Source: Nitrososphaeria archaeon
GTDB lineage: Archaea; Thermoproteota; Nitrososphaeria; Conexivisphaerales; UBA164
Assembly (NCBI GenBank): GCA_049967195.1
Contig: JBMFTE010000003.1
Location: 1-48,436 of the forward strand
DNA length: 48,436 bases
Direction: 5' to 3'
Shown: positions 1 through 48,436 of the stretch, piece by piece
How positions within the stretch are numbered: position 1 is the stretch's first letter
Layout: each line of letters begins with the position of its first letter
Translations under genes and position numbers: made by a program
The notes under the pieces: generated by a model
What the model was told of the DNA's origin: nothing
Seen by the model: the letters and a program-made list of their open reading frames with translations, nothing else
Databases searched by the model: none

Positions 1-438
1 GGCTATCACGTGGAAAAGCTCCGGATGGCCGGGTTGATAAAGGAAAGGGAAGACGGCAGCTGGTTCAGTCAGAAGGGCAGAAGGGTCGCGCATTATGTGC
101 CGGTAGGAAAGGCAATACTCATCGTTCCTTCCCCCACGAGCTTCAGGAAAGCTGGAGAGGATAACATAAAATCCTCATTTGGCGCCGTTCTGAAAAAAAT
201 ATTTTATTCTTCAACAATAGGCGTGACAGCCTTTTTTCTGCTGAACCGGCTTTTGGTGGCCCTGCTATCAACTAATTCAACATCAAATGCCAGGCAGGCC
301 TTTTACTATTCTGTATCGGTTCACCCGGGAACAGCGACTGCTGTAGCGCATGCTTTATACACAATTTATGTTCCATTAGCTGCAGGGCTTGCGGTTGGCC
401 TGCTGTCGTTCATATTATTTGTCAGAAAGGGCAAATGA
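1..438 (+). CDS. ArsR-like winged-helix regulator with C-terminal transmembrane helices (5' partial)
   Basis: Frame 1 is open from the window edge. GYHVEKLRMAGLI resembles the wHTH recognition helix and SQKGRRVAHY the wing. Two hydrophobic segments follow, ending in a basic RKGK tail. Confidence 0.65.
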   Translation, partial: GYHVEKLRMAGLIKEREDGSWFSQKGRRVAHYVPVGKAILIVPSPTSFRKAGEDNIKSSFGAVLKKIFYSSTIGVTAFFLLNRLLVALLSTNSTSNARQAFYYSVSVHPGTATAVAHALYTIYVPLAAGLAVGLLSFILFVRKGK

Positions 439-1104
439 CTTAACCTGAAAGTGCAAAATAACCATGCCACCCCATTCATCTGCTCCCACAATTGTATAGG
501 TTCCCGGCTCAAAGGTTTTGTACTGTGCTGTTAATAATGGAATGCCAGTGTTTGAATATTTTATTGGCATGCTTTGGGACCAGTAACCCCCGATCTTCAT
601 GGTTCTGGACAGTTCATATGAGTTAACGTTCAGCACAGCATTGTCAATTGCAGGCTGACCCGTGGATGTGCCGTGGGGGAGGAAAGCATAAGCATTTATG
701 TGGAACATTGCAGGACAGTTGTAAATGCCCGGTTCATAAAGCTCCATGGGCTCCCCGGCTGAAGTGATGTTTGATAATGTATAGTAGCCACTGAAAATCG
801 CTATCCCCATGGGATCATTCATTGTGCCGCACGGGCCGGTAGAAACCGCAAAACCGGGCCAGTTATTAGACGCGGTTACAAGGTTATATTTTGGGAGCGT
901 GTTTATCATCGAGATCGTTACCGAAATGGTTTGTCCTGAAGCGATGACTCTTGAATTTATGCTCATTATTAGCTCTAGCCCGTTGTTCTGCACGACCTTC
1001 TGACTGGTGCCTTGATTAATGGAAGCCGACATTGCCGATGCCCCTGTTAACATTACGGCCGCTATTATGGCTGTTATGATAAACGCGCGAATCTCATCTC
1101 TCAT
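415..1104 (-). CDS. Secreted/surface hypothetical protein
   Basis: 229 aa ORF with an N-terminal signal-like hydrophobic stretch, a Ser/Thr/Asn-rich beta-type body, two Cys and C-terminal PGTYTIVGADEWG. Confidence 0.7.
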   Translation of the reverse strand: MRDEIRAFIITAIIAAVMLTGASAMSASINQGTSQKVVQNNGLELIMSINSRVIASGQTISVTISMINTLPKYNLVTASNNWPGFAVSTGPCGTMNDPMGIAIFSGYYTLSNITSAGEPMELYEPGIYNCPAMFHINAYAFLPHGTSTGQPAIDNAVLNVNSYELSRTMKIGGYWSQSMPIKYSNTGIPLLTAQYKTFEPGTYTIVGADEWGGMVILHFQVKSFALSDK

Positions 1105-1177
1105 GCATAAATTTTGTCAAAAGTGATTTTAATTCTTTGCTAAAACGGAAATTTTACCTATCAAAATTATTTTCATT

Positions 1178-2470
1178 TCATTTTTCAGTATTGGAAATTG
1201 TTCCCACATTGGATTTGCTCCTCCCCTCCCTCTCGATCGCGTACAGGAATATGCCAAACATTATGGTCACCGACCCCACATAAAGGGCCTGAAGCCCAAG
1301 GGCGATCATTATTAACACTGATAGCAGAATTGAAACAACCTGGACATACGGGTAGAGGGGTGAGTTGAACGGTCCCCTTATTCCCCTTTTCCTCACTATA
1401 TATACCGCCAGGCCCGTTAGGGCGTAGGAGAATATTACACCAAAGTTAGAAGCCAGAGCTATGTACTGTATGTTCCCCAGGAAGATAGATGCCATTGCAA
1501 TGGCGCCAACAAGCAGCACTGCTCTTTTCGGAGAATCTTCCTTTCCGCCGAGAACCCTAGGAAGGAGGCCGTCCTCGCTCATCTGTAGCAGTGTCCTGGA
1601 GCCGGCCACTATCAGGGACAGCGTAACCGTAACGGTTGCGACAAGCGCCACTATGCCTATTATCTGGTCAACAAATAACGGTGCCCTGGAAAATGACAGC
1701 GCATTTAGGAGGGGGTCAGCCGTCACGGTGTACAGCTTCCAAGGCATCAGGGCTAGCATTCCGACCACTACAAGTATGTACAGGATCGTGCTGACAGCAA
1801 GCGAAAGCATTATCGCTCTTGGTGCATTCCTTTTACCGTCCCTGATTTCCGGTGTGAGAGTCGCTACAGTGTTAAATCCAGAGTATGCGAAAAACGCAAG
1901 GGAGGCAGATTCCACTATGCTGAACGGCCCGTTCGGGAAAAAAGGCGTGAACCTTGCAGGCACCCATCTGCCATAGATAACCGAGACGGCTATAAATATG
2001 ATCAGCCCTCCAGTCGTCAGGACCACAAGTAGCTCCTCCAGCTCTGCCACAACCCTTACACCAACGTAGTTAAGGGCCACGGCGAAGGCCATTAACACAA
2101 GCGCAAGCCCAAGCTCATACGTAAGTGACTGGAACCCGATGAGGGTCAGGAGGTATGATGAAAATCCAAGGGCCACGGCGGAAGTTGCTATAGCATACGA
2201 TATTGCCCTGAGCCATCCCACTATGAACCCCGTAGATTCCCCCATGGTTTCCTTTACAAAGGAGTACAACCCGCCGTGTGCCACTATTTTTGAAGAAAGC
2301 TCCGCGCTGTTCAGGGCGACTGTGATGGCAAGCACGGCTGTAAGAATAAAGGAAAACAGGGCGCCGGGCCCCGCCTGATAGATCACAGAACCGGCCAGCA
2401 CAAATATGCCGGCGCCTATTATGTTGCCTATGCCTATGGCTGTTGCCTGCCACATGCTGATTTTTTCCAA
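1178..2470 (-). CDS. APC-family amino acid permease
   Basis: GNIIGAGIF (TM1) and FFAYSGF (TM6) motifs; about 12 hydrophobic segments. Confidence 0.92.
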   Translation of the reverse strand: MEKISMWQATAIGIGNIIGAGIFVLAGSVIYQAGPGALFSFILTAVLAITVALNSAELSSKIVAHGGLYSFVKETMGESTGFIVGWLRAISYAIATSAVALGFSSYLLTLIGFQSLTYELGLALVLMAFAVALNYVGVRVVAELEELLVVLTTGGLIIFIAVSVIYGRWVPARFTPFFPNGPFSIVESASLAFFAYSGFNTVATLTPEIRDGKRNAPRAIMLSLAVSTILYILVVVGMLALMPWKLYTVTADPLLNALSFSRAPLFVDQIIGIVALVATVTVTLSLIVAGSRTLLQMSEDGLLPRVLGGKEDSPKRAVLLVGAIAMASIFLGNIQYIALASNFGVIFSYALTGLAVYIVRKRGIRGPFNSPLYPYVQVVSILLSVLIMIALGLQALYVGSVTIMFGIFLYAIEREGRSKSNVGTISNTEK

Positions 2471-2510
2471 TGCTATTGATTTGCAGGCGGAAGATAAAAA
2501 CGTATTTGCC

Positions 2511-3824
2511 CTATGACATCATGCCTACCTTCAACTCTATGTCGCAGTCTTTATCAATCAGGCTGCCCCAAACAGGATGTTTTTGCCTGCTCGCCCTTAT
2601 CCCATAAATGCCTGCCAGCTGTGCAAGAAGCGCCCGGGCGAATGCCGGTGCTCCCGTTGCACCGGGTGAGTTGAAGTTTAGCACGTGCACTACGTTCGTT
2701 GTGCCCAGAACAACCGATTCTGGCACGAACCCATCCCTGGATATCAGACTGTGCCTGATCCCGGATGTTCCCCTCTGGTCGGCATTGCTTGTTCGCATGT
2801 TCGGTATGAACTTCCTGACCCTCCTGATCATCAGCGACTTAGAAACACTCATTCCCCAGTCATTCCACACAAGCTTCAGCATTTCCCTGTCCAGAACCAT
2901 CCTGATTGCCCTCCACTCCTTTGGCGAAATGATAGATTTTAAAATTTCAGACATTGTTCCAGTGTAAGCATAGGGACCGGATACAAGGAACGCGTTAGGG
3001 CCTATTTCCGTCTGCCCGTCAGGCCTGATTATAAAGTGGGGGTCAAGGAAGGGATATTCCGGATTCCTTGGAACGGTATAGATGTTCCTGCTTACCCCCT
3101 TGAACCCTTTTATTTTCCAGTAATCCCCCCTGAAATGGAGCTCAGAATATCCCGGGGTCAGCCCATCAGACCTGGCCAGCCCGTACGCCCCCCCGCCTGA
3201 AACATTTATCACCAGCCCTGCCTTTATGCTCACCATCCCTGATGAGGATTTGCAGACAACTTCCGGCCTTTCGCCCCCGATTATTTGCTCTGTCTTCATG
3301 TTCCAGAGGGCCCTGACGCCATTGTTTTCAGCCAGCTTCATCACCTCACTGACCATGGGCCCGTAGCTCACGTTTGCATCAAGGTTGCTGAGAATAGCAC
3401 CTGCTGCCACAACCCTGGGTTCCAGCTTTTTTACCTCGTTCCCGTCAAGCAGCATGAATTCATTTTCGTCCATTCCGTTCTGAAGCGCCCATCTGCCGTA
3501 CTTCTCTATGACGTGCATGTCCCCCTCGTTTAATGCGAGTTCCATTACACCCCTCCGGACCCAGGGAAGGCCGGCCCTTGATGCAACTTCATTCCAAGGG
3601 TCGTATGATTCCACCGCGCTCTTTGCATATACCTTTTTGCTCACCGGGTCAAGGTAAAACGGCCTGTGAACCACACCGGTGTTGCGGGAGCTGGAATGGA
3701 AGGCCGGCCCGTTTTCCATTTCGACAACAGTGACGCTCCTGTCTGTTATCGAAGAAATTTCATAGGCGAGGGAAGTCCCAAGCGCCCCAGCACCAATTAC
3801 CAAAACGCCCGTCTGCAGGCTCAC
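2511..3824 (-). CDS. FAD-dependent oxidoreductase, L-2-hydroxyglutarate oxidase (LhgO)-like
   Basis: GAGALG Rossmann motif, HSSSRNTGVVH, FRGDYW, PFLDPHF and NSPGAT. Confidence 0.8.
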   Translation of the reverse strand: MSLQTGVLVIGAGALGTSLAYEISSITDRSVTVVEMENGPAFHSSSRNTGVVHRPFYLDPVSKKVYAKSAVESYDPWNEVASRAGLPWVRRGVMELALNEGDMHVIEKYGRWALQNGMDENEFMLLDGNEVKKLEPRVVAAGAILSNLDANVSYGPMVSEVMKLAENNGVRALWNMKTEQIIGGERPEVVCKSSSGMVSIKAGLVINVSGGGAYGLARSDGLTPGYSELHFRGDYWKIKGFKGVSRNIYTVPRNPEYPFLDPHFIIRPDGQTEIGPNAFLVSGPYAYTGTMSEILKSIISPKEWRAIRMVLDREMLKLVWNDWGMSVSKSLMIRRVRKFIPNMRTSNADQRGTSGIRHSLISRDGFVPESVVLGTTNVVHVLNFNSPGATGAPAFARALLAQLAGIYGIRASRQKHPVWGSLIDKDCDIELKVGMMS

Positions 3825-3860
3825 ACCATGATTCCGTACTGCATGTGAATAACCTTTATG

Positions 3861-4691
3861 TTAACCGTGATAGTCGGGCAACCCCCTCAGGTTCATCTCG
3901 AGAAATTCCCTGAAGTAATCGCTCCTTGGAATGTCCCTGTACCGTTCCATTGAAAGTATGTCGCGGAGTATCTGGTCGTCGCTAGCCCTGCAGCGGGTTT
4001 TTACGATGTCATTAAACTCCGTATAAGTTTTTGCAACTGTATCAAAAATTCCCGCCCCGGTGCAACCGAAGTGGGGAAAGCATACCCTTTCTGGGTTCAT
4101 TTTCCTCAATCTTTCAACTGATTGCAGGAACATTTTCATGTCAAACGGAGGCGGCGCCGCGGGCCATATGCTGTTGCCTATCAACATGCCCAGTGAATCC
4201 CCCGGAAACAGTACCCTCTCATTTTTCAGGTACCACGCTGAGCTGTGAGATGCGTGGCCGGGAGCAGCTATCAACTCCAGCTCATATTTGCCCACCCTTA
4301 TTGTGCTGTTGTCATTGAGCGCCATGACCCTGTCCGCGCCGACCGGCCTGACTTCGCCCCACACCCGGTATATGTCCCCCAGAGTCTTTGTCGAAGCCTC
4401 AATCAGCCTTGACGGGTCAACCAGATGCCTGGCACCCTTCTCATACACAGCTATCTTTATGCCAGGAAGTCTGCTTGCGAGCTTCCAGGCGCCCCCGCTG
4501 TGGTCAACGTGAACGTGTGAAACCAGCGCATAAGATATCCTGCCCGCTTCTATGTGCTCTGACGCCCTGCTGATATATTCCTCTGTTACGCTGGAAGGAC
4601 CGGTCTCGACTATGGCGGCCTCGCCGTCAGAAACAATAAGGTAACCATTCAGTATCGGCACCGTGCCCATGGTTCCAAGGTTCAATATCAT
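3861..4691 (-). CDS. MBL-fold metallo-hydrolase
   Basis: HVHVDH motif, PGH, GD and C-terminal FPHFG. Confidence 0.9.
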   Translation of the reverse strand: MILNLGTMGTVPILNGYLIVSDGEAAIVETGPSSVTEEYISRASEHIEAGRISYALVSHVHVDHSGGAWKLASRLPGIKIAVYEKGARHLVDPSRLIEASTKTLGDIYRVWGEVRPVGADRVMALNDNSTIRVGKYELELIAAPGHASHSSAWYLKNERVLFPGDSLGMLIGNSIWPAAPPPFDMKMFLQSVERLRKMNPERVCFPHFGCTGAGIFDTVAKTYTEFNDIVKTRCRASDDQILRDILSMERYRDIPRSDYFREFLEMNLRGLPDYHG

Positions 4692-4768
4692 GCATCATAT
4701 TTTGCCTGCTGGCTTAAAAAGCTGGCTGATGGAACTGCTTAATTAGTCTTGTGCACAATTATTAGGTC

Positions 4769-5917
4769 ATGACGGTATATGTAGTTTCCGCAGTAAGGAC
4801 CCCCTTGGGGAAGCTCGGGGGTACTTTAAGGGGCCTGAGCGCTGTTGATATGGGATCCACGGTAATAGGCGAGGCAGTCAAAAGGTCAAAAATACCTGAG
4901 CGGGAAATAGGGATGGTAATAATGGGAAACGTGCTGAGGGCAGGCCATGGGCAGGATATTTCAAGGCAATGCGCAATTAGGGCAGGCCTGCCAAATGCTG
5001 TTGATGCGTACAGCATTGACATGGTGTGTGCCAGCGGAATGATGAGCATCATAAGTGCGGCCCAGATGATCATGACAGGGGATGCGCACGCTGTTGTGGC
5101 AGGAGGCACTGAAAGCATGAGCCAGGCTGAATTCACAGCTGCCCTTAGGGCTGGCGTGAGTACCGGTTCGGAAATCGCAATGAAGGATACAATGTTCGCC
5201 GACGGCCTGAGGGATCCATTCACCATGAAACTCATGGGGGAGGAGGCCGACATGGTAGCTAAGGAGCACGGGGCTCCCCGGGAGGAACTTGACCGCATTT
5301 CATATGAAAGCCATGTAAGGGCAGCAAGGGCTGCCGATTCAGGCAAATTCGATAAGGAGATCGTGCCGGTGCCGGGCCCAGTAACCAGGGACGAAGGGAT
5401 AAGGAGGGATACATCAATTGAAAAGCTGACAGGACTAAAGCCCGCTTTTGGAGGATTACACACTGCAGGTAGCTCCTCACAGATATCTGACGGCGCGGCA
5501 GCGCTTGTGCTTGCCGACGAAGCAACCGTCAAAGAGGCCGGCGTAAAGCCAATCGCAGTTATAAGGGGGTACAGCTGGGCTGGGGTTGAAAGTTACAGGT
5601 TCGCTGAGGCACCGGTGCCTGCCGTAAGGAAGCTGCTTGCCCGCATAGGTATGAAAATCAGCGAAATTGACTACTTTGAAAACAATGAAGCCTTTGCCGT
5701 AAGCAGTTACATATTTATGAAAGAGTTTGGAATCCCTGAGGAGAGGCTGAACCCCTGGGGCGGCGCGATTGCACTGGGGCACCCCATCGGAGCAAGCGGG
5801 GCAAGGATAGCCGTCACAATGCTAAACTATATGAAAGAATTGCGCGCAGGTACAGGCATTGCAAGCCTTTGCCACGGCATAGGGGGGGCAACCGCTGTGG
5901 CATTTGAGATGGTGTAG
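4769..5917 (+). CDS. Acetyl-CoA C-acetyltransferase (thiolase)
   Basis: VCASG (catalytic Cys), NEAF, GHPIGASG and LCHGIGG. Confidence 0.95.
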   Translation: MTVYVVSAVRTPLGKLGGTLRGLSAVDMGSTVIGEAVKRSKIPEREIGMVIMGNVLRAGHGQDISRQCAIRAGLPNAVDAYSIDMVCASGMMSIISAAQMIMTGDAHAVVAGGTESMSQAEFTAALRAGVSTGSEIAMKDTMFADGLRDPFTMKLMGEEADMVAKEHGAPREELDRISYESHVRAARAADSGKFDKEIVPVPGPVTRDEGIRRDTSIEKLTGLKPAFGGLHTAGSSSQISDGAAALVLADEATVKEAGVKPIAVIRGYSWAGVESYRFAEAPVPAVRKLLARIGMKISEIDYFENNEAFAVSSYIFMKEFGIPEERLNPWGGAIALGHPIGASGARIAVTMLNYMKELRAGTGIASLCHGIGGATAVAFEMV

Positions 5918-5922
5918 AATTC

Positions 5923-6008
5923 CATGCCGGCTGGGCCTTACAGCAGTATGATTGATGGATGATAAATGCGTCAACACTGTCCCATATATGCTGCATAATA
6001 CTGGCGTG
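5923..6008 (+). other. Long imperfect stem-loop filling the intergenic space between convergent genes
   Basis: Three nested helices: 5923-5930/6001-6008, 5941-5950/5983-5993 and 5952-5957/5969-5974. Their G.U pairs work only on the + strand. Confidence 0.4.
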
Positions 6009-6012
6009 AATT

Positions 6013-6612
6013 TTATATTTTTGTTATATTGAGTGGTTTTCTTGGCTTTAATTCTGGCATCTCGTCGGGCTTTCCAAGAGCCAGCATGCCTACATATTCC
6101 GTCCTGCCGGGCAGCCCAAGGGCAGCTTTTAGTTCCTCGTCGTGGAACTGAGGCACAGCAATGTACACTGTACCATAGCCCTTCGACCATGCAAGGAGCA
6201 TCATGTTTCCTAAAGCCAGAGCCACGCTTTCGATTCCCCACATCCTCTCATATTCCATGTACTCATCGTTAAGTGTCCTGGTGCTATAATCAAGGAGGCC
6301 GATTATGTACGCCGGCGCGTCGTAAATTCCCTTGGCAAACATTTCCTCCCATTTGCTGATCTCGTTTTTGTCGGGAGTTCTTCTCAATACTCTTGAAAGA
6401 TACGTCATCTGACCCTTTTTTATAAAGGAAAGTATTTTCTCCCTGTTTTCCCTGCTTGTAACTGATATGAAGCGCCACTGTTCGCCCCCGCCGGCTGTAG
6501 GCGCCCGTATGCCAGCTGATACGATTTCCCTTATATCTTCGTCCGGCACGGGGTCCTTCTTGAACCACCTGATGCTTCTCCTAGAAAAAATTATCTCGCT
6601 CAGGTCAGCCAT
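6013..6612 (-). CDS. Nitroreductase family protein
   Basis: RRSIRWF, APTAGGGEQWRF and NMMLLAWSKGYGT; likely start ATG 6612. Confidence 0.9.
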   Translation of the reverse strand: MADLSEIIFSRRSIRWFKKDPVPDEDIREIVSAGIRAPTAGGGEQWRFISVTSRENREKILSFIKKGQMTYLSRVLRRTPDKNEISKWEEMFAKGIYDAPAYIIGLLDYSTRTLNDEYMEYERMWGIESVALALGNMMLLAWSKGYGTVYIAVPQFHDEELKAALGLPGRTEYVGMLALGKPDEMPELKPRKPLNITKI

Positions 6613-6708
6613 AATGTTTCTGTGTACCAATTCACTTATAAAAATTATGCTTCAATAACAAACAAAAATTTAATATATTATAAAGTTACATTTAACTATT
6701 GACTAAAA

Positions 6709-7911
6709 TTGTTCCCATTTGGAGATATTAACGATTTTAAGATTGACATGGACCAAGAGCACGAACTGTTCAGGAAGTCAATAAGGCAGTTCTGCGAAGA
6801 GAAACTGACGCCGATAATTATGGAAGTTGAACGGACGAATGACATTCCACGGGGAGTGATTGAAGATGCAAAAAACCTCGGCCTTACAGGCATAGGCATA
6901 CCGCAGAAATATGGGGGGCAGGGGGGCGACATGAGGATGATGGTGATAATGTCCGAAGAGATTTCGAGGGTTCTCCCCTCGTTCGGCACAATGTTGCTGG
7001 TGAACCACCTTTTTGTGGACCCTCTAATTATTTTTGGCACCGAAGAACAGAAATCAAAGTACGTTGTGCCTGTGGCCACGGGGAAGGCGCTGGCAGCTCA
7101 TGCCAGCACTGAACCCGGAGCCGGAAGCGATGTGGCCGGCATAAGCACAGCCGCCAGAAAGGTTGAATCAGGGTGGGTGCTTAACGGCCGTAAGGCATTC
7201 ATAACAAACGCCGACAGGGCTGACTTTTTCATAGCCTCGGCTAGGACGTCTCCTGTAAATCCGCAGTCCCGGTGGAGGGGGCTTTCGACATTTATTGTGG
7301 AAAAAGGGTTCAGTGGGGTAGAAATAGGGCACAAGTTTGACGTGATTGGACTGAGGGGTGAACAGCCAAATGAAGTCATTTTCAACGATGCTGCCGTGCC
7401 GGAAGCCAACCTTGTGGGTAAGCCTGACGAGGGATTTAAGGTTGTAGTTACAACCTACGATTACTCCCGGATACTCATAGCAGCTCAGGCAGTAGGCATT
7501 GCACAGGCAGCTTTTGAAATGGCGTTCAATTACTCAACCCAGAGGAAGGCATTTGAAAAGCCACTGGCTTCTTTCGAAGGCATCGCTTTCAAGATATCTG
7601 ACATGCTGATGGAGCTCGAGGCCTCCAGGCTTTTGACTTACTGGGCAGCCTACCTCGCAGACTCCAAGAGGCCGGAGTTTTACATGGCATCGTCTATAGC
7701 CAAAACGTATTCCACAGAAACGGCCGAAAAGATGGCATCACTTGCAATAAAGATACACGGCGGTGCCGGCGTGGACCGCGAAACTGGCGTTGAAAGGCTT
7801 CTCAGGGATTCGGTGATAACCACGATATATGAAGGGGCTAATGACATACAGAGGCTGACCGTGTTCAGGAGCCTGCTCAAAATGGTTTCAAAGAACCTAG
7901 AGGTGTCCTAG
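6709..7911 (+). CDS. Acyl-CoA dehydrogenase (canonical homomeric type)
   Basis: All FAD and catalytic motifs are present: TEPGAGSD, LNGRKAFIT, RKAF, IHGGAG and IYEGA. Confidence 0.95.
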   Translation: MFPFGDINDFKIDMDQEHELFRKSIRQFCEEKLTPIIMEVERTNDIPRGVIEDAKNLGLTGIGIPQKYGGQGGDMRMMVIMSEEISRVLPSFGTMLLVNHLFVDPLIIFGTEEQKSKYVVPVATGKALAAHASTEPGAGSDVAGISTAARKVESGWVLNGRKAFITNADRADFFIASARTSPVNPQSRWRGLSTFIVEKGFSGVEIGHKFDVIGLRGEQPNEVIFNDAAVPEANLVGKPDEGFKVVVTTYDYSRILIAAQAVGIAQAAFEMAFNYSTQRKAFEKPLASFEGIAFKISDMLMELEASRLLTYWAAYLADSKRPEFYMASSIAKTYSTETAEKMASLAIKIHGGAGVDRETGVERLLRDSVITTIYEGANDIQRLTVFRSLLKMVSKNLEVS

Positions 7912-9063
7912 GTGAAGGCTGTGGTAATAGGGGCCGGCACCATGGGGCACGGGATAGCCCAGCTTGCGGCGGTGGCTGGCTATGACGTAACCCTAAACGA
8001 CGTTTCAGATGAGCTGTTGAACAGGGCTGTTGAAAAAATAAGGTGGAGCCTCAGTAAGATGAGCGAAAGCGGAAGGCTGAAGGAAAGCGTGGATTCTGTA
8101 ATGTCCAGGCTGAACACGGACAAGTCACTTGAAAATGCGCTGAAGGCCACTTCGGTGATGTTTGAAGCCGTGCCGGAAGTGCTTGACCTGAAGCTCAAAT
8201 TGTTCAGGATTGCAGGCACGGTTGCCCCGAATAACTCGATGCTCGCCACAAATACAAGCAGCATACCGGTATCTGAGATCGCGAAGGTAGTGCCAAATCC
8301 TGAACGGGTGATTGGAATGCACTTCTTTAACCCGCCCCAGCTCATGCCCCTTGTGGAGATTGTTAAGGGCCAGAAGACATCCGACAGCTGCGTTAAGGCT
8401 GCCACTGATATTTCAAAGCGGTTCGGAAAGGAACCCGTGCTGGTCAGCAGGGATGTACCCGGGTTTATCGTAAACAGGGTCCTTGCAAGGCTCCTGAATA
8501 CATCTTGCGCGATGGTGGCTCACGGGGCAGCCACGGTCGAATCGGTGGATTCAGCTCTAAAGTACAGGCTTGGTTTCCCGATGGGGGCCTTTGAGCTTGC
8601 TGACTACAGTGGCATTGACGTATTTTATCTCGTATTCCGGGCCATCAAAGAAAGGGGATTCAAAATGCATGAATGTCCCCTATTTGAGGAAAAGTACAGG
8701 AGGGGAGAACTCGGGTTCAAGACGGGTTCGGGTTTTTACCGATACCCCGAGGCCGGGAAATACCACCGGGCAAGCATTAGCCGCGAGGCCGGGGCCGGGG
8801 TTGACATAACCATGCTTGTCGCCCCTGCGGTCAATGAAGCTATCTGGCTGATCAGGGAGGGCGTATCTGTGCCCCAGGACATCGACAGGGCAACAAAGCT
8901 TGGTCTTGGATACCCTCAGGGAATCCTTGAAATAGGAAGCAAGATTGGAATGCAAAACGTGATGCGCGCACTCATCACCTTGCGCGAACTGACTTCATGG
9001 GACGAGTACGAGCCTGATACGCTGCTGCAGGAAATCGTGCTTAGCGGCACAAAGCTCATCTAA
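7912..9063 (+). CDS. 3-hydroxyacyl-CoA (3-hydroxybutyryl-CoA) dehydrogenase
   Basis: GAGTMG, TNTSS, GMHFFNP and PGFIVNR; duplicated C-terminal domain; starts directly after the ACAD stop. Confidence 0.93.
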   Translation: MKAVVIGAGTMGHGIAQLAAVAGYDVTLNDVSDELLNRAVEKIRWSLSKMSESGRLKESVDSVMSRLNTDKSLENALKATSVMFEAVPEVLDLKLKLFRIAGTVAPNNSMLATNTSSIPVSEIAKVVPNPERVIGMHFFNPPQLMPLVEIVKGQKTSDSCVKAATDISKRFGKEPVLVSRDVPGFIVNRVLARLLNTSCAMVAHGAATVESVDSALKYRLGFPMGAFELADYSGIDVFYLVFRAIKERGFKMHECPLFEEKYRRGELGFKTGSGFYRYPEAGKYHRASISREAGAGVDITMLVAPAVNEAIWLIREGVSVPQDIDRATKLGLGYPQGILEIGSKIGMQNVMRALITLRELTSWDEYEPDTLLQEIVLSGTKLI

Positions 9064-9620
9064 AATTCAATGCCCTTTCTTGCAGCCAGACCCGCCATAT
9101 ATGGGTGCTTTATTTCCCTCATCTCTGTCACAAGGTCCGCCGCATCAATCATCGCCTGAGTGGCATAACGACCGGTGATCACAAGCTCCACGCCACGCGG
9201 CCTTTCTTTCAGCAGTTTCAGCACTTCCTTTTCCCCTATGAGCCCCATGTGCACAGCAGTGGCAAGCTCGTCCAGCACCAGCACATCAAATTTGCCGGAA
9301 ACAAGGGCCCTGCCGGCCCACTTTAAGCCTTTCATGACCATTGCGACATAATCAGCCGGCGGCTTGCCTGGCTCATAAATCACCACCGAAGGTCCCGTGA
9401 TGTTTTTGTCTGTGGTTATAAAGTAGTTCATGCCATAGAACCGTTCAGTTATGTTGCTATGCCTTTTCAGTATTCTTGATTCGCCATAGCAGCCGACTTT
9501 CATAAAATGCACAAGCGCGACCTTAAGGCCCCAGCCTGCTGCCCTTACTGAAAGCCCAACAGCGGCGGTGGTCTTGCCCTTTCCATTTCCAGTGTAAATT
9601 TCCACCAGACCAAGTTCCAT
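9060..9620 (-). CDS. cobA: Cob(I)alamin adenosyltransferase, CobA/BtuR type
   Basis: YTGNGKGKTTAA P-loop, LVLDE, VITGR, and KHPY...KGIEF. Confidence 0.93.
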   Translation of the reverse strand: MELGLVEIYTGNGKGKTTAAVGLSVRAAGWGLKVALVHFMKVGCYGESRILKRHSNITERFYGMNYFITTDKNITGPSVVIYEPGKPPADYVAMVMKGLKWAGRALVSGKFDVLVLDELATAVHMGLIGEKEVLKLLKERPRGVELVITGRYATQAMIDAADLVTEMREIKHPYMAGLAARKGIEF

Positions 9621-11249
9621 CTAGAATATCACCGGTTCCCTGTATTCACCCCAAACTTCTTTCATCGCACCCACTATCTCACCCAGCGTGGCCCCTGCTC
9701 TGGCCGCGCCTATTATATATGGCATGAGGTTCTCCTCCTGTGCTGCCTTCTGGACATGTTGCAGCTCCTGCCTCACCTTCTGTTCGTCCCTGCCCATCCT
9801 GTATGCCCTTAGCCGGCTCATCTGCCTCCTTTCGTACCTTTCCGACACTTTAAGGACGGGGATTTCCGCCTCCCCACCCTGGGCGTGCGCGTTGACCCCG
9901 ACTATGATGCGTTTCTTTTCCTCAACCTCCTTCTGGTATCTGTATGAAGATTCAGCTATTTCCCTCTGGAAAAAGCCACTGTTTATCCCCTTGACAACTC
10001 CCCCCATGCCATTTATCCTGTCCAGGTAGTCATAGGCTTCCTCCTCCATTTTGTCGGTGAGCCACTCCAGATAATAGCTCCCGCCTGCGGGGTCAACAGT
10101 GTCAGGAAGGCCGGATTCCTCCGCTATTATCTGCTGCGTCCTGAGGGCTATGGTGGCCGCAAGCTCGGTCGGGAGGGCCCATGCCTCATCCAGGGCATTT
10201 GTGTGTAGGCTCTGGGTCCCACCGAGCACGGCTGCCATTGCTTCGATTGCTGTCCTCACGATGTTGTTTTCAGGCTGCTGCGCCGTCAGGCTCACCCCAG
10301 AAGTCTGTGTATGGAACCTCAACCACATCGACCTTTCCTTTTTCGGGTTGTACCTGCTCTTAATTTCCCTTGCCCAGATCCTCCTTGCGGCCCTGAACTT
10401 AGCTACCTCTTCGAAGAAGTAAATTGAGCTGTCAAAGAAGAAGCTCAGCCTGGGCGCAAAATCGTCTATGTCAAGCCCCCTCCTGACCGCCTCATCAGTG
10501 TACGTGAACCCGTCGGCGAGGGTGAAAGCAAGCTCCTGGACGGCAGTTGCGCCGGCTTCCCTTATATGATAGCCGCTTATGCTTATCGGGTTCCACTGTG
10601 GGAGTGCTTTTGAGCTGTACTCGATCGTGTCCACCACGAGCTTGAGCGATGGTTCCGGCGGAAATATGTACGATTTCTGTGCCATGTACTCCTTGAGTAT
10701 ATCGTTCTGGATGGTGCCCCGCAGATCAGCCGGTGGAACCCCCTGGTGCTCTGCCGCAAGAATATAAAATGCCCATATAACGGCCGCGGGCCCGTTGATC
10801 GTCATTGATGTTGAAACAGTTCCAAGCGGTATGTCCTGGAACATGAGCTCCATGTCCTCAAGGGTGCTTATACCAACCCCTGCCCTTCCAAACTCACCCC
10901 TTGAAAGCTCATCATCAGAATCCAGGCCAAGCAGAGTCGGGTAGTCGAAAGCTATGCTCAGCCCGGTTTCGCCCTGCTGTAGCAGGTACTTTAACCTCCT
11001 GTTGGTTTCAATTGCGTCCCCGTACCCTGAGAATTCTCTAATTGTCCATAACCTTTTCCGGTACATTTCCTCATGTATGCCCCTAGTGAACGGGTATCTG
11101 CCGGGGAATCCCAGCCTCTCCATGTAGCTTCCCTTTACGTCAAGAGGCGTGTAAAGAACCTTGACCGGGATGCCGGACCTTGTTGATCTTTCATTTTCGC
11201 CCCTCCTTCCCCTTTCCCAGGATTTCAGGGCTTTCCTGATACCGCTCAT
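9621..11249 (-). CDS. icmA: B12-dependent acyl-CoA mutase large subunit, isobutyryl-CoA mutase type
   Basis: Mutase barrel motifs YPFTRG, GTIQNDILKE, SISGYH and QSLHTN. The specificity positions are Phe73 and Gln191 (MCM has Tyr and Arg). Confidence 0.85.
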   Translation of the reverse strand: MSGIRKALKSWERGRRGENERSTRSGIPVKVLYTPLDVKGSYMERLGFPGRYPFTRGIHEEMYRKRLWTIREFSGYGDAIETNRRLKYLLQQGETGLSIAFDYPTLLGLDSDDELSRGEFGRAGVGISTLEDMELMFQDIPLGTVSTSMTINGPAAVIWAFYILAAEHQGVPPADLRGTIQNDILKEYMAQKSYIFPPEPSLKLVVDTIEYSSKALPQWNPISISGYHIREAGATAVQELAFTLADGFTYTDEAVRRGLDIDDFAPRLSFFFDSSIYFFEEVAKFRAARRIWAREIKSRYNPKKERSMWLRFHTQTSGVSLTAQQPENNIVRTAIEAMAAVLGGTQSLHTNALDEAWALPTELAATIALRTQQIIAEESGLPDTVDPAGGSYYLEWLTDKMEEEAYDYLDRINGMGGVVKGINSGFFQREIAESSYRYQKEVEEKKRIIVGVNAHAQGGEAEIPVLKVSERYERRQMSRLRAYRMGRDEQKVRQELQHVQKAAQEENLMPYIIGAARAGATLGEIVGAMKEVWGEYREPVIF

Positions 11250-12130
11250 TTGTCCAGCTCACCAGCAGCCTGGGAAATGATTTCCCCGATGCCCCTGCCT
11301 GACAGCAGCTCGTTTACCATCACGTCAAAGTCCCTGCTTGCAAGGTACCTGTCAAGCCTATATTCAAGACGATGACGCACAAGCTGCTTAAGCCTTGACC
11401 GGATCCTTTCCTGCCTGCTCCTGCCGTTCTTCTGCAGGTGCCTCTCGATTGCTGATGCCAGCGCGGCAATCCCCTCCCCCCTGGTGGCAACCGCCTTTAT
11501 GACCTCAGGCAGGCGGCCCGGCATTCCCAGCTCAAGTAGCTCCCTGGCCTTCTCATCGGCTGGGCCAGTGTCGGCCTTGTTTACGACAAAAATGTCCGCC
11601 ACCTCCATGATGCCCGCCTTGATCGCCTGTATTTCATCACCAAGATTCGGAACCGTGACCATAACCACTGTATCGGCTATGCTGTGTATGTCGGTTTCAT
11701 CCTGCCCTGCGCCAACGGTTTCTACAAATATTTTTTCATAGCCCGCTGCATCAAGGGCATTTATCAGGTCGATTGTAAAGTATCCCAGCCCCCCCTTTTT
11801 TCCACCAGTTGGCACGCTTCTTATAAATGCTCGGCCCTGTCTGCCAAGTTCAGGCATCCTTACCCTGTCCCCCAGAAGCGAGCCACCTGAAAGGGGGCTG
11901 GAAGGGTCAATGCACAGGACCCCGACCTTCTGGCCGGCCTTTATCATTTCCATTGCCAGCCCGGATATTACGGTTGATTTTCCGCTACCTGGAAAGCCAG
12001 TTATGCCGACAACAAACGAGCCGTGTATCATGCCAAGCAGGCTTTCACTTATTTTATCATTGCCAAGCTCGATTTCCGTCATTACCCTAGCAAGGGCTCT
12101 CCTGTCACCAGAAAGGGCGCGTTCTATCAT
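11246..12130 (-). CDS. meaB: MeaB/ArgK-family GTPase chaperone of the B12 mutase
   Basis: GFPGSGKS, DPSSPLSGGSLLGDRVRM, ETVGAGQ and NKAD; ATGA overlaps with both neighbours. Confidence 0.93.
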   Translation of the reverse strand: MIERALSGDRRALARVMTEIELGNDKISESLLGMIHGSFVVGITGFPGSGKSTVISGLAMEMIKAGQKVGVLCIDPSSPLSGGSLLGDRVRMPELGRQGRAFIRSVPTGGKKGGLGYFTIDLINALDAAGYEKIFVETVGAGQDETDIHSIADTVVMVTVPNLGDEIQAIKAGIMEVADIFVVNKADTGPADEKARELLELGMPGRLPEVIKAVATRGEGIAALASAIERHLQKNGRSRQERIRSRLKQLVRHRLEYRLDRYLASRDFDVMVNELLSGRGIGEIISQAAGELDK

Positions 12131-12534
12131 TTTAGCCTCCTGCACCTGCTCATTATAAAGCGGGATATTTCGTCAATGCTCGAGCCTGGTCCAAATACTG
12201 CGCTAACGCCGATCTTCACAAGCCTTGGCTTGTCTGATTCAGGTATTATGCCGCCCCCTATCAGCAGCACATCGTCAATTTTGTTCTGCTTCATCAGACG
12301 AGCTACCCTCCTGAACTGGTACATGTGGGCCCCGGACAGTACGCTCAATCCGATCACGTCCGCGTCCTCTTCTATTGCGGCCCTGACGATGTCCTCAGGT
12401 GTCTGCCTGATCCCGGTGTATATGACGTCAAATCCCCTTTCCATCAAGGACCTGGCGAGCACTTTTGCCCCACGGTCATGCCCGTCCAGACCCGGCTTGG
12501 CGATTATGACCCTGATCCTCCTTTCGCCACTCAT
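12127..12534 (-). CDS. icmB: Cobalamin-binding small subunit of the acyl-CoA mutase
   Basis: DGHDRG base-off/His-on motif, GLSVLSG and GGGIIP. Confidence 0.9.
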   Translation of the reverse strand: MSGERRIRVIIAKPGLDGHDRGAKVLARSLMERGFDVIYTGIRQTPEDIVRAAIEEDADVIGLSVLSGAHMYQFRRVARLMKQNKIDDVLLIGGGIIPESDKPRLVKIGVSAVFGPGSSIDEISRFIMSRCRRLK

Positions 12535-12652
12535 AATATTGATATTTTCCAGAAGAGTTTAATAAATATTTAATTGTTGCATGAAATTTTATGAAAATTA
12601 ATTGCAGCTTAAGCGATTAACATCTAAATTATTATATGGGTTATTGCAGATA

Positions 12653-14704
12653 ATGCCCATGGATGACATGCTAAAGCGCCTTTATGAGCCTTCGACAATT
12701 GCAGTTGTTGGTCCTTCACCAAATAGCAACAATTTGGCAACGGTTATCCTGAGCAACCTGCTTTCAGCAAGCAGGGAAGGCAGGCTCAGCGCAGGCATTT
12801 ACGCCGTAAACCCGCTCTATGAGGAATGCCTTGGCCTGAAATGCAAAAAAGGACTGGAAGAGGGCACGGACTTGGCAATAATTGCCGTCCCCACAAGGCT
12901 TGCCGAAGATTACCTGCTGCAGGCCCAGAATGCTAGCACCAGTGTCGCGATCGTCATATCAGGCGGTTTCAGCGAAAGCGGAGGTAAATCTCTCAGGAAT
13001 GTTGTGCACGGAACGAGGGTGCTTGGTCCGAACACGATAGGCGTTGTAGACCCTTACAGCGGCATAAACACGCTGTTCCTCCCGAATTACAAGGCAGCCT
13101 CTGACGGCGCCAGCCTTAGGTCAATACCGGACCCTGTGAAAGGACGCGTCGCAATAATTGCCCAGAGCGGGGGGATCAGTATTTCACTCTATGACGAACT
13201 GCTGAGTTCAGGAATCGGCATCAGGTCACTTACATGCCTCGGAAATTCCGACGACATAGATGCCGCAGAAATCGTGGAATATTTTTCTGAAGACGGCCTG
13301 ACGGACCTGATCGCCCTCTACCTGGAGGGGGTTCAGGATGGGAGGAAACTCATGGACGCAATATCAAGGGCCGCAGTTAAAAAGAAGGTAGTTGCCATAA
13401 TCGCAGGCTTAAGCGAAGCCGGGAAAAGGGCCACGTCTTCCCATACCGCTTCAATCGTCAGCAACTCAGATGTTTACCTCGCAGCGATAAAGCAGGCCGG
13501 GGCGCTTCCAGTAAGGGATTTTAGAGATTTCATTGCGCTTATTAAGGCGTACCAGATGATCGGTACAGTAAAAGGAAGGGGGGTTGCCGTGCTGACAAAC
13601 AGCGGAGGTGCTGGCGTGCTTGGCGCTGATGAGGCGTCGCTCAGCGGAATGGATGTACCCCCCCTGCACGACAGGCTTGCCGGGTTAAGGGAAAAGGGGG
13701 TGCTGCCGGGAATAGCAAGCGTAGAAAACCCGGTAGATGTAAGCGCATCCGGCGACGACAGGAGCATTGAAGCCGTCTATGAAAGCCTTATGAAATTTGA
13801 CGACATAAACTCCGTCGTGCTGGTGAGCACCCACTACCCTCCAGGCATAACCGACATGCTGCCTTCCAAGATAGCCGGCATTTACCGCAAATCCGGAAAA
13901 CCTACCGTGGCCGTGGAGCTCGGGAGGTCCCCGTGGTCTAACCGCATCAGGGAAATCTACGATGCGAATGGCATACCTTCCGTGGATTCGCCCCAGCAGG
14001 CTGCGCGCATTCTTGCGTTACTTTGCAGGCTAAACGAAATTGAGCCTGCATGGAATCCTGAAATGGGGCACAGCGGAACTACTCTTGCAGCTGGGGTGCA
14101 CATGGAGCCCGAGCTTACGGACATCGTTGGTGCATTCGGCTTTAAAACCCCTCAGTGGACATGGGTGGAAAGCGAGGACGGCCTGCTCAAAGTCAGGTAC
14201 CCTGCTGCCCTGAAGGTTTTTTCAGGCAACCTGATGCACAAAACTGAAGCGGGGGCTGTAAGGGTAAACGTGCGCAGGGAGGATGCTATGACAACATTCA
14301 AGGAACTCCACAGAGCTTTCCCAGATGGAAGGGTTTATGCGCAGGAAATGGTCAGTGGCGTTGAGATCAGGGTTGGTGTAGCCAGCGACAGTGCCTTTGG
14401 GAAGTATATTGACATTGGGGCAGGTGGAGTCCTGACGGAGCTTTTGAGGGACCACAGCACAAGGATAGCCCCGGTTACTCCAAGCGAGGCTTCGAAGATG
14501 CTTGAGGAACTAAAAATGGCTCCTCTCCTTAGGGGGTACAGGGGAGGGGTGGCCGCGGACCTGGCATCGCTTGCAGATTCAATTTCGTCTCTTTCAGCGT
14601 GGGCAGCATCACTTAAAGGGCTCAGGGAAATGGAGATCAACCCGCTGATCGTAAACAGGACCGGCTCCTACGCCGTTGATGTACGTGCAACAGTCGAACC
14701 ATGA
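12653..14704 (+). CDS. ADP-forming acyl-CoA synthetase, fused alpha-beta
   Basis: GPNTIG, QSGG, SHT (phospho-His), NSGG, NPVD, and ATP-grasp motifs HKTEAG and EINPL. Confidence 0.9.
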   Translation: MPMDDMLKRLYEPSTIAVVGPSPNSNNLATVILSNLLSASREGRLSAGIYAVNPLYEECLGLKCKKGLEEGTDLAIIAVPTRLAEDYLLQAQNASTSVAIVISGGFSESGGKSLRNVVHGTRVLGPNTIGVVDPYSGINTLFLPNYKAASDGASLRSIPDPVKGRVAIIAQSGGISISLYDELLSSGIGIRSLTCLGNSDDIDAAEIVEYFSEDGLTDLIALYLEGVQDGRKLMDAISRAAVKKKVVAIIAGLSEAGKRATSSHTASIVSNSDVYLAAIKQAGALPVRDFRDFIALIKAYQMIGTVKGRGVAVLTNSGGAGVLGADEASLSGMDVPPLHDRLAGLREKGVLPGIASVENPVDVSASGDDRSIEAVYESLMKFDDINSVVLVSTHYPPGITDMLPSKIAGIYRKSGKPTVAVELGRSPWSNRIREIYDANGIPSVDSPQQAARILALLCRLNEIEPAWNPEMGHSGTTLAAGVHMEPELTDIVGAFGFKTPQWTWVESEDGLLKVRYPAALKVFSGNLMHKTEAGAVRVNVRREDAMTTFKELHRAFPDGRVYAQEMVSGVEIRVGVASDSAFGKYIDIGAGGVLTELLRDHSTRIAPVTPSEASKMLEELKMAPLLRGYRGGVAADLASLADSISSLSAWAASLKGLREMEINPLIVNRTGSYAVDVRATVEP

Positions 14705-14909
14705 TATGCATAAAAAAATTAAATTAAATCCCATTTTTTACCCATAATTTGTTTTACTGCGATTTTTGACTAAAGCTTCAAATCCGGGGGAAAATAATAT
14801 ACTTAAATTTTTATAAGGAATTAACAGATAAATTGTAATTTATATAAATATTTTCTAAAAAAATTTATAAAAATGTATAAATATTGCCTAAAACATATAA
14901 AACCTAGCA

Positions 14910-15173
14910 ATGTATCGCCCAGTTTTAAGGCAAAAGTGGAACGTGATCATCGACGCCGACAGATGCAAGGGATGCGAAATATGCGTGAACGCCTGCCCTG
15001 AACAGAACCTTCAGCTTTCAAAGAGTATCAACGGCCTGGGCTACCATTATGTCGAATTTAGCTTTCACGGCAAAAGGGGCGACTGCACTGGCTGCAATAT
15101 ATGTTACAAAGTGTGCCCGGATTATTCAATCCTCGGGGTGGTTTCAGGTGAAGAGGCTGCTAATGGGAGCTGA
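14910..15173 (+). CDS. 2x[4Fe-4S] ferredoxin, delta subunit of 2-oxoacid:ferredoxin oxidoreductase
   Basis: CKGCEICVNACP and CTGCNICYKVCP; first gene of the oxidoreductase operon. Confidence 0.9.
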   Translation: MYRPVLRQKWNVIIDADRCKGCEICVNACPEQNLQLSKSINGLGYHYVEFSFHGKRGDCTGCNICYKVCPDYSILGVVSGEEAANGS

Positions 15174-16185
15174 AGCGATAGCAGAAGCGGCAGTTGACGC
15201 CGGTCTTGAAGCTTATTTTGGATATCCGATAACCCCCAGCAGCGAAATTATGGAGAACCTTGCGCTTCTACATGCCAGCCACAGAAGCGATAAATTCAAG
15301 GTTTATTTCCAGTCGGCAAGCGAGGTTGAATCGATTAACCTGCTAATGGGCGCCGGTGCTGCAGGCCATATTGCCATGACAGCGACTTCAGGCCCGGGAT
15401 TAAGCCTTATGGCGGAGGGCATTTCGTATGCCTACACTTCGGAAATCCCCCTGGTAATAGTTAATGTTAACCGGGGCGGCCCCGGGCTTGGAAATGTGGC
15501 ACCGGAGCAGAGCGATTACCTCTTTGTGACTAAATCCCTAGGACATGGCGGCAGCAAGGCCATAGTGCTTGCGCCCAGCTCAATTCAGGAGGCCATGAAC
15601 CAGGTCCAGATGGCCTTTGAGCTAAGTTTCAAGTTCAGGATGCCCGTGATAATTTTAACCGATGCGATAATAATACACATGCTGGAGAGCGTTGATCAGG
15701 ACCATCTGCTTCCCGTAAGCGTGGACTCAGGCTGGAGTGCGAGGGGGAGGAACGGCGGGGAGAGGCACCTGATAAACAGCATTTACCTTGAACCGGCCGA
15801 ATTCAGGGAAATAAAGGTTAAGCTGGAGGAAAAGTGGAAGACCGTTGAACCCTTGGGCGAGTGTTTTATGTGCGAGGACGCGGAAACCCTGTTTGTGGCA
15901 TACGGTATAAGTGCCAGAATAGCAATGGAAGCAGCAGCAGAACTGAGGGATAGGGGGATAAGGGCTGGCGTTTTCAGGCCAATAACGCTAAATCCATTTC
16001 CAGGGAAGATGCTCATGAATGCAGCCAGAAACAGCGACAGGATAATCGCCATTGAGATGAATGAGGGGCAGATGGTGCATGATGTGCAGTACTGGATTAG
16101 AAGGGATGTGGAGCTTGTCCCGTTCATGGGTGGAATTTATCCTGACACCGAGGAGGTGATAGAAAAGTGCAAGCAAAGCAGCTGA
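15148..16185 (+). CDS. 2-oxoacid:ferredoxin oxidoreductase alpha subunit (VorB-like, 2-ketoisovalerate type)
   Basis: GYPITPSSE, TATSGPG, RGGPGLGN..PEQSDY, GHG and EMNEGQM; probable GTG start 15148. Confidence 0.88.
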   Translation: MKRLLMGAEAIAEAAVDAGLEAYFGYPITPSSEIMENLALLHASHRSDKFKVYFQSASEVESINLLMGAGAAGHIAMTATSGPGLSLMAEGISYAYTSEIPLVIVNVNRGGPGLGNVAPEQSDYLFVTKSLGHGGSKAIVLAPSSIQEAMNQVQMAFELSFKFRMPVIILTDAIIIHMLESVDQDHLLPVSVDSGWSARGRNGGERHLINSIYLEPAEFREIKVKLEEKWKTVEPLGECFMCEDAETLFVAYGISARIAMEAAAELRDRGIRAGVFRPITLNPFPGKMLMNAARNSDRIIAIEMNEGQMVHDVQYWIRRDVELVPFMGGIYPDTEEVIEKCKQSS

Positions 16186-16955
16186 GCGCTGTTTTCCCTG
16201 GGGCTGTAAATTCATATTGCCCTGGCTGCGAGCACGGCCTTTTGTTAAAGTTCATTGCCATGGCGCTAGAGGAGCTTGGAATAACTGAAAAGGCGGTAAT
16301 GGTTGGATCTGTTGGATGCTCTACCCTCGCATTTAAGTTTCTCAACGTTGATTATGTACAGGCGCCACACGGAAGGGCACCGGCCATAATGACCGGGATA
16401 AAGGAGGTGGAGCCCGGCGCAATAGTGTTTGCAGTTCAGGGAGACGGAGATGCCCTTTCAATAGGGCTTCAAGAGCTTATCCACGCCGCCAACAGGGGAA
16501 TCCCGGTTACAGTTTTTATGTACAACAACATGGTTTTCGGAATGACCGGGGGGCAGATGGCTCCAACCACTCCCGAGGGAATGGTCACAACTACCACCCC
16601 CTTCGGCAGGAACACTAAAACGAGCGGGCCACCGATTAACTCCTGCGAACTGCTTTCCTGCCTTTCCGGGCCATCATATATCAGGAGGGTTATCATAGCT
16701 CCGAAACCCGTCCAGCTGAAGGACAGGGTGATGTACTCCTCCAAGGAAGCCAATGAATCCTACAGGGCTATAGTTTCAGCGCTCAGGACCCAGATGATGG
16801 GAGGGTTTTCATATGTTGAATTTCTCGGAACATGTAACGTAAACTGGAAGATGAGTATAATCGATTCAAAAAAATATGCGCATGAGGTCAGCGCCAAAGT
16901 TTACCCGCCGCGGCTGTTCAGGGACAGGTTTGGAGTTGATTCAGTTGAAGGCTAG
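16167..16955 (+). CDS. 2-oxoacid:ferredoxin oxidoreductase beta (TPP-binding) subunit
   Basis: CPGCEHG, VGCS, HGRAPA and GDGD...NN..FGMTGGQ. Confidence 0.92.
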   Translation: MQAKQLSAVFPGAVNSYCPGCEHGLLLKFIAMALEELGITEKAVMVGSVGCSTLAFKFLNVDYVQAPHGRAPAIMTGIKEVEPGAIVFAVQGDGDALSIGLQELIHAANRGIPVTVFMYNNMVFGMTGGQMAPTTPEGMVTTTTPFGRNTKTSGPPINSCELLSCLSGPSYIRRVIIAPKPVQLKDRVMYSSKEANESYRAIVSALRTQMMGGFSYVEFLGTCNVNWKMSIIDSKKYAHEVSAKVYPPRLFRDRFGVDSVEG

Positions 16956-17526
16956 GATTATCATATCCGGAAGGGGAGGGCTTGGCGTGGTTGAAATGGG
17001 TAACATGCTTGCCTACCTATTTATGATTAGGGGGTTTTCCACAACCGTTGTTCCAACGTATGGTCCCCAGACGCGGGGGGGTTTTGTTGAAAGTGTCGTG
17101 GTAATACAGGACAAGCGCGTATTAAACCCTATCCCTACAAAGTTCGACGTGCTGATAGCCATGGACGTACCGGCACTTAACAGGATTAAGGACCTAATGC
17201 CTTACGGTACAATATTCTTCAATTCTTCCTTGGTCAACGGGGAGTGGCCCAACGCGGTATATATACCTGCAACTGAGATAGCAGAAAAGGTAGCCGGGAA
17301 TAAAATCAGGGAACCGCGCGTAACCTCAAACGCATCCATGCTTGGTGCCCTTTCAAAAATAATGCAGCTGAGTAAAGGCGACCTCAATGAAGCAATTTCA
17401 AACATATTAAGCGACAAGCCGAAACAGGCTATACAGCTCAACATAGACATAGCTGATGCAGGATACAACTATGCCGAAAGCGAATTGGAAAAAATAAAAA
17501 ATCCCCTGCCATTTTTAATCAAATAA
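16945..17526 (+). CDS. 2-oxoacid:ferredoxin oxidoreductase gamma subunit
   Basis: GRGGLG, YGPQTRGG and NASMLGA; TTG start downstream of GGAG (start uncertain). Confidence 0.88.
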   Translation: MKARIIISGRGGLGVVEMGNMLAYLFMIRGFSTTVVPTYGPQTRGGFVESVVVIQDKRVLNPIPTKFDVLIAMDVPALNRIKDLMPYGTIFFNSSLVNGEWPNAVYIPATEIAEKVAGNKIREPRVTSNASMLGALSKIMQLSKGDLNEAISNILSDKPKQAIQLNIDIADAGYNYAESELEKIKNPLPFLIK

Positions 17527-17556
17527 CTTCTGGAAACATACCATTTGATGCGAGTG

Positions 17557-17576
17557 AACAGCCTCGGCTGTTTTTT
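17557..17576 (+). terminator. Hairpin plus T-tract terminator after the oxidoreductase operon
   Basis: AACAGC-CTCG-GCTGTT followed by TTTT, between convergent genes. Confidence 0.55.
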
Positions 17577-17594
17577 ACGCTGTTGATGTGGCTC

Positions 17595-18491
17595 CTACTG
17601 AATTTTGGGGAGCACCCTTTCTCCCAGGATTTTAATTTGCTTCCTTTCATAATAAGCAGGTATAAGGACCAGCCTTTTTACGCCAGCATCGCTGTACTCC
17701 GTTGCCTTTTCAATTACCATTTCTGCCGTGCCCCATATTCCGCTGTCGACATTACATCTAGACCAGGATGGTAAGTCCATGAATTCTTCGGTGAATTTCC
17801 TGACCTTCTCCTCGCCTTTGTCGCCCACGTAAACGGGGACCATGTCTGTGTTGTCAAGGGTCATGGCATTTTTATTGTACTTCCCCATTATGCTCAAGCC
17901 CCACCTGAAGTCTTCGGGCCCGAAATAGTACGATATCCATCCATCGCTGATACTGGCTGCCCTTTTCAGTGCACTCTTAAGGTATCCCCCAACCAGAATC
18001 GGCACCTTTTTTGATGGCCTTGGCTCTATCGTTACATGTGTATAATTTTTTACGCCGTTGACGTCATGGCTGTAGAGCAGCATTTTAACCAGTTTTACGT
18101 TTTCCGATAGAGTTCTGCCCCGGCTGGCAAAATCCACGCCAACTGTATCAAATTCCTTTTTGTACCATCCGGCGACAGCTCCAAGCAGGAGCCTGTCGTT
18201 TGACAGGTAGCTTGCCGTTGATATCAGTTTGCTGAGAACCAGTGGGTCCCTAAGGCCAAAAAGGTAGAGAGTGCCCAGCTTTATTTTATCAGTATAGGCT
18301 GCTATATTGGATATCAGGACGATTGGTTCCAGAATCGGGTATACAGTTTTGGACCCAAGCAGCAGGTGGTCCCAGAACCATATGGATTCAAACCCCAGAG
18401 AATCGGCAAGCTTAGCCTTTTCGATAAGAGCTGGTACGTTGACCGCGCCACCTGGAACTGTAAAGTTGTCCAGCGCTATTCCTAATTTCAT
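17595..18491 (-). CDS. LLM-class (luciferase-like) flavin/F420-dependent oxidoreductase
   Basis: GFESIWFWDH, IKLGT, AGWYKKEF, VPILVGG and RAASISDGW. Confidence 0.88.
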   Translation of the reverse strand: MKLGIALDNFTVPGGAVNVPALIEKAKLADSLGFESIWFWDHLLLGSKTVYPILEPIVLISNIAAYTDKIKLGTLYLFGLRDPLVLSKLISTASYLSNDRLLLGAVAGWYKKEFDTVGVDFASRGRTLSENVKLVKMLLYSHDVNGVKNYTHVTIEPRPSKKVPILVGGYLKSALKRAASISDGWISYYFGPEDFRWGLSIMGKYNKNAMTLDNTDMVPVYVGDKGEEKVRKFTEEFMDLPSWSRCNVDSGIWGTAEMVIEKATEYSDAGVKRLVLIPAYYERKQIKILGERVLPKIQ

Positions 18492-18542
18492 GAATATTTT
18501 GTTACAAAAGTTGTTAATAAACTTAGCAAAAAATAAAAAAAA

Positions 18543-18956
18543 TCAGGCCAGCCCTATCAGGTGGTCTACTGAAATTGCGCCGGGACCGATTATTGCAAGT
18601 GTAACCGCAATCAGCAGGTAGAGCACATCGACTTCATAGCTTGGCTTATCCTGAGACACGTATGATGCTTTCATCTTTGTCTTTTTCATAATTATGTTTG
18701 AAATCATGAACAGCGCTATGAAAGCCGATACAAGCCTGGTCAGAAACCCGGTTATCAGCAATATACCGCCGAAGAATTCCAGGACCATGGCAAGCGTGGC
18801 CGTCCAGGGCGGTATGCCCATGCTCTTCATCCACTGCCCGGCCTGCTTTGCGCTGTCCTTAAGCTTAGGGTAGCCATGCATCATCATTGTTCCCCCCGTC
18901 ACAATGCGGAAAATCAGCAACCATGCAGTTAACAGTGTAGCATATAATTCTATCAT
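18543..18956 (-). CDS. DoxX-family membrane protein
   Basis: RIVTGG.MMMHGYPKL, EFFGGILL..GF.TR and GPGAISVD. Confidence 0.9.
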   Translation of the reverse strand: MIELYATLLTAWLLIFRIVTGGTMMMHGYPKLKDSAKQAGQWMKSMGIPPWTATLAMVLEFFGGILLITGFLTRLVSAFIALFMISNIIMKKTKMKASYVSQDKPSYEVDVLYLLIAVTLAIIGPGAISVDHLIGLA

Positions 18957-19008
18957 TGCAAATGTACGGAATTAAGTATATTATTTAAACTTGGTGGAAA
19001 AATTATAC

Positions 19009-19341
19009 TTAACTTTCCCTATTCCATTTTAAATCCCAGCTTGCAAGCTGCTTGAGCACGCCTGAAAGCTCAACCCCCTTCTGAGTGAGGGAATATTCCA
19101 CCTTGGGCGGGGAATCCTGCGTTACCTTCCTTTTTATTATGCCTTCATCTTCCAGTTCATCAAGCCTTTCGCTCAGAGATCTTGAACATATTCCCTTTAT
19201 GCTGCGCTTTAATTCGTTGAACCGGGCCGGTTGCTCCCTGTCCAGGAAAATTACAATCGGAAAGGTCCAGGTTTTGGAAATTTTATTGAGTACCGTTATG
19301 AGCTCTTCCCAGTTCAAATTGTCTGACCTTTCGGCGCGCAT
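19009..19341 (-). CDS. HxlR-family transcriptional regulator
   Basis: RFNELKRSI, LSERLDELE and PPKVEYSLT; likely start ATG 19341 (the longer ORF runs into promoter DNA). Confidence 0.88.
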   Translation of the reverse strand: MRAERSDNLNWEELITVLNKISKTWTFPIVIFLDREQPARFNELKRSIKGICSRSLSERLDELEDEGIIKRKVTQDSPPKVEYSLTQKGVELSGVLKQLASWDLKWNRES

Positions 19342-19536
19342 TAAAAGGCAAATCACTTGTATTATTGATAAATGTTTCTTTAAAAAAAGCTGCACTTGTG
19401 CACTTGAACGTAAAACAAAAATCATGAAGCTCAATATTGACGACGCTGCCAAAAAATGGTTCATGTACTGGTTGCCACATTGCCTGCCAAATGATTGTGA
19501 AGAAATGCTTATTATTTTAACATATATTTTACCTGC

Positions 19537-19944
19537 ATGGAAGTTGGCGTGCTAAAGGAAATTATTGAAAATGACCCCTTCCTGAAGCTGCTAGGCATCA
19601 GGGTAGAAAAAATACAGGCTGGGTCATGCAAGCTTGTACTGAACTACAGGAGTGACCTCACAAGGTTTGGCAACATCCTGAACGGTGGTGTCACGGCAAC
19701 CCTAGCTGATGCGGCAGGCGGGTGCGCCGCCCTATCATATAACCTTAGCAAAAACGAAGTTACCGTTGACCTGGACGTTTCATATTTGAGGCCAATCTCT
19801 GAAGGCCCTGTTGTGGCAGAATCATCAATTGTAAAAAGCGGGGAAAGCCTTACGTTCACGATCACAAACATATATGACGGGAAGGGAAACCTGTGCGCCG
19901 TGGCAAAGGGAACGTACTTTTATCTTGATGAATTCAATATTTAG
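19537..19944 (+). CDS. PaaI-family hotdog thioesterase
   Basis: PFLKLLGI, NGGVTATLAD and VTVDLDVSYLRP. Confidence 0.88.
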   Translation: MEVGVLKEIIENDPFLKLLGIRVEKIQAGSCKLVLNYRSDLTRFGNILNGGVTATLADAAGGCAALSYNLSKNEVTVDLDVSYLRPISEGPVVAESSIVKSGESLTFTITNIYDGKGNLCAVAKGTYFYLDEFNI

Positions 19945-20998
19945 CGCTCTCCCCTCCAAGAAGCTCTCTTGAAAGCTCCGACATGTCTGATATGCGGTTG
20001 CTAGTGAGCAGTTCCAGTGTCATTGTATCCCTGTAGAATCTTTCAACACCAGAATCCTCTATGTATCCATAGCCCCCATGCACCTGTAGAGACGCCCTTG
20101 AAACCCTTTTTGAAAATTCAAGTGCAAGCTCCCTGAGCATCATACCCTCCTTGACGCTTGTGATGTTGTACAGGTACTTTTCGTATATGTTAAATTCGGA
20201 TAAAAGCCGGGCAATGGAAAAGGCTATTGGCTGGAACTCTATAAGGTGCACATCGAACGCCTGCCTCTCCTTTGCATAGCTGACCGCCATGTCAAGCGCT
20301 GCTTCGCTCATTCCCAGCGCCATGGCTGAAACAGGATATGCCAATTCGTTGTAAAGGTTCTGCACTTCCCTCTCGCCACCGCTGCTGATGAGAATTGACT
20401 TCACCTCCGCGCCGTTAAATGCCACAGTAGAAAACTTGAGCCCCCTGAATCCGAGCTTCCTTGAGTCGTTTACAACATCAAAACCGCTGTCGACAAGCGC
20501 CAGCTGGCTGTCGTTTCCTGACTTTGCAAGCACAAGGCACAACTGGGCACTGGCATTTGGAACAAGGTCTGCAGTTCCGCTCAGGGTGGAACCTTCAATG
20601 GATACACTGCTTCCGCTAAGCAGGTAATTGATAATTGTACCAGATGCACTGCCTGATGCTATGCCGGGAACAATTTCCTGGGCCAGTTCCTTTGTTCCAT
20701 ACCTCAAAACCGGGCTGATGAACAGCGAATTCTGGAGCAAAACGTACATAGCCACAGAAGGTGAATGTTTGGCCAGCGCTTCAAGAAGCACCGTGTACCC
20801 ATTTTCGTCGAGCCCCGCACCCCCGTATTCCACGGGCGCCAGAGCACCGAGGAATCCCTTTTCAGCAAGACTGTTTAGAATCCCTTGAGTTACCCCTTCC
20901 CTCTCTATTTTGGGCACCAGCGGGTCTATCTCCTTCGCTGAAAACTCCTCGACGACCTGCTTTAACAGTTGTAACTCTTCACTGAGCAATTTGATCAC
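19934..20998 (-). CDS. Acyl-CoA dehydrogenase, probable non-catalytic subunit of a heteromeric ACAD
   Basis: ACAD fold with ERQAF and QVHGGYG, but no TEPxxGSD and no I[YW]EG catalytic Glu motif. Confidence 0.8.
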   Translation of the reverse strand: MIKLLSEELQLLKQVVEEFSAKEIDPLVPKIEREGVTQGILNSLAEKGFLGALAPVEYGGAGLDENGYTVLLEALAKHSPSVAMYVLLQNSLFISPVLRYGTKELAQEIVPGIASGSASGTIINYLLSGSSVSIEGSTLSGTADLVPNASAQLCLVLAKSGNDSQLALVDSGFDVVNDSRKLGFRGLKFSTVAFNGAEVKSILISSGGEREVQNLYNELAYPVSAMALGMSEAALDMAVSYAKERQAFDVHLIEFQPIAFSIARLLSEFNIYEKYLYNITSVKEGMMLRELALEFSKRVSRASLQVHGGYGYIEDSGVERFYRDTMTLELLTSNRISDMSELSRELLGGESAKY

Positions 20999-22106
20999 CC
21001 TGTATTGCCCTCTTTACAAGGGTTCTCGCAATTACAAGCTTTTCGATTTCGCTGGTACCCTCCCATATTTCAGTTATCTTGGAGTCCCTGTACAGCCTTT
21101 CAAGCCTCGTAAGCAGGCCTCTCTGCCCCATATATTCCAAGGCGCTGTCAGTAACTGAGTTGGCAACCTCCGCGGAAAAGTACTTGGCCATGCTGGTCAG
21201 GGCAGGGTCTGGGTTGAACTGGAAGACAAGCGATGCCGCTTTGTAGGTCAGCAAGCGCGCTGCCTCAATCTTTGTTGCAGATTCAGCCAAAACAAATTGC
21301 AGGCTCTCCTCATTTGACCCGGCCATTTTGACATAGTTCAGCAGCTCGTCAAGGGCACCCTGGGCTATCCCAACCGACTGGGCTGCAACGTAAACCCTGC
21401 TTATGTTAAAAAAGGTCATAATATAGTAAAACCCCTTCCCCACTTCCCCGACTATATTTTCTTTTGGAACCTTCACCCCTTCAAACTTGATCTCTGCGGT
21501 GTCAGTTGCCCTCATTCCCAACTTACCCTTTAGCTTGCTGACTGAAACACCAGGCCATTGCCTTTCAACAATTGCGACGCTCATCCCGTGGTGACGCTTT
21601 TCCTTTGAAGGTGGAGGCGAAGTCCTGGCAAGCACGTAGAAGAAATCAGCAATTGTCCCGTTGGTTATGAACATCTTCTGACCGTTGAGCAGGAACTCGT
21701 CATCTGACTGCTCGAGTTTGCTGCTGATGCCGGCCACGTCGCTGCCAGCTCCTGGTTCGGTAACCGCGACCCCGCTGATCTTGCTGCCGTTTAATACCGG
21801 TTCCATGTACCTTTGTTTTTGCCCGTCCGTACCGTACAGGAGAAGCAGTTCCGAGCCGAAAACTGACGCGAGTATGGACAGCCCTAGCCCCGGATCCACC
21901 CTGCAGAACTCCTCCATCGTCAGCAGCACGCCCCAGGGGTTATCTATCCTGACCAGCCCGGCTTCAAACGCCTTTTTCCTCAGTTCATATGGATAAAGCT
22001 CTTCCAGGTCATGCCTTGAAGCAGTTTCCTCCTTGAATTCCTCGTTGGCAAATTTCCTTGCCTTCTGCCTTACTTCTTCTGCATCTTCAGGCAGGCTAAA
22101 ATCCAT
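20979..22106 (-). CDS. Acyl-CoA dehydrogenase, probable catalytic subunit of a heteromeric ACAD
   Basis: Has TEPGAGSD, NGQKMFIT and IWEGTSE, but lacks RxxF and QxhGG. Start MDFSL (a TTG at 22112 is also possible). Confidence 0.88.
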   Translation of the reverse strand: MDFSLPEDAEEVRQKARKFANEEFKEETASRHDLEELYPYELRKKAFEAGLVRIDNPWGVLLTMEEFCRVDPGLGLSILASVFGSELLLLYGTDGQKQRYMEPVLNGSKISGVAVTEPGAGSDVAGISSKLEQSDDEFLLNGQKMFITNGTIADFFYVLARTSPPPSKEKRHHGMSVAIVERQWPGVSVSKLKGKLGMRATDTAEIKFEGVKVPKENIVGEVGKGFYYIMTFFNISRVYVAAQSVGIAQGALDELLNYVKMAGSNEESLQFVLAESATKIEAARLLTYKAASLVFQFNPDPALTSMAKYFSAEVANSVTDSALEYMGQRGLLTRLERLYRDSKITEIWEGTSEIEKLVIARTLVKRAIQGDQIAQ

Positions 22107-22108
22107 GC

Positions 22109-23287
22109 TCAATCAACCCTCTCAAGAACCACAGCGTAGCCCTGTCCTCCACCAACACACAGCGTAGCTACTCCGTATTTTCCGTGCCTTTCATTCAGGA
22201 TTCTGGCAAGTGTGCCCGCGATCCTTGCTCCCGTGGCACCAAGCGGATGGCCTATGGCCACTGCCCCGCCGTGCACATTCACCCTTTCAGGGTCAATTCC
22301 TAGTTCCCTTATTGCGTAAAGTGTAACCACTGCAAATGCCTCGTTGATCTCCCAGAAATCGATATCATCAACCTTCAGCCCTGCCCTTTCAAGTGCCTTT
22401 CTGCTGGCAGGCACGGGCCCCTTTCCCATCAGGTCCGGCTCAACCCCAGCCCATCCGGCAGACCTGACCTTTGCCATCGGTTTCAGCCCATACTTTTCAA
22501 TCATTTTCTCTGATGCCAGCATCACCAGGGAAGCACCGGCATTTAGCGGAGAGGAATTTCCAGCCGTTATGACACCACCCTGCGCGAACGATGCCGGAAG
22601 GTTTCTTATCTGTTCAATTGAGGTATCAGCCCTTATACTCTGGTCCCTGTCAATAACCAGGCTTTTGCCCTGGTATTCCACGATGACCGGCATAAGTTCA
22701 TGGGAAAGCCATTCAATTGAGCCGGCTGCAAGCCTGTGGCTGCGGTAAGACCACTGGTCCATATCCTCCTTCTTTATCCCGCTCACCTGGGCAAGCTTTT
22801 CCGCAGTCAGGCCCATCACATATCCCACATTCATGTTATATCTCATGTATTCAGGCCTGACCAGCAGCCTGTAGCTCGGAGTTATGTGGGGGTTATCGCC
22901 CAGCGGAACATGGGTCATGTGCTCCATTCCGCCGGCTAGCACTATGCCAGAATTTCCCGTATCTATTTCCATAGCCCCCATAGTTATTGCTGCGAGGGAT
23001 GAAGAACACGCCCTATCTATGGCCATGCCCGGAACCTGAATTGGAAGGCTCGCAAGGAGAACCGGATGCCTTCCCCCGTACAGCCAGTTTTCTGACACCT
23101 GAAATGCACAGCCGGTTATAACGTCCCCTATGTCCATAGGGTCTATTTTGTTTTTCTTGACAGTTGAGCTTATCAGCGATGCCAGAACCTCGTCCATACG
23201 GAGCCCGTTGTAAACGTCCTTTTCAGGTTCCTTTGGCCTGGACCTTGAAAATGGCGACCTCAAATAATCCACAATATATGCTTCCAA
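22109..23287 (-). CDS. Acetyl-CoA C-acyltransferase (3-ketoacyl-CoA thiolase)
   Basis: RACSSS, NEAF, GHPLGATG and LCVGGG. Confidence 0.95.
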   Translation of the reverse strand: MEAYIVDYLRSPFSRSRPKEPEKDVYNGLRMDEVLASLISSTVKKNKIDPMDIGDVITGCAFQVSENWLYGGRHPVLLASLPIQVPGMAIDRACSSSLAAITMGAMEIDTGNSGIVLAGGMEHMTHVPLGDNPHITPSYRLLVRPEYMRYNMNVGYVMGLTAEKLAQVSGIKKEDMDQWSYRSHRLAAGSIEWLSHELMPVIVEYQGKSLVIDRDQSIRADTSIEQIRNLPASFAQGGVITAGNSSPLNAGASLVMLASEKMIEKYGLKPMAKVRSAGWAGVEPDLMGKGPVPASRKALERAGLKVDDIDFWEINEAFAVVTLYAIRELGIDPERVNVHGGAVAIGHPLGATGARIAGTLARILNERHGKYGVATLCVGGGQGYAVVLERVD

Positions 23288-23295
23288 AAATTATT

Positions 23296-25281
23296 TCACT
23301 TCCCCCTGTACACAGGCTTCCTCTTTGAAAGAAGGCTTGAAACCCCCTCTTTCAGGTCTTCTGTCCCGTACAGCACGCCCATGGCAGTTGATTCCAGGTC
23401 GAGCCCCACGTCCTCTGGAACCTCTGCGGCCTTGTTGATGAGCTTCTTTGCCAGGGCTGCTGCTATAGGGGCTGAAGACGACGCTATCCCCTGGGCATAT
23501 TTAAGAGCTTCTGCATCAACATCGCCATCGAACAGTTTTGCCACCAATCCCATGTCATATGCGTCCTTTCCGGTGATCCTTTCACCGGTTAATATCATGT
23601 GTAAGGCTCTTGACGCCCCAGCCAGCCTGGTCAGCCTCTGTGTGCCGCCCCAGCCGGGAACTAGCCCCAGCGTCACCTCAGGGAATCCCATTATAGAACT
23701 GCTGGTTGAAACCCTGATGTCGCATGCGAGCGCCAGCTCAAACCCGCCGCCAAGCACGTAACCCTTCAGTGATGCTATTACAACTTTAGGGATCTCGGTC
23801 AGCTTGCGGAAAACTCGCTCCCCCCTTCTTGAGAACTCCATAAATGAAGCCGCATCAGCAAAGTATGCGCTGAGGTCTGCCCCGGCAGAAAAATTCGCCC
23901 CTCCCCCGGTGATAATGACCACAAAGGTTTCCCGGTCGTTCCATATTTCGTCTATTGCCCTGTCAAGCTCATTTATCACATCAACGCTCAGCAGATTGAG
24001 CTTTGGCCTGTTAATGCTGATTCTGGCAATCCTGTCCGCAACTTTCTCCACACTTATCACCTTGTATCCAGCCGGCTGTTGCGCTGGTTGCTGTGTCGCA
24101 GCTGCTGCTTCTTCCGCTGGTCTGAGCTTGCCTTCGATGGCATCCCTGAGCCTGCCATCCCTGATGCTGGCAGCCGGCTCAAAGACGCTGCACTGGAATT
24201 CCTTTGAGAGCTGCTCAAGCTTTTCCTTTGCCTCAGAACTTGTCATACTCTGCGCCACGGAAACTGGACCAAACGGCCTGTTGAGCCCAAGCTTGACTGC
24301 TGTCTCAATATCATCCGGAGAAGCCACGCCGAGTTCTATCAGCTTTACAGCTTCGTTTACTTCAAGCATAAGCACGTCAAGGAGAGTTACCTTGTCCGTG
24401 GGGCTGGCTGAACCAATAACCGCCTTCCCAGAACTCCACTGGTAGAACCCCCTGCCCGTCTTTCTGCCGAGCAGGCCCTTTTCAACCATCTGCTTTATCG
24501 TGCTGCACTTTGCATAATCTTCAGAGATTTCCTTGGCATAGTAAACCATTGAATCGTACACCACGTCAATCCCCACAAAATCCATCAGCTCATACGGCCC
24601 CATTGGTAATCCCTGGGATTTGGCAAACAGGTCAACCTCTTCCGGCTTGGCAATGCCCTTGTCAAGGATCAGGCAGAAGTACAGCATTTCAGGAGCCGAA
24701 ATCCGGTTTACGATGAAGCCTGCCACATCCTTTCTTACCTTGACGGGCACCTTGCCCAGCCCTTTTATAACTTCATATACGACATTTACAACGTCTTCGC
24801 TTGTGCTGTCGCCCCTGATCACCTCAACCAGCTTCATGATAACCGGGGGGTTAAAGAAGTGCACCCCAAGGAACCTAGACGGATTGGATACACTCTTTGA
24901 AAGTTCGGTTATCCTGATGTTGGATGTATTTGAACCTATTATGGCATCGGACCGGGCATATGAACTTATCTCACGAAACACAGTATCCTTTATTTCCTGC
25001 TTTTCAGGAACAGCTTCAATGATCAGGTCGGCGTCGCTTACACCTTCACTTATCTTTGTAAACGTCCTTATCCCTGCTACTATGCCCTGTGCGCTATCTT
25101 CGGTCATCGTCCCCCTCTTGACGAACCTTTCAAGGCTTTCCCTTATTTCCTGTATGGCCTTTTGGAGGGCGTCCTGGCTTACATCGATCAGGTTCACGGA
25201 AAAGCCCCTCATGGCAAAGAGCTCAGCTATCCCGTGACCCATTTCGCCCGCCCCTATTATCGCAACCCTATTAATTTCCAA
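23296..25281 (-). CDS. Fused 3-hydroxyacyl-CoA dehydrogenase / enoyl-CoA hydratase
   Basis: N-terminal GAGEMG and HFFNP; Ala/Gln/Pro linker; C-terminal FSAGAD, GGGFELAL and FPEV.LG..PGWGG. Confidence 0.95.
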   Translation of the reverse strand: MEINRVAIIGAGEMGHGIAELFAMRGFSVNLIDVSQDALQKAIQEIRESLERFVKRGTMTEDSAQGIVAGIRTFTKISEGVSDADLIIEAVPEKQEIKDTVFREISSYARSDAIIGSNTSNIRITELSKSVSNPSRFLGVHFFNPPVIMKLVEVIRGDSTSEDVVNVVYEVIKGLGKVPVKVRKDVAGFIVNRISAPEMLYFCLILDKGIAKPEEVDLFAKSQGLPMGPYELMDFVGIDVVYDSMVYYAKEISEDYAKCSTIKQMVEKGLLGRKTGRGFYQWSSGKAVIGSASPTDKVTLLDVLMLEVNEAVKLIELGVASPDDIETAVKLGLNRPFGPVSVAQSMTSSEAKEKLEQLSKEFQCSVFEPAASIRDGRLRDAIEGKLRPAEEAAAATQQPAQQPAGYKVISVEKVADRIARISINRPKLNLLSVDVINELDRAIDEIWNDRETFVVIITGGGANFSAGADLSAYFADAASFMEFSRRGERVFRKLTEIPKVVIASLKGYVLGGGFELALACDIRVSTSSSIMGFPEVTLGLVPGWGGTQRLTRLAGASRALHMILTGERITGKDAYDMGLVAKLFDGDVDAEALKYAQGIASSSAPIAAALAKKLINKAAEVPEDVGLDLESTAMGVLYGTEDLKEGVSSLLSKRKPVYRGK

Positions 25282-25287
25282 TTTACT

Positions 25288-25629
25288 TCACTGGGTAGCT
25301 TTCTTCACAACTGATACAAGCTTCTGCGAAAGGAATACGTCCCCCGAAACCTTGAGCTTTCCCATAAAGAATGCCCGTACTGCATCAGTCTTGCCTGTTA
25401 TCACATCGCTGAGAACCTGGTCATCTGCTGAAATAACGGTGTCCGACTTCTGGCTACTTCCCTGGGATAGCAGGGCAGAACCGTCGCTGTTGAAATTCAC
25501 ATAGTACTCTGGGCCGTTATTTGGCTTGAACTGGAATGTCTTCCCGGCAAACTGCTTCAGTTCTTCTTTGAGCGATGAATTTGCGTTTAATTTGTTCACA
25601 ACACTTTCCAAAACTTCATAGGAGGTCAT
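25288..25629 (-). CDS. SCP2 sterol/lipid-binding domain protein
   Basis: AFFMGKLKVSGD motif; likely start ATG 25629; first gene of the beta-oxidation operon. Confidence 0.88.
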   Translation of the reverse strand: MTSYEVLESVVNKLNANSSLKEELKQFAGKTFQFKPNNGPEYYVNFNSDGSALLSQGSSQKSDTVISADDQVLSDVITGKTDAVRAFFMGKLKVSGDVFLSQKLVSVVKKATQ

Positions 25630-25712
25630 TTCGGATTGTAATATGCCACGGTTTCTTATAAACATTTTTGAACACAGATTTCAACTAGGGGTTTATCGCT
25701 CTGCACGGTCAT

Positions 25713-25726
25713 AGAAAATTTAATAT
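25713..25726 (+). promoter_or_regulatory. BRE/TATA promoter for etfB (near-leaderless)
   Basis: AGAAAA-TTTAATAT about 30 nt before the ATG at 25752. Similar AAAATTTAA elements precede the genes at 6709 and 29408. Confidence 0.5.
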
Positions 25727-25751
25727 TTGTCAAGCTATACTTTACACTTAG

Positions 25752-26483
25752 ATGAACTATAGTATTTTTGTCCTGGTCAAGGCAGTTGCTGACGACGTAA
25801 GAATAGATCCGAAAAGCCGGGAACCCTCAGTTGCCGGTTCCAAGTATAAAATGGATGACATAAGCAGGAACGCGGTTGAAGAAGCCGTAAAAATCAAGGA
25901 AAAGCACGGCGGAAAAGCCGTGGGAATCATATTCGGGGACGATTATGCAAGCCTGGTCATTAAGGAGGCGCTGGCTATGGGTCTCGACGAAGGGGTGATG
26001 ATAAAGGGGTACAGGGAAAATGACCCCAGAATCACGGCACAGGTGATTTCAAAAAAGCTGCAGGAAGGGCCATGGGACCTGGTTCTTATGGGATATTCGT
26101 CCGCGGACAGTTACACGGCACAGCTTCCGGCCAGGATTGCCAGGCTGGTGAACAGACCACTCATGGGAAACGCCGTTAAACTTGAGCTGAACGAACGCAA
26201 GGCAAGGGCCACCCTTGAACTTGAGGATTTCAATGCCCTGGTTGAGGGCGAGCTGCCGCTTGTTATATCTGTTGCCCAGGAAATCAATGTTCCAAGGATA
26301 CCGACGTTGCTGCAGATTATGGCTGCATCAAGGAAGCCGCTCAGAGTTGAAACCCCTGCAATAAATTACCTTGATGACTCCAAAGTGGTAAGCAACGTCG
26401 CGCCTCAATCTGCAAGAAAGAAGGTAATTTATGAAGATATAGAAAAGGGGATTGACGAGGTATCAAAAGTTCTGAAGACCTAG
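25752..26483 (+). CDS. etfB: Electron transfer flavoprotein beta subunit
   Basis: AVEEAVKIKE, ALAMGLDEG, GYSSADSYTAQ and INVPRIP. Confidence 0.92.
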   Translation: MNYSIFVLVKAVADDVRIDPKSREPSVAGSKYKMDDISRNAVEEAVKIKEKHGGKAVGIIFGDDYASLVIKEALAMGLDEGVMIKGYRENDPRITAQVISKKLQEGPWDLVLMGYSSADSYTAQLPARIARLVNRPLMGNAVKLELNERKARATLELEDFNALVEGELPLVISVAQEINVPRIPTLLQIMAASRKPLRVETPAINYLDDSKVVSNVAPQSARKKVIYEDIEKGIDEVSKVLKT

Positions 26484-27373
26484 GACCTGAGGGCCTGGAC
26501 CAGCTTTGGCACGACAACGTACAGGTCGCCAACCAGCCCATAGTCGCATTCATTAAATATCGGGGCGCTTTTGTCCCTGTTGATTGCTATAACGATTTTT
26601 GAATCCCTCATTCCAACTATGTGCTGGATCTGGCCTGATATTCCAAGCGCAATATAGATCTTCGGCTTGACCCTCTTTCCCGAGAGGCCGACCTGCCTTT
26701 CCTCCCCAAGCCAGTGCAGGTCTGAACAGACTGGCCTGCTACCGGCAAGCTCTGCCCCAAGTGCCGTAGCCAGCTGCTGAGCTACTACCAGGCCCTCATT
26801 TTTTCCTATACCCCTCCCCACGGCAACTATGATGTCTGCCTTAGTCAGGTCAACTGACCCCTTTTGTTTTTCCTCCCTTGAAACAAGGTTTATGCCACCA
26901 CTCTGGACATGTACAGTTGTTACCTCATGCTCATATGGCTTATCCGGAACCAGCGGGTTTGTAACGCCAGCCATAACGGTAAAGGCTCTGGCCGATGTCA
27001 CCTTTTCCATCACCGTCTTCCCGCCATAATAGAATCTGGTCACCCTTGCCCGACCATCCTCCAGCCCAAATGACATTATTTCCGATTCCATGGGCATGTT
27101 CAGGTCCTGCGAGACCATTGCAGCCACTTCCCTACCTGCTGTTGTTGCTCCAGCAAAAAAGTAGTCATAACCAGTTACAATGTCTTCAAGTGATTGAGCA
27201 ACGGCCTGAGGGTCGTATGGATAACCGTCTAACAGAAATACCTTTCTGGAAGCAAAGAGCTGGGCTTCACTGCCTTGCCCCGCAAAGGCTACGTCAGTTT
27301 CCATTTTCCCGTTAAGAAAGTTCAGCATCTCCTTTACGAGTTCCGCACTTTCAGAAAATACGAGGCCCTTCAT
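26480..27373 (-). CDS. etfA: Electron transfer flavoprotein alpha subunit
   Basis: VGRG, GSRP, QVGLSG, GISGQIQH and APIF; likely start ATG 27373. Confidence 0.93.
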   Translation of the reverse strand: MKGLVFSESAELVKEMLNFLNGKMETDVAFAGQGSEAQLFASRKVFLLDGYPYDPQAVAQSLEDIVTGYDYFFAGATTAGREVAAMVSQDLNMPMESEIMSFGLEDGRARVTRFYYGGKTVMEKVTSARAFTVMAGVTNPLVPDKPYEHEVTTVHVQSGGINLVSREEKQKGSVDLTKADIIVAVGRGIGKNEGLVVAQQLATALGAELAGSRPVCSDLHWLGEERQVGLSGKRVKPKIYIALGISGQIQHIVGMRDSKIVIAINRDKSAPIFNECDYGLVGDLYVVVPKLVQALRS

Positions 27374-27404
27374 AAATTTAATTTGCGCCGCGATGTTATA
27401 AACT

Positions 27405-29246
27405 TTAGCCACTTTTATCCATATGCTCTTCAACAAACTGGGACAGGTCAATTACCTTCATCGACCCACTCAGCTTTACGCTGGAAGCGTCGTTCAGCAT
27501 TGCATTGCAAAAGGGGCACAATGTCACCGTTACCTTTGCCCCGGTGGATGACAGCTGGTCAAGCCTTTCATGGCTGATCCTCTTTTCTTCCGGGACATCG
27601 TACCAGTAATTAGCACCGCCAGCCCCGCAGCAAAATGTCCTCTCGCCGCTCAGCCTGGGCTCCTTCAGATTCGCAGCACTGGAAAGTATGAGCCTCTGAG
27701 GCTCAACAACCCCGTTGTACCTGGCCAAATAGCAGGGGTCATGCACTGTTACGTCCTCCTCGGCCTTTTTGAGCCTGACCAACCCTTTTTTAATGAGCTC
27801 CTCAATCAGCTGGGATTCATGATATACCTTTATCCCCCTCATTGATGGGTCAATGCTGCCGTAGTCATTTGTGAACGAGTTATAGCCGTGAGCGCATAGC
27901 ACGACCAGCTTTTTTACCCCATATTTTTTGAATATTTCAATGTTTGTAAGAGCATAGTTCTGGAATGTGCCCTCTTCACCAAGCCTGCGCGCCGGGTCTC
28001 CGCAACACGTTTCCTCATCACCAAGGTATGCCAGCTTATCCGAAAGCCCAGCTTCCTTGATGATTTTAAGTAGTGACCTCACGCTTGCCCTGGACCTTTC
28101 ATCAAAGCTTGGCATGCAGCCGACCCAGAGAAGATATTCAAACGGCTTTCCCTCCCTGGCCTCGCTTATCCCAAATTCCTCCTTTATCCATGAATTTCTT
28201 CCATAGTTTGGCAGACCCATCGAGTTCCCACCCTGCATCAAGTTCATCAGCAGGGACGATTTCTTCTGGTCCAGCCTGTTCTTTTCCACCATGGTCCGCC
28301 GCAATGAATAGATCAGCCCCAGATGGTCTACCCCCACTGGGCAGGAATAAACGCAGGCACCGCAGGTTGTGCACGACCAAACCTCGTCATCCGATATTAC
28401 ATGGAATGGATCTGTCTCTTCCCCGTTGCTTCCTTTGAACACACTCACTTTCCGGACCAGCACTCTAGGTGAAAGTATCCTCCCCGTAGCGGTTGCAGGG
28501 CAGGCCGCCTCACAGGCCCCTATTTCGACGCATGAATCACATGAAGCTATGGTATCGCTGCTCAGCTCACCTATTTTATCCACCCCCATTTTTACCTGCG
28601 CCGCGTCGACCTCGCCCGACTGTATTTTTTTCAGTTCAAATGGAAGCGGTATGTGGCTTACAGGCCTGTCAAAGTTCTTGATCAGGTTGATTGACGGCTT
28701 AGCATAGTAAACCGCTATGAAGAGGTTCTTTACGGCATCAAGCAGGTTTGCAAGCCATCCAAAACCGCTTATCCACTCGACTATGAGCTGGGCAATCGTA
28801 AAAGTTATCACAACTATCAGGATTACCTGCATCTTCTTCGAGCTTAAAATCATTTCTTCACTGGCTTTAAGTTTCCTGTTGAGCATGTCGCTTCTGTCAA
28901 GTAGCTGCAGCCTCCAATACAGTGACAGCAGGAGCCCCACAATTGCTGGCAGGGTCAGCGCCAGCATCAAATAAAGTAGGGGCCAGAGATATGGGAGCAC
29001 CGGCCCCAGCAGGGCAAATGCTATGGAGAGCAGGAGGCCGACAACTATTGCAAAGTGCATCCTGTCTATTGAATCGCCACTGATTAGCCTGTTTATTTCT
29101 TCGACTCCCAGTTTCCATAATCGGTTGACGCTTAGGGCCACCGAATACCTCTTGCTCCAGAGCCCAAACGTGTACAGTATTGAAATAACGCTGAGCAGGA
29201 CCAGCGCATATGTAAAGTAGAAGGCTATCTCGCCCACAAAGCTCAA
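27405..29246 (-). CDS. Membrane-anchored Fe-S oxidoreductase, HdrD/FadF/EMO-like (probable ETF:quinone oxidoreductase)
   Basis: N-terminal TM helices, ferredoxin motifs (CTTCGACVYSCP) and two CCG domains (CCGD, HDPC...CCGAGG); same strand directly upstream of etfA. Confidence 0.85.
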   Translation of the reverse strand: MSFVGEIAFYFTYALVLLSVISILYTFGLWSKRYSVALSVNRLWKLGVEEINRLISGDSIDRMHFAIVVGLLLSIAFALLGPVLPYLWPLLYLMLALTLPAIVGLLLSLYWRLQLLDRSDMLNRKLKASEEMILSSKKMQVILIVVITFTIAQLIVEWISGFGWLANLLDAVKNLFIAVYYAKPSINLIKNFDRPVSHIPLPFELKKIQSGEVDAAQVKMGVDKIGELSSDTIASCDSCVEIGACEAACPATATGRILSPRVLVRKVSVFKGSNGEETDPFHVISDDEVWSCTTCGACVYSCPVGVDHLGLIYSLRRTMVEKNRLDQKKSSLLMNLMQGGNSMGLPNYGRNSWIKEEFGISEAREGKPFEYLLWVGCMPSFDERSRASVRSLLKIIKEAGLSDKLAYLGDEETCCGDPARRLGEEGTFQNYALTNIEIFKKYGVKKLVVLCAHGYNSFTNDYGSIDPSMRGIKVYHESQLIEELIKKGLVRLKKAEEDVTVHDPCYLARYNGVVEPQRLILSSAANLKEPRLSGERTFCCGAGGANYWYDVPEEKRISHERLDQLSSTGAKVTVTLCPFCNAMLNDASSVKLSGSMKVIDLSQFVEEHMDKSG

Positions 29247-29407
29247 TTTATGTTCACCATGTTAAACCGTTTTTTCATATTGGATTGCAGGTCTGGATCT
29301 ATGACCAATTTACAGAAGCAGTTAGACGCCACAGAAATATAAATATAGCCATGCCTGGGTGAATTGCTGTGGGTAAAATTTAAATTGTGGTATTATTATT
29401 TATTATT

Positions 29408-31015
29408 ATGGAAGGATATAATTATCAGCTTAATTTGAAAAACCTTTTTTCAAACACAAAAAGGCTCTTCGGGTCCAAGGAAATCGTTTACAGAAACATC
29501 AGGAGGTATACGTATTCGGAGTTTCTCGACAGGGTTAACGGGCTGTGTGCAGGGCTCCAGGAAATTGGGGTGAAAAAGGGCGACGTCATTGGCGTGCTTG
29601 ACTGGGACACAACCACGTACATGGAATCGTATTTTGCTATACCGATGTCCGGAGCCGTAATGCATACAGTTAATATCAGGTATCCGCCTGAACTCATATA
29701 CCTCACAATGAACCATGCGGGCGACAGGTACGTGATTGTAAGAGATGAATTTGTCCCCATTCTTGAAAAAAGTGCTCCGCTCTTTGATTTCATCAAGGGC
29801 TGGATAACCTATTCAGATATAACAAAGAAGGTGCAGACTTCACTTTCACCTCATTATGATTACGATGAGCTTGTAAAGAGAACCAGCTGCGAACCCCCCG
29901 ATATTGATGAAAATTCCCAGGCAACTGTATTCTACACTTCTGGCACCACGGGTATGCCAAAGGGCGTGACCTTTACACAGAGGAACCTGTTTCTTCATAC
30001 GCTTTCCCTAGTTGCATTCATGAAATATCCGCCGCTTTCACTTACCGCCACAGATGTATTTATGTCCCTCGTTCCAATGTTCCACGTTCATTCGTGGGGG
30101 ATGCCGTACGTGGCTCTGCTCAACGGGAACAAGTACGTTCTGCCGGGAAAATATGAGCCGGCAGTGCTGCTAAACCTATTGAAAAACGAAAAAATCACCT
30201 TTTCCACAATGGTTCCTTCAATACTTTACATGATTTTAAGCGCTCCAAACATTGATGAATTCAGGGATTACCTACGGGGATGGAAGGTTATAATAGGGGG
30301 TGCCGCACTGCCAAGGGGACTCGCTGAAAAAGCCAGAAATTTCGGCATAACGACAATCGGAGGGTACGGTTTGTCCGAAACATGCCCCGTACTGACAATT
30401 GCAGTGAAAAACGACCAGGCACTAAGACTTTCTGATGAAGAAGTGATGGACTACCTGACAAGCGCTGGATTACCAGTGCCGATGGCCAACGTAAAGGTGG
30501 TTGACAGTTCCGGAAAAGAAGTCCCATGGGACAGCAGTACCGTAGGCGAGGTTGTTGCAAGGGCGCCCTGGCTGACGCAGGGTTATTACCTTGATCCTGA
30601 CAAATCTGAAGAGCTCTGGAGGGGCGGCTGGCTCCACACCGGGGACCTTGCGGTGATTGACAAGCTTGGTTACATTCATGTAGTCGACCGGGAAAAGGAC
30701 GCGGTAAAGAGCGGCGGGGAATTTATACCCACGCTGATAGTGGAAAACGTGCTAAGCGAAGTCAGCGGCGTGGGTGAAGTTGCTGTGATCGGCGTGCCAG
30801 ATGAAAGGTGGGGTGAACGCCCCGTAGCCTTTATAACGAAAAGGGGTGAAGTTGGTGAAAGGGAAATATACAACCACCTTGATAATTACGTTAAAATAGG
30901 CCGCATCCAGAAATGGTGGATCCCCGACAAGATCGTGTTCGTGGAAAGCATGCCCAGAACCAGCACTAACAAGGTTGACAAAAAGGAACTGAGAAAGGCT
31001 TACACCAGCGGTTAA
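29408..31015 (+). CDS. AMP-forming fatty-acid--CoA ligase
   Basis: YTSGTTGMPKG, PMFHV, GYGLSET, WLHTGD and KVDKK. Confidence 0.93.
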   Translation: MEGYNYQLNLKNLFSNTKRLFGSKEIVYRNIRRYTYSEFLDRVNGLCAGLQEIGVKKGDVIGVLDWDTTTYMESYFAIPMSGAVMHTVNIRYPPELIYLTMNHAGDRYVIVRDEFVPILEKSAPLFDFIKGWITYSDITKKVQTSLSPHYDYDELVKRTSCEPPDIDENSQATVFYTSGTTGMPKGVTFTQRNLFLHTLSLVAFMKYPPLSLTATDVFMSLVPMFHVHSWGMPYVALLNGNKYVLPGKYEPAVLLNLLKNEKITFSTMVPSILYMILSAPNIDEFRDYLRGWKVIIGGAALPRGLAEKARNFGITTIGGYGLSETCPVLTIAVKNDQALRLSDEEVMDYLTSAGLPVPMANVKVVDSSGKEVPWDSSTVGEVVARAPWLTQGYYLDPDKSEELWRGGWLHTGDLAVIDKLGYIHVVDREKDAVKSGGEFIPTLIVENVLSEVSGVGEVAVIGVPDERWGERPVAFITKRGEVGEREIYNHLDNYVKIGRIQKWWIPDKIVFVESMPRTSTNKVDKKELRKAYTSG

Positions 31016-32634
31016 GCCGCGCTTTCCGAAATGCTCTGCTCCCTCAAAAACTGCAAAAGGTAGTACCTCCCACCGGTTCCCTTTCCTGACGTACCGCTCC
31101 CCTTCCACCCCACAAACGGATGAAAGCCCACTATTGCGCCGGTGGTTGCACTGGAATACCTGTTTATGTAGACAACACCGGCACTGATTTTATTTTTGAA
31201 TATTGCTATTTCGCTCTTTTTCCTTGAATACAGCCCTGCAGTAAGACCGTACTGCGAATCGTTAGCCATTCTGAGAGCATCTTCAAAACTTTCGTAGCTG
31301 TCAACAAGCAGGAAGGGAAGGAACAGCTCCTTCCTGTAAAGCTCATGCCCGTGGCTGAGCTTAACTATTGTCGGTTCAACATAATATCCGTCAAGCCCCG
31401 TTTTAAGCGCCCTCCCGCCAAAGATAACCTTCCCGTCCCTCCCTGCCAGGTTAAGGGCCCACTCAAACCGTTCATACGCCTCCCTGCTTATGAGGGGCCC
31501 CATGTACACATCCCTTTCGAGCGGGTTACCGACCTTTATTTCCCTTGCATTCTGGATCAGCAGTTTCATGAACCTTTCACTCACGTCATTTTGAACGTAC
31601 ACGCGCGATAGCGCGCTGCATTTTTGCCCTCCAAACCCAAACGCTGCTGCCACCACGCCTGCTGCCGCGCCCTCCAAATCTGCGCCGTCTGAAACTATGG
31701 TTGAATTCTTTCCTCCCATTTCGACTATAAACTCCTTGTTCTGGCCAAGGCTGTACGACTTGCTGATCATTCCCATACCCACCTCCATCGAGCCGGTGAA
31801 CACAATTCCGCTAACGGTACTGTTTGTTGCAAGCTCATCACCAACAACCGCCCCCGGCCCTGACACATAGTTAAATACGCCTGGTGGAATGCCGGCATCC
31901 GTAAAAAGGTGATAAAGCAACACCCCCGACAGCATGGACATGTTGCCGGTCGACGAAGGCTTAAACACAACCGTATTGCCGGTTATCATCGCCCCTGAGC
32001 TCATTCCGGTTGATATGGATACCGGAAAGTTAAATGGGGCAATTACACCAAAAACGCCATATGGCTTCATCAGATGCGAAACCCTTTCGCCCCTTCCCGG
32101 TGAGCCATGGAATCCAAGCTTTACCTTTACCCTGGACCCGTGCAGGTACACGCTCTCACTGTAACCCTTATTTTTCAGCATCTGCAGGGAGTAGTACCTT
32201 AGGAAGTCAATTGCTTCATCAACCTCCCCCATTGATTCCAGCCTGTTCTTCCCGTTCTCTATGCTGAGAACCGCGGAAAGCAGGAACTTGTTTTTCGAAA
32301 ACAGGTCTGCCGCCTTCATCATCAGCCTAGACCTTTTAATGTACCCAAGGCCCTGCCATTTGTCAAAGGCCCGAAGTGCTGATTCCACGGCAAGCCTTGT
32401 TTCCTCCCTGCCTGCTTTCTGGCAGGTGCATATGACCCTTCCATCTATGGGCGACCTTTCCGTGAGCTTGCTGTCGAGCGTGATTTTCCTATCCCCGATG
32501 TACAGGGGGTATTCCCTTCCCAGCCAGTCCCTTTCTGCTTCATCGACCGCGCGCTCAAAAAGGGAGTTAAAATCGCTTTCTCGCCCCTCTTCAGAAAATT
32601 TCCTGAACGTAAACTCATTTTTAAACTCTGCCAT
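31012..32634 (-). CDS. Delta-1-pyrroline-5-carboxylate dehydrogenase (aldehyde dehydrogenase family)
   Basis: FKNE N-terminus, EAIDFLRYY, APFNFP, EMGGKN, GQKCSA and TGAIVG..PF.GWK.SG; divergent from proline dehydrogenase. Confidence 0.88.
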   Translation of the reverse strand: MAEFKNEFTFRKFSEEGRESDFNSLFERAVDEAERDWLGREYPLYIGDRKITLDSKLTERSPIDGRVICTCQKAGREETRLAVESALRAFDKWQGLGYIKRSRLMMKAADLFSKNKFLLSAVLSIENGKNRLESMGEVDEAIDFLRYYSLQMLKNKGYSESVYLHGSRVKVKLGFHGSPGRGERVSHLMKPYGVFGVIAPFNFPVSISTGMSSGAMITGNTVVFKPSSTGNMSMLSGVLLYHLFTDAGIPPGVFNYVSGPGAVVGDELATNSTVSGIVFTGSMEVGMGMISKSYSLGQNKEFIVEMGGKNSTIVSDGADLEGAAAGVVAAAFGFGGQKCSALSRVYVQNDVSERFMKLLIQNAREIKVGNPLERDVYMGPLISREAYERFEWALNLAGRDGKVIFGGRALKTGLDGYYVEPTIVKLSHGHELYRKELFLPFLLVDSYESFEDALRMANDSQYGLTAGLYSRKKSEIAIFKNKISAGVVYINRYSSATTGAIVGFHPFVGWKGSGTSGKGTGGRYYLLQFLREQSISESAA

Positions 32635-32703
32635 GATAATATGTTAATATATTTTAATAAATAAACATTTTCTGTTCAATAACTTGACAATATCAGTTGA
32701 ATA

Positions 32704-32720
32704 TTTATAATAATTATAAA
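32704..32720. promoter_or_regulatory. 8-1-8 palindrome in the divergent P5CDH/PRODH promoter
   Basis: TTTATAAT-A-ATTATAAA; either TATA-like elements on both strands or an operator. Confidence 0.35.
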
Positions 32721-32760
32721 AGATAAAATGTTTTTATCCAAGAAATTGCTATATAGTGTC

Positions 32761-33594
32761 ATGTCCATCGAGTCGCTTCTGGCAGGAAAATGGATAGCGG
32801 GTCCAAACGCCGATTTTGCCGTGAGGAGGATAAAGCAGATCAACGGCCGCGGCTGTCAAGCAATAGCTAACTACCTTGGCGAAAGCCTCACCCGCAGAAC
32901 TGAAATAGATGAAACTACCGAGCAGTACATTCGGCTGGTTGATGCCATCAGCGCCAATCTGTTAAGGGCTGATATATCTGTCAAGGCAACGCAAATCGGG
33001 CTTTCCGTAAACGAGGAAACGGCCGTTGAAAATTACGGAAAGATAGTGGAACATGCAAGAAAGGAAGGCGTGTTCGTGTGGCTCGACATGGAGTCTTCAG
33101 ATACTGTCGGCAGCACGATAAAAATTTATGAATCCCAGGTAAAAAAGGGGGGCGTTGGGATAGCAATACAGTCCTACCTTAAAAGGTCCATAGATGATGT
33201 CAGCAGGCTGACGGAAGAAGGCGGTGTGATCAGACTCGTCAAGGGGGCGTACAAGGAGAGCCCGGAAATTGCCTATACCGGCTGGAAGGAGAGGACCGGA
33301 AATTTCAGGAACATAATGAATTATCTGTTCGAGAAATCTGAGGTGTTCACCATTGCAACGCACGACCTAGAGCTCGTGAGGGAGGCAATGGCACTAAATA
33401 AAAAATACAGCCGGGACATTACATTTGCTATGCTTCTCGGGATAAGAAACAAATATGCCTATGAACTTGCCAGGTCAGGGTTCCGGTGTTCAATATATGT
33501 ACCTTATGGCGCCAGATGGGTTGATTATGCCTCGAGGAGGCTCAGGGAGGCAAGCAACCTGTACCTGGTTTTAAGGTCAATTGTAGAAAAGTGA
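32761..33594 (+). CDS. Monofunctional proline dehydrogenase
   Basis: ISVKATQIG, LDME, QSYL, RLVKGAY, IATHD and YVPYG...RRL.E. Confidence 0.92.
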   Translation: MSIESLLAGKWIAGPNADFAVRRIKQINGRGCQAIANYLGESLTRRTEIDETTEQYIRLVDAISANLLRADISVKATQIGLSVNEETAVENYGKIVEHARKEGVFVWLDMESSDTVGSTIKIYESQVKKGGVGIAIQSYLKRSIDDVSRLTEEGGVIRLVKGAYKESPEIAYTGWKERTGNFRNIMNYLFEKSEVFTIATHDLELVREAMALNKKYSRDITFAMLLGIRNKYAYELARSGFRCSIYVPYGARWVDYASRRLREASNLYLVLRSIVEK

Positions 33595-33598
33595 TTTC

Positions 33599-33979
33599 TT
33601 ATACACCTTTCACAGGAGCCCATATTATCGCTAAAATCCCACCCACAAACATGAGCACAGACCCTATGAAAAATCCGAACAGGGTGGGGAAGGCAAACAC
33701 CGATGAAATAATCAACATCATGCCTCCCGCCGCAACCCTTGCCCGTTTTCCGGTATTGAGGAACGCTATCCCAGCCACGCCAAGCACAACAAATATCAGC
33801 CCCATAACTGTGAACGGCACCGACCAGAAAAATATAAAAGGCCCAAACGTGATCGCGCGCCCCGGCGGTGCAAGCGCTACCAGTGAAAGGACAGCTATTT
33901 CCACCAACAGGGCCAGCAGCTGAAAGGCCAGGCCGATAGATGATATGGCAATTGCCGCGCGCGGCTTAGGGGCGTTCAT
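33599..33979 (-). CDS. Small integral membrane protein
   Basis: 126 aa with about four hydrophobic helices; GFFIGSVL..VGGILAI. Confidence 0.7.
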   Translation of the reverse strand: MNAPKPRAAIAISSIGLAFQLLALLVEIAVLSLVALAPPGRAITFGPFIFFWSVPFTVMGLIFVVLGVAGIAFLNTGKRARVAAGGMMLIISSVFAFPTLFGFFIGSVLMFVGGILAIIWAPVKGV

Positions 33980-34073
33980 GCTATCACAAGCGCTAACGGG
34001 TTAAATATCCATTTCCTTTTTGTGAGTGAGGTTTTAAAATTAAGCTTATTAATCAAATCTAGATTATATTTAT

Positions 34074-35240
34074 GTGCATCAGAAAAGTATAACATTCCTT
34101 TATGCCATAGCGGTAATTGTCCCGATAACCTTCGCCATAAGGGCTTCCAATAACATGCTGGCGACAACCGCACCTCTCCTTGTGAAGTACTATTTTAACT
34201 TTAACAGCACGGAAGTCGGGCTGCTGTCTGCGCTGTCATCACTGGGGTCACTGATTGCCAGTGGCTTATTAAATTCAAGGTTAAACGCTGTTAGCAGGAG
34301 AAGGGCCTTCATAGGTTCATCGCTGGCATATGCAATCATACTTCCTACTTACTATCTGGCCGGCCCGTTGACCATCTGGGCCCTTTCAGCCGTATCGGGG
34401 TTATCTCTCGGGCTGATAATGCCAAATATAATAACCGCAGCAGGACTTGTCAATGATAAGAAATCCAGGGAAAGGATACTGGCAATATATACAGTGGCGC
34501 TGAGCCTCAGTTTGATACTTGGTCCATTGATCGAAACGGCCATGCTGACCCGGGTAACAATCCCATGGGTATTTTTGCTGTTTGCCCCATTTGGCATAAT
34601 CGCCGCATTTCTTTCCTTTTTACTCCGGTTTCCAGAAGAGCGTAAAAATCCTGTAAAGGTCAGAGTGTACCACAATCCCGGCTTCAGGGTTGCTATATAT
34701 AACAACACGGCCTACAGCATACCGTTTGCCTTTATAGTTGTGTTTGCCGGAATTTATGCAAGGGATCAATTTAACGTCAGCTTTGCCATTGCAACCGGCC
34801 TGTATTCTCTTTTTTACACCACATCATTCATTTCAAGGCTGGCCCTCTCAGTGAGACCTGTTGAAAGGATAGGCACGATCACAGCTTTTTCCATACTGCT
34901 CACAGCCATAGGGCTTCTGATGGCAACACTGACCAAGGACCTGCTGCTCTTCATGGCATCGCTTTTAATACTTGGCGTGCCTCACGGCCTGACCTATCCG
35001 GTGTCGCTGATTTCCATATCCAGGTCATTCAGGTCTGAAGAAAGAAACCTGGCGAACAGCCAGTTCTTTGCATTTATGACGATGGTCTCAATTGCTGTCA
35101 TGCCGCTTACCGGGCTTCTAGCACAGGCAGTTGGGCTCAGGAACGTCTTTGCCCTCCTTGTGCCATTTGTGCTTCTGCTTTTTGCGCTAATGAGAAGGGA
35201 CATCGCATCTATGGAAAAAATGACAGCCGTTTTAAGCTAA
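34074..35240 (+). CDS. MFS transporter
   Basis: About 12 TM segments in two halves. Confidence 0.85.
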   Translation: MHQKSITFLYAIAVIVPITFAIRASNNMLATTAPLLVKYYFNFNSTEVGLLSALSSLGSLIASGLLNSRLNAVSRRRAFIGSSLAYAIILPTYYLAGPLTIWALSAVSGLSLGLIMPNIITAAGLVNDKKSRERILAIYTVALSLSLILGPLIETAMLTRVTIPWVFLLFAPFGIIAAFLSFLLRFPEERKNPVKVRVYHNPGFRVAIYNNTAYSIPFAFIVVFAGIYARDQFNVSFAIATGLYSLFYTTSFISRLALSVRPVERIGTITAFSILLTAIGLLMATLTKDLLLFMASLLILGVPHGLTYPVSLISISRSFRSEERNLANSQFFAFMTMVSIAVMPLTGLLAQAVGLRNVFALLVPFVLLLFALMRRDIASMEKMTAVLS

Positions 35241-36022
35241 ATACAGCCTTTGTCCATTGCATCATAGAGCCTTTCGTACAGTTCCTTCATGTCATCATTT
35301 TCATTGATCTTAAAGCTGCCGTGCTCCAGCTCATCCAGCACCCCCCTGATTTCCCCAAACAGCCTTGCTGATATAGAATTTGAATTAATGATCTCTGCAA
35401 TGAGTCTTGAAGAATTGTAAAGAGAAGCAGCTTCCACATACTGCATCATTCGTGAGCTTGTGCCCATCAGGTCCCTGTCGTGCACCATGAGCCTGCTCGA
35501 TATTACTGATAGAATCTGGACAAGCTGTATCGTGTGTGTTACAAGGTCATCGTGGGTTGCCGTCCCTATTTCAACGATCTTTGCCCCGGAAAAAATTGTA
35601 GACGCGATTTTTGCCTCGTTTTCCCTGTCCTTCACCGGCACCAGCAAAACCGTTTTCCCTTCAAGTTTTCTTGCCCCGGGACCGAAAAGGGGGTGAACCG
35701 AGACGCTGGCCGCGGCAAGGCCCATCATTTCCGCATTTACCCCCTTCTTGAGGCTGCTCATTTCTATGACAGTGCCAGCATATTCTGCCTCTTTAAGCTT
35801 CCTTATGACATCAACTGCTGAAGACAGGTTAACGGCAATGACCACCATTTCGTAATTGCCGTACGACGGATTTTTGATGAACTTTCCAGCGAGGTTCCCG
35901 ATTATGGCTTTTTTATTTATATCAGTTATCCATACATCGTAATCCGCCTGCAGATGTCTGGCCATCCATCTTCCCATGCCTCCGGCCCCTACTATGAGTG
36001 TCCTTTGCTTATTTTTTTCCAT
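35237..36022 (-). CDS. tyrA: Prephenate/arogenate dehydrogenase (TyrA family)
   Basis: GAGGMG, EMSSLK, HPLFGP and HD; overlaps the fixB stop. Confidence 0.8.
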   Translation of the reverse strand: MEKNKQRTLIVGAGGMGRWMARHLQADYDVWITDINKKAIIGNLAGKFIKNPSYGNYEMVVIAVNLSSAVDVIRKLKEAEYAGTVIEMSSLKKGVNAEMMGLAAASVSVHPLFGPGARKLEGKTVLLVPVKDRENEAKIASTIFSGAKIVEIGTATHDDLVTHTIQLVQILSVISSRLMVHDRDLMGTSSRMMQYVEAASLYNSSRLIAEIINSNSISARLFGEIRGVLDELEHGSFKINENDDMKELYERLYDAMDKGCI

Positions 36023-37058
36023 TTTTAATTCCATCCATCAGCCTTATCAGTTCAGGGATGATCTGCTTGTAATCTCCCACCACCCCATAATCTGCACTCT
36101 CAAATATGGGAGCATTGGGGTCATTGTTTATTGCAACAACCCTCTTAGCTTCCCTTATCCCGAAAACGTGCTGGGCGGCGCCGCTTATTGCAACAGCAAC
36201 GTACAGGTTTGGCCTGACCGTCTTCCCAGTTTGGCCCACCTGCCTGTCATGCTGGATCCAGCCCATGTCAACCGCTTTCCTGCTGCCCGCGTAGGTTCCG
36301 CCGAGCAATTGCGCCAGCTTTTTTAACATATCGAATCCGTCCTTCGAGCCGAGGCCCCTGCCGCCTGAAACGATCACTCCAGCCTTTTCTATTGGAATTT
36401 CATCGGAGCCCTTGATCTCTACCTGTTCCAGCATTTCCAGCCCTGGCTCGTGCAGCTCACCCAAATTCTCCTGAGTGACGCTTGCCTTCCTGCTTTCATC
36501 CTTTTCCGGCAGCGGGAATACGTTGGGTCTTACGCTTCCCATAACAGGCCTCCTCCTCAAAGTCCTGATATGCGCCAGCTGCCATGCACCAAAGGGGGGC
36601 CTTACAAGTATTATTTCCTTGGTTTTTTCGTCAACCTCAATCATTGTTAGATCTGCTGTTATACCGGTCCTGAGGTTGTTAGCTATGTAAGGTGCTAGTT
36701 CCCTTCCCCTCATCGTTCCGGCTACAAGGAATGCCTCCGGCTTGTATTTCATTGCAAGCTGCGCCAGCGCTTCACCGTACATTATTGCATAGTACGTTTC
36801 AAATCTTGGATCTTCAACATATATGACCTCATCGGCACCGTACATCCCCGGTTCATCAATCAGCGGCCCAAGCTTGCTGCCAAGCACTACTGCCACGAGT
36901 TCGCTGCCTACCTTGTTTGCCACCTCCCTGGCCTTCCCCAGTAGCTGCAGGCTTGCTTCATGAATGTGTCCCTTATCAACTTCGATGTACACCCAAACGT
37001 TCTTGTGTTCAGCTATGTTCACAGGTATCCAGTCAGGACATTGGCCGCTTGCGCTCAA
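36009..37058 (-). CDS. fixB: ETF alpha subunit, FixB type
   Basis: TGITAD, RPPFG, SGGRG, QVGQTG and ISGAAQH; TTG start overlaps the fixA stop (TTGA). Confidence 0.92.
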   Translation of the reverse strand: MSASGQCPDWIPVNIAEHKNVWVYIEVDKGHIHEASLQLLGKAREVANKVGSELVAVVLGSKLGPLIDEPGMYGADEVIYVEDPRFETYYAIMYGEALAQLAMKYKPEAFLVAGTMRGRELAPYIANNLRTGITADLTMIEVDEKTKEIILVRPPFGAWQLAHIRTLRRRPVMGSVRPNVFPLPEKDESRKASVTQENLGELHEPGLEMLEQVEIKGSDEIPIEKAGVIVSGGRGLGSKDGFDMLKKLAQLLGGTYAGSRKAVDMGWIQHDRQVGQTGKTVRPNLYVAVAISGAAQHVFGIREAKRVVAINNDPNAPIFESADYGVVGDYKQIIPELIRLMDGIKNGKK

Positions 37059-37855
37059 TTTAAAAATCCCTCCTCCTTCAGCTTTGATATTAGCCACTCG
37101 GCAGACTCCTGCGGGCTCTTGTCTTTCAATATTTCCTTCTTTCTGGGAATTTTGCTTACGAACTCGGTTTTGGCCACAACCGTTGGCGATCCCCTCAGGC
37201 CGGTGCAAAGTATGTTCAGCTTTAGCTCGTTATTTGTCAGCATTTTAACCGGCTTTTTGATGACGGCTCTCAGCTTGTTTTCAAGCGTGACCTGCCTCGG
37301 GTAATGCGAATGCATCATGACAGTAACCAGAGCCGGCAGCCTGACCCTGTATTTTTCGATATATGATTCAAGCTGTCTTTTCACGACCATGGCACCGTCG
37401 TCCATGCTTGCTTCAGTTACATAATATACATAGGGCACTTTAAGCCATGAGGCAACCTGTGCCCCGATGTGTGCCGTTGAACTGTCAAGCGTTTCCTGCC
37501 CGGTTACTATTAGGTCATAGTGCTCGAGTGTTTTTATAGTCTCCGCAAGCACATATGATGTTGCCAGCGTATCTGCACCGCCGTATGCCCTGTCTGTAAT
37601 CAGGATCCCGTCGTCAACCCCCATGCCCAAGAGAAACTCTATGCCTTTCATGGCATTGGGGGGAGCCATTATCATGGCAGTTATCTTTCCACCGTATTTC
37701 TCCTTAAGTTCCAGCGCAAATTCAGCGGCGTCAAGATCGTGCGGATTGACAACGCTTGGAACCCCCTCCCTTACCAGCGTTCCTGTGTTTGGATCAACAT
37801 TGACTGTGTTTGTATTTGGAACATATTTGAAAAGCAGAACAATATTTATTCCCAT
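37055..37855 (-). CDS. fixA: ETF beta subunit, FixA type
   Basis: GTLVREGV..VVNPHD, DRAYGGADTLATS and GSPT.V. Confidence 0.92.
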   Translation of the reverse strand: MGINIVLLFKYVPNTNTVNVDPNTGTLVREGVPSVVNPHDLDAAEFALELKEKYGGKITAMIMAPPNAMKGIEFLLGMGVDDGILITDRAYGGADTLATSYVLAETIKTLEHYDLIVTGQETLDSSTAHIGAQVASWLKVPYVYYVTEASMDDGAMVVKRQLESYIEKYRVRLPALVTVMMHSHYPRQVTLENKLRAVIKKPVKMLTNNELKLNILCTGLRGSPTVVAKTEFVSKIPRKKEILKDKSPQESAEWLISKLKEEGFLN

Positions 37856-37866
37856 CTTGAACCACC

Positions 37867-38151
37867 TCAGCTGAACCTAAAGTAGATTCCCCTTCCGCTC
37901 TTTGGGAATTCCCAGTGTATTGCTTCCATGGGGCAGACAATCCTGCAGGTTCCGCATTCAACGCACCCTTCATAGCTGAACACCAACGTCTTTTCGCTCA
38001 TTGTATAGCAGCCTGCTGGGCAAAGCCTGATGCACGGCTTAGTATCGCAGTTCTTGCACTTTTCGTTATCAACGGTGATATGGGGATTAGAATCGACGTC
38101 CCATATGTCGTTGTTCAGTATATCCTCCAGCCTTTGTGCATTAGTGCTCAT
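37867..38151 (-). CDS. fixX: FixX ferredoxin
   Basis: PHI, C..C..KPC...CPAGCY, GCVECGTCRIVC and W.FP..G.G. Confidence 0.92.
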   Translation of the reverse strand: MSTNAQRLEDILNNDIWDVDSNPHITVDNEKCKNCDTKPCIRLCPAGCYTMSEKTLVFSYEGCVECGTCRIVCPMEAIHWEFPKSGRGIYFRFS

Positions 38152-39437
38152 AGATACCTCATCACCTCAATACCATCTGAAAGCAGCGTAAACGGCCCCA
38201 TGCCATTCTCCTTTGCAGAACCAAGGACCGTGCTGAACATCTTCTGCGATTCATAGTCAAGTGAGTAAATGTGCCTCATCATGGATGCCATCATTGCCGG
38301 ATATGCTGTAAAAAGCCTGCGATTGCGCATGAGTTTATGTGTGCCGCTAAACCTTTTTAGGTTTTTCATTATGAAGCTCTGGTCCAGCAGCTTTGTGTAA
38401 GCTGAAAGGTTTGCTGCCGACATTCCGCCCAGCCCGTGGGCCTGCTCTATTGCCCTTCCGGCAAGGTAACCTGAATATGCTGCAAAATCAACCCCCCTGT
38501 ACGTGTAGCCAAGGTTCAGCAGGAATCCTGCAGCGTCCCCGGCTATTAAAAGCCCATCATAGGCAAGCCGTGGAGGCATCAGGGCCCAAACGTCTTCCGG
38601 AATGAGATGCGCAGAATACTCCATTATTCTTGAATCTTTGAAGTACTTGCTGATCTTCGGGTGTGCCTTTAGCCTTTCCACATATTTGTAAATTTCATCA
38701 CTTGCGCCCGGTATGGCGCTGTCAAGCAGCATCACAAGGCCAATGCTCACGGAATCCTTGTTGGTGTATATGAAGCCGCCGCCCGGCAGCCCCGAAGTCA
38801 CGTCACCCATCAACGACCACGCCATGCCTTCACCCTCGCCCAACCCAAATTCATTAGTCAGGACCTCCGGATTTACCTTTACAACTTCCTTTACGCCCAG
38901 AGCAACATGGGATGGTTTCAAGGTGGGCACCGTGCCCGTGCTTTCCAGGACAAGCCTGTTCACCCCTTCCGCGTCAATTACGACATCTGCCTTTACGGAT
39001 TCATTCCCGGCCTTGATGCCGGTTACTTTATCGCCCTCCTTCAGAAGTCCGGTTACAGTTATATCATTTACCATTAAAGCGCCGGCGTTTTCAGCCTTAA
39101 GAGCCATCCATGAAGCCAGCTGGGACAGGTAGGTAGTAAAACTCTTGTGGTCATTCCCCTCATAATCCAGAGAAACCAGCTCGTTCCCGTGCACAAATGA
39201 CATCCTTTCCCTGGTCACCCACCTGTGTATTGGAGCCGACTTTTCAAAATCAGGATATATTTCTCTAAGCGGCGCAACGTACACCCTTCCCCCGAACACA
39301 TTCTTTGAACCCGGAGACCTTCCCCTTTCCAGCACCAGAACTTTGAACCCCTTTGTTGCAAGGTAGTATGCCGAAGCTGAGCCGGCGGGACCTGCACCTA
39401 TCACTATCACATCAAATTTATCAGGAACTTCAGCCAT
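38148..39437 (-). CDS. fixC: FixC flavoprotein (ETF:quinone oxidoreductase)
   Basis: GAGPAG, ERG..PGSKN.FGG, EYSAHLIPE and GDAAG...RGVD.A. Confidence 0.93.
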   Translation of the reverse strand: MAEVPDKFDVIVIGAGPAGSASAYYLATKGFKVLVLERGRSPGSKNVFGGRVYVAPLREIYPDFEKSAPIHRWVTRERMSFVHGNELVSLDYEGNDHKSFTTYLSQLASWMALKAENAGALMVNDITVTGLLKEGDKVTGIKAGNESVKADVVIDAEGVNRLVLESTGTVPTLKPSHVALGVKEVVKVNPEVLTNEFGLGEGEGMAWSLMGDVTSGLPGGGFIYTNKDSVSIGLVMLLDSAIPGASDEIYKYVERLKAHPKISKYFKDSRIMEYSAHLIPEDVWALMPPRLAYDGLLIAGDAAGFLLNLGYTYRGVDFAAYSGYLAGRAIEQAHGLGGMSAANLSAYTKLLDQSFIMKNLKRFSGTHKLMRNRRLFTAYPAMMASMMRHIYSLDYESQKMFSTVLGSAKENGMGPFTLLSDGIEVMRYL

Positions 39438-39648
39438 TTATGGCCACCCTTCTAAAATTTGAAATCCGCATATTTTTGCGTTGAATAATATTTATGATGT
39501 CACCGGATAGGCTGGGGGTTAATTTAATGTTCATTTTTTCTCCCATTATTGTAATCCGCAGTTATCTTAAAAACTTACCCTTTTTGCGACATTTAAACTG
39601 AAATGACAAATCCTGTGACAAAATTAGGTTATATTTAATGCTGCAAGA

Positions 39649-39716
39649 GTGCGGCTCATAATATATTAAAAGGGATCATCACAGTTCAGATACCCCAGAG
39701 CAATTCACTGCCGCAC
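39649..39716 (-). ncRNA. C/D-box guide sRNA downstream of rli1
   Basis: Minus strand reads: 7-bp terminal stem GUGCGGC/GCCGCAC, variant C box GUGAAUU, 12-nt guide, D' CUGA, 3-nt loop, C' GUGAUGA, 16-nt guide, D AUGA. Confidence 0.7.
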
Positions 39717-39756
39717 ACTGTATATCTGCTTAGCACGAATAAATGTTTTGCAATGT

Positions 39757-41523
39757 TCATTTTGAATAATAATATTCGCCGGTTGACTTCTGTTCGCGGT
39801 CCAGCCTGCTGCCTGGTTTGTTAACCCTCGGTCTGCTGGTTATTTCATCCCTTCTATATGTTATGTCCATGCCCCTTAGAAACACGTTCATTGCCTCCCT
39901 CTTGGGCAGCGGCCCGATGGCTGCCCCGTGAACATTTGGCGTGCCAGAAAATACGATTATTGAATCTGAAATCAGATCGATAATCATCAGGTCATGGTCT
40001 ATGACTATACCTGACCTGCCCCGCCTTTTCATGTAGTTTGAAAGTATCTTTGCTAGCGCAATTCTGTCCTCCACGTCAGTAAAGGCCGAGGGTTCATCAA
40101 GCGCATAAAGCATCGCGTCCTGTAGCAGTGTTACAGCAATGGCTACTTTCTGCAACTCGCCGCCGCTCAGCTCTGAAAGGTTCTTGTTCAGCAACCGGTC
40201 AACCCTGAGGGGTGTCATGAGCAGGTTCATGTTTTCAAAGCTGTTCCATTCCAGCCCTGCAAGAGCCTGCTCAACCGTTTTGTCCTCCTTCACTTCCAAG
40301 TACTGCGGCTTGTAGGCAATTTTAATCCCCAGCTGGACAGTTCCTGAATCATCGCGGTCCATGCCTGCAATTATCCTCAAGAATGTCGTCTTTCCGATGC
40401 CATTTGGACCCAAAACGCCGATTATTTCGCCCTCCCTAACGTCCTTGCCGTCAACATCCAGCCTGAACCCTGGATATGTCCTTGCAAATTTTGGAATTGA
40501 AAACATCAACTGTCCAGTGGTTTCAGCCTGAACAGCCGGCTCCCGGAACTTTATCAGGTAGTCCCTTATCCTTACATTTTCCTCCCTTATTTCCCCGGCT
40601 ATAAGGGAATTTATTCCCTCGCTGTTTGTCATCGGGTTGGATACGATGCCGTATACAGCAGGTTCGCCATAAAGTATGTGAACATAATCGCTGGCATAAT
40701 CAAGGAATGTCAGGTCGTGCTCAACCAGCAAAACACCGGCCCCACCTTCAACCAGTTCCCTGACAACCCTAGCGACGCGGTGCCGGTTATAGACGTCAAG
40801 ATAGGAACTCGGTTCATCCAGAAAGTAGAAATCAGCATTCTTGGACAGGGAGGCCGCTATTGCAACTGACTGCAACTCACCGCCGCTCAGCTCTGAAAGG
40901 TTCTTGTTCAGCAGGTCTTTAACCCCTAGCTCCTCAATTACGCGTTGATTCTCACCTGCTCCCAGGCTGTCGACCAGCCCTTGCACGGTTCCTCTGTATG
41001 CCTTGGGTATTTCATATACCGCCTGTGGCTTGACTGAAACCTTCAGCTCGCCCATTATAAGCGATTTAAAGTAGGTTGCATAGGTTGTGCCCCGGTATCG
41101 TTTTATCACATCATCCCAGGTAACGCTACTTTCACTGCCCAGGTTGGGCTGCATTGTTCCCGAAAGAATCTTGAGCGCCGTGCTCTTTCCTATGCCGTTC
41201 ATGCCAACAAGGCCAATCACATGGCCCTTTTTGAGCACGGGCAGCCTGTACAGCCTGAACGCGTTAACGCCATACTGATGGACCCTGTCCTTCCCAAGTT
41301 CAGATGGCAGGTTCACTATCCTTATAGCCACAAACGGGCACTTTTTTTCACATATTCCGCACCCTATGCAGAGTGTCTCATTTATAGTTGGATAACCGTC
41401 CTCCCCAAATTCCACAACCTTTTCCCCGGATATCTGAGGGGGGCAGAATCTCTGGCATTCATGGCTGCATTTGTCAAACCTGCATATCTCCCTGTCGATA
41501 ATTGCAACTTTTAGCCCTTTCAT
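39757..41523 (-). CDS. rli1: Ribosome recycling ATPase ABCE1 (RNase L inhibitor)
   Basis: N-terminal Fe-S domain (CIGCGICEKKCPF) and two NBDs (GMNGIGKS, GPNGIGKT), each with LSGGELQ; RPRVNK. Confidence 0.97.
   Translation of the reverse strand: MKGLKVAIIDREICRFDKCSHECQRFCPPQISGEKVVEFGEDGYPTINETLCIGCGICEKKCPFVAIRIVNLPSELGKDRVHQYGVNAFRLYRLPVLKKGHVIGLVGMNGIGKSTALKILSGTMQPNLGSESSVTWDDVIKRYRGTTYATYFKSLIMGELKVSVKPQAVYEIPKAYRGTVQGLVDSLGAGENQRVIEELGVKDLLNKNLSELSGGELQSVAIAASLSKNADFYFLDEPSSYLDVYNRHRVARVVRELVEGGAGVLLVEHDLTFLDYASDYVHILYGEPAVYGIVSNPMTNSEGINSLIAGEIREENVRIRDYLIKFREPAVQAETTGQLMFSIPKFARTYPGFRLDVDGKDVREGEIIGVLGPNGIGKTTFLRIIAGMDRDDSGTVQLGIKIAYKPQYLEVKEDKTVEQALAGLEWNSFENMNLLMTPLRVDRLLNKNLSELSGGELQKVAIAVTLLQDAMLYALDEPSAFTDVEDRIALAKILSNYMKRRGRSGIVIDHDLMIIDLISDSIIVFSGTPNVHGAAIGPLPKREAMNVFLRGMDITYRRDEITSRPRVNKPGSRLDREQKSTGEYYYSK
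40150..40913. repeat. 44-nt direct repeat (43/44 identical) inside rli1, copies at 40150-40193 and 40870-40913
   Basis: CTGCAACTC(G/A)CCGCCGCTCAGCTCTGAAAGGTTCTTGTTCAGCA occurs twice, 720 nt apart; both copies encode LLNKNLSELSGGELQ. Confidence 0.9.
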
Positions 41524-41541
41524 AAGCTCATATCACAAATT

Positions 41542-41610
41542 GGGGTCGGATCGTCGCGAGGTCCTCATTGCCTTCTGGCTCGGTCTGGAGCGGATACACA
41601 CCTCATCCCT
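41542..41610 (-). ncRNA. C/D-box guide sRNA upstream of rli1
   Basis: Minus strand reads: C box GGGAUGA, 19-nt guide, D' CCGA, GCC-AGAA-GGC stem, AAU bulge into C' UGAGGA (canonical k-turn), 12-nt guide, D CCGA. A BRE/TATA element lies about 22 nt upstream. Confidence 0.72.
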
Positions 41611-41630
41611 CTGTTAACTTTGATTTAACT

Positions 41631-41646
41631 GTTATTAACCTTTTTC
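41631..41646 (-). promoter_or_regulatory. BRE/TATA promoter for the sRNA-rli1 unit
   Basis: Minus strand GAAAAAGG-TTAATAAC at a spacing consistent with a start just before the C box. Confidence 0.5.
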
Positions 41647-41653
41647 ATATTTG

Positions 41654-42445
41654 CTATACCCTTTCAATAAGGTCCTTAATCCAGGATGACATGTCCCCCT
41701 GGGCCATGACACTGCTCATATCGATAGTCATGGGGGTTATGGAGATCTCCTTTTCATCATAAAGAGCATGTGAGTCAGTGCCGTCCGGGTAGCTTCCTGT
41801 CCTGTTTCCCCACAGCCACAGATACTCCCTGCCGCGCGGGTCAAGCCTCCTGTCAATGTAATGTTTGTACTTGGCAAATGATGCCCTGGTGATTCTTGCC
41901 CTTGTTGACTCCGTAACTACCACGGGAAAGTTCACGTTCAACAGGTGCACGCTGTTGGGCAACCCCCTGTCTAGCACAAACTTGATTATTTTCGCTGCTA
42001 TGTTTGCGGCCTCCTGGAATTCTGCACTTTCGGTCCAGGGGAAAAGTATATTTTCGTCGCTTGTCATTTTGGAAAAGGCAACGGCAGGATAACCCAGCAG
42101 CGCCCCCTGCACGGCTCCCGCGACTGTGCCGCTTGTATATATATCCTGCAACCCGGAATTGTCTCCCAGATTTATTCCCGTAGCTACAACTGCGGGCTTT
42201 TTGTCAAGCATTATGTTGGCAAGCAGCACGGCATCGGCGGGGCTCCCAGAAACAATGTGTCCCTTTGTGCCCTCCACTTCTATTTCCCTCACCCTTAAGG
42301 GCTTATGGAACGTCAGGCTCATGCTGCTTCCGCTTCTTGGCCCCTCTGGAATAAAAAACGTAACATCATCTATTTTGCTTAATGCCCTTATGAGGCTCTT
42401 CAGCCCAGGACTTGCCGGCCCATCGTCATTGCTTATCAGTATCAT
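41654..42445 (-). CDS. surE: 5'/3'-nucleotidase SurE
   Basis: SNDDG, GSPAD, GINLG.N, SGTVAGA, LNVNFP and DPRGR.Y.W. Confidence 0.95.
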   Translation of the reverse strand: MILISNDDGPASPGLKSLIRALSKIDDVTFFIPEGPRSGSSMSLTFHKPLRVREIEVEGTKGHIVSGSPADAVLLANIMLDKKPAVVATGINLGDNSGLQDIYTSGTVAGAVQGALLGYPAVAFSKMTSDENILFPWTESAEFQEAANIAAKIIKFVLDRGLPNSVHLLNVNFPVVVTESTRARITRASFAKYKHYIDRRLDPRGREYLWLWGNRTGSYPDGTDSHALYDEKEISITPMTIDMSSVMAQGDMSSWIKDLIERV

Positions 42446-42450
42446 TTCCC

Positions 42451-42651
42451 TTAATAATTAACTACCTTGCTTTTATCCTTTATACTTGATACCAGCGTAT
42501 CAACTTCATCGGGCGCTGCTGCATAAGTATAAAGGTATCTACCCACCCTTAACTTCAACTTTGCAGAGTCTTTTCTCTTAACCACCACTACTCTTTCTGC
42601 CCTGTCCAGCATGCTTAAAATTGTCTGTGCATCAAATATTTGCTTTGGCAT
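42451..42651 (-). CDS. rpl38e: 50S ribosomal protein eL38 (L38e)
   Basis: MPKQI...KLKLRVGRYLYT matches the eL38 pattern MPxxI...K[FL]K[VL]RxxRYLYT. Confidence 0.82.
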   Translation of the reverse strand: MPKQIFDAQTILSMLDRAERVVVVKRKDSAKLKLRVGRYLYTYAAAPDEVDTLVSSIKDKSKVVNY

Positions 42652-42745
42652 ACTTCACCTCTTACCTAGATAAATTTATACTTTTCCAATTCAGAAAGCG
42701 ATTCTGCGCAAAAGGTTTATTATCAGTAAGGCAAAAAACTCACCT

Positions 42746-43723
42746 GTGGTAAAACTCCCATTAGAATTTCAGAAAAAGTATATTTTCTCTAGGACTGGTG
42801 CTATGTCACCCTATTTGGTCAAGGGCAGCGGAATCGGCGAAGACGCTGCAGTGATAAAATTGGACGGACTGGGTTACCTAATAACTCACACCGACCCGAT
42901 AACAGATGCCGTTAAGTTTGCAGGCAAACTGGCGGTTCAGGTTTCGTCCAATGATATAGCTGTAAAGGGGGCAAGGCCTGAATGGTCGCTGGTGACGTTC
43001 CTTTTACCCGCCAGTTTTAGTGAGAATGAACTGGATGAACTTACGTCTGAAGTACACATTACCTCAAGGAAGCTGGGCATAGCCATTGCAGGCGGACACA
43101 CAGAATACACGAGCATGTTAAACAGGCCGATTATCTCTATTACACAAATTGGAATAAAAAGGGACGGCAAGCCCGTTGATATATCTTCGTCAAAGCCCGG
43201 CAATGTGCTGATTATGATCAACGAAGCAGCTATTGAAGGAACAGCTGTTCTTGCACTTGACAGGGAGCAGGAACTTGTCAAACGCGGCGTCAGCAGGACA
43301 ACCATTGAAAAATCGGCCAAGCTTATTGATAGGATAAGCATAATTGATGACGCGCTGGCCGCGGCTGAACTCGGTGTTGATGCAATGCATGACCCCACAG
43401 AAGGTGGAGTGATTGGAGCCATGGTGGAAATGGGCCTGGCATCGGGATTAGAAATTGAAGCCGATTCTTCACTGATTAGCATCATGGAGGAAACCTCTGA
43501 AATATGCTCGGCTCTCGGACTTAACCCCCTGGCCCTGCTATCAAGCGGAGCTGTGCTCGTCAGCGCAAGCAGCGACAAGGCCAAAATTTTAAAGAATAAA
43601 TTTGGGAAGAAGGCATCAATTGTAGGAAAATTTAAAATCGGACATCCAGGCCTCCTGCTCAAATCCGGGGACAAGCTTTTAAGGTACACTGAACCCCCGG
43701 CAGATGAAGTTTCTAGGCTTTAA
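42746..43723 (+). CDS. AIR synthase-related (PurM/HypE-like) protein
   Basis: GIGEDAA, TDPIT, NDIA, GGHTE and MHDPTEGG. Confidence 0.85.
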   Translation: MVKLPLEFQKKYIFSRTGAMSPYLVKGSGIGEDAAVIKLDGLGYLITHTDPITDAVKFAGKLAVQVSSNDIAVKGARPEWSLVTFLLPASFSENELDELTSEVHITSRKLGIAIAGGHTEYTSMLNRPIISITQIGIKRDGKPVDISSSKPGNVLIMINEAAIEGTAVLALDREQELVKRGVSRTTIEKSAKLIDRISIIDDALAAAELGVDAMHDPTEGGVIGAMVEMGLASGLEIEADSSLISIMEETSEICSALGLNPLALLSSGAVLVSASSDKAKILKNKFGKKASIVGKFKIGHPGLLLKSGDKLLRYTEPPADEVSRL

Positions 43724-44558
43724 GTTGCTGCTTTTTCCTGAGCTGCCCTATCAGTTCTGGCACCCTGTTCAGCTGCTTGCCTGTCGTGCCGTGCCTTACC
43801 ATCTGGAGTTCAGCCACAATACTCAGGGCAACGTCCACCGGCTCTTCCCCGCCTCCTATGTCAAGCCCCATCGGGGATGTTATCCTGGCCAGCTTTTCTA
43901 GACTGTAGTATGAAGACAGGTAATCAAGGAACTGGATTGCTTTGACCTGGCTTGCTATGAGCCCTATGTATTTATAGTCCCTCTCCAGAAGCGACTTGAG
44001 CGCTTCCTTTTCTATATCCCCCGAATAGCTCATGATCGTAACATATGTGTTTTCCCCGCTCGGCAGCTTTGGAATGGCGGAAGACGGCTTTTCTACAACT
44101 ATTTCTGAAGCTTCCGGAAACCTTTCCCTGTTTGCCCATTCAGCCCTGTCATCAACTATTATTATCCTGAACCCCAGCTGGGATGCAAGCTTGCTCAACT
44201 GGTAAGCCACGTGCCCGGCACCAAATATTACCAGCGTATACGGTATCGGAACTGACTTTATGTATAGGGTTACAGCTCCTCCACAGAGCATGCCAAGCTC
44301 GCTTGTTGATTCAATAGAAATTGTCCCATTTTTCCCGCTCTTCATATATTCCAGTGCCTTTTCTATTGAATATTTTTCAAGCACAGACCCTCCAACGGTT
44401 CCAGCTACGGTTCCATCTTTCCTTACAAGCATCATGGCTCCTTCATGCCTTGAGCTGTGCCCCTTGTACTCAATAACGGAAACTATTGCAAATGGTTCTC
44501 CCCTGAAAAGCAGTTCCTGCCCAACTTTAAATATCTCCGATATTTCCCTGGACGACAT
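43713..44558 (-). CDS. xdhC: XdhC/CoxI molybdenum cofactor maturation protein
   Basis: GTVGG..E, GMLCGG, FGAGHV, DDR, YIGLI and P.GLDIG. Confidence 0.88.
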   Translation of the reverse strand: MSSREISEIFKVGQELLFRGEPFAIVSVIEYKGHSSRHEGAMMLVRKDGTVAGTVGGSVLEKYSIEKALEYMKSGKNGTISIESTSELGMLCGGAVTLYIKSVPIPYTLVIFGAGHVAYQLSKLASQLGFRIIIVDDRAEWANRERFPEASEIVVEKPSSAIPKLPSGENTYVTIMSYSGDIEKEALKSLLERDYKYIGLIASQVKAIQFLDYLSSYYSLEKLARITSPMGLDIGGGEEPVDVALSIVAELQMVRHGTTGKQLNRVPELIGQLRKKQQLKA

Positions 44559-44656
44559 ATCTTAAACTGCCCCTATCCTGTATAAAAGCTAATCGTTAAT
44601 CGTTCAAATACAATAAAACTAAACAACAACGGTTATATTTATTCCGCAGCAATCCC

Positions 44657-44895
44657 CTAAAAATATCTGCCTCTGCCAAACCTATCTTCCAGGCATTTCC
44701 TTGCAGTAGCAACCCGGGCCCAAGTCTGCAAGCGTGATAGAGTGAGACAAAATTACCCGCGCGGAAGTGTACCGCTTCCCGCTTCTAGTTCCAGGATTCT
44801 AGAATTGCTATCCACCTTTTCCCCTGACTCTTTTATCGTGGAAAAAAGTCTACCGAAATATCCCTCTCTTCTTCTGTTTAAGAACCACTTTAAAT
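44657..44895 (-). pseudogene. Probable decayed class I SAM-dependent methyltransferase fragment
   Basis: RILELEAGSGTL (motif I-like), then a stop; ITLADLGP appears in another frame and ATARKCLE back in the first frame. Boundaries are approximate. Confidence 0.4.
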
Positions 44896-45044
44896 GATAG
44901 CTCAGGCATACTGCAGCTAAATATGGATTAAATGCGTTTGGAATGAGTTGCAGGCACATGCAAGGCTGAAAGTTGCTGATGCCCGGAGGGTTGGCCGGCA
45001 TGGATTTTATACTGACCGGGCAAATGTAATTTAAAAAAAGCTCA

Positions 45045-45209
45045 CTATGAAAGGTACTCTGTATATCCGCACTTGCCGCACGTAAGCCTGTTTTTGTGCT
45101 GCGCCAAAAAGGTACCGTTCCCGCACTTGGGGCACGGCTTCCTCAATCTCTTGACTATGCTGCCCTCCACGCTGTAGAGCTTATATACCTGAACCGGTTT
45201 GCCTCTCAT
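45045..45209 (-). CDS. rps27ae: 30S ribosomal protein eS31 (S27ae); absent from the supplied ORF track
   Basis: Translated by hand: [54 protein letters not shown] (54 aa); ATGA overlap with eS24. Confidence 0.95.
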
Positions 45210-45559
45210 TTGTGTTCAACCTTCTTTTCACTTTTCTTTTTTCTCTTCTCTTCCTGTATTTTCTTCCTTTCTTCTTTTGGAAGAAGCCTTAACAGCTGAT
45301 ATTTCTTGATCTGTTGCTTGGATACTGAAGGGTCGTCATAGGCGTAGAACAACCCGTCCACGTCCGTGGACCCAAATTTACCCTCAAGCTTAATCGGGAA
45401 AACCCTGTCGGCTGGCTTGCCCAGCTCTTTTGCAACCTCTTCTGCCGCCTGCTTTCTGCTGAGCTTGCCGTTCATGTTATTAAATAAATATTCAACCTCT
45501 ATACGCTTCATAAGAGGGTTATAGACCTGCCTCATGCAGACTACCATCATCAGGCTCAT
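45206..45559 (-). CDS. rps24e: 30S ribosomal protein eS24 (S24e)
   Basis: NPLMKR.E, SRK, KFG....G...Y and a basic tail; conserved eS24-eS31 order. Confidence 0.88.
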
Positions 45560-45571
45560 TTTTAAGCTTAG

Positions 45572-47146
45572 CTACTGCTCCGAATTGACATCCAAGAATT
45601 TCAGCAGGGTATCCCTGTAATAGGTGAGCAGATCTGCCCTCGTAATCAGCAGAAATGGAAGGGAATATTTCTGGGCAACTGCTTCTTGAAACACGCTTCT
45701 GTCATCGCCATAGCCTCTGAAAAAAAGCTCATAGAATTTGTTCACCATCTCCCTCCTTGCTGAAAATGAAAGCGAGTAATAAAGGAATTCTGCAACATCC
45801 CATCCCTTGTCCTGCACCGAGGCGTTGAACTTGCTCTGTTCAAGGTCTATCAGGTGTATGCCATTTTTGTTGACCAGAAAGTTCTCTGGCTTTGAATCAC
45901 CAAGCGCAGCTCCACTATCATGCAGCCGTCGCAAAAGTTCTCCAATTCCGGTTATCATTTCGCTGTCTGACCCGCCCTTGAAAAAGGCCCTTATCCGGCG
46001 TAAAGCCGTTTCACCATCAATGTATTCCTTGATTATTGTCGGCCTTTTAACGGAAATGGCTTCTATTTTTGGGACGCTGAACCCCATCTGCCCAAGCCTT
46101 ACCGTTCCAAGGTATTCGTTGTACATCCGCTGGAGCGGAGAAATGTCGAACGGCTTTATCGGCCTCCCAATCATGCCCAGAAAGTACCACTTCAGGTGCT
46201 TTGATCCAGTGAACCTTTTTATAACATATTTTTTACCGTCAATTGTACCAACATTCAATCCCCGGATTTTCTCGAACCTGCCCTGTGTGCCTGAGAAGAA
46301 CTCGCGTTCGGGTGAGCTGCTGTAAAGCAGGCGCACACCGTTAACCGTAAGCATGAGCTCAGGTTTCTTCAGGTAAATGTTCACAGCCTTAACTGTTCTT
46401 CTCCTCCTTAATTTTGACAGCGCTTCTGTAACTACAACATCAGGCCCAACCTTGCCGCTTATGCCGTGGAAGATGTACTGCTTCACAGCCCTCTCAAAAA
46501 GTTCAAAATCGTCCCTGAAGGGCACGGAGCTTATCTTTGAACCCCCCTTTATCGTCACCGCATCGCCATCTAACTCAAGGTATTCAATTCTGGATGCTGC
46601 CTGCCTGAAACCTGGAATCGACATCGCAAGATTCTTTTCAATCCTTTCTTCGGAATATGTCATTGCATAACTGTAAAGGGCCGGCGGGTAAATCCTGTAC
46701 CTCTTTTTAAGCCTTGAAAACAGGAAGTACTTTAAAGGAACGCTGATATGATAGGAAAAGTATCCGTACTGTGAAAAAAGCTCGGCTGATTCCTCCCTGA
46801 TCACCCTTTCCTTGTACCTTATCTCTAGGTCCTTTACCAGATCTCCGCCATAAATCGGAATATACGGGTTCAGCAGCCTTCCTGCTACAAATTCGCCCAT
46901 TGATGCCTGATCCACATCCTTTGCCGCCTCGCCGGTATCAACAAGCAACACGGAAAACTCGGCAGCCTGCCCACTCTGGTATATATACCTGAGCTTGCCG
47001 TTCAGGCCGTTGATCAGCGCGAGGACATCATAATCGCTGTCTGGCTTGGCATACCCTGCAACCTGGCTTCCGTAGAGCGCAACAGCATCCGGCGTTATGC
47101 CCTTGAGTATACCGTTTATGTCGCTGCTGACTGCGCCTATGTCCAT
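45572..47146 (-). CDS. Pol-beta-type nucleotidyltransferase fused to a protein-kinase-like (Kdo/RIO/Bud32-like) domain
   Basis: N-terminal YGS...DSDYD; C-terminal VIKRF, EYIDG, LH...GDSKPENF and IDLEQ; likely start ATG 47146. Confidence 0.8.
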   Translation of the reverse strand: MDIGAVSSDINGILKGITPDAVALYGSQVAGYAKPDSDYDVLALINGLNGKLRYIYQSGQAAEFSVLLVDTGEAAKDVDQASMGEFVAGRLLNPYIPIYGGDLVKDLEIRYKERVIREESAELFSQYGYFSYHISVPLKYFLFSRLKKRYRIYPPALYSYAMTYSEERIEKNLAMSIPGFRQAASRIEYLELDGDAVTIKGGSKISSVPFRDDFELFERAVKQYIFHGISGKVGPDVVVTEALSKLRRRRTVKAVNIYLKKPELMLTVNGVRLLYSSSPEREFFSGTQGRFEKIRGLNVGTIDGKKYVIKRFTGSKHLKWYFLGMIGRPIKPFDISPLQRMYNEYLGTVRLGQMGFSVPKIEAISVKRPTIIKEYIDGETALRRIRAFFKGGSDSEMITGIGELLRRLHDSGAALGDSKPENFLVNKNGIHLIDLEQSKFNASVQDKGWDVAEFLYYSLSFSARREMVNKFYELFFRGYGDDRSVFQEAVAQKYSLPFLLITRADLLTYYRDTLLKFLDVNSEQ

Positions 47147-47805
47147 TTTAACAAGCGCCTGACCCTTTCCTCTGGAACATAGTTCATGATGGCAACCATA
47201 GGCAGCCTTACCTGATTTTGTGAAGGCGACATGATCACGGTGGGAAGGCCTACGTTTATCCATTTAGTAATGGATTTTTTGTTAAGCACATCATCATTCA
47301 GCCCGTCCTTAAATTTTTCGGCAAGCACCCTCATCAGGTATTTGCTTTTTGAATATATTGAATCGGCAGTATAAAGCTCACCCTCGTCAATTCCAAGCGC
47401 TTCTATCACTTCGTCAGTAATGCCGGAACTTCTAATGTTCCTGTCCCTCAAAAGTGCTAGAAAATTTAGGTAATGAAGGAATTCATGGGCTACTGCTGAA
47501 GCGATTGTATCCTTTGAGCCAAACGCGACAAGTGGCGCCGTCAGCTCAACGGTAAGTACAAGGTTTGTGCCATCACTTAGCGGCATAAATCTGGAATAGA
47601 CTATTGCCTCAGAATAAAGGTTTCCTCCCTTCATCACCACTGCATATGGGGATACAAACCATACTGGATACCCGGCACCTGACGATTTTTCAACCTTGCT
47701 TACAGCTTCTTTGACCTTTGATACTCCCAGTTCTGTCTTTTTTTCGTATTCCTGGGGAATTTTCCCTTCATTCACTGCTTTCCGTATCAGTTCCATTGGG
47801 TCCAT
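47137..47805 (-). CDS. Hypothetical protein with HExxH motif
   Basis: 222 aa containing AHEFLHY; overlaps both neighbours. Confidence 0.75.
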   Translation of the reverse strand: MDPMELIRKAVNEGKIPQEYEKKTELGVSKVKEAVSKVEKSSGAGYPVWFVSPYAVVMKGGNLYSEAIVYSRFMPLSDGTNLVLTVELTAPLVAFGSKDTIASAVAHEFLHYLNFLALLRDRNIRSSGITDEVIEALGIDEGELYTADSIYSKSKYLMRVLAEKFKDGLNDDVLNKKSITKWINVGLPTVIMSPSQNQVRLPMVAIMNYVPEERVRRLLKWT

Positions 47806-47968
47806 TATGCAACTCTATGTACACAACGCCCTTATAACCGCATCTTTCACAATAGAAGTACTGGGGCGTAGTTGCAGCCCCAAGCGATGTTATCGGCTTG
47901 AGCTCGGCTCCGCATACTGGACATACCCGCTTTGTAACTTCCAGAGGCGATTTCCAGCTGAATTTCAT
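47768..47968 (-). CDS. Small zinc-ribbon protein
   Basis: CPVCG...CERCGY; ATGA overlap with SUI1. Confidence 0.75.
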   Translation of the reverse strand: MKFSWKSPLEVTKRVCPVCGAELKPITSLGAATTPQYFYCERCGYKGVVYIELHNGPNGTDTESSE

Positions 47969-48267
47969 TCCACAACTACGTTCTCCTGCTTGAACCCCAG
48001 GTCTATAAGGTCCTTCACAACCTTGTCCCTGTGATCACCCTGCAGTATCACGCTGTCGCCCTTAGCGGCCCCGCCGCAGGCTAGCTTTCTCTTCAGGTTC
48101 TTTGCAACGTCCACAATATTGATTCCCTGCGTATCATTAAACTGCACGATGGTGGTTGGCTTGTTATACTTTCTCTTTTCAAGTTTAACCAGGATCTTAA
48201 CGGTTTCTTTATTTATTTCTTCAGGTATCAGTTCATTTGTATACGCAAATGGTTCGAAATCATCCAT
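47965..48267 (-). CDS. sui1: Translation initiation factor aIF-1 (SUI1)
   Basis: KRKYNKPTT, LKRKLACGG and ILQGDHR; likely start ATG 48267. Confidence 0.93.
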   Translation of the reverse strand: MDDFEPFAYTNELIPEEINKETVKILVKLEKRKYNKPTTIVQFNDTQGINIVDVAKNLKRKLACGGAAKGDSVILQGDHRDKVVKDLIDLGFKQENVVVE

Positions 48268-48335
48268 TTTCCTCGATTGTACATCCAAATTCTCATATAT
48301 AAGCTTATACATGCATTTTAACATATAATTAAAAC

Positions 48336-48356
48336 AGCTGTGAACTATGCACAGCT
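48336..48356. repeat. 7-7-7 inverted repeat upstream of sui1 (terminator or operator)
   Basis: AGCTGTG-AACTATG-CACAGCT; on the minus strand it is followed by GTTTT. Confidence 0.4.
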
Positions 48357-48436
48357 AAAACTGTGCGCTTCCCGCTTCACTGATGGGGTCACGTGTGGAA
48401 TAGGTACTCCAGCATGGCTGTGGTGGTCTCGTCATC

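Follow-up and report, generated by a model that had tools for sequence, protein, structure and literature searches.

Two-subunit adenosylcobalamin-dependent isobutyryl-CoA/n-butyryl-CoA mutase (ICM) has been characterised as IcmA/IcmB of Streptomyces cinnamonensis, an enzyme cited in PMC2847961 and PMC7238569; in Streptomyces, isobutyryl-CoA is supplied by the lipoamide BCKDH and feeds polyketide precursors. Thermococcales ferment peptides with a VOR plus an ADP-forming acyl-CoA synthetase (ACD), the VOR reportedly having been described by Heider in 1996, while in ammonia-oxidising Nitrososphaeria and other archaea methylmalonyl-CoA mutase (MCM) serves the 3HP/4HB cycle. In Syntrophothermus lipocalidus TGB-C1, the ICM cluster Slip_0757-0760 takes isobutyrate to butyrate and on into beta-oxidation (PMC5017805). 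The route discussed below is thus not new biochemistry, being established in bacteria (Syntrophothermus, Streptomyces); the first-pass annotation knew of no characterisation in archaea, and our literature searches likewise turned up none.

The DNA analysed here (the window) is 48,436 nucleotides long (GCA_049967195.1, contig JBMFTE010000003.1, positions 1-48,436, forward strand) and comes from an uncultured Nitrososphaeria archaeon (GTDB: Archaea; Thermoproteota; Nitrososphaeria; Conexivisphaerales; UBA164). Pfam and NCBIfam scans of the window gave the following features.

1178-2470, minus: APC-family amino acid permease, BcaP-like (Pfam AA_permease, 152 bits)
3861-4691, minus: MBL-fold hydrolase (Pfam Lactamase_B, 79.5 bits)
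4769-5917, plus: thiolase THL1, acetoacetyl-CoA type (Thiolase_N/C; TIGR01930, 415 bits, above cut-off)
6013-6630, minus: nitroreductase-family gene
6709-7911, plus: ACAD1, predicted short-chain (butyryl-CoA-type) acyl-CoA dehydrogenase (Pfam ACAD N/M/C)
7912-9063, plus: 3-hydroxybutyryl-CoA dehydrogenase, HBD (3HCDH_N, 203 bits; 3HCDH, 145 bits)
9060-9620, minus: ATP:cob(I)alamin adenosyltransferase, CobA/CobO type (PF02572, 185 bits)
9621-11249, minus: acyl-CoA mutase large subunit, putatively ICM-type (PF01642, 723 bits)
11246-12145, minus: MeaB G-protein chaperone (TIGR00750, 265 bits, above cut-off 240.75)
12127-12534, minus: B12-binding small subunit (TIGR00640, 159 bits; DGHDRG, a DxHxxG motif, in the translation)
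12535-12601, no strand: AT-rich divergent intergenic region between mutase operon and ACD (read from the sequence)
12602-14704, plus: fused ACD (CoA_binding_2, Succ_CoA_lig, ATP-grasp_5)
14910-15173, plus: OFOR delta, 2x[4Fe-4S] ferredoxin-like (Fer4 families)
15049-16185, plus: OFOR alpha, VorB-subfamily-like (NF005507, 379.2 bits)
16167-16955, plus: OFOR beta, TPP-binding (TPP_enzyme_C; NF008820, 130.6 bits, under cut-off)
16876-17526, plus: OFOR gamma (PF01558, 96.5 bits)
19934-23287, minus: second beta-oxidation set, two ACADs and thiolase THL2 (Pfam/NCBIfam scans)
23296-25281, minus: HBD-crotonase fusion (3HCDH_N, ECH_1)
25752-29246, both strands: EtfB (plus), EtfA (minus) and HdrD-like FeS/CCG oxidoreductase (minus) (Pfam scan)

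All the block genes named in the first-pass annotation fall within 4769-17526. It had missed the nitroreductase-family gene between thiolase and ACAD, and had put the APC permease just upstream of the block, from which it is in fact separated by a DAO-family FAD oxidoreductase and the MBL-fold gene. The permease scores far below equivalog level for BcaP (NF053761, 220.6 bits, cut-off 690), and the adenosyltransferase lies under its curated cut-offs (NF004637, 161.1 bits vs 185; TIGR00708, 144.6 vs 167.75). HBD follows ACAD1 immediately, on the same strand. ACD probably starts downstream of 12602 and OFOR alpha likely near 15151, and the TATA-like runs in 12535-12601 are kept within the genus (compared with L040-L042). 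A proline dehydrogenase and an aldehyde dehydrogenase also lie in the neighbourhood.

We consider an ICM route linking valine or isobutyrate to acetyl-CoA the best explanation of this locus, and a fairly probable one. The operon 12534-9060 would encode a two-subunit mutase (IcmB-MeaB-IcmA) with its own adenosyltransferase, connecting branched with straight C4 acyl-CoA. The neighbouring VorB-like ferredoxin oxidoreductase would supply isobutyryl-CoA from 2-oxoisovalerate; alternatively, the ADP-forming ligase would make it from free isobutyrate. The mutase would turn it into butyryl-CoA, which the SCAD-like ACAD would oxidise to crotonyl-CoA, its electrons going to ETF and the HdrD-like protein. 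Acetoacetyl-CoA would then form by way of the crotonase domain of 23296-25281 and HBD, and the thiolase would release two acetyl-CoA. The ACD beside the OFOR could instead convert acyl-CoA into ATP, as in Thermococcales. Gene content, the signature residues, the clade, the phyletic distribution and the synteny are observed; from them we infer the substrate of the OFOR, catabolic flux and co-expression of the genes.

By description, the four-gene make-up of the operon and the proposed route to two acetyl-CoA are those of S. lipocalidus (PMC5017805); that organism is a bacterial syntroph starting at free isobutyrate, whereas our host is an archaeon whose operon has a ferredoxin-dependent OFOR and an ADP-forming ligase beside it. 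With S. cinnamonensis the window shares two subunits, the Phe/Gln sites (presumed ICM residues, see below) and, if the route holds, the step from valine-derived isobutyryl-CoA to butyryl-CoA, but unlike in Streptomyces with its BCKDH, no BCKDH E1 (E1_dh) was found in the source assembly, which is 89% complete. IcmF (PDB 4xc6) has a homologous substrate domain and MeaB function attached to the mutase; it is a fused ICM-MeaB, while the window spreads chaperone, B12 domain and substrate domain over separate genes.

Since the assembly is 89% complete, absences from it are provisional. At that completeness, we found no second mutase, methylmalonyl-CoA epimerase or carboxyltransferase, no match to MMSDH (mmsA) above cut-off, and a best HIBADH (mmsB) score of 200 against a cut-off of 291.6; none of the genes that the first-pass annotation had proposed looking for (mmsA/mmsB, a separate true MCM, epimerase) thus scored above cut-off. 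BCAT, IlvC and IlvD are present.

The reading of the split B12 mutase at 9621-12534 as ICM-type rather than MCM-type, already made in the first-pass annotation, is supported by the residues at its signature sites, its separate clade, the coexistence of paralogues and the distribution of the epimerase. PDB alignments place Phe73, Ala100 and Gln191, plus Tyr227-His228, in the large subunit, Phe/Gln being what we take to be the ICM residues. Solved MCMs (human, M. tuberculosis) have Tyr/Arg at the columns of Phe73 and Gln191, and HcmA has Ile/Asp/Gln at the three columns. PMC7238569 cites this pair of sites as setting substrate specificity in the family, Tyr/Arg being the mark of an MCM. The 120 best-scoring database homologues of the window mutase all carry Phe/Ala/Gln (F/A/Q), as do all 31 loci examined outside the ammonia oxidisers, while the same-class control of ammonia-oxidiser-like genomes carries Tyr/Ala/Arg (Y/A/R) in 6/6 sampled. 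Ammonia-oxidiser MCMs share the split architecture, a nearby MeaB and 53-57% identity with the window mutase; they differ in their Tyr/Arg, their clade and their epimerase companion, which sometimes adjoins (e.g. in G024).

In a tree of 132 rows (126 distinct genes, six having been fetched twice) with both signature columns masked and no biochemically characterised ICM among its rows (S. cinnamonensis IcmA/IcmB included), the 28/28 Y/R rows form one split with no F/Q row within it (support 0.952), and the window mutase falls in the F/Q clade. Where genomes have two mutases, 6/6 full-length second copies are Y/A/R. The epimerase (model TIGR03081) occurs mainly where Y/R mutases do, although related genomes are not independent observations: it was found in 0/16 genomes of the source family f1 (source excluded), 0/8 of f3 and 1/14 of f5, families with F/Q copies only in the loci read; in 7/9 of f2 and 2/2 of f9, which carry both kinds; and in 177/181 of f7, 9/9 of f11 and 38/39 of f12, where sampled genomes are Y/R. 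Ammonia oxidisers of the same archaeal class have a Y/R mutase plus epimerase.

ACAD1 is by sequence nearer to short-chain/butyryl-CoA dehydrogenases (SCAD, 272-274 bits; Bcd 5ol2, 269) than to isobutyryl-CoA dehydrogenase (IBD 1rx0, 201). The immediate block 4769-17526 has no crotonase; the first-pass annotation had drawn the hydratase from 23296-25281. In tblastn with the window's own proteins as queries, the ECH domain of that HBD-crotonase fusion is the only crotonase copy found in the assembly.

The substrate of the OFOR, for which 2-oxoisovalerate would fit the route, is suggested by family resemblance: alpha scores just under the curated cut-off of its best model (NF005507, VorB subfamily, 379.2 bits vs 399), then 259 bits with PRK08659, and we could tie neither a solved VOR nor any closely related characterised enzyme to this subunit. 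The four-subunit ferredoxin-dependent OFOR adjoining an ADP-forming acyl-CoA synthetase recalls Thermococcales, yet alpha reaches just 81.5 bits with the Thermococcales VOR alpha model and groups with the VorB/KOR-like superfamily. Where OFOR and mutase adjoin, OFOR type tracks mutase type: VorB-type lies beside F/Q mutase in the source genus and bacterial L152 (343 bits, truncated alpha), two-subunit OFOR beside F/Q mutase in Thermoplasmatota-like L083 and L193, and KOR-type beside Y/R mutase in L112 and L140 (585 and 557 bits, above cut-off).

The whole block recurs in 3/3 other genomes of the genus (mutase identity 80-89%) and on metagenome contig L192 (80%), where the APC permease adjoins it. 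OFOR-ACD-ACAD-HBD and ICM-ATR-thiolase persist as sub-modules in other genera of the order; given this recurrence, chance does not account for the arrangement. The full block is, however, confined to the genus, where shared ancestry alone could explain its conservation; the clustering proposed in the first-pass annotation holds in full within the genus and for its sub-modules across the order. ACD adjoins this OFOR in genera g1, g2 and g6, and lies about 6 kb away in g3. In 5/5 g2 loci an MBL-fold homologue sits beside the thiolase/ICM operon, and L083, L084 and L193 have one close to the mutase.

Doubtful, though it deserves some weight, is the possibility that two independent modules are neighbours by chance, with OFOR-ACD-ACAD1-HBD oxidising other 2-oxoacids (e.g. 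isoleucine via 2-methylbutyryl-CoA to acetyl-CoA and propionyl-CoA, or plain ATP gain through ACD) and ICM handling imported isobutyrate or butyrate. Consistent with this, OFOR-ACD/ACAD1-HBD lies apart from MutS-MeaB-MutL-CobA-THL1 in 5/5 loci of g2, where THL1 adjoins the ICM operon, and OFOR and mutase are not always found together: in family f2, 9/9 genomes have the mutase and 0/9 OFOR; in genus g6, 6/7 have OFOR and 2/7 the mutase. Genome G010 of g6 (94% complete) keeps the OFOR-ACD-ACAD1 triad with no mutase match, suggesting that the ACAD may also accept OFOR products directly. Against chance stand the ICM operon lying exactly between the halves of the OFOR-ACD/ACAD-HBD module in 4/4 genus genomes and L192, the different OFOR types found independently beside F/Q mutases (the Thermoplasmatota-like loci and L152), and the SCAD-like ACAD1. 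Overall, the first-pass interpretation is partly supported.

A tie between the mutase and C4 beta-oxidation genes in many lineages is supported by a survey of 80 species-representative loci from many phyla (62 F/Q-only, 16 Y/R-only; about 10 kb of context). A beta-oxidation-family neighbour (thiolase, HBD, ACAD, ETF or crotonase) accompanies 26/62 F/Q-only loci, 11 of which have at least three such families, and 0/16 Y/R-only loci; there was likewise none in the 3 ammonia-oxidiser loci fetched. In a metagenome sample in which many contigs are short, just 17/80 F/Q loci have one. In archaeal L084, L087 and L196, ECH-HBD-thiolase-EtfAB-ACAD occur together with CobA-MutL-MeaB-MutS.

Less likely is reverse flux, from acetyl-CoA/butyryl-CoA to isobutyryl-CoA and then to 2-oxoisovalerate (through OFOR, for valine) or to isobutyrate and ATP (through ACD). 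The ICM and OFOR reactions are reversible, the block thiolase is PhaA-like in the NCBIfam scan, and the title of a paper on M. thermautotrophicus OFORs reportedly calls those enzymes anabolic; VorA/VorB of M. marburgensis are named in PMC7238569. With IlvC and IlvD present, this archaeon also builds the valine skeleton, and gene content is compatible with either direction; their presence at the same time makes the classical valine route likely, which argues against reverse flux, as do the catabolic surroundings (permease, ETF, HdrD-like protein, proline dehydrogenase, aldehyde dehydrogenase) and the fact that such ACAD/ETF systems normally oxidise.

It is quite improbable that the F/Q mutase acts on another pair, such as isovaleryl-CoA/pivalyl-CoA or 3-hydroxybutyryl-CoA/2-hydroxyisobutyryl-CoA. 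HcmA (PDB 4r3u), which shares Gln at the second site, is the top solved-structure match of the large subunit (537 bits; MCM 484; IcmF substrate domain 285; NF045497 IcmF model 349 vs cut-off 1500), and IcmF also interconverts the former pair (PMC10481361). The HCM-specific Ile/Asp positions are nevertheless Phe73/Ala100 here, and the genes that recur around it encode enzymes of C4 beta-oxidation. An ordinary MCM, as databases name such mutases and as NF006944 might suggest (637 bits, though under its cut-off of 876), is barely credible given the replaced Tyr/Arg, the distinct clade, the coexistence with Y/R paralogues in other genomes, the epimerase and carboxyltransferase not found in the 89%-complete assembly and the epimerase likewise not found in 16/16 other f1 genomes. 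For these lineages, a published survey takes a 'mut' gene, as methylmalonyl-CoA mutase, for a marker of carbon fixation.

The ICM route, if true, would mean that the mutase and beta-oxidation genes, which the window has in addition to the OFOR and ACD known from Thermococcales, give this archaeon a route beyond acid excretion.

ORF listing and Pfam/NCBIfam scans of the window placed all of the genes that the first-pass annotation had named in the block at 4769-17526 where it had put them, and brought out a further nitroreductase-family gene. The features are as follows, identified by Pfam/NCBIfam where no other match is given.

Genes of the block and the downstream fusion gene
4769-5917, plus strand: thiolase
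6013-6630, minus strand: nitroreductase-family gene, absent from the first-pass annotation
6709-7911, plus strand: acyl-CoA dehydrogenase (ACAD1)
7912-9063, plus strand: 3-hydroxyacyl-CoA dehydrogenase (HBD)
9620-9060, minus strand: CobA-type adenosyltransferase, mutase operon
11249-9621, minus strand: mutase large subunit (PF01642, 723 bits over 542 aa)
12145-11246, minus strand: MeaB, mutase operon
12534-12127, minus strand: small B12-binding subunit, 135 aa (PF02310; motif DGHDRG)
12602-14704, plus strand: fused ADP-forming acyl-CoA synthetase (ACD), 700 aa, divergent from the mutase operon (PF13380, PF13607, PF13549)
14910-17526, plus strand: four-subunit 2-oxoacid:ferredoxin oxidoreductase (OFOR; delta, alpha, beta, gamma), divergent from the mutase operon
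23296-25281: HBD-crotonase fusion (domain scan)

In the domain scan the ACD combines CoA-binding, succinyl-CoA-ligase-like and ATP-grasp domains in one protein. The longest ORFs probably set the start codons of the ACD, OFOR alpha and OFOR gamma too far upstream (12602-12680, 15049-15150 and 16876-16950), since alignments to the families start at residues 24-35, and both the alpha ORF and the gamma ORF run into the gene before them. The divergent spacer is 67 bp long and AT-rich, with TATA-like runs that are kept within the genus, and the genes on its two sides may be co-regulated. An APC permease (1178-2470), earlier described as lying just upstream, is indeed near the block, but two genes separate them. 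The nitroreductase-family gene, between the thiolase and the ACAD, has a homologue in locus L040 and no match in L192, whose thiolase comes straight after the ACAD; its weak similarity to BluB (77.6 bits, below the cut-off of 150) was not taken to show that function. A gene for an MBL-fold hydrolase (3861-4691) recurs beside or near F/Q mutase operons (L043-L047, L083, L084, L193, L051-L057), adjoining the thiolase in sister genus g2 with 41-47% identity, while homologues in Thermoplasmatota-like, Aenigmatarchaeota-labelled and family f5 loci show 24-29% identity. Here and below, mutases are written F/Q or Y/R (F/A/Q or Y/A/R with the Ala100 column) after the residues aligned with Phe73 and Gln191 of the window protein, Y/R being the state of methylmalonyl-CoA mutase (MCM).

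On balance, we favour a route in which valine would be transaminated to 2-oxoisovalerate, which the VorB-like OFOR would convert to isobutyryl-CoA with reduction of ferredoxin; an isobutyryl-CoA mutase (ICM) would then rearrange isobutyryl-CoA to butyryl-CoA, and ACAD1 with ETF, followed by crotonase, HBD and thiolase, would yield two acetyl-CoA. The ACD would either activate free isobutyrate or provide a gain of ATP. In Streptomyces, ICM connects valine-derived isobutyryl-CoA with butyryl-CoA (cited in PMC2847961 and PMC7238569). The window's mutase operon shares its four-gene make-up with the ICM operon of Syntrophothermus lipocalidus, in which, according to that study, isobutyrate is isomerised to butyrate and then passes into beta-oxidation (PMC5017805).

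The window's own assembly (1.19 Mb, 132 contigs, 89% complete) was searched by tblastn with the window's own proteins as queries. Every copy found of thiolase (two), ACAD (three), HBD (two), crotonase (one) and the ETF pair (two) lies in the window, and the hydratase that had been assigned to 23296-25281 is borne out as the HBD-crotonase fusion, the sole crotonase found. By bit score against PDB entries, ACAD1 is nearer to short-chain and butyryl-CoA dehydrogenases (SCAD 272-274, Bcd 269) than to branched-chain ACADs (isobutyryl-CoA dehydrogenase 201, IVD 191-223). A class-IV aminotransferase is present, as are IlvD and IlvC, three ACDs, on three contigs, and a single mutase. In the same 89%-complete assembly there was no TIGR03081 match for methylmalonyl-CoA epimerase, no PF01039 match for propionyl-CoA carboxyltransferase, no BCKDH E1, and no MMSDH or HIBADH above cut-off (best 254 against 448.5 and 200 against 291.6, respectively); the search for mmsA/mmsB and for a separate MCM with epimerase, which the first-pass annotation had put forward as a check, thus returned nothing above cut-off. 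CobS was found (G000 C82, L270) and a second CobA-like gene lies on C7, while CbiC was not found in this assembly (89% complete); the presence of CobS without CbiC hints that corrinoids are salvaged and not made de novo.

The OFOR of the block is one of five in the assembly, as counted by alpha genes, and is distinct from the other four: one POR-type four-subunit enzyme, one KOR-type (alpha 475 bits to PRK08659, above cut-off) and two two-subunit enzymes, one of which is above the archaeal OFOR cut-off. Its alpha subunit matched best the VorB subfamily model NF005507 (379.2 bits, cut-off 399), with 259 bits to PRK08659 and 81.5 to the Thermococcales VOR alpha model (cut-off 646). A VorB-type OFOR also stands beside an F/Q mutase in the bacterial locus L152 (343 bits, the alpha being cut by the contig end), which further carries thiolase, HBD, ECH, three ACADs, CobA and MeaB. 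KOR-type OFORs (585 and 557 bits, with KorB-like betas) stand beside Y/R mutases in L112 and L140, and two-subunit OFORs beside F/Q mutases in the Thermoplasmatota-like L083 and L193. In L112 (Atribacterota-labelled) and L140 (Treponema-labelled), KOR alpha-beta-gamma genes lie directly upstream of Y/R MCM-MeaB operons, an arrangement that looks like a module from 2-oxoglutarate via succinyl-CoA to methylmalonyl-CoA. With two loci for each pairing, these cases are a pointer that OFOR type tracks the adjacent mutase type, VorB-type with F/Q and KOR-type with Y/R. A KOR that supplies succinyl-CoA to an MCM would make biochemical sense and, by analogy, so would an OFOR that supplies isobutyryl-CoA to an ICM.

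Conservation of the cluster bears on whether the OFOR and ICM modules belong together. Within the genus, gene order was kept in all three other genomes (G069, G081, G071) as far as their contigs extend; contig L192, at 80% identity, reads permease-DAO-MBL-thiolase-ACAD-HBD-CobA-mutase-MeaB-small subunit-ACD-OFOR and onward. In g2, small subunit-MeaB-mutase-CobA adjoins the thiolase and MBL genes at 5/5 loci (two contigs stop before part of this), and OFOR-ACD is at a separate place, divergent from ACAD1-HBD. In genus g6, ACAD1-OFOR-ACD adjoins the second beta-oxidation set, and one g6 genome (G010, 94% complete) gave no mutase match. Orthologues of the OFOR alpha were found in 4/4 genomes of the window's genus g1, 7/9 of g2, 1/1 of g3, 6/7 of g6, 0/9 of family f2 and 0/3 of g4. 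The synteny anticipated for mutase, OFOR and beta-oxidation genes thus holds within the genus, while beyond it only parts of the block are kept. Taken together, these arrangements and the OFOR distribution mark the complete block, as read from gene order, as a genus-level feature, in which the ICM operon would have been inserted into an older OFOR-ACD/ACAD-HBD module, parting its two halves. In G006, which is complete and belongs to the order, the F/Q mutase has a second copy of the VorB-like OFOR about 14 kb away (G006:C1:738904-739929 and 753743-755344), a case of loose linkage in another genus than the window's. Independence of the OFOR and ICM modules, which the separate locations in g2 and the lack of a mutase match in G010 would fit, is unlikely in our view, given their adjacency throughout the genus and the VorB-type OFOR beside an F/Q mutase in L152.

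Mutase neighbourhoods in other lineages extend this comparison. We typed the mutases of 80 species-representative loci from many phyla and compared their neighbours with the window proteins by blastp, accepting hits at E <= 1e-8 that covered no less than half of the subject; contig ends cut many of the loci short, and related genomes do not count as independent observations. A thiolase, HBD, ACAD, ETF or crotonase homologue lay within about 10 kb at 26 of the 62 F/Q-only loci, with at least two of these families at 14 and at least three at 11, and by the same criteria at 0 of the 16 Y/R-only loci; the remaining two loci carried both mutase types. The whole C4 set surrounds the mutase operon in L084 (Aenigmatarchaeota-labelled), L087 (uncultured archaeon) and the metagenome contig L196. 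A second sample consisted of 80 metagenome contigs; every one of its 80 mutases was F/A/Q, but only 17 contigs had a beta-oxidation neighbour and 2 had at least two families. The valine route is plausible, and the synteny behind it recurs beyond a single locus.

The enzymes of the route could also run in the reverse, anabolic direction. The genes downstream in the window encode an AMP-forming acyl-CoA synthetase, aldehyde and proline dehydrogenases, an MFS transporter, and a second EtfAB together with an ETF-QO-like protein, so that the neighbourhood, judged by its predicted products, is catabolic; we regard the reverse direction as improbable and would expect flux towards acetyl-CoA. The aldehyde and proline dehydrogenase genes are divergent (31012-33594), resembling a split PutA-like pair, and the second EtfAB is accompanied by an ETF-QO/FixC-like flavoprotein (36009-39437). 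Overall, catabolic genes are packed into an island at 4769-39437, and the genome is small (1.19-Mb assembly).

The mutase itself has the two-subunit ICM architecture, with an MM_CoA_mutase large subunit that lacks a fused B12 domain and a separate small subunit with the DxHxxG motif. The top solved-structure match of the large subunit was the 2-hydroxyisobutyryl-CoA mutase (HCM) HcmA, at 537 bits, with human MCM at 484. Alignments to solved structures gave WTIRE-F (Phe73) and YMA-Q-KSY (Gln191) at the specificity sites, where the MCMs of human and of M. tuberculosis have WTIRQ-Y and FMV-R-NTY and HcmA (4r3u) has Ile and Gln, with Asp opposite Ala100. We take Phe/Gln at the two sites to be the mark of an ICM, and the Ile and Asp of HcmA to be what defines an HCM. 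The P. shermanii entry 5req has Phe at the first site, unlike other entries of that species; presumably it is the Y89F mutant, consistent with the first column being Tyr89. According to a paper that attributes the two specificity-determinant sites of the family to Jost et al., Tyr and Arg denote MCM (PMC7238569). An HCM identity was rejected on Phe73 and Ala100, and action on some other substrate pair, for all the closeness to HcmA in overall score, appears very improbable. That the enzyme is a true MCM, as annotations of its named close homologues as methylmalonyl-CoA mutase or generic acyl-CoA mutase family protein (the nearest, 80-89% identical, belong to MAGs with a Conexivisphaerales, Nitrososphaeria or Thaumarchaeota label) would have it, can be dismissed as extremely improbable, with Phe73 and Gln191 in place of the carboxylate-binding Tyr and Arg and with neither epimerase nor carboxyltransferase found in the 89%-complete assembly.

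The ICM-type assignment draws further on phylogeny and phyletic pattern. The 120 best-matching homologues in the database, 61-100% identical, were all F/A/Q; they include records labelled Thermoplasmata, Aciduliprofundum, Baldrarchaeia and WOR-3. Among 301 sampled genomes of the class, 267 had a mutase match; loci typed in families other than ammonia oxidisers (f1, f2, f3, f5, f6, f9, f13) were F/A/Q in 31/31 cases, and the sampled complete ammonia-oxidiser-like genomes were Y/A/R in 6/6. The 3HP/4HB cycle of ammonia oxidisers depends on a genuine MCM. In a FastTree phylogeny with the two signature columns removed (132 rows, six genes fetched twice, hence 126 distinct genes), a single split held 28/28 Y/R rows and no F/Q row, with support 0.952; no row is a characterised ICM, and a search for longer homologues as anchors gave fused MutA-MutB-like MCMs, not IcmF. 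Genomes of f2 and f9 carry two mutases, the full-length second copy being Y/A/R in 6/6, so F/Q and Y/R are paralogues maintained side by side. The epimerase TIGR03081 follows the same division: it was found in 0/16 (f1, leaving aside the window's own assembly), 0/8 (f3) and 1/14 (f5) genomes of families with only F/Q in their typed loci, in 7/9 (f2) and 2/2 (f9) where both types occur, and in 177/181 (f7, a tally that takes in the three unpublished genomes G131, G230 and G282), 9/9 (f11) and 38/39 (f12) where sampled genomes have Y/R. In G024 the epimerase abuts the Y/R mutase (mutase end 514113, epimerase start 514120), and in G058 the two share a contig. Residues, tree, epimerase pattern and paralogy all uphold the first-pass call, and the predicted ICM-type identity is well supported by sequence. 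The mutases of the window's family f1 fall apart from those of the same-order families f2 and f3 and instead cluster with Thermoplasmatota- and Aciduliprofundum-labelled sequences in a clade of 13 (the window, L040-L047, L083, P0012, P0021, P0035; support 1.0), which suggests lateral transfer, either as acquisition or donation.

Our literature search found no characterisation of, or pathway proposal for, an archaeal isobutyryl-CoA mutase, though Fig. S2 of PMC5017805, which depicts related ICM clusters of 'other prokaryotes', may include archaeal members. A 2010 review describes ICM as 'only known from bacteria' (PMC2847961), a Cuniculiplasma proteome lists an 'isobutyryl-CoA mutase subunit B' at annotation level only (PMC7285479), and bacterial IcmF is said to be widely misannotated as MCM (PMC7764203). 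A 2024 survey of Nitrososphaeria other than ammonia oxidisers scored 'mut, methylmalonyl-CoA mutase' with HP/HB-cycle genes as carbon-fixation markers (PMC10833072); since in the sampled families other than ammonia oxidisers the gene is F/Q-type and the epimerase missing, carbon-fixation inferences from 'mut' of this kind need re-checking.

What is new is that the bacterial ICM/beta-oxidation route would here occur in an archaeal version with an OFOR at its front. By the usual view, archaeal peptide fermenters end at branched-chain acids. We put forward, tentatively and at slightly less than even confidence, that the majority of genes annotated as 'methylmalonyl-CoA mutase' in heterotrophic archaea (Nitrososphaeria other than ammonia oxidisers, Thermoplasmatota, and Aenigmatarchaeota- and Bathyarchaeota-labelled MAGs) may be ICMs, that ferredoxin-linked, B12-dependent full oxidation of the valine skeleton to two acetyl-CoA may replace isobutyrate excretion, that the adjoining OFOR may be matched to the mutase substrate (VOR-like with ICM, KOR with MCM), and that 'mut' as a 3HP/4HB marker may be a misreading there. 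The practical consequence concerns how archaeal 'MCM' genes are read, for which two residues and the presence or absence of the epimerase would give a simple sorting rule for split archaeal acyl-CoA mutases. For the organism, the mutase step would let a small-genome archaeon fully burn the valine skeleton with a minimal C4 beta-oxidation set.

Follow-up and report, generated by a model that had tools for sequence, protein, structure and literature searches.

In the 48,436-nucleotide stretch of DNA analysed here (the window; Nitrososphaeria archaeon, contig JBMFTE010000003.1), a gene on the minus strand encodes the large subunit of what is most probably a split AdoCbl-dependent isobutyryl-CoA mutase (ICM). 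The enzyme would interconvert isobutyryl-CoA and n-butyryl-CoA, would be expressed from a coupled four-gene operon and, judging from the neighbouring genes, would serve valine breakdown. The ICM interpretation, put forward in a first-pass annotation of this DNA, is supported as a prediction from sequence: it agrees with the phylogeny, with the context of 90 other loci and with the fact that no epimerase or carboxyltransferase was detected genome-wide. The enzyme type is not rare, because the protein belongs to a very large clade with the same Phe/Gln signature that extends across many archaeal and bacterial phyla. It is a new member of an already recognisable, widespread group and no new kind of enzyme; for the archaeon Cuniculiplasma, the annotation 'isobutyryl-CoA mutase subunit B' is already in the literature, according to an excerpt of PMC7285479.

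Signature residues of the large subunit

Translation of the gene gave a single open 542-aa protein (P0001), in which residue 68 opens the motif WTIREFSG and residue 184 the motif ILKEYMAQKSY. Phe73 and Gln191 are 118 residues apart, and both codons lie exactly where the first-pass annotation had placed them. The gene and the codons discussed below are:

9621..11249 (−): acyl-CoA mutase large (substrate-binding) subunit, predicted ICM type; P0001, 542 aa
11031..11033 (−): Phe73 codon, TTC; opposite MCM Tyr89 and HcmA Ile
10677..10679 (−): Gln191 codon, CAG; opposite MCM Arg207
10950..10952 (−): Ala100 codon; opposite the Asp of HcmA and HCM-like mutases, position counted from the ORF start

The match to TIGR00641 (771.9 bits, cut-off 303.8) identified P0001 as a large subunit of the AdoCbl-dependent acyl-CoA mutase superfamily (N-terminal substrate barrel). 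In methylmalonyl-CoA mutase (MCM), Tyr89 and Arg207 hold the substrate carboxylate. We take their counterparts in Streptomyces IcmA to be Phe80 and Gln198, and the rule that Phe and Gln at these sites mark an ICM is said to come from Ratnatilleke 1999, Cracan 2010 and Jost 2015; a literature search linking Tyr89/Arg207 with ICM yielded unrelated work only. In HMMER alignments to solved structures, Phe73 and Gln191 both fell within gap-free blocks, which bears out the proposed correspondence to Tyr89 and Arg207. Phe73 stood opposite the Tyr of human MMUT and M. tuberculosis MCM (rqYag) and the Ile of HcmA 4r3u (rqIag), Gln191 opposite the MCM Arg (fmvRnty) and a Gln in HcmA, and Ala100 (siAfd) opposite the HcmA Asp (stDfd). 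On the P. shermanii chain 5req_A (727 aa), the two residues mapped to SEQRES indices 88 and 206, equivalent to residue numbers 89 and 207 provided the initiator Met is missing; this chain itself carries Phe at 89, and 5REQ is presumably the Y89F mutant of P. shermanii MCM.

The columns of residues 73, 100 and 191 held Phe, Ala and Gln in 120/120 of the best database homologs, so the Phe/Gln signature is no sequencing accident. Among the 28 positions inspected in the class comparison, those that separated the classes were 73, 191 and 192, together with position 100 for the HCM-like sequences. Position 73 was Phe in 76/76 members of the Phe/Gln class and Tyr in 13/13 of the Tyr/Arg class, and the HCM-like references L084 and L092 were the only sequences with Asp at position 100. 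The family-invariant residues T69, R71, S98, S148, T150, T179, Q181, Y227, H228, S269, F271, H313, Q315 and Q346 are kept in P0001. Because Phe and Gln replace the carboxylate-holding Tyr and Arg of MCM in a pocket whose other family-shared residues are kept, an uncharged branched acyl group would be accepted. The Glu before Phe73 (codon GAA, 11034–11036), which had been regarded as an additional unusual change, is present as described, but it is a clade-typical variant at a variable position and no extra specificity change: residue 72 was Glu in 47, Gln in 59 and Met in 14 of the best 120 homologs, and it varies (Q/M/E/L) in the Phe/Gln as well as the Tyr/Arg class.

A coupled operon for a two-subunit enzyme

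The large-subunit gene is the third of four genes that we predict to form a translationally coupled operon in the order B12-binding small subunit, MeaB, large subunit and adenosyltransferase. Its other members are:

12127..12534 (−): B12-binding small subunit (IcmB-like), first operon gene; TIGR00640 acid_CoA_mut_C 159.2 bits, cut-off 57.45
11246..12145 (−): MeaB-type G-protein chaperone; TIGR00750 MeaB 265.1 bits, cut-off 240.75
9060..9620 (−): CobA/CobO-type ATP:cob(I)alamin adenosyltransferase, last operon gene; below the cut-offs of NF004637 (161.1 bits, cut-off 185) and TIGR00708 cobA (144.6 bits, cut-off 167.75)

An internal ATG of the MeaB ORF (12130–12128) overlaps the small-subunit TGA as ATGA, the large-subunit start ATG overlaps the MeaB TGA in the same way, and the adenosyltransferase ATG comes immediately after the large-subunit TAG. 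The large and small subunits are separate genes with MeaB between them, as expected from the earlier description of a two-subunit enzyme. The small subunit, the B12-binding partner encoded alongside together with the MeaB chaperone, conserves the DxHxxG stretch in the alignment (ldgHdrg); in the PDB it matched 2yxb, a 'coenzyme B12-dependent mutase', best (E 9e-37), with the HcmA small subunit 4r3u_C second (E 2e-31). The CobA-type adenosyltransferase would load AdoCbl. Against the single-chain IcmF equivalog NF045497 (cut-off 1500), the three separate ORFs scored 349 (P0001), 102 and 62 bits.

Relation to methylmalonyl-CoA and hydroxyacyl-CoA mutases

The closest named relatives of P0001 came from Conexivisphaerales and Nitrososphaeria (80–89% identity), in line with the archaeal lineage assumed for the enzyme. 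Names among the best 120 matches were 'methylmalonyl-CoA mutase (family protein / N-terminal domain)' or 'acyl-CoA mutase large subunit family protein', much as had been foreseen for automated pipelines, and 'isobutyryl' occurred in none of these 120 names. The database names, along with 637.3 bits on the MCM equivalog NF006944, would suit a true MCM that tolerates Phe and Gln, which we regard as extremely improbable. The NF006944 score lies under the cut-off of 876 (the model describes the fused form and partly penalises a split protein), and both carboxylate-binding residues are substituted.

Trees from quick searches with SH-aLRT support, in which the S. cinnamonensis IcmA and S. lipocalidus proteins were not among the rows, likewise argue against an MCM. 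In the 103-row tree, all 13 Tyr/Arg sequences, which include E. coli ScpA and mutases adjoining mce/carboxylase genes, lay on one side of a branch with 99% support, and 88 Phe/Gln sequences, among which P0001 grouped, lay with 2 HCM-like references on the other. With 61 rows and a site-heterogeneous model, the tree again placed 37 Phe/Gln and 2 HCM-like rows behind a 99% SH-aLRT branch. Five genomes of the same order carry a Phe/Gln and a separate Tyr/Arg paralog together, which also speaks against an MCM; the ammonia-oxidiser-type genomes sampled have the Tyr/Arg paralog only, and the window's family has the Phe/Gln paralog only.

The pathway partners of an MCM were not found either. The window's own genome (1.19 Mb, 89% complete) gave 0 matches to the methylmalonyl-CoA epimerase model TIGR03081 and 0 to the carboxyltransferase model PF01039; the operon has no epimerase gene, as noted at first pass. 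This genome contains one mutase large subunit, and no second mutase was found in its 89%-complete sequence. We then compared the neighbours within ≤10 kb at 90 other loci. An epimerase was present at 8 and a carboxyltransferase at 7 of 13 Tyr/Arg loci, which had no acyl-CoA dehydrogenase (ACAD), 3-hydroxybutyryl-CoA dehydrogenase (HBD) or thiolase; the corresponding counts at 76 Phe/Gln loci were 3 and 10, with ACAD at 19, HBD at 10 and thiolase at 15. Taken on their own, the epimerase and carboxyltransferase genes near some Phe/Gln loci count against ICM.

Among solved structures, the top match to P0001 was HcmA 4r3u (E 4e-160, 537 bits), followed by MCMs (human MMUT, E 7e-144; MCMs 440–484 bits) and IcmF (E 1e-83, 285 bits). 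The far weaker match to IcmF, the sole solved ICM, is a further observation on the side against ICM. The HcmA match and the HBD gene adjoining the operon would fit a 2-hydroxyisobutyryl-CoA/3-hydroxybutyryl-CoA mutase (HCM/RCM type), a very unlikely assignment. Phe73 and Ala100 replace the Ile and Asp of HcmA, presumably Ile90 and Asp117 in its numbering, where HCM/RCM enzymes have Ile/Val at the Tyr89 site and Asp117. The two HCM-like references (Ile/Val plus Asp) were nested among Phe/Gln rows in both trees but formed a pair of their own, with 100% support, outside the window's clade, and the operon is without an acyl-CoA ligase. One of them, the Mycobacterium ELW1 mutase, is assigned to 2-HIBA-CoA conversion in a passage of PMC13188929. 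Lactyl-CoA mutase was also considered and set aside; in the part of PMC11599936 seen, it is an engineered side activity of HCM rather than a natural family.

Neighbouring genes and a candidate valine pathway

The window contains the following genes around the operon:

1178..2470 (−): BcaP-like amino-acid permease; TIGR00909 244 bits, NF053761 BcaP 221 bits, both under cut-off
4769..5917 (+): acetyl-CoA C-acetyltransferase (thiolase); TIGR01930 415.2 bits, cut-off 240.55
6709..7911 (+): short-chain-type acyl-CoA dehydrogenase; ACAD models E 1e-99 to 1e-60, no equivalog cut-off reached
7912..9063 (+): 3-hydroxybutyryl/3-hydroxyacyl-CoA dehydrogenase, convergent with the adenosyltransferase; NF004474 292 bits, NF006124 304 bits, under cut-offs
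12602..14704 (+): ADP-forming acyl-CoA synthetase, fused alpha/beta, divergent from the mutase operon; family-level assignment, NF045494 330 bits and TIGR02717 272 bits both under cut-off
14910..17526 (+): VOR-like four-subunit 2-oxoacid:ferredoxin oxidoreductase, by family models; delta 14910–15173, alpha 15049–16185, beta 16167–16955, gamma 16876–17526
23296..25281 (−): fused 3-hydroxyacyl-CoA dehydrogenase/enoyl-CoA hydratase; Pfam 3HCDH_N, 3HCDH, ECH_1 (residues 417–660, 170 bits)
25752..26483 (+), 26480..27451 (−) and 27405..29246 (−): ETF beta, ETF alpha and CCG/4Fe-4S oxidoreductase; Pfam ETF, ETF_alpha, CCG, Fer4

The VOR-like alpha subunit matched NF005507, '3-methyl-2-oxobutanoate dehydrogenase subunit VorB', best (379.2 bits, slightly under the cut-off of 399), and the beta, gamma and delta subunits matched their respective family models. 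A role in valine breakdown is likely from these neighbours. Valine would be transaminated first (a class-IV aminotransferase is present in the genome), the adjacent VOR-like oxidoreductase would yield isobutyryl-CoA, and the mutase would convert it into straight-chain butyryl-CoA. The ACAD with ETF, a crotonase/3-hydroxyacyl-CoA dehydrogenase and thiolase would then take butyryl-CoA to two acetyl-CoA, and the ADP-forming acyl-CoA synthetase would provide ATP. The fusion protein at 23296..25281 is predicted to supply the crotonase step. The window holds two ETF pairs, and the ETF/CCG group at 25752..29246 probably takes up the electrons released by the acyl-CoA dehydrogenases. Valine synthesis from butyryl-CoA by the mutase and the VOR-like enzyme is a direction that nothing calls for; ordinary valine biosynthesis is probably present, because the genome has an IlvC gene above cut-off.

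Substrate range

The Phe/Gln signature fixes no single substrate, because IcmF, which has it, also turns over pivalyl- and isovaleryl-CoA, as stated in an excerpt of PMC10481361. We consider it rather improbable that P0001 is a broader branched-chain acyl-CoA mutase, with other branched products of the neighbouring 2-oxoacid oxidoreductase (isovaleryl-/pivalyl-CoA, 2-methylbutyryl-CoA) as main or extra substrates. Enzymes of the VOR type generally act on each of the three branched 2-oxoacids, which suits such a range, as do the changes of the window's subclade near the substrate strand (His59, Glu61, Glu72, Ser74 and Tyr76; those at 61, 72, 74 and 76 differ from the commonest residues of the Phe/Gln class). 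However, all five positions vary within both classes, pivalyl-CoA production would bring no known catabolic gain, and the short-chain ACAD, 3-hydroxybutyryl-CoA dehydrogenase and acetoacetyl-CoA thiolase best suit a C4 straight chain. A literature search under 'pivalyl-CoA mutase' gave no match.

A Thermoplasmatota locus whose protein shares 72% identity repeats this gene order and likewise has an ACAD and a VOR-like enzyme next to it. It is conceivable, if unlikely, that the Glu-Phe subclade formed by the Conexivisphaerales family and Thermoplasmatota is a mutase broadened to 2-methylbutyryl- and isovaleryl-CoA as well, its cassette having moved between phyla by gene transfer.

Comparison with known systems

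We retain ICM as the preferred assignment, and its closest parallels are bacterial. The operon resembles Streptomyces cinnamonensis IcmA/IcmB in its split large and small subunits and in the replacement of MCM Tyr/Arg by Phe/Gln. It also resembles Slip_0757-0760 of Syntrophothermus lipocalidus, which, according to a portion of PMC5017805, comprises two mutase subunits, a MeaB-like protein and a cob(I)alamin adenosyltransferase. Unlike both, it has an archaeal host, the subclade variants Glu72, Ser74 and Tyr76, and flanking genes for a VOR-like oxidoreductase, beta-oxidation and an ADP-forming acyl-CoA synthetase. IcmF of Cupriavidus metallidurans (PDB 4xc6) has the same assigned reaction, and its module order (B12 domain, G-protein, substrate domain) is the order of three genes here; IcmF is a 1113-residue single chain whereas the genes here are separate, and the 285-bit match falls into 2 stretches.

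HcmA/HcmB of Aquincola tertiaricarbonis (4r3u) is the closest structure for the large subunit and the second for the small subunit, after 2yxb. It shares the split architecture with MeaB and the Gln at the Arg207 position, but has Ile and Asp in place of Phe73 and Ala100. The MCMs (P. shermanii MutB, human MMUT, E. coli ScpA and the split MCM of ammonia-oxidising Nitrososphaeria) share the fold, the radical machinery and all common pocket and CoA-binding residues at ∼47–55% identity; P0001 differs from them in the Tyr-to-Phe and Arg-to-Gln changes, its separate clade and its neighbour genes.

Implications

The main value of the finding is a correction of annotation: a gene named MCM bears an ICM signature. 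According to the figure legends of a comparative study of Nitrososphaeria (PMC10833072), 'mut, methylmalonyl-CoA mutase' is plotted there to mark the hydroxypropionate/hydroxybutyrate cycle and to follow gene gain and loss, Conexivisphaerales included. If 'mut' was assigned on homology, Phe/Gln genes would pass for MCM and the history of the carbon-fixation cycle would be blurred; the residue 73/191 signature cleanly separates the two types in the sampled genomes.

Should the broadened mutase prove true, thermoacidophilic archaeal peptide degraders would route branched-chain amino-acid carbon via beta-oxidation to acetyl-CoA, with extra ATP from the ADP-forming synthetase, replacing branched-acid excretion or the propionyl-CoA/MCM route. 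Literature searches found no assayed archaeal ICM or enzyme of P0001's clade. Because no characterised archaeal ICM was found in them, this operon from a thermophile lineage is a reasonable first archaeal ICM target. With ICM as the preferred reading, the window suggests, as a compact and testable hypothesis, how an archaeon could take valine to acetyl-CoA without the propionyl-CoA branch.

Active-site residues

The large subunit of the acyl-CoA mutase (P0001) is a single open frame of 542 codons at 9621-11249 (-), with WTIREFSG from residue 68 and ILKEYMAQKSY from residue 184, and its translation reproduced exactly the codon positions and identities that the first-pass annotation had given for Phe73 and Gln191.

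Codons located by translation
11034-11036 (-), Glu72
11031-11033 (-), Phe73
10677-10679 (-), Gln191

Tyr89 and Arg207 of methylmalonyl-CoA mutase (MCM) bind the substrate carboxylate; at specificity positions of this type, isobutyryl-CoA mutase (ICM) is marked by Phe/Gln and 2-hydroxyisobutyryl-CoA mutase (HCM) by Ile/Asp. A phmmer search of PDB sequences with P0001 returned the HcmA large subunit first (4r3u; E 4e-160, 537 bits), then the MCMs of human (MMUT, 484 bits), M. tuberculosis (468 bits) and P. shermanii (MutB, 439-440 bits), with fused ICM (IcmF) a distant match (285 bits over two stretches). The claim that Phe73/Gln191 occupy the Tyr89/Arg207 positions, set beforehand as the test, was borne out by ungapped blocks in the printed alignments. 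By chain count the two residues fall at SEQRES 88 and 206 of P. shermanii; provided that Met1 is absent from this chain of 727 residues, they correspond to positions 89 and 207. The chain in question, 5req_A, itself carries Phe opposite Phe73 and is the Y89F mutant of MutB. Human and mycobacterial MCMs have Tyr and Arg in these columns whereas the window mutase has Phe and Gln, and a true MCM is highly improbable. HcmA shares the Gln at 191, and an HCM would accord with the top PDB match, but Ile stands in HcmA in place of Phe73, and Asp, an HcmA hallmark, in place of Ala100, so that this reading is very unlikely. Over 28 positions inspected, the family-invariant residues are the same in all classes, which differ only at 73, 191 and 192 (and 100 for HCM-like enzymes).

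Operon and neighbourhood

The enzyme had been described as a stand-alone two-subunit mutase, and its subunits are indeed separate genes with MeaB between them; the minus-strand order is small subunit, MeaB, large subunit, adenosyltransferase, the first two junctions being ATGA overlaps and the third a TAG directly against ATG.

Operon ends and divergent gene
12534-12127 (-), mutase small subunit, first operon gene
9620-9060 (-), adenosyltransferase, last operon gene
12602-14704, divergent from the operon, ADP-forming acyl-CoA synthetase (family match)

The divergent side also holds a four-subunit 2-oxoacid:ferredoxin oxidoreductase (VOR-like) whose alpha subunit has VorB as best model at 379 bits, under the cut-off of 399. 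The alpha ORF (15049-16185) overlaps the delta ORF (14910-15173) by 125 bases and probably starts downstream of 15049, because family matches begin near its residue 35. On the other side of the operon lie 3-hydroxybutyryl-CoA dehydrogenase (HBD), acyl-CoA dehydrogenase (ACAD) and thiolase genes and, further off, a BcaP-like permease. Elsewhere the window encodes an acyl-CoA ligase and a second beta-oxidation block (19934-29246 and 36009-39437), whose enzymes are two further ACADs, another thiolase, a dehydrogenase-crotonase fusion and SCP2; alongside come two ETF alpha/beta pairs, separate from each other, plus a CCG/4Fe-4S oxidoreductase and an ETF-QO-like flavoprotein. Judged by this neighbouring and remaining gene content, each step from 2-oxoisovalerate to acetate has a predicted gene within 48 kb.

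Electron outlets for acyl-CoA oxidation are unusually dense in the second block for a 1.2-Mb genome. At 31012-33594, genes for an aldehyde dehydrogenase (match of 403 bits) and for proline dehydrogenase stand back to back and look like a proline-to-glutamate module, which would fit an amino-acid-degrading lifestyle. Near the B12-dependent operon, a nitroreductase-fold protein (6013-6630) has BluB (5,6-dimethylbenzimidazole synthase) as best model, at 77.6 bits too weak against a cut-off of 150.

The genome (1.19 Mb, 132 contigs, 89% complete) has one copy of the large subunit, IlvC and a class-IV aminotransferase. The epimerase reported missing from the operon (TIGR03081) had no match anywhere in this 89%-complete genome, nor had the carboxyltransferase (PF01039).

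Relatives and phylogeny

The Phe/Ala/Gln signature (positions 73/100/191) is not a one-off, since all 120 best matches in a 5.8-billion-protein collection carry it. Those with a name come from Conexivisphaerales, Nitrososphaeria and 'Thaumarchaeota' at 80-89% identity, from Thermoplasmata and Aciduliprofundum at about 70-74%, and from Baldrarchaeia and bacterial WOR-3. Glu72 had been counted as an additional unusual change; in these matches the Phe is preceded by Gln (59), Glu (47) or Met (14), and the position varies (Gln/Met) in Tyr/Arg enzymes too, so that Glu72 is a subclade trait with no added specificity change. With one genome per GTDB species, at least 600 matches were found, and the best 80 loci comprised 72 Phe/Ala/Gln and 8 Tyr/Ala/Arg signatures in archaea (Thermoplasmatota, Aenigmatarchaeota, Bathyarchaeia, Asgard lineages) and bacteria (Chloroflexota, Actinomycetota, Bacteroidota, Acidobacteriota, Gemmatimonadota, Nitrospirota, others).

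Within the class, 92 of 121 genomes have a mutase homolog. The window's family has Glu-Phe/Ala/Gln in 9/9 loci and family f5 Met-Phe/Ala/Gln in ten. Family f7 has a homolog in 55/55 genomes, the seven sampled all being Tyr/Ala/Arg, as are those of f11 and f12 (one sampled genome each); this fits the MCM of the carbon-fixation cycle of ammonia oxidisers, which we infer these families to be. Five same-order genomes each hold one Phe/Gln and one Tyr/Arg paralog, a coexistence that argues for distinct functions.

Two trees were built, both without characterised stand-alone IcmA: one of 103 rows (LG+G4, quick search, SH-aLRT) and one of 61 rows (LG+C20 PMSF, quick), including 17 sequences from the window's class. 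In the first, a 99% branch parts 13 Tyr/Arg rows from 88 Phe/Gln rows and a nested HCM-like pair; in the second, 37 Phe/Gln rows and that pair lie behind a 99% branch. A seven-row clade of the window protein, its family and Thermoplasmatota sequences has 100% support in both. In the 61-row tree the family's mutase groups with Thermoplasmatota and Aciduliprofundum sequences at 100%, apart from the Phe/Gln mutases of other families in the order, which form their own 100% clade. The gene order is repeated at a Thermoplasmatota locus (72% identity), which runs from ACAD through small subunit, MeaB, large subunit and adenosyltransferase to a VOR-like pair. This clustering and common order suggest that the cassette may have passed between the two archaeal phyla.

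One same-class genome with five mutase matches has a paralog, L132 (G058:C1:28750-30650), with Met-Val/Ala/Gly and a rewritten Arg207 region, matching neither MCM, ICM nor HCM; in the 61-row tree its partner, at a weak 90%, is L138, a further paralog on a long branch.

Neighbours within 10 kb or less were sought by tblastn, the queries being the proteins of the window and two from Ilyobacter. ACAD (19), HBD (10) and thiolase (15) genes occurred near the 76 Phe/Gln loci and near none of the 13 Tyr/Arg loci, epimerase near 3 and 8, respectively, and carboxyltransferase near 10 and 7, a tendency rather than a test because flank lengths differ and relatives are non-independent.

Named comparator mutases
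E. coli ScpA: Tyr/Ala/Arg; adjoins argK, scpB, scpC
Ilyobacter polytropus split mutase: Tyr/Ala/Arg; cluster of CoA-transferase, mutase, MeaB, epimerase (mce), decarboxylase
Brevibacillus mutase: Tyr/Ala/Arg; adjoins mce and carboxyltransferase
Mycobacterium sp. ELW1 mutase: Ile/Asp/Gln; plasmid; assigned 2-hydroxyisobutyryl-CoA conversion in an excerpt of PMC13188929
Sinorhizobium medicae gene: Val/Asp/Gln; neighbourhood not annotated
Deinococcus gene: Phe/Ala/Gln; plasmid; adjoins MeaB
Haloterrigena gene: Phe/Ala/Gln; plasmid; adjoins B12 subunit, MeaB, ACAD

Two split large/small pairs on Streptomyces plasmids (L085, L086) are Tyr/Ala/Arg and lack MeaB, epimerase and carboxylase genes within 4 kb; one adjoins metH, metF and ahcY.

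Discussion

Beside the observed residues, clade, operon and neighbours, we infer substrate, direction and physiological role: the best-supported reading, which we consider probable, is an ICM-type mutase that would convert VOR-made isobutyryl-CoA to butyryl-CoA for beta-oxidation. A broader branched-chain mutase is unlikely.

The finding is sound and the kind of enzyme already known. Bacterial ICM clusters with MeaB and adenosyltransferase are on record (excerpt of PMC5017805), and the archaeon Cuniculiplasma has a named 'isobutyryl-CoA mutase subunit B' (excerpt of PMC7285479); the limited literature collection searched contained no paper characterising an archaeal ICM or treating ICM in Conexivisphaerales. 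Annotation of ICM as MCM is a recognised problem (a passage in PMC7764203, citing Cracan 2010), and 'mut' is used as a carbon-fixation marker in Nitrososphaeria (figure legends of PMC10833072). The main use of the result lies in correcting such 'mut' calls.

Follow-up and report, generated by a model that had tools for sequence, protein, structure and literature searches.

An overlapping archaeal gene pair that most likely encodes the two subunits of a heteromeric acyl-CoA dehydrogenase

Results

Two overlapping acyl-CoA dehydrogenase genes

The window analysed here, a stretch of 48,436 nucleotides from a Nitrososphaeria archaeon, carries two overlapping genes with the acyl-CoA dehydrogenase (ACAD) superfamily fold, termed alpha and beta (Table 1). 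Alpha matches the Pfam families PF02771, PF02770 and PF00441. Together with a canonical ACAD starting at position 6709, alpha and beta are the only three ACAD genes in this genome. The true start of alpha is probably the ATG at 22106 because its homologs begin at MDFSLPED, and beta probably starts at the TTG at 20989, with the GGTGATC sequence of the junction ahead of it. Depending on the choice of starts, the two genes overlap by 11-20 nt. Among 76 related pairs, the spacing between alpha stop and beta start always fell between -11 and +5 nt, and a motif resembling a Shine-Dalgarno (SD) sequence preceded the beta start in 67 of the 76 loci, as counted with a loose motif set without shuffle control.

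Table 1. Features of the alpha/beta locus and the internal control (positions in the window)
Feature	Position	Strand	Remarks
Canonical ACAD, internal control	6709-7911	+	TEPGAGSD, QRKAF, IHGGAG, IYEG
4HBT-type acyl-CoA thioesterase	19537-19944	+	Pfam; convergent with beta
Beta subunit gene (ACAD-fold, non-catalytic)	19934-20998	-	354 aa from GTG; Pfam N- and C-terminal domains only
Beta degenerate catalytic segment LELLTSN	19997-20017	-	No Glu at catalytic column
Beta LQVHGGYG, kept QxHGGxG	20066-20089	-	Sequence, family census
Beta YAKERQAF, kept RxxF motif	20255-20278	-	Sequence, family census
Beta degenerate TEP-equivalent GTIINYL	20621-20641	-	With deletion; alignment
Alpha/beta junction	20979-20999	-	Alpha stop TGA (20981-20979) overlaps beta start; SD-like GGTGATC (20999-20993)
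Alpha subunit gene (ACAD)	20979-22112	-	377 aa from TTG; Pfam N, M and C ACAD domains
Alpha IWEG with catalytic Glu351, kept	21057-21068	-	MCAD-type position
Alpha degenerate QxHGGxG-equivalent EYMGQRG	21117-21137	-	Sequence, family alignment
Alpha degenerate RxxFG-equivalent YVKMAGSNEESLQF	21294-21335	-	Length and sequence hypervariable across alpha family
Alpha TEPGAGSD, kept	21738-21761	-	FAD isoalloxazine/ribityl loop
Alpha N-domain DNPWG	21930-21944	-	10-residue deletion of the YGGxGxD loop (alignments)
Thiolase	22109-23287	-	Pfam; stop 2 nt before probable alpha ATG
Gene	23296-25281	-	Pfam match; upstream in 38 of 67 loci with at least 3.3 kb of upstream DNA
ETF beta	25752-26483	+	Pfam
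ETF alpha	26480-27451	-	Pfam
CCG/4Fe-4S oxidoreductase	27405-29246	-	Pfam

The first-pass annotation had claimed that alpha and beta each lack the ACAD motifs that the other retains. All eight motif strings that it quoted were located at exact coordinates, and the ACAD at 6709, which served as its internal control, indeed contains all four motifs.

Complementary conservation of the FAD-site motifs

In canonical ACAD dimers, each FAD sits in the middle and C-terminal domains of one subunit, with its ADP end secured by the RxxFG/QxHGGxG region of the partner subunit. We compared 74 archaeal alpha/beta pairs with 84 canonical ACADs, in which all four motifs are present. In alpha, the T, G, S and D of TEPxxGSD as well as the catalytic Glu occurred in 74/74 sequences. 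The Arg of RxxFG was retained in only 13/74 and its Phe in none, and neither the His of QxHGG nor its second Gly was found in any of the 74 sequences. The variability of the alpha family falls exactly on these lost segments. At two of the three Gly positions in QxHGGxG, 66/74 and 67/74 alpha sequences still have Gly, so some residual cross-subunit contact by alpha is conceivable.

Beta presents the opposite half of the pattern, retaining only YxxxRxxF and QxHGGxG, both in the C-terminal domain: Tyr, Arg, Phe, Gln and the Gly pair were found in 74/74 sequences and the His in 73/74, whereas the Thr of TEP and the catalytic Glu occurred in 0/74. Beta is thus a member of the fold but not a catalytic member, since it never carries Glu at the catalytic column. 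Its YAKERQAF segment should touch the ADP moiety of the FAD bound to the partner subunit. Over 36 beta sequences, 24 columns are invariant, and the invariant residues cluster in the kept motifs. The YGGxGxD loop that is deleted in alpha is present in beta and in canonical ACADs. Judged from these alignments, the complementary motif pattern is more than an accident of a single genome.

Gene order and metabolic context

It had been suggested to check that the two genes always co-occur, and they did. Beta lies directly downstream of alpha in 77/77 loci offering 500 nt or more of downstream sequence (scoring 343-433 bits in seven of them) and in 13/13 further loci, and alpha lies upstream in 8/8 loci seeded with beta. 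The pairwise identities of alpha and beta correlate across genomes (r = 0.877, 2701 genome pairs). Operon membership alone would also give adjacency and co-evolution of two genes.

A thiolase homolog is encoded upstream on the same strand in 78/80 related loci, as read from the locus rows; one of the exceptions (L158) has none, and the other (L169) has too little upstream DNA. The 4HBT thioesterase recurs downstream in Nitrososphaeria-type loci, and ETF-alpha homologs adjoin the thiolase-alpha-beta genes in 22/80 loci, again counted from locus rows. Other neighbours encode a hydroxyacyl-CoA dehydrogenase/hydratase fusion and an acyl-CoA synthetase. The gene context is that of ordinary beta-oxidation, in which the ETF and the CCG/4Fe-4S oxidoreductase are likely the electron acceptors. 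No steroid genes were found in the gene context, and the archaeal neighbourhoods gave no hint of steroid-like substrates.

Relationship to bacterial alpha2beta2 enzymes

The same motif partition occurs in ten Actinomadura pairs or fusions. On a rival reading, the archaeal pair shares one ancient alpha2beta2 lineage with the bacterial ChsE, Ipd, Scd and PimCD enzymes, via a single origin or horizontal transfer. We regard this shared lineage as less likely than not, though it has several observations on its side besides the identical partition. In both maximum-likelihood (ML) trees, archaeal beta and the beta-type sequences of Actinomadura group together as clades (SH-aLRT 83 and 93, both unstarred), and approximately unbiased (AU) tests did not reject a clade uniting archaeal alpha with bacterial alpha-type subunits (p 0.395; p 0.173 with delta-lnL 17.4). 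However, the beta-beta join connects two long stems (1.04 and 0.51), and a clade of archaeal alpha plus archaeal beta was not rejected either (p 0.524 with slightly higher lnL; p 0.308).

The position of the catalytic Glu also argues against a shared lineage. Archaeal alpha carries it at the MCAD-type column in 74/74 sequences, with Ser (71) or Thr (3) at the helix-G column, whereas in the ten alpha-type units of Actinomadura the Glu occupies the helix-G (IVD/LCAD-type) column, and the eight of them that can be aligned at the MCAD-type column all lack it there. In the second ML tree, the sister group of archaeal alpha consists of canonical Bathyarchaeia ACADs (95, starred), whereas the bacterial alpha-type units are sister to canonical actinobacterial ACADs with the same Glu position as theirs (96, starred). 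Likewise, both archaeal subunits find their best matches in PDB and NCBIfam among canonical enzymes, whereas an Actinomadura pair run for comparison matched the solved heteromers first (Tcur3483/ChsE4 and Tcur3481/ChsE5). We therefore favour an independent archaeal origin, because the pair falls outside the bacterial ChsE/Ipd/PimCD families by sequence and has a different catalytic Glu position. The earlier suggestion that the pair evolved independently in archaea is thus backed by the Glu position, the best-match similarity and the ML trees, but the AU tests leave shared ancestry unrejected.

Structure models and selection

The AlphaFold2 model of beta (pLDDT 91.4) has the complete three-domain ACAD fold including the middle beta domain, and among known structures it is most similar to canonical ACADs (TM 0.85-0.89). 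The modelling of hetero-oligomers, which had been proposed as a check, paired the kept motifs of alpha and beta. The complex of alpha, beta and FAD scored 0.91, 0.91 and 0.92, as opposed to 0.00 for the best of three controls; the score mark is reached by 116/157 solved complexes and 2/215 mismatched pairs. The pLDDT of the partners was at least 91, and the runs agreed in at least 96% of contacts. In the models, alpha 121-125 (GAGSD) contacts beta 246-248 in the YAKERQAF motif, and alpha 345-355 (IWEGTSE) contacts beta 304-312, the region of LQVHGGYG. The network may have learned this arrangement from solved ACAD homodimers, which could account for the pass.

Could beta be a non-catalytic ACAD-fold paralog with a separate function, such as a regulator, assembly factor, ETF adaptor or scaffold, next to a homomeric alpha with modified FAD binding? 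Non-enzymatic ACAD-fold proteins are known and provide a precedent, beta lacks both the catalytic Glu and the TEP loop, and the similarity of alpha to MCAD and Bcd is still high at about 220 bits. This scenario nevertheless appears improbable, as the invariant residues of beta are exactly the motifs for cross-subunit FAD contact, which would be purposeless unless beta sat in an ACAD-type dimer beside an FAD-carrying subunit. Alpha has lost exactly those motifs, and the complex model brings the kept halves together.

Purifying selection acts on both genes, as shown by dN/dS values of 0.045-0.050 for alpha and 0.081-0.107 for beta. Beta is neither absent nor decaying in the relatives examined, given this dN/dS and the invariable adjacency. 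That beta is a decaying duplicate, a pseudogene in the making with an incidental complementary pattern, is refuted: it does evolve faster (mean pairwise identity 0.38 vs 0.60 for alpha) and has no Pfam middle-domain match, but its reading frame is intact with full-length HMM coverage in all complete loci, and selection, the invariant columns and the confident predicted fold all speak against decay.

Discussion

Since the motif losses are complementary and the genes always stand together in archaea, alpha and beta most likely combine into a single acyl-CoA dehydrogenase that is an obligate heteromer, a reading that we hold with good, though not full, confidence. The obligate heteromer proposed in the first-pass annotation agrees with all the computational tests applied to it, namely complementary conservation, adjacency and coupling, purifying selection and the complex model.

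In the enzyme that we propose, the alpha-beta dimer would contain one complete composite FAD site, built from alpha's own half and beta's cross-subunit half, with the single active site on alpha. The reciprocal site, composed of beta's own half and alpha's cross half, would be dead on both sides. Two such dimers would probably assemble into an alpha2beta2 tetramer with two FAD. Alpha and beta, coupled in translation and kept in the same order throughout, would carry out the dehydrogenase step in a conserved beta-oxidation module of archaea, thiolase-alpha-beta, often accompanied by the hydroxyacyl-CoA dehydrogenase/hydratase fusion, and electrons would probably pass to the neighbouring ETF and Fe-S oxidoreductase.

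The position at which ETF docks may differ as well. In MCAD, helix C (residues 50-60) has a role in ETF docking, as described in a passage of PMC3546729. The N-domain deletion of alpha immediately follows the residues that align with about 54-64 of MCAD. Because alpha lost the loop after the ETF-binding helix and beta keeps this loop nearly invariant, ETF may conceivably dock on the non-catalytic beta.

As to its origin, an archaeal ACAD of the MCAD/SCAD type would most likely have been duplicated and then degenerated complementarily, apart from the bacterial ChsE-type enzymes. A broader proposal is more tentative, and we place it slightly short of an even chance: archaea would have invented the obligate alpha-beta ACAD independently, by duplication of an MCAD-type homomer and complementary degeneration of the inter-subunit halves of the FAD site, and the enzyme would be the main beta-oxidation dehydrogenase of Thermoplasmatota and Conexivisphaerales-like Nitrososphaeria rather than a specialist for bulky substrates, perhaps with ETF docking split between the subunits too. 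An independent archaeal invention, if true, would offer a clean and repeated example of how a homomer becomes locked into a heteromer.

Comparison with known heteromeric and canonical ACADs

The bacterial alpha2beta2 enzymes include ChsE4-ChsE5 (PDB 4x28), ChsE1-ChsE2 and IpdE1-IpdE2 of Mycobacterium tuberculosis, Tcur3481-Tcur3483 of Thermomonospora curvata (6wy8) and the Scd pairs of Pseudomonas and Comamonas. Passages of PMC11153573 and PMC8399759 describe the same motif partition for ChsE4-ChsE5 and ChsE1-ChsE2: in these steroid ACADs, alpha contributes the isoalloxazine loop, the catalytic Glu and the substrate site, and beta contributes only ADP-ribose-binding motifs, resulting in one FAD per alpha-beta dimer. 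The archaeal pair shares with them two adjacent, co-oriented ACAD genes and the complementary partition. The split had been taken as a hallmark of actinobacterial ACADs; it does match the ChsE pairs, but proteobacterial Scd and PimCD-like pairs exist too. The archaeal subunits differ from the bacterial ones in similarity (alpha has 93-98 bits to 4x28_A and 6wy8_B but 220 bits to MCAD/Bcd; beta has 44.6 bits to 6wy8_A but 110 bits to MmgC), in the MCAD-type as opposed to IVD/LCAD-type Glu position, and in the 10-residue N-domain deletion of alpha, which the bacterial units lack. Moreover, the archaeal genes reside in a generic beta-oxidation operon of archaeal hosts instead of a cluster for steroids or bulky substrates.

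The pimeloyl-CoA dehydrogenase PimC-PimD (TIGR03204/TIGR03203) and related ACAD pairs for dicarboxylates are likewise encoded side by side; a preprint describes adjacent large and small ACAD subunits that act on acyl-CoAs other than steroids, for which a heterotetramer has been proposed (bioRxiv 10.1101/2025.02.21.639450). Archaeal alpha reached just 77.9 and 54.5 bits, compared with cut-offs of 624 and 653, and beta had no match at E <= 1e-10; neither subunit passed any of the NCBIfam cut-offs (pimC_large, pimD_small, IpdE2). In CasC of Rhodococcus jostii, two fused ACAD domains show the same division of labour, according to a passage of PMC8399759, and beta-alpha fusions of 722-758 aa occur in Actinomadura, whereas alpha and beta are encoded separately in each of the 90 archaeal loci examined.

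By sequence and fold, both archaeal subunits are closest to the canonical homotetrameric SCAD, MCAD and butyryl-CoA dehydrogenases (e.g. 1ege, 4l1f, 5lnx, 2vig), with which the pair shares the MCAD-type Glu, the likely ETF acceptor and the beta-oxidation context. These canonical enzymes carry all four motifs and form homo-oligomers with one FAD per subunit, whereas the archaeal pair splits the motifs. The archaeal pair most likely represents a type of heteromer known so far from bacteria, notably steroid degraders, and now found in archaea.

Complementary motif loss in the gene pair

The adjacent genes alpha and beta encode two acyl-CoA dehydrogenase (ACAD) family proteins that have lost complementary motifs (see the table of coordinates). 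When both were aligned with the canonical ACAD at 6709-7911, an internal control in which all four motifs are present, alpha lacked RxxFG and QxHGGxG, and beta had neither the TEPxxGSD loop nor a catalytic Glu. This is the partition that the first-pass annotation had described, and all eight motif strings quoted there were located with exact coordinates. Two start candidates for beta are found at the junction on the minus strand, GTG at 20998 and TTG at 20989, of which the latter has GGTGATC in front and agrees with the MLSEE start of the homologs; given the stop codon of alpha, the overlap between the two genes comes to 11-20 nt. The probable start of alpha is ATG 22106 (MDFSLPED, as in the homologs), 2 nt past the stop of the upstream thiolase. 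A convergent 4HBT thioesterase (Pfam) comes after beta.

Coordinates of the gene pair and of other features in the window
Feature	Position (nt)	Strand	Remarks
Alpha	20979-22112	-	ACAD, 377 aa; Pfam N, M and C ACAD domains all matched
Beta	19934-20998	-	ACAD family, 354 aa; Pfam matches to N- and C-terminal ACAD domains only
Alpha stop TGA	20981-20979	-	At alpha/beta junction
Alpha deletion at DNPWG	21930-21944	-	10 residues, N-terminal domain
Thiolase	4769-5917		Second small beta-oxidation cluster (4769-9063)
Canonical ACAD (control)	6709-7911	+	Same cluster
3-Hydroxyacyl-CoA dehydrogenase	7912-9063		Same cluster; stand-alone
Corrinoid adenosyltransferase	9060-9620		Adjoins beta-oxidation genes
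Methylmalonyl-CoA mutase	9621-11249		Adjoins beta-oxidation genes
MeaB	11246-12145		Adjoins beta-oxidation genes
ADP-forming acyl-CoA synthetase	12602-14704		Described as upstream of operon
2-Oxoacid:ferredoxin oxidoreductase, three genes	15049-17526		Described as upstream of operon
ETF beta, set 1	25752-26483	+	Pfam
ETF alpha, set 1	26480-27451	-	Pfam
CCG/4Fe-4S oxidoreductase, set 1	27405-29246	-	Pfam
ETF alpha + beta, set 2	36009-37208, 37055-37855		Pfam
FixC/ETF-QO-like flavoprotein, set 2	38148-39437		Pfam

The same division recurred in a census of 74 archaeal alpha/beta pairs, set against 84 canonical ACADs. The segments lost from alpha are hypervariable in both length and sequence across its family, and the 24 invariant columns in the family alignment of beta are concentrated in its two retained motifs.

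Motif residues in 74 archaeal alpha/beta pairs
Residue	Alpha	Beta
T, G, S, D of TEPxxGSD	74/74 each	T 0/74
Catalytic Glu	74/74	0/74
R of RxxFG	13/74	74/74
F of RxxFG	0/74	74/74
Y of YxxxR	no majority	74/74
Q of QxHGG	0/74 among commonest residues	74/74
H of QxHGG	0/74	73/74
Second G of QxHGG	0/74	74/74

Distribution, linkage and selection

The relatives of beta in the protein collection are sharply bounded, descending from 668 to 190 bits before ordinary ACADs appear at 139 bits, and a profile search repeated this gap (379 to 204 bits). Their source-given names are archaeal without exception. The alpha family is bigger in the same collection and better conserved (55-96% identity), and its names, too, are all archaeal. 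Because the beta-family searches reach only candidates sharing words with the query, and genomic adjacency is 100%, the 37 beta clusters, few compared with alpha, reflect a sensitivity artefact and not orphan alphas.

Relatives of alpha are encoded in at least 185 species-level genomes in the genome scan. We analysed the best 80 of the 185 stretches, locating alpha and beta with HMMs built from the two family alignments. Their phylum labels were Thermoplasmatota (51), Nitrososphaerota (19), Thermoproteota (3) and 'Methanobacteriota' (2), with five unlabelled; the closest relatives of the window's own pair are labelled Conexivisphaerales or Nitrososphaeria. As had been expected of an obligate pair, the two genes always co-occur: every one of the 77 loci with at least 500 nt after alpha has beta immediately downstream on that strand, including seven in which the stop-to-stop frame starts far upstream and beta is found there at 343-433 bits. 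Locus L133 carries a partial beta within its last 310 nt, and the sequence of L119 and L131 stops too soon after alpha to judge beta. The pair was also present in 13/13 further loci from a second genome scan, and alpha was upstream in 8/8 loci seeded with beta. The distance from alpha stop to beta start ranges from -11 to +5 nt in 76/76 pairs, a count leaving out L106 and L107, both of which contain beta.

One alpha homolog in the protein collection (P0141) derives from the cultured Sulfodiicoccus acidiphilus, whose locus was not among the genome-scan returns; the labelled records nearest to a named isolate were MAGs and 'Thermoplasmatales archaeon AK' (L150). The pair of a Caldisphaera sp. 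(L122, Thermoproteota) clusters with those of L114 (labelled Methanobacteriota) and L117 (labelled Thermoplasmatota) in alpha and beta subtrees alike (99 and 100, both starred). This grouping suggests that the pair moved between phyla as one unit.

Purifying selection acts on both genes, with alpha at dN/dS 0.045-0.050 and beta at 0.081-0.107, on a partly saturated dS of about 1 or more. Pairwise identities of alpha and beta across genomes are correlated (r = 0.877). Decay or absence of the downstream gene in relatives, which the first-pass annotation had named as counting against a heteromer, was looked for and not seen in either the 77 loci or the dN/dS of beta. That beta is a decaying pseudogene is ruled out by its invariant columns, its adjacency in all testable loci, its dN/dS and its confident fold.

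A putative composite FAD site

In canonical ACADs, each FAD site is assembled from two subunits, as in the MCAD structures. According to reviews of ChsE4-ChsE5 and ChsE1-ChsE2, beta contacts the ADP-ribose part, each alpha-beta interface holds one FAD, and activity requires the heterotetramer (PMC11153573; PMC8399759). The archaeal pair partitions the motifs between its subunits in the same way. By analogy, an archaeal alpha-beta dimer would contain one composite FAD and active site, and the reciprocal site would be dead on both sides.

A complex model computed from the alpha alignment, the beta alignment and FAD scored 0.91, 0.91 and 0.92, and none of three controls scored above 0.00. Because ACAD homodimers have already been solved, this pass may stem from the model's memory of the fold's dimer. 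The mark is attained by 116/157 solved complexes and 2/215 mismatched pairs. The partner pLDDT was at least 91, and contacts agreed between runs to at least 96%. Alpha 121-125 (GAGSD) faces beta 246-248 (the RxxF stretch), and alpha 345-355 (IWEGTSE, including Glu351) faces beta 304-312 (LQVHGGYGY); the reciprocal contacts pair up both degenerate regions. The model shows likeness to an ACAD dimer, not binding of alpha to beta. Modelled alone, beta adopts a complete three-domain ACAD fold (pLDDT 91.4, pTM 0.92), to which the nearest solved structures are canonical ACADs, MmgC, SCAD and Bcd among them (TM 0.85-0.89).

Alignments also revealed that the deletion in the N-terminal domain of alpha takes out the 'YGGxGxD' loop, which is near-invariant in beta and present in canonical ACADs. 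It falls directly after the stretch aligned with MCAD residues ~54-64. Helix C of MCAD (residues 50-60) and the adjacent hydrophobic pocket are described as the docking site for the ETF recognition loop (PMC3546729). Because the deletion in alpha adjoins this docking region while beta retains the loop, we speculate that ETF might dock on beta.

Gene context and cellular role

Heteromeric ACADs with half the active sites have been seen as peculiar to bacterial steroid (perhaps dicarboxylate) catabolism, and have been explained by the large cavity that their substrates require. The neighbourhood of the archaeal pair held no gene pointing to steroid or other bulky substrates; the gene context is indicative of ordinary beta-oxidation. 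In 78/80 loci the pair is directly preceded by a thiolase; L158 has none, and L169 has too little upstream DNA. A dehydrogenase/hydratase fusion is found farther upstream in 38 of the 67 loci whose sequence extends far enough. In 22/80 loci, mostly Thermoplasmata by label, the module is adjoined by homologs of the window's ETF alpha, usually accompanied by ETF beta and sometimes also by the CCG/4Fe-4S oxidoreductase. In the window, ETF genes and this oxidoreductase occupy 25752-29246, and an acyl-CoA synthetase comes next. Only three ACAD genes, namely alpha, beta and the control, are present in the genome (1.19 Mb, 89% complete). From this context, the alpha-beta pair looks like a principal beta-oxidation dehydrogenase feeding ETF.

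The window contains two separate ETF gene sets. The genes at 9060-12145 suggest that propionyl-CoA is processed, with odd- or branched-chain acyl-CoAs as one conceivable source.

The architecture of the bacterial heteromeric ACADs appears here as a widespread archaeal family in a plain beta-oxidation operon, found in Thermoplasmatota, Nitrososphaerota and Thermoproteota. If this reading is right, heteromeric architecture need not go with bulky substrates, and the archaeal pair offers a second, probably independent, natural experiment in the transition from homo-oligomer to obligate hetero-oligomer. Annotation and metabolic reconstruction would also change for archaea carrying the pair: beta would not be a second dehydrogenase, and tallying genes annotated as 'acyl-CoA dehydrogenase family protein' would therefore overestimate the number of ACADs in them, leaving two functional ACAD enzymes only in this genome.

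Origin of the archaeal pair

Two IQ-TREE quick trees (LG+C20) were built from subsampled sets of 72 and 62 rows. They comprised 14 and then 8 of 76 archaeal pairs plus that of the window, 18 and then 12 canonical ACADs drawn from the protein search with beta and length-filtered to 360-400 aa, and 16 Actinomadura units, leaving out the fragmentary Act186u, Act186d, Act184C and Act180d. In the second, better-sampled tree, archaeal alpha (100, starred) is sister to canonical Bathyarchaeia ACADs (95, starred), and the bacterial alpha-type units (100, starred) are sister to canonical actinobacterial ACADs (96, starred), which share their Glu arrangement.

The beta-beta join and the non-significant AU tests point the opposite way from independent origin. 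The archaeal beta clade joins the bacterial beta clade in both trees (83 and 93, unstarred, on long stems). Placing archaeal alpha and beta in one clade gave p = 0.524 in the first dataset, with lnL slightly above the free tree, and p = 0.308 in the second; one clade of archaeal and bacterial alpha gave p = 0.395 and p = 0.173, respectively. With p > 0.05 in all four AU tests, the trees are compatible with a shared origin without demonstrating one, and the phylogenetic proof of independence sought with them was not attained. An origin of the archaeal pair independent of the bacterial family, raised as a possibility in the first-pass annotation, is nevertheless the reading we favour as fairly probable, short of proof.

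The closest non-family relatives of alpha are canonical ACADs of Bathyarchaeia MAGs (L237-L262; ~40% identity), where two paralogs lie on the same strand ~1.3 kb apart, the canonical HMM outscoring the alpha HMM for both.

Comparison with bacterial heteromeric ACADs

For comparison, we used ten ACAD pairs, either adjacent or fused, from one Actinomadura meyerae genome; their complementary partition is identical to the archaeal one. That these pairs truly belong to the bacterial family follows from the first PDB matches of one of them, Tcur3483/ChsE4 and Tcur3481/ChsE5. The A. meyerae loci L181-L184 hold single open frames of 722-758 aa with the beta-type unit N-terminal and the alpha-type unit C-terminal; these frames run stop-to-stop in high-GC DNA, so they represent either a fusion or two in-frame genes. 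Fused heteromer-like ACADs of this kind are reported for CasC (PMC8399759).

Archaeal alpha scores ~220 bits to MCAD/Bcd versus 93-98 bits to ChsE4/Tcur3483, and archaeal beta 110 bits to MmgC versus 44.6 bits to Tcur3481. The catalytic base also differs in position: in archaeal alpha, Glu occupies the MCAD-type column in 74/74 and the helix-G column holds Ser/Thr, whereas all 10 Actinomadura alpha-type units carry their Glu at helix G (the IVD/LCAD-type column), and 0/8 of those aligning at the MCAD-type column have it there. Membership of PimCD, IpdE or another NCBIfam equivalog was rejected, as no model (pimC_large, pimD_small and IpdE2 included) passed its cut-off.

A full-text literature search returned no paper describing a heteromeric ACAD from archaea; the original bacterial-family papers, beyond its reach, may mention archaeal homologs. 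The architecture itself is already known, and the archaeal pair differs from the known systems in its sequence family, its domain of life, the position of its catalytic base and its generic, not steroid-linked, context.
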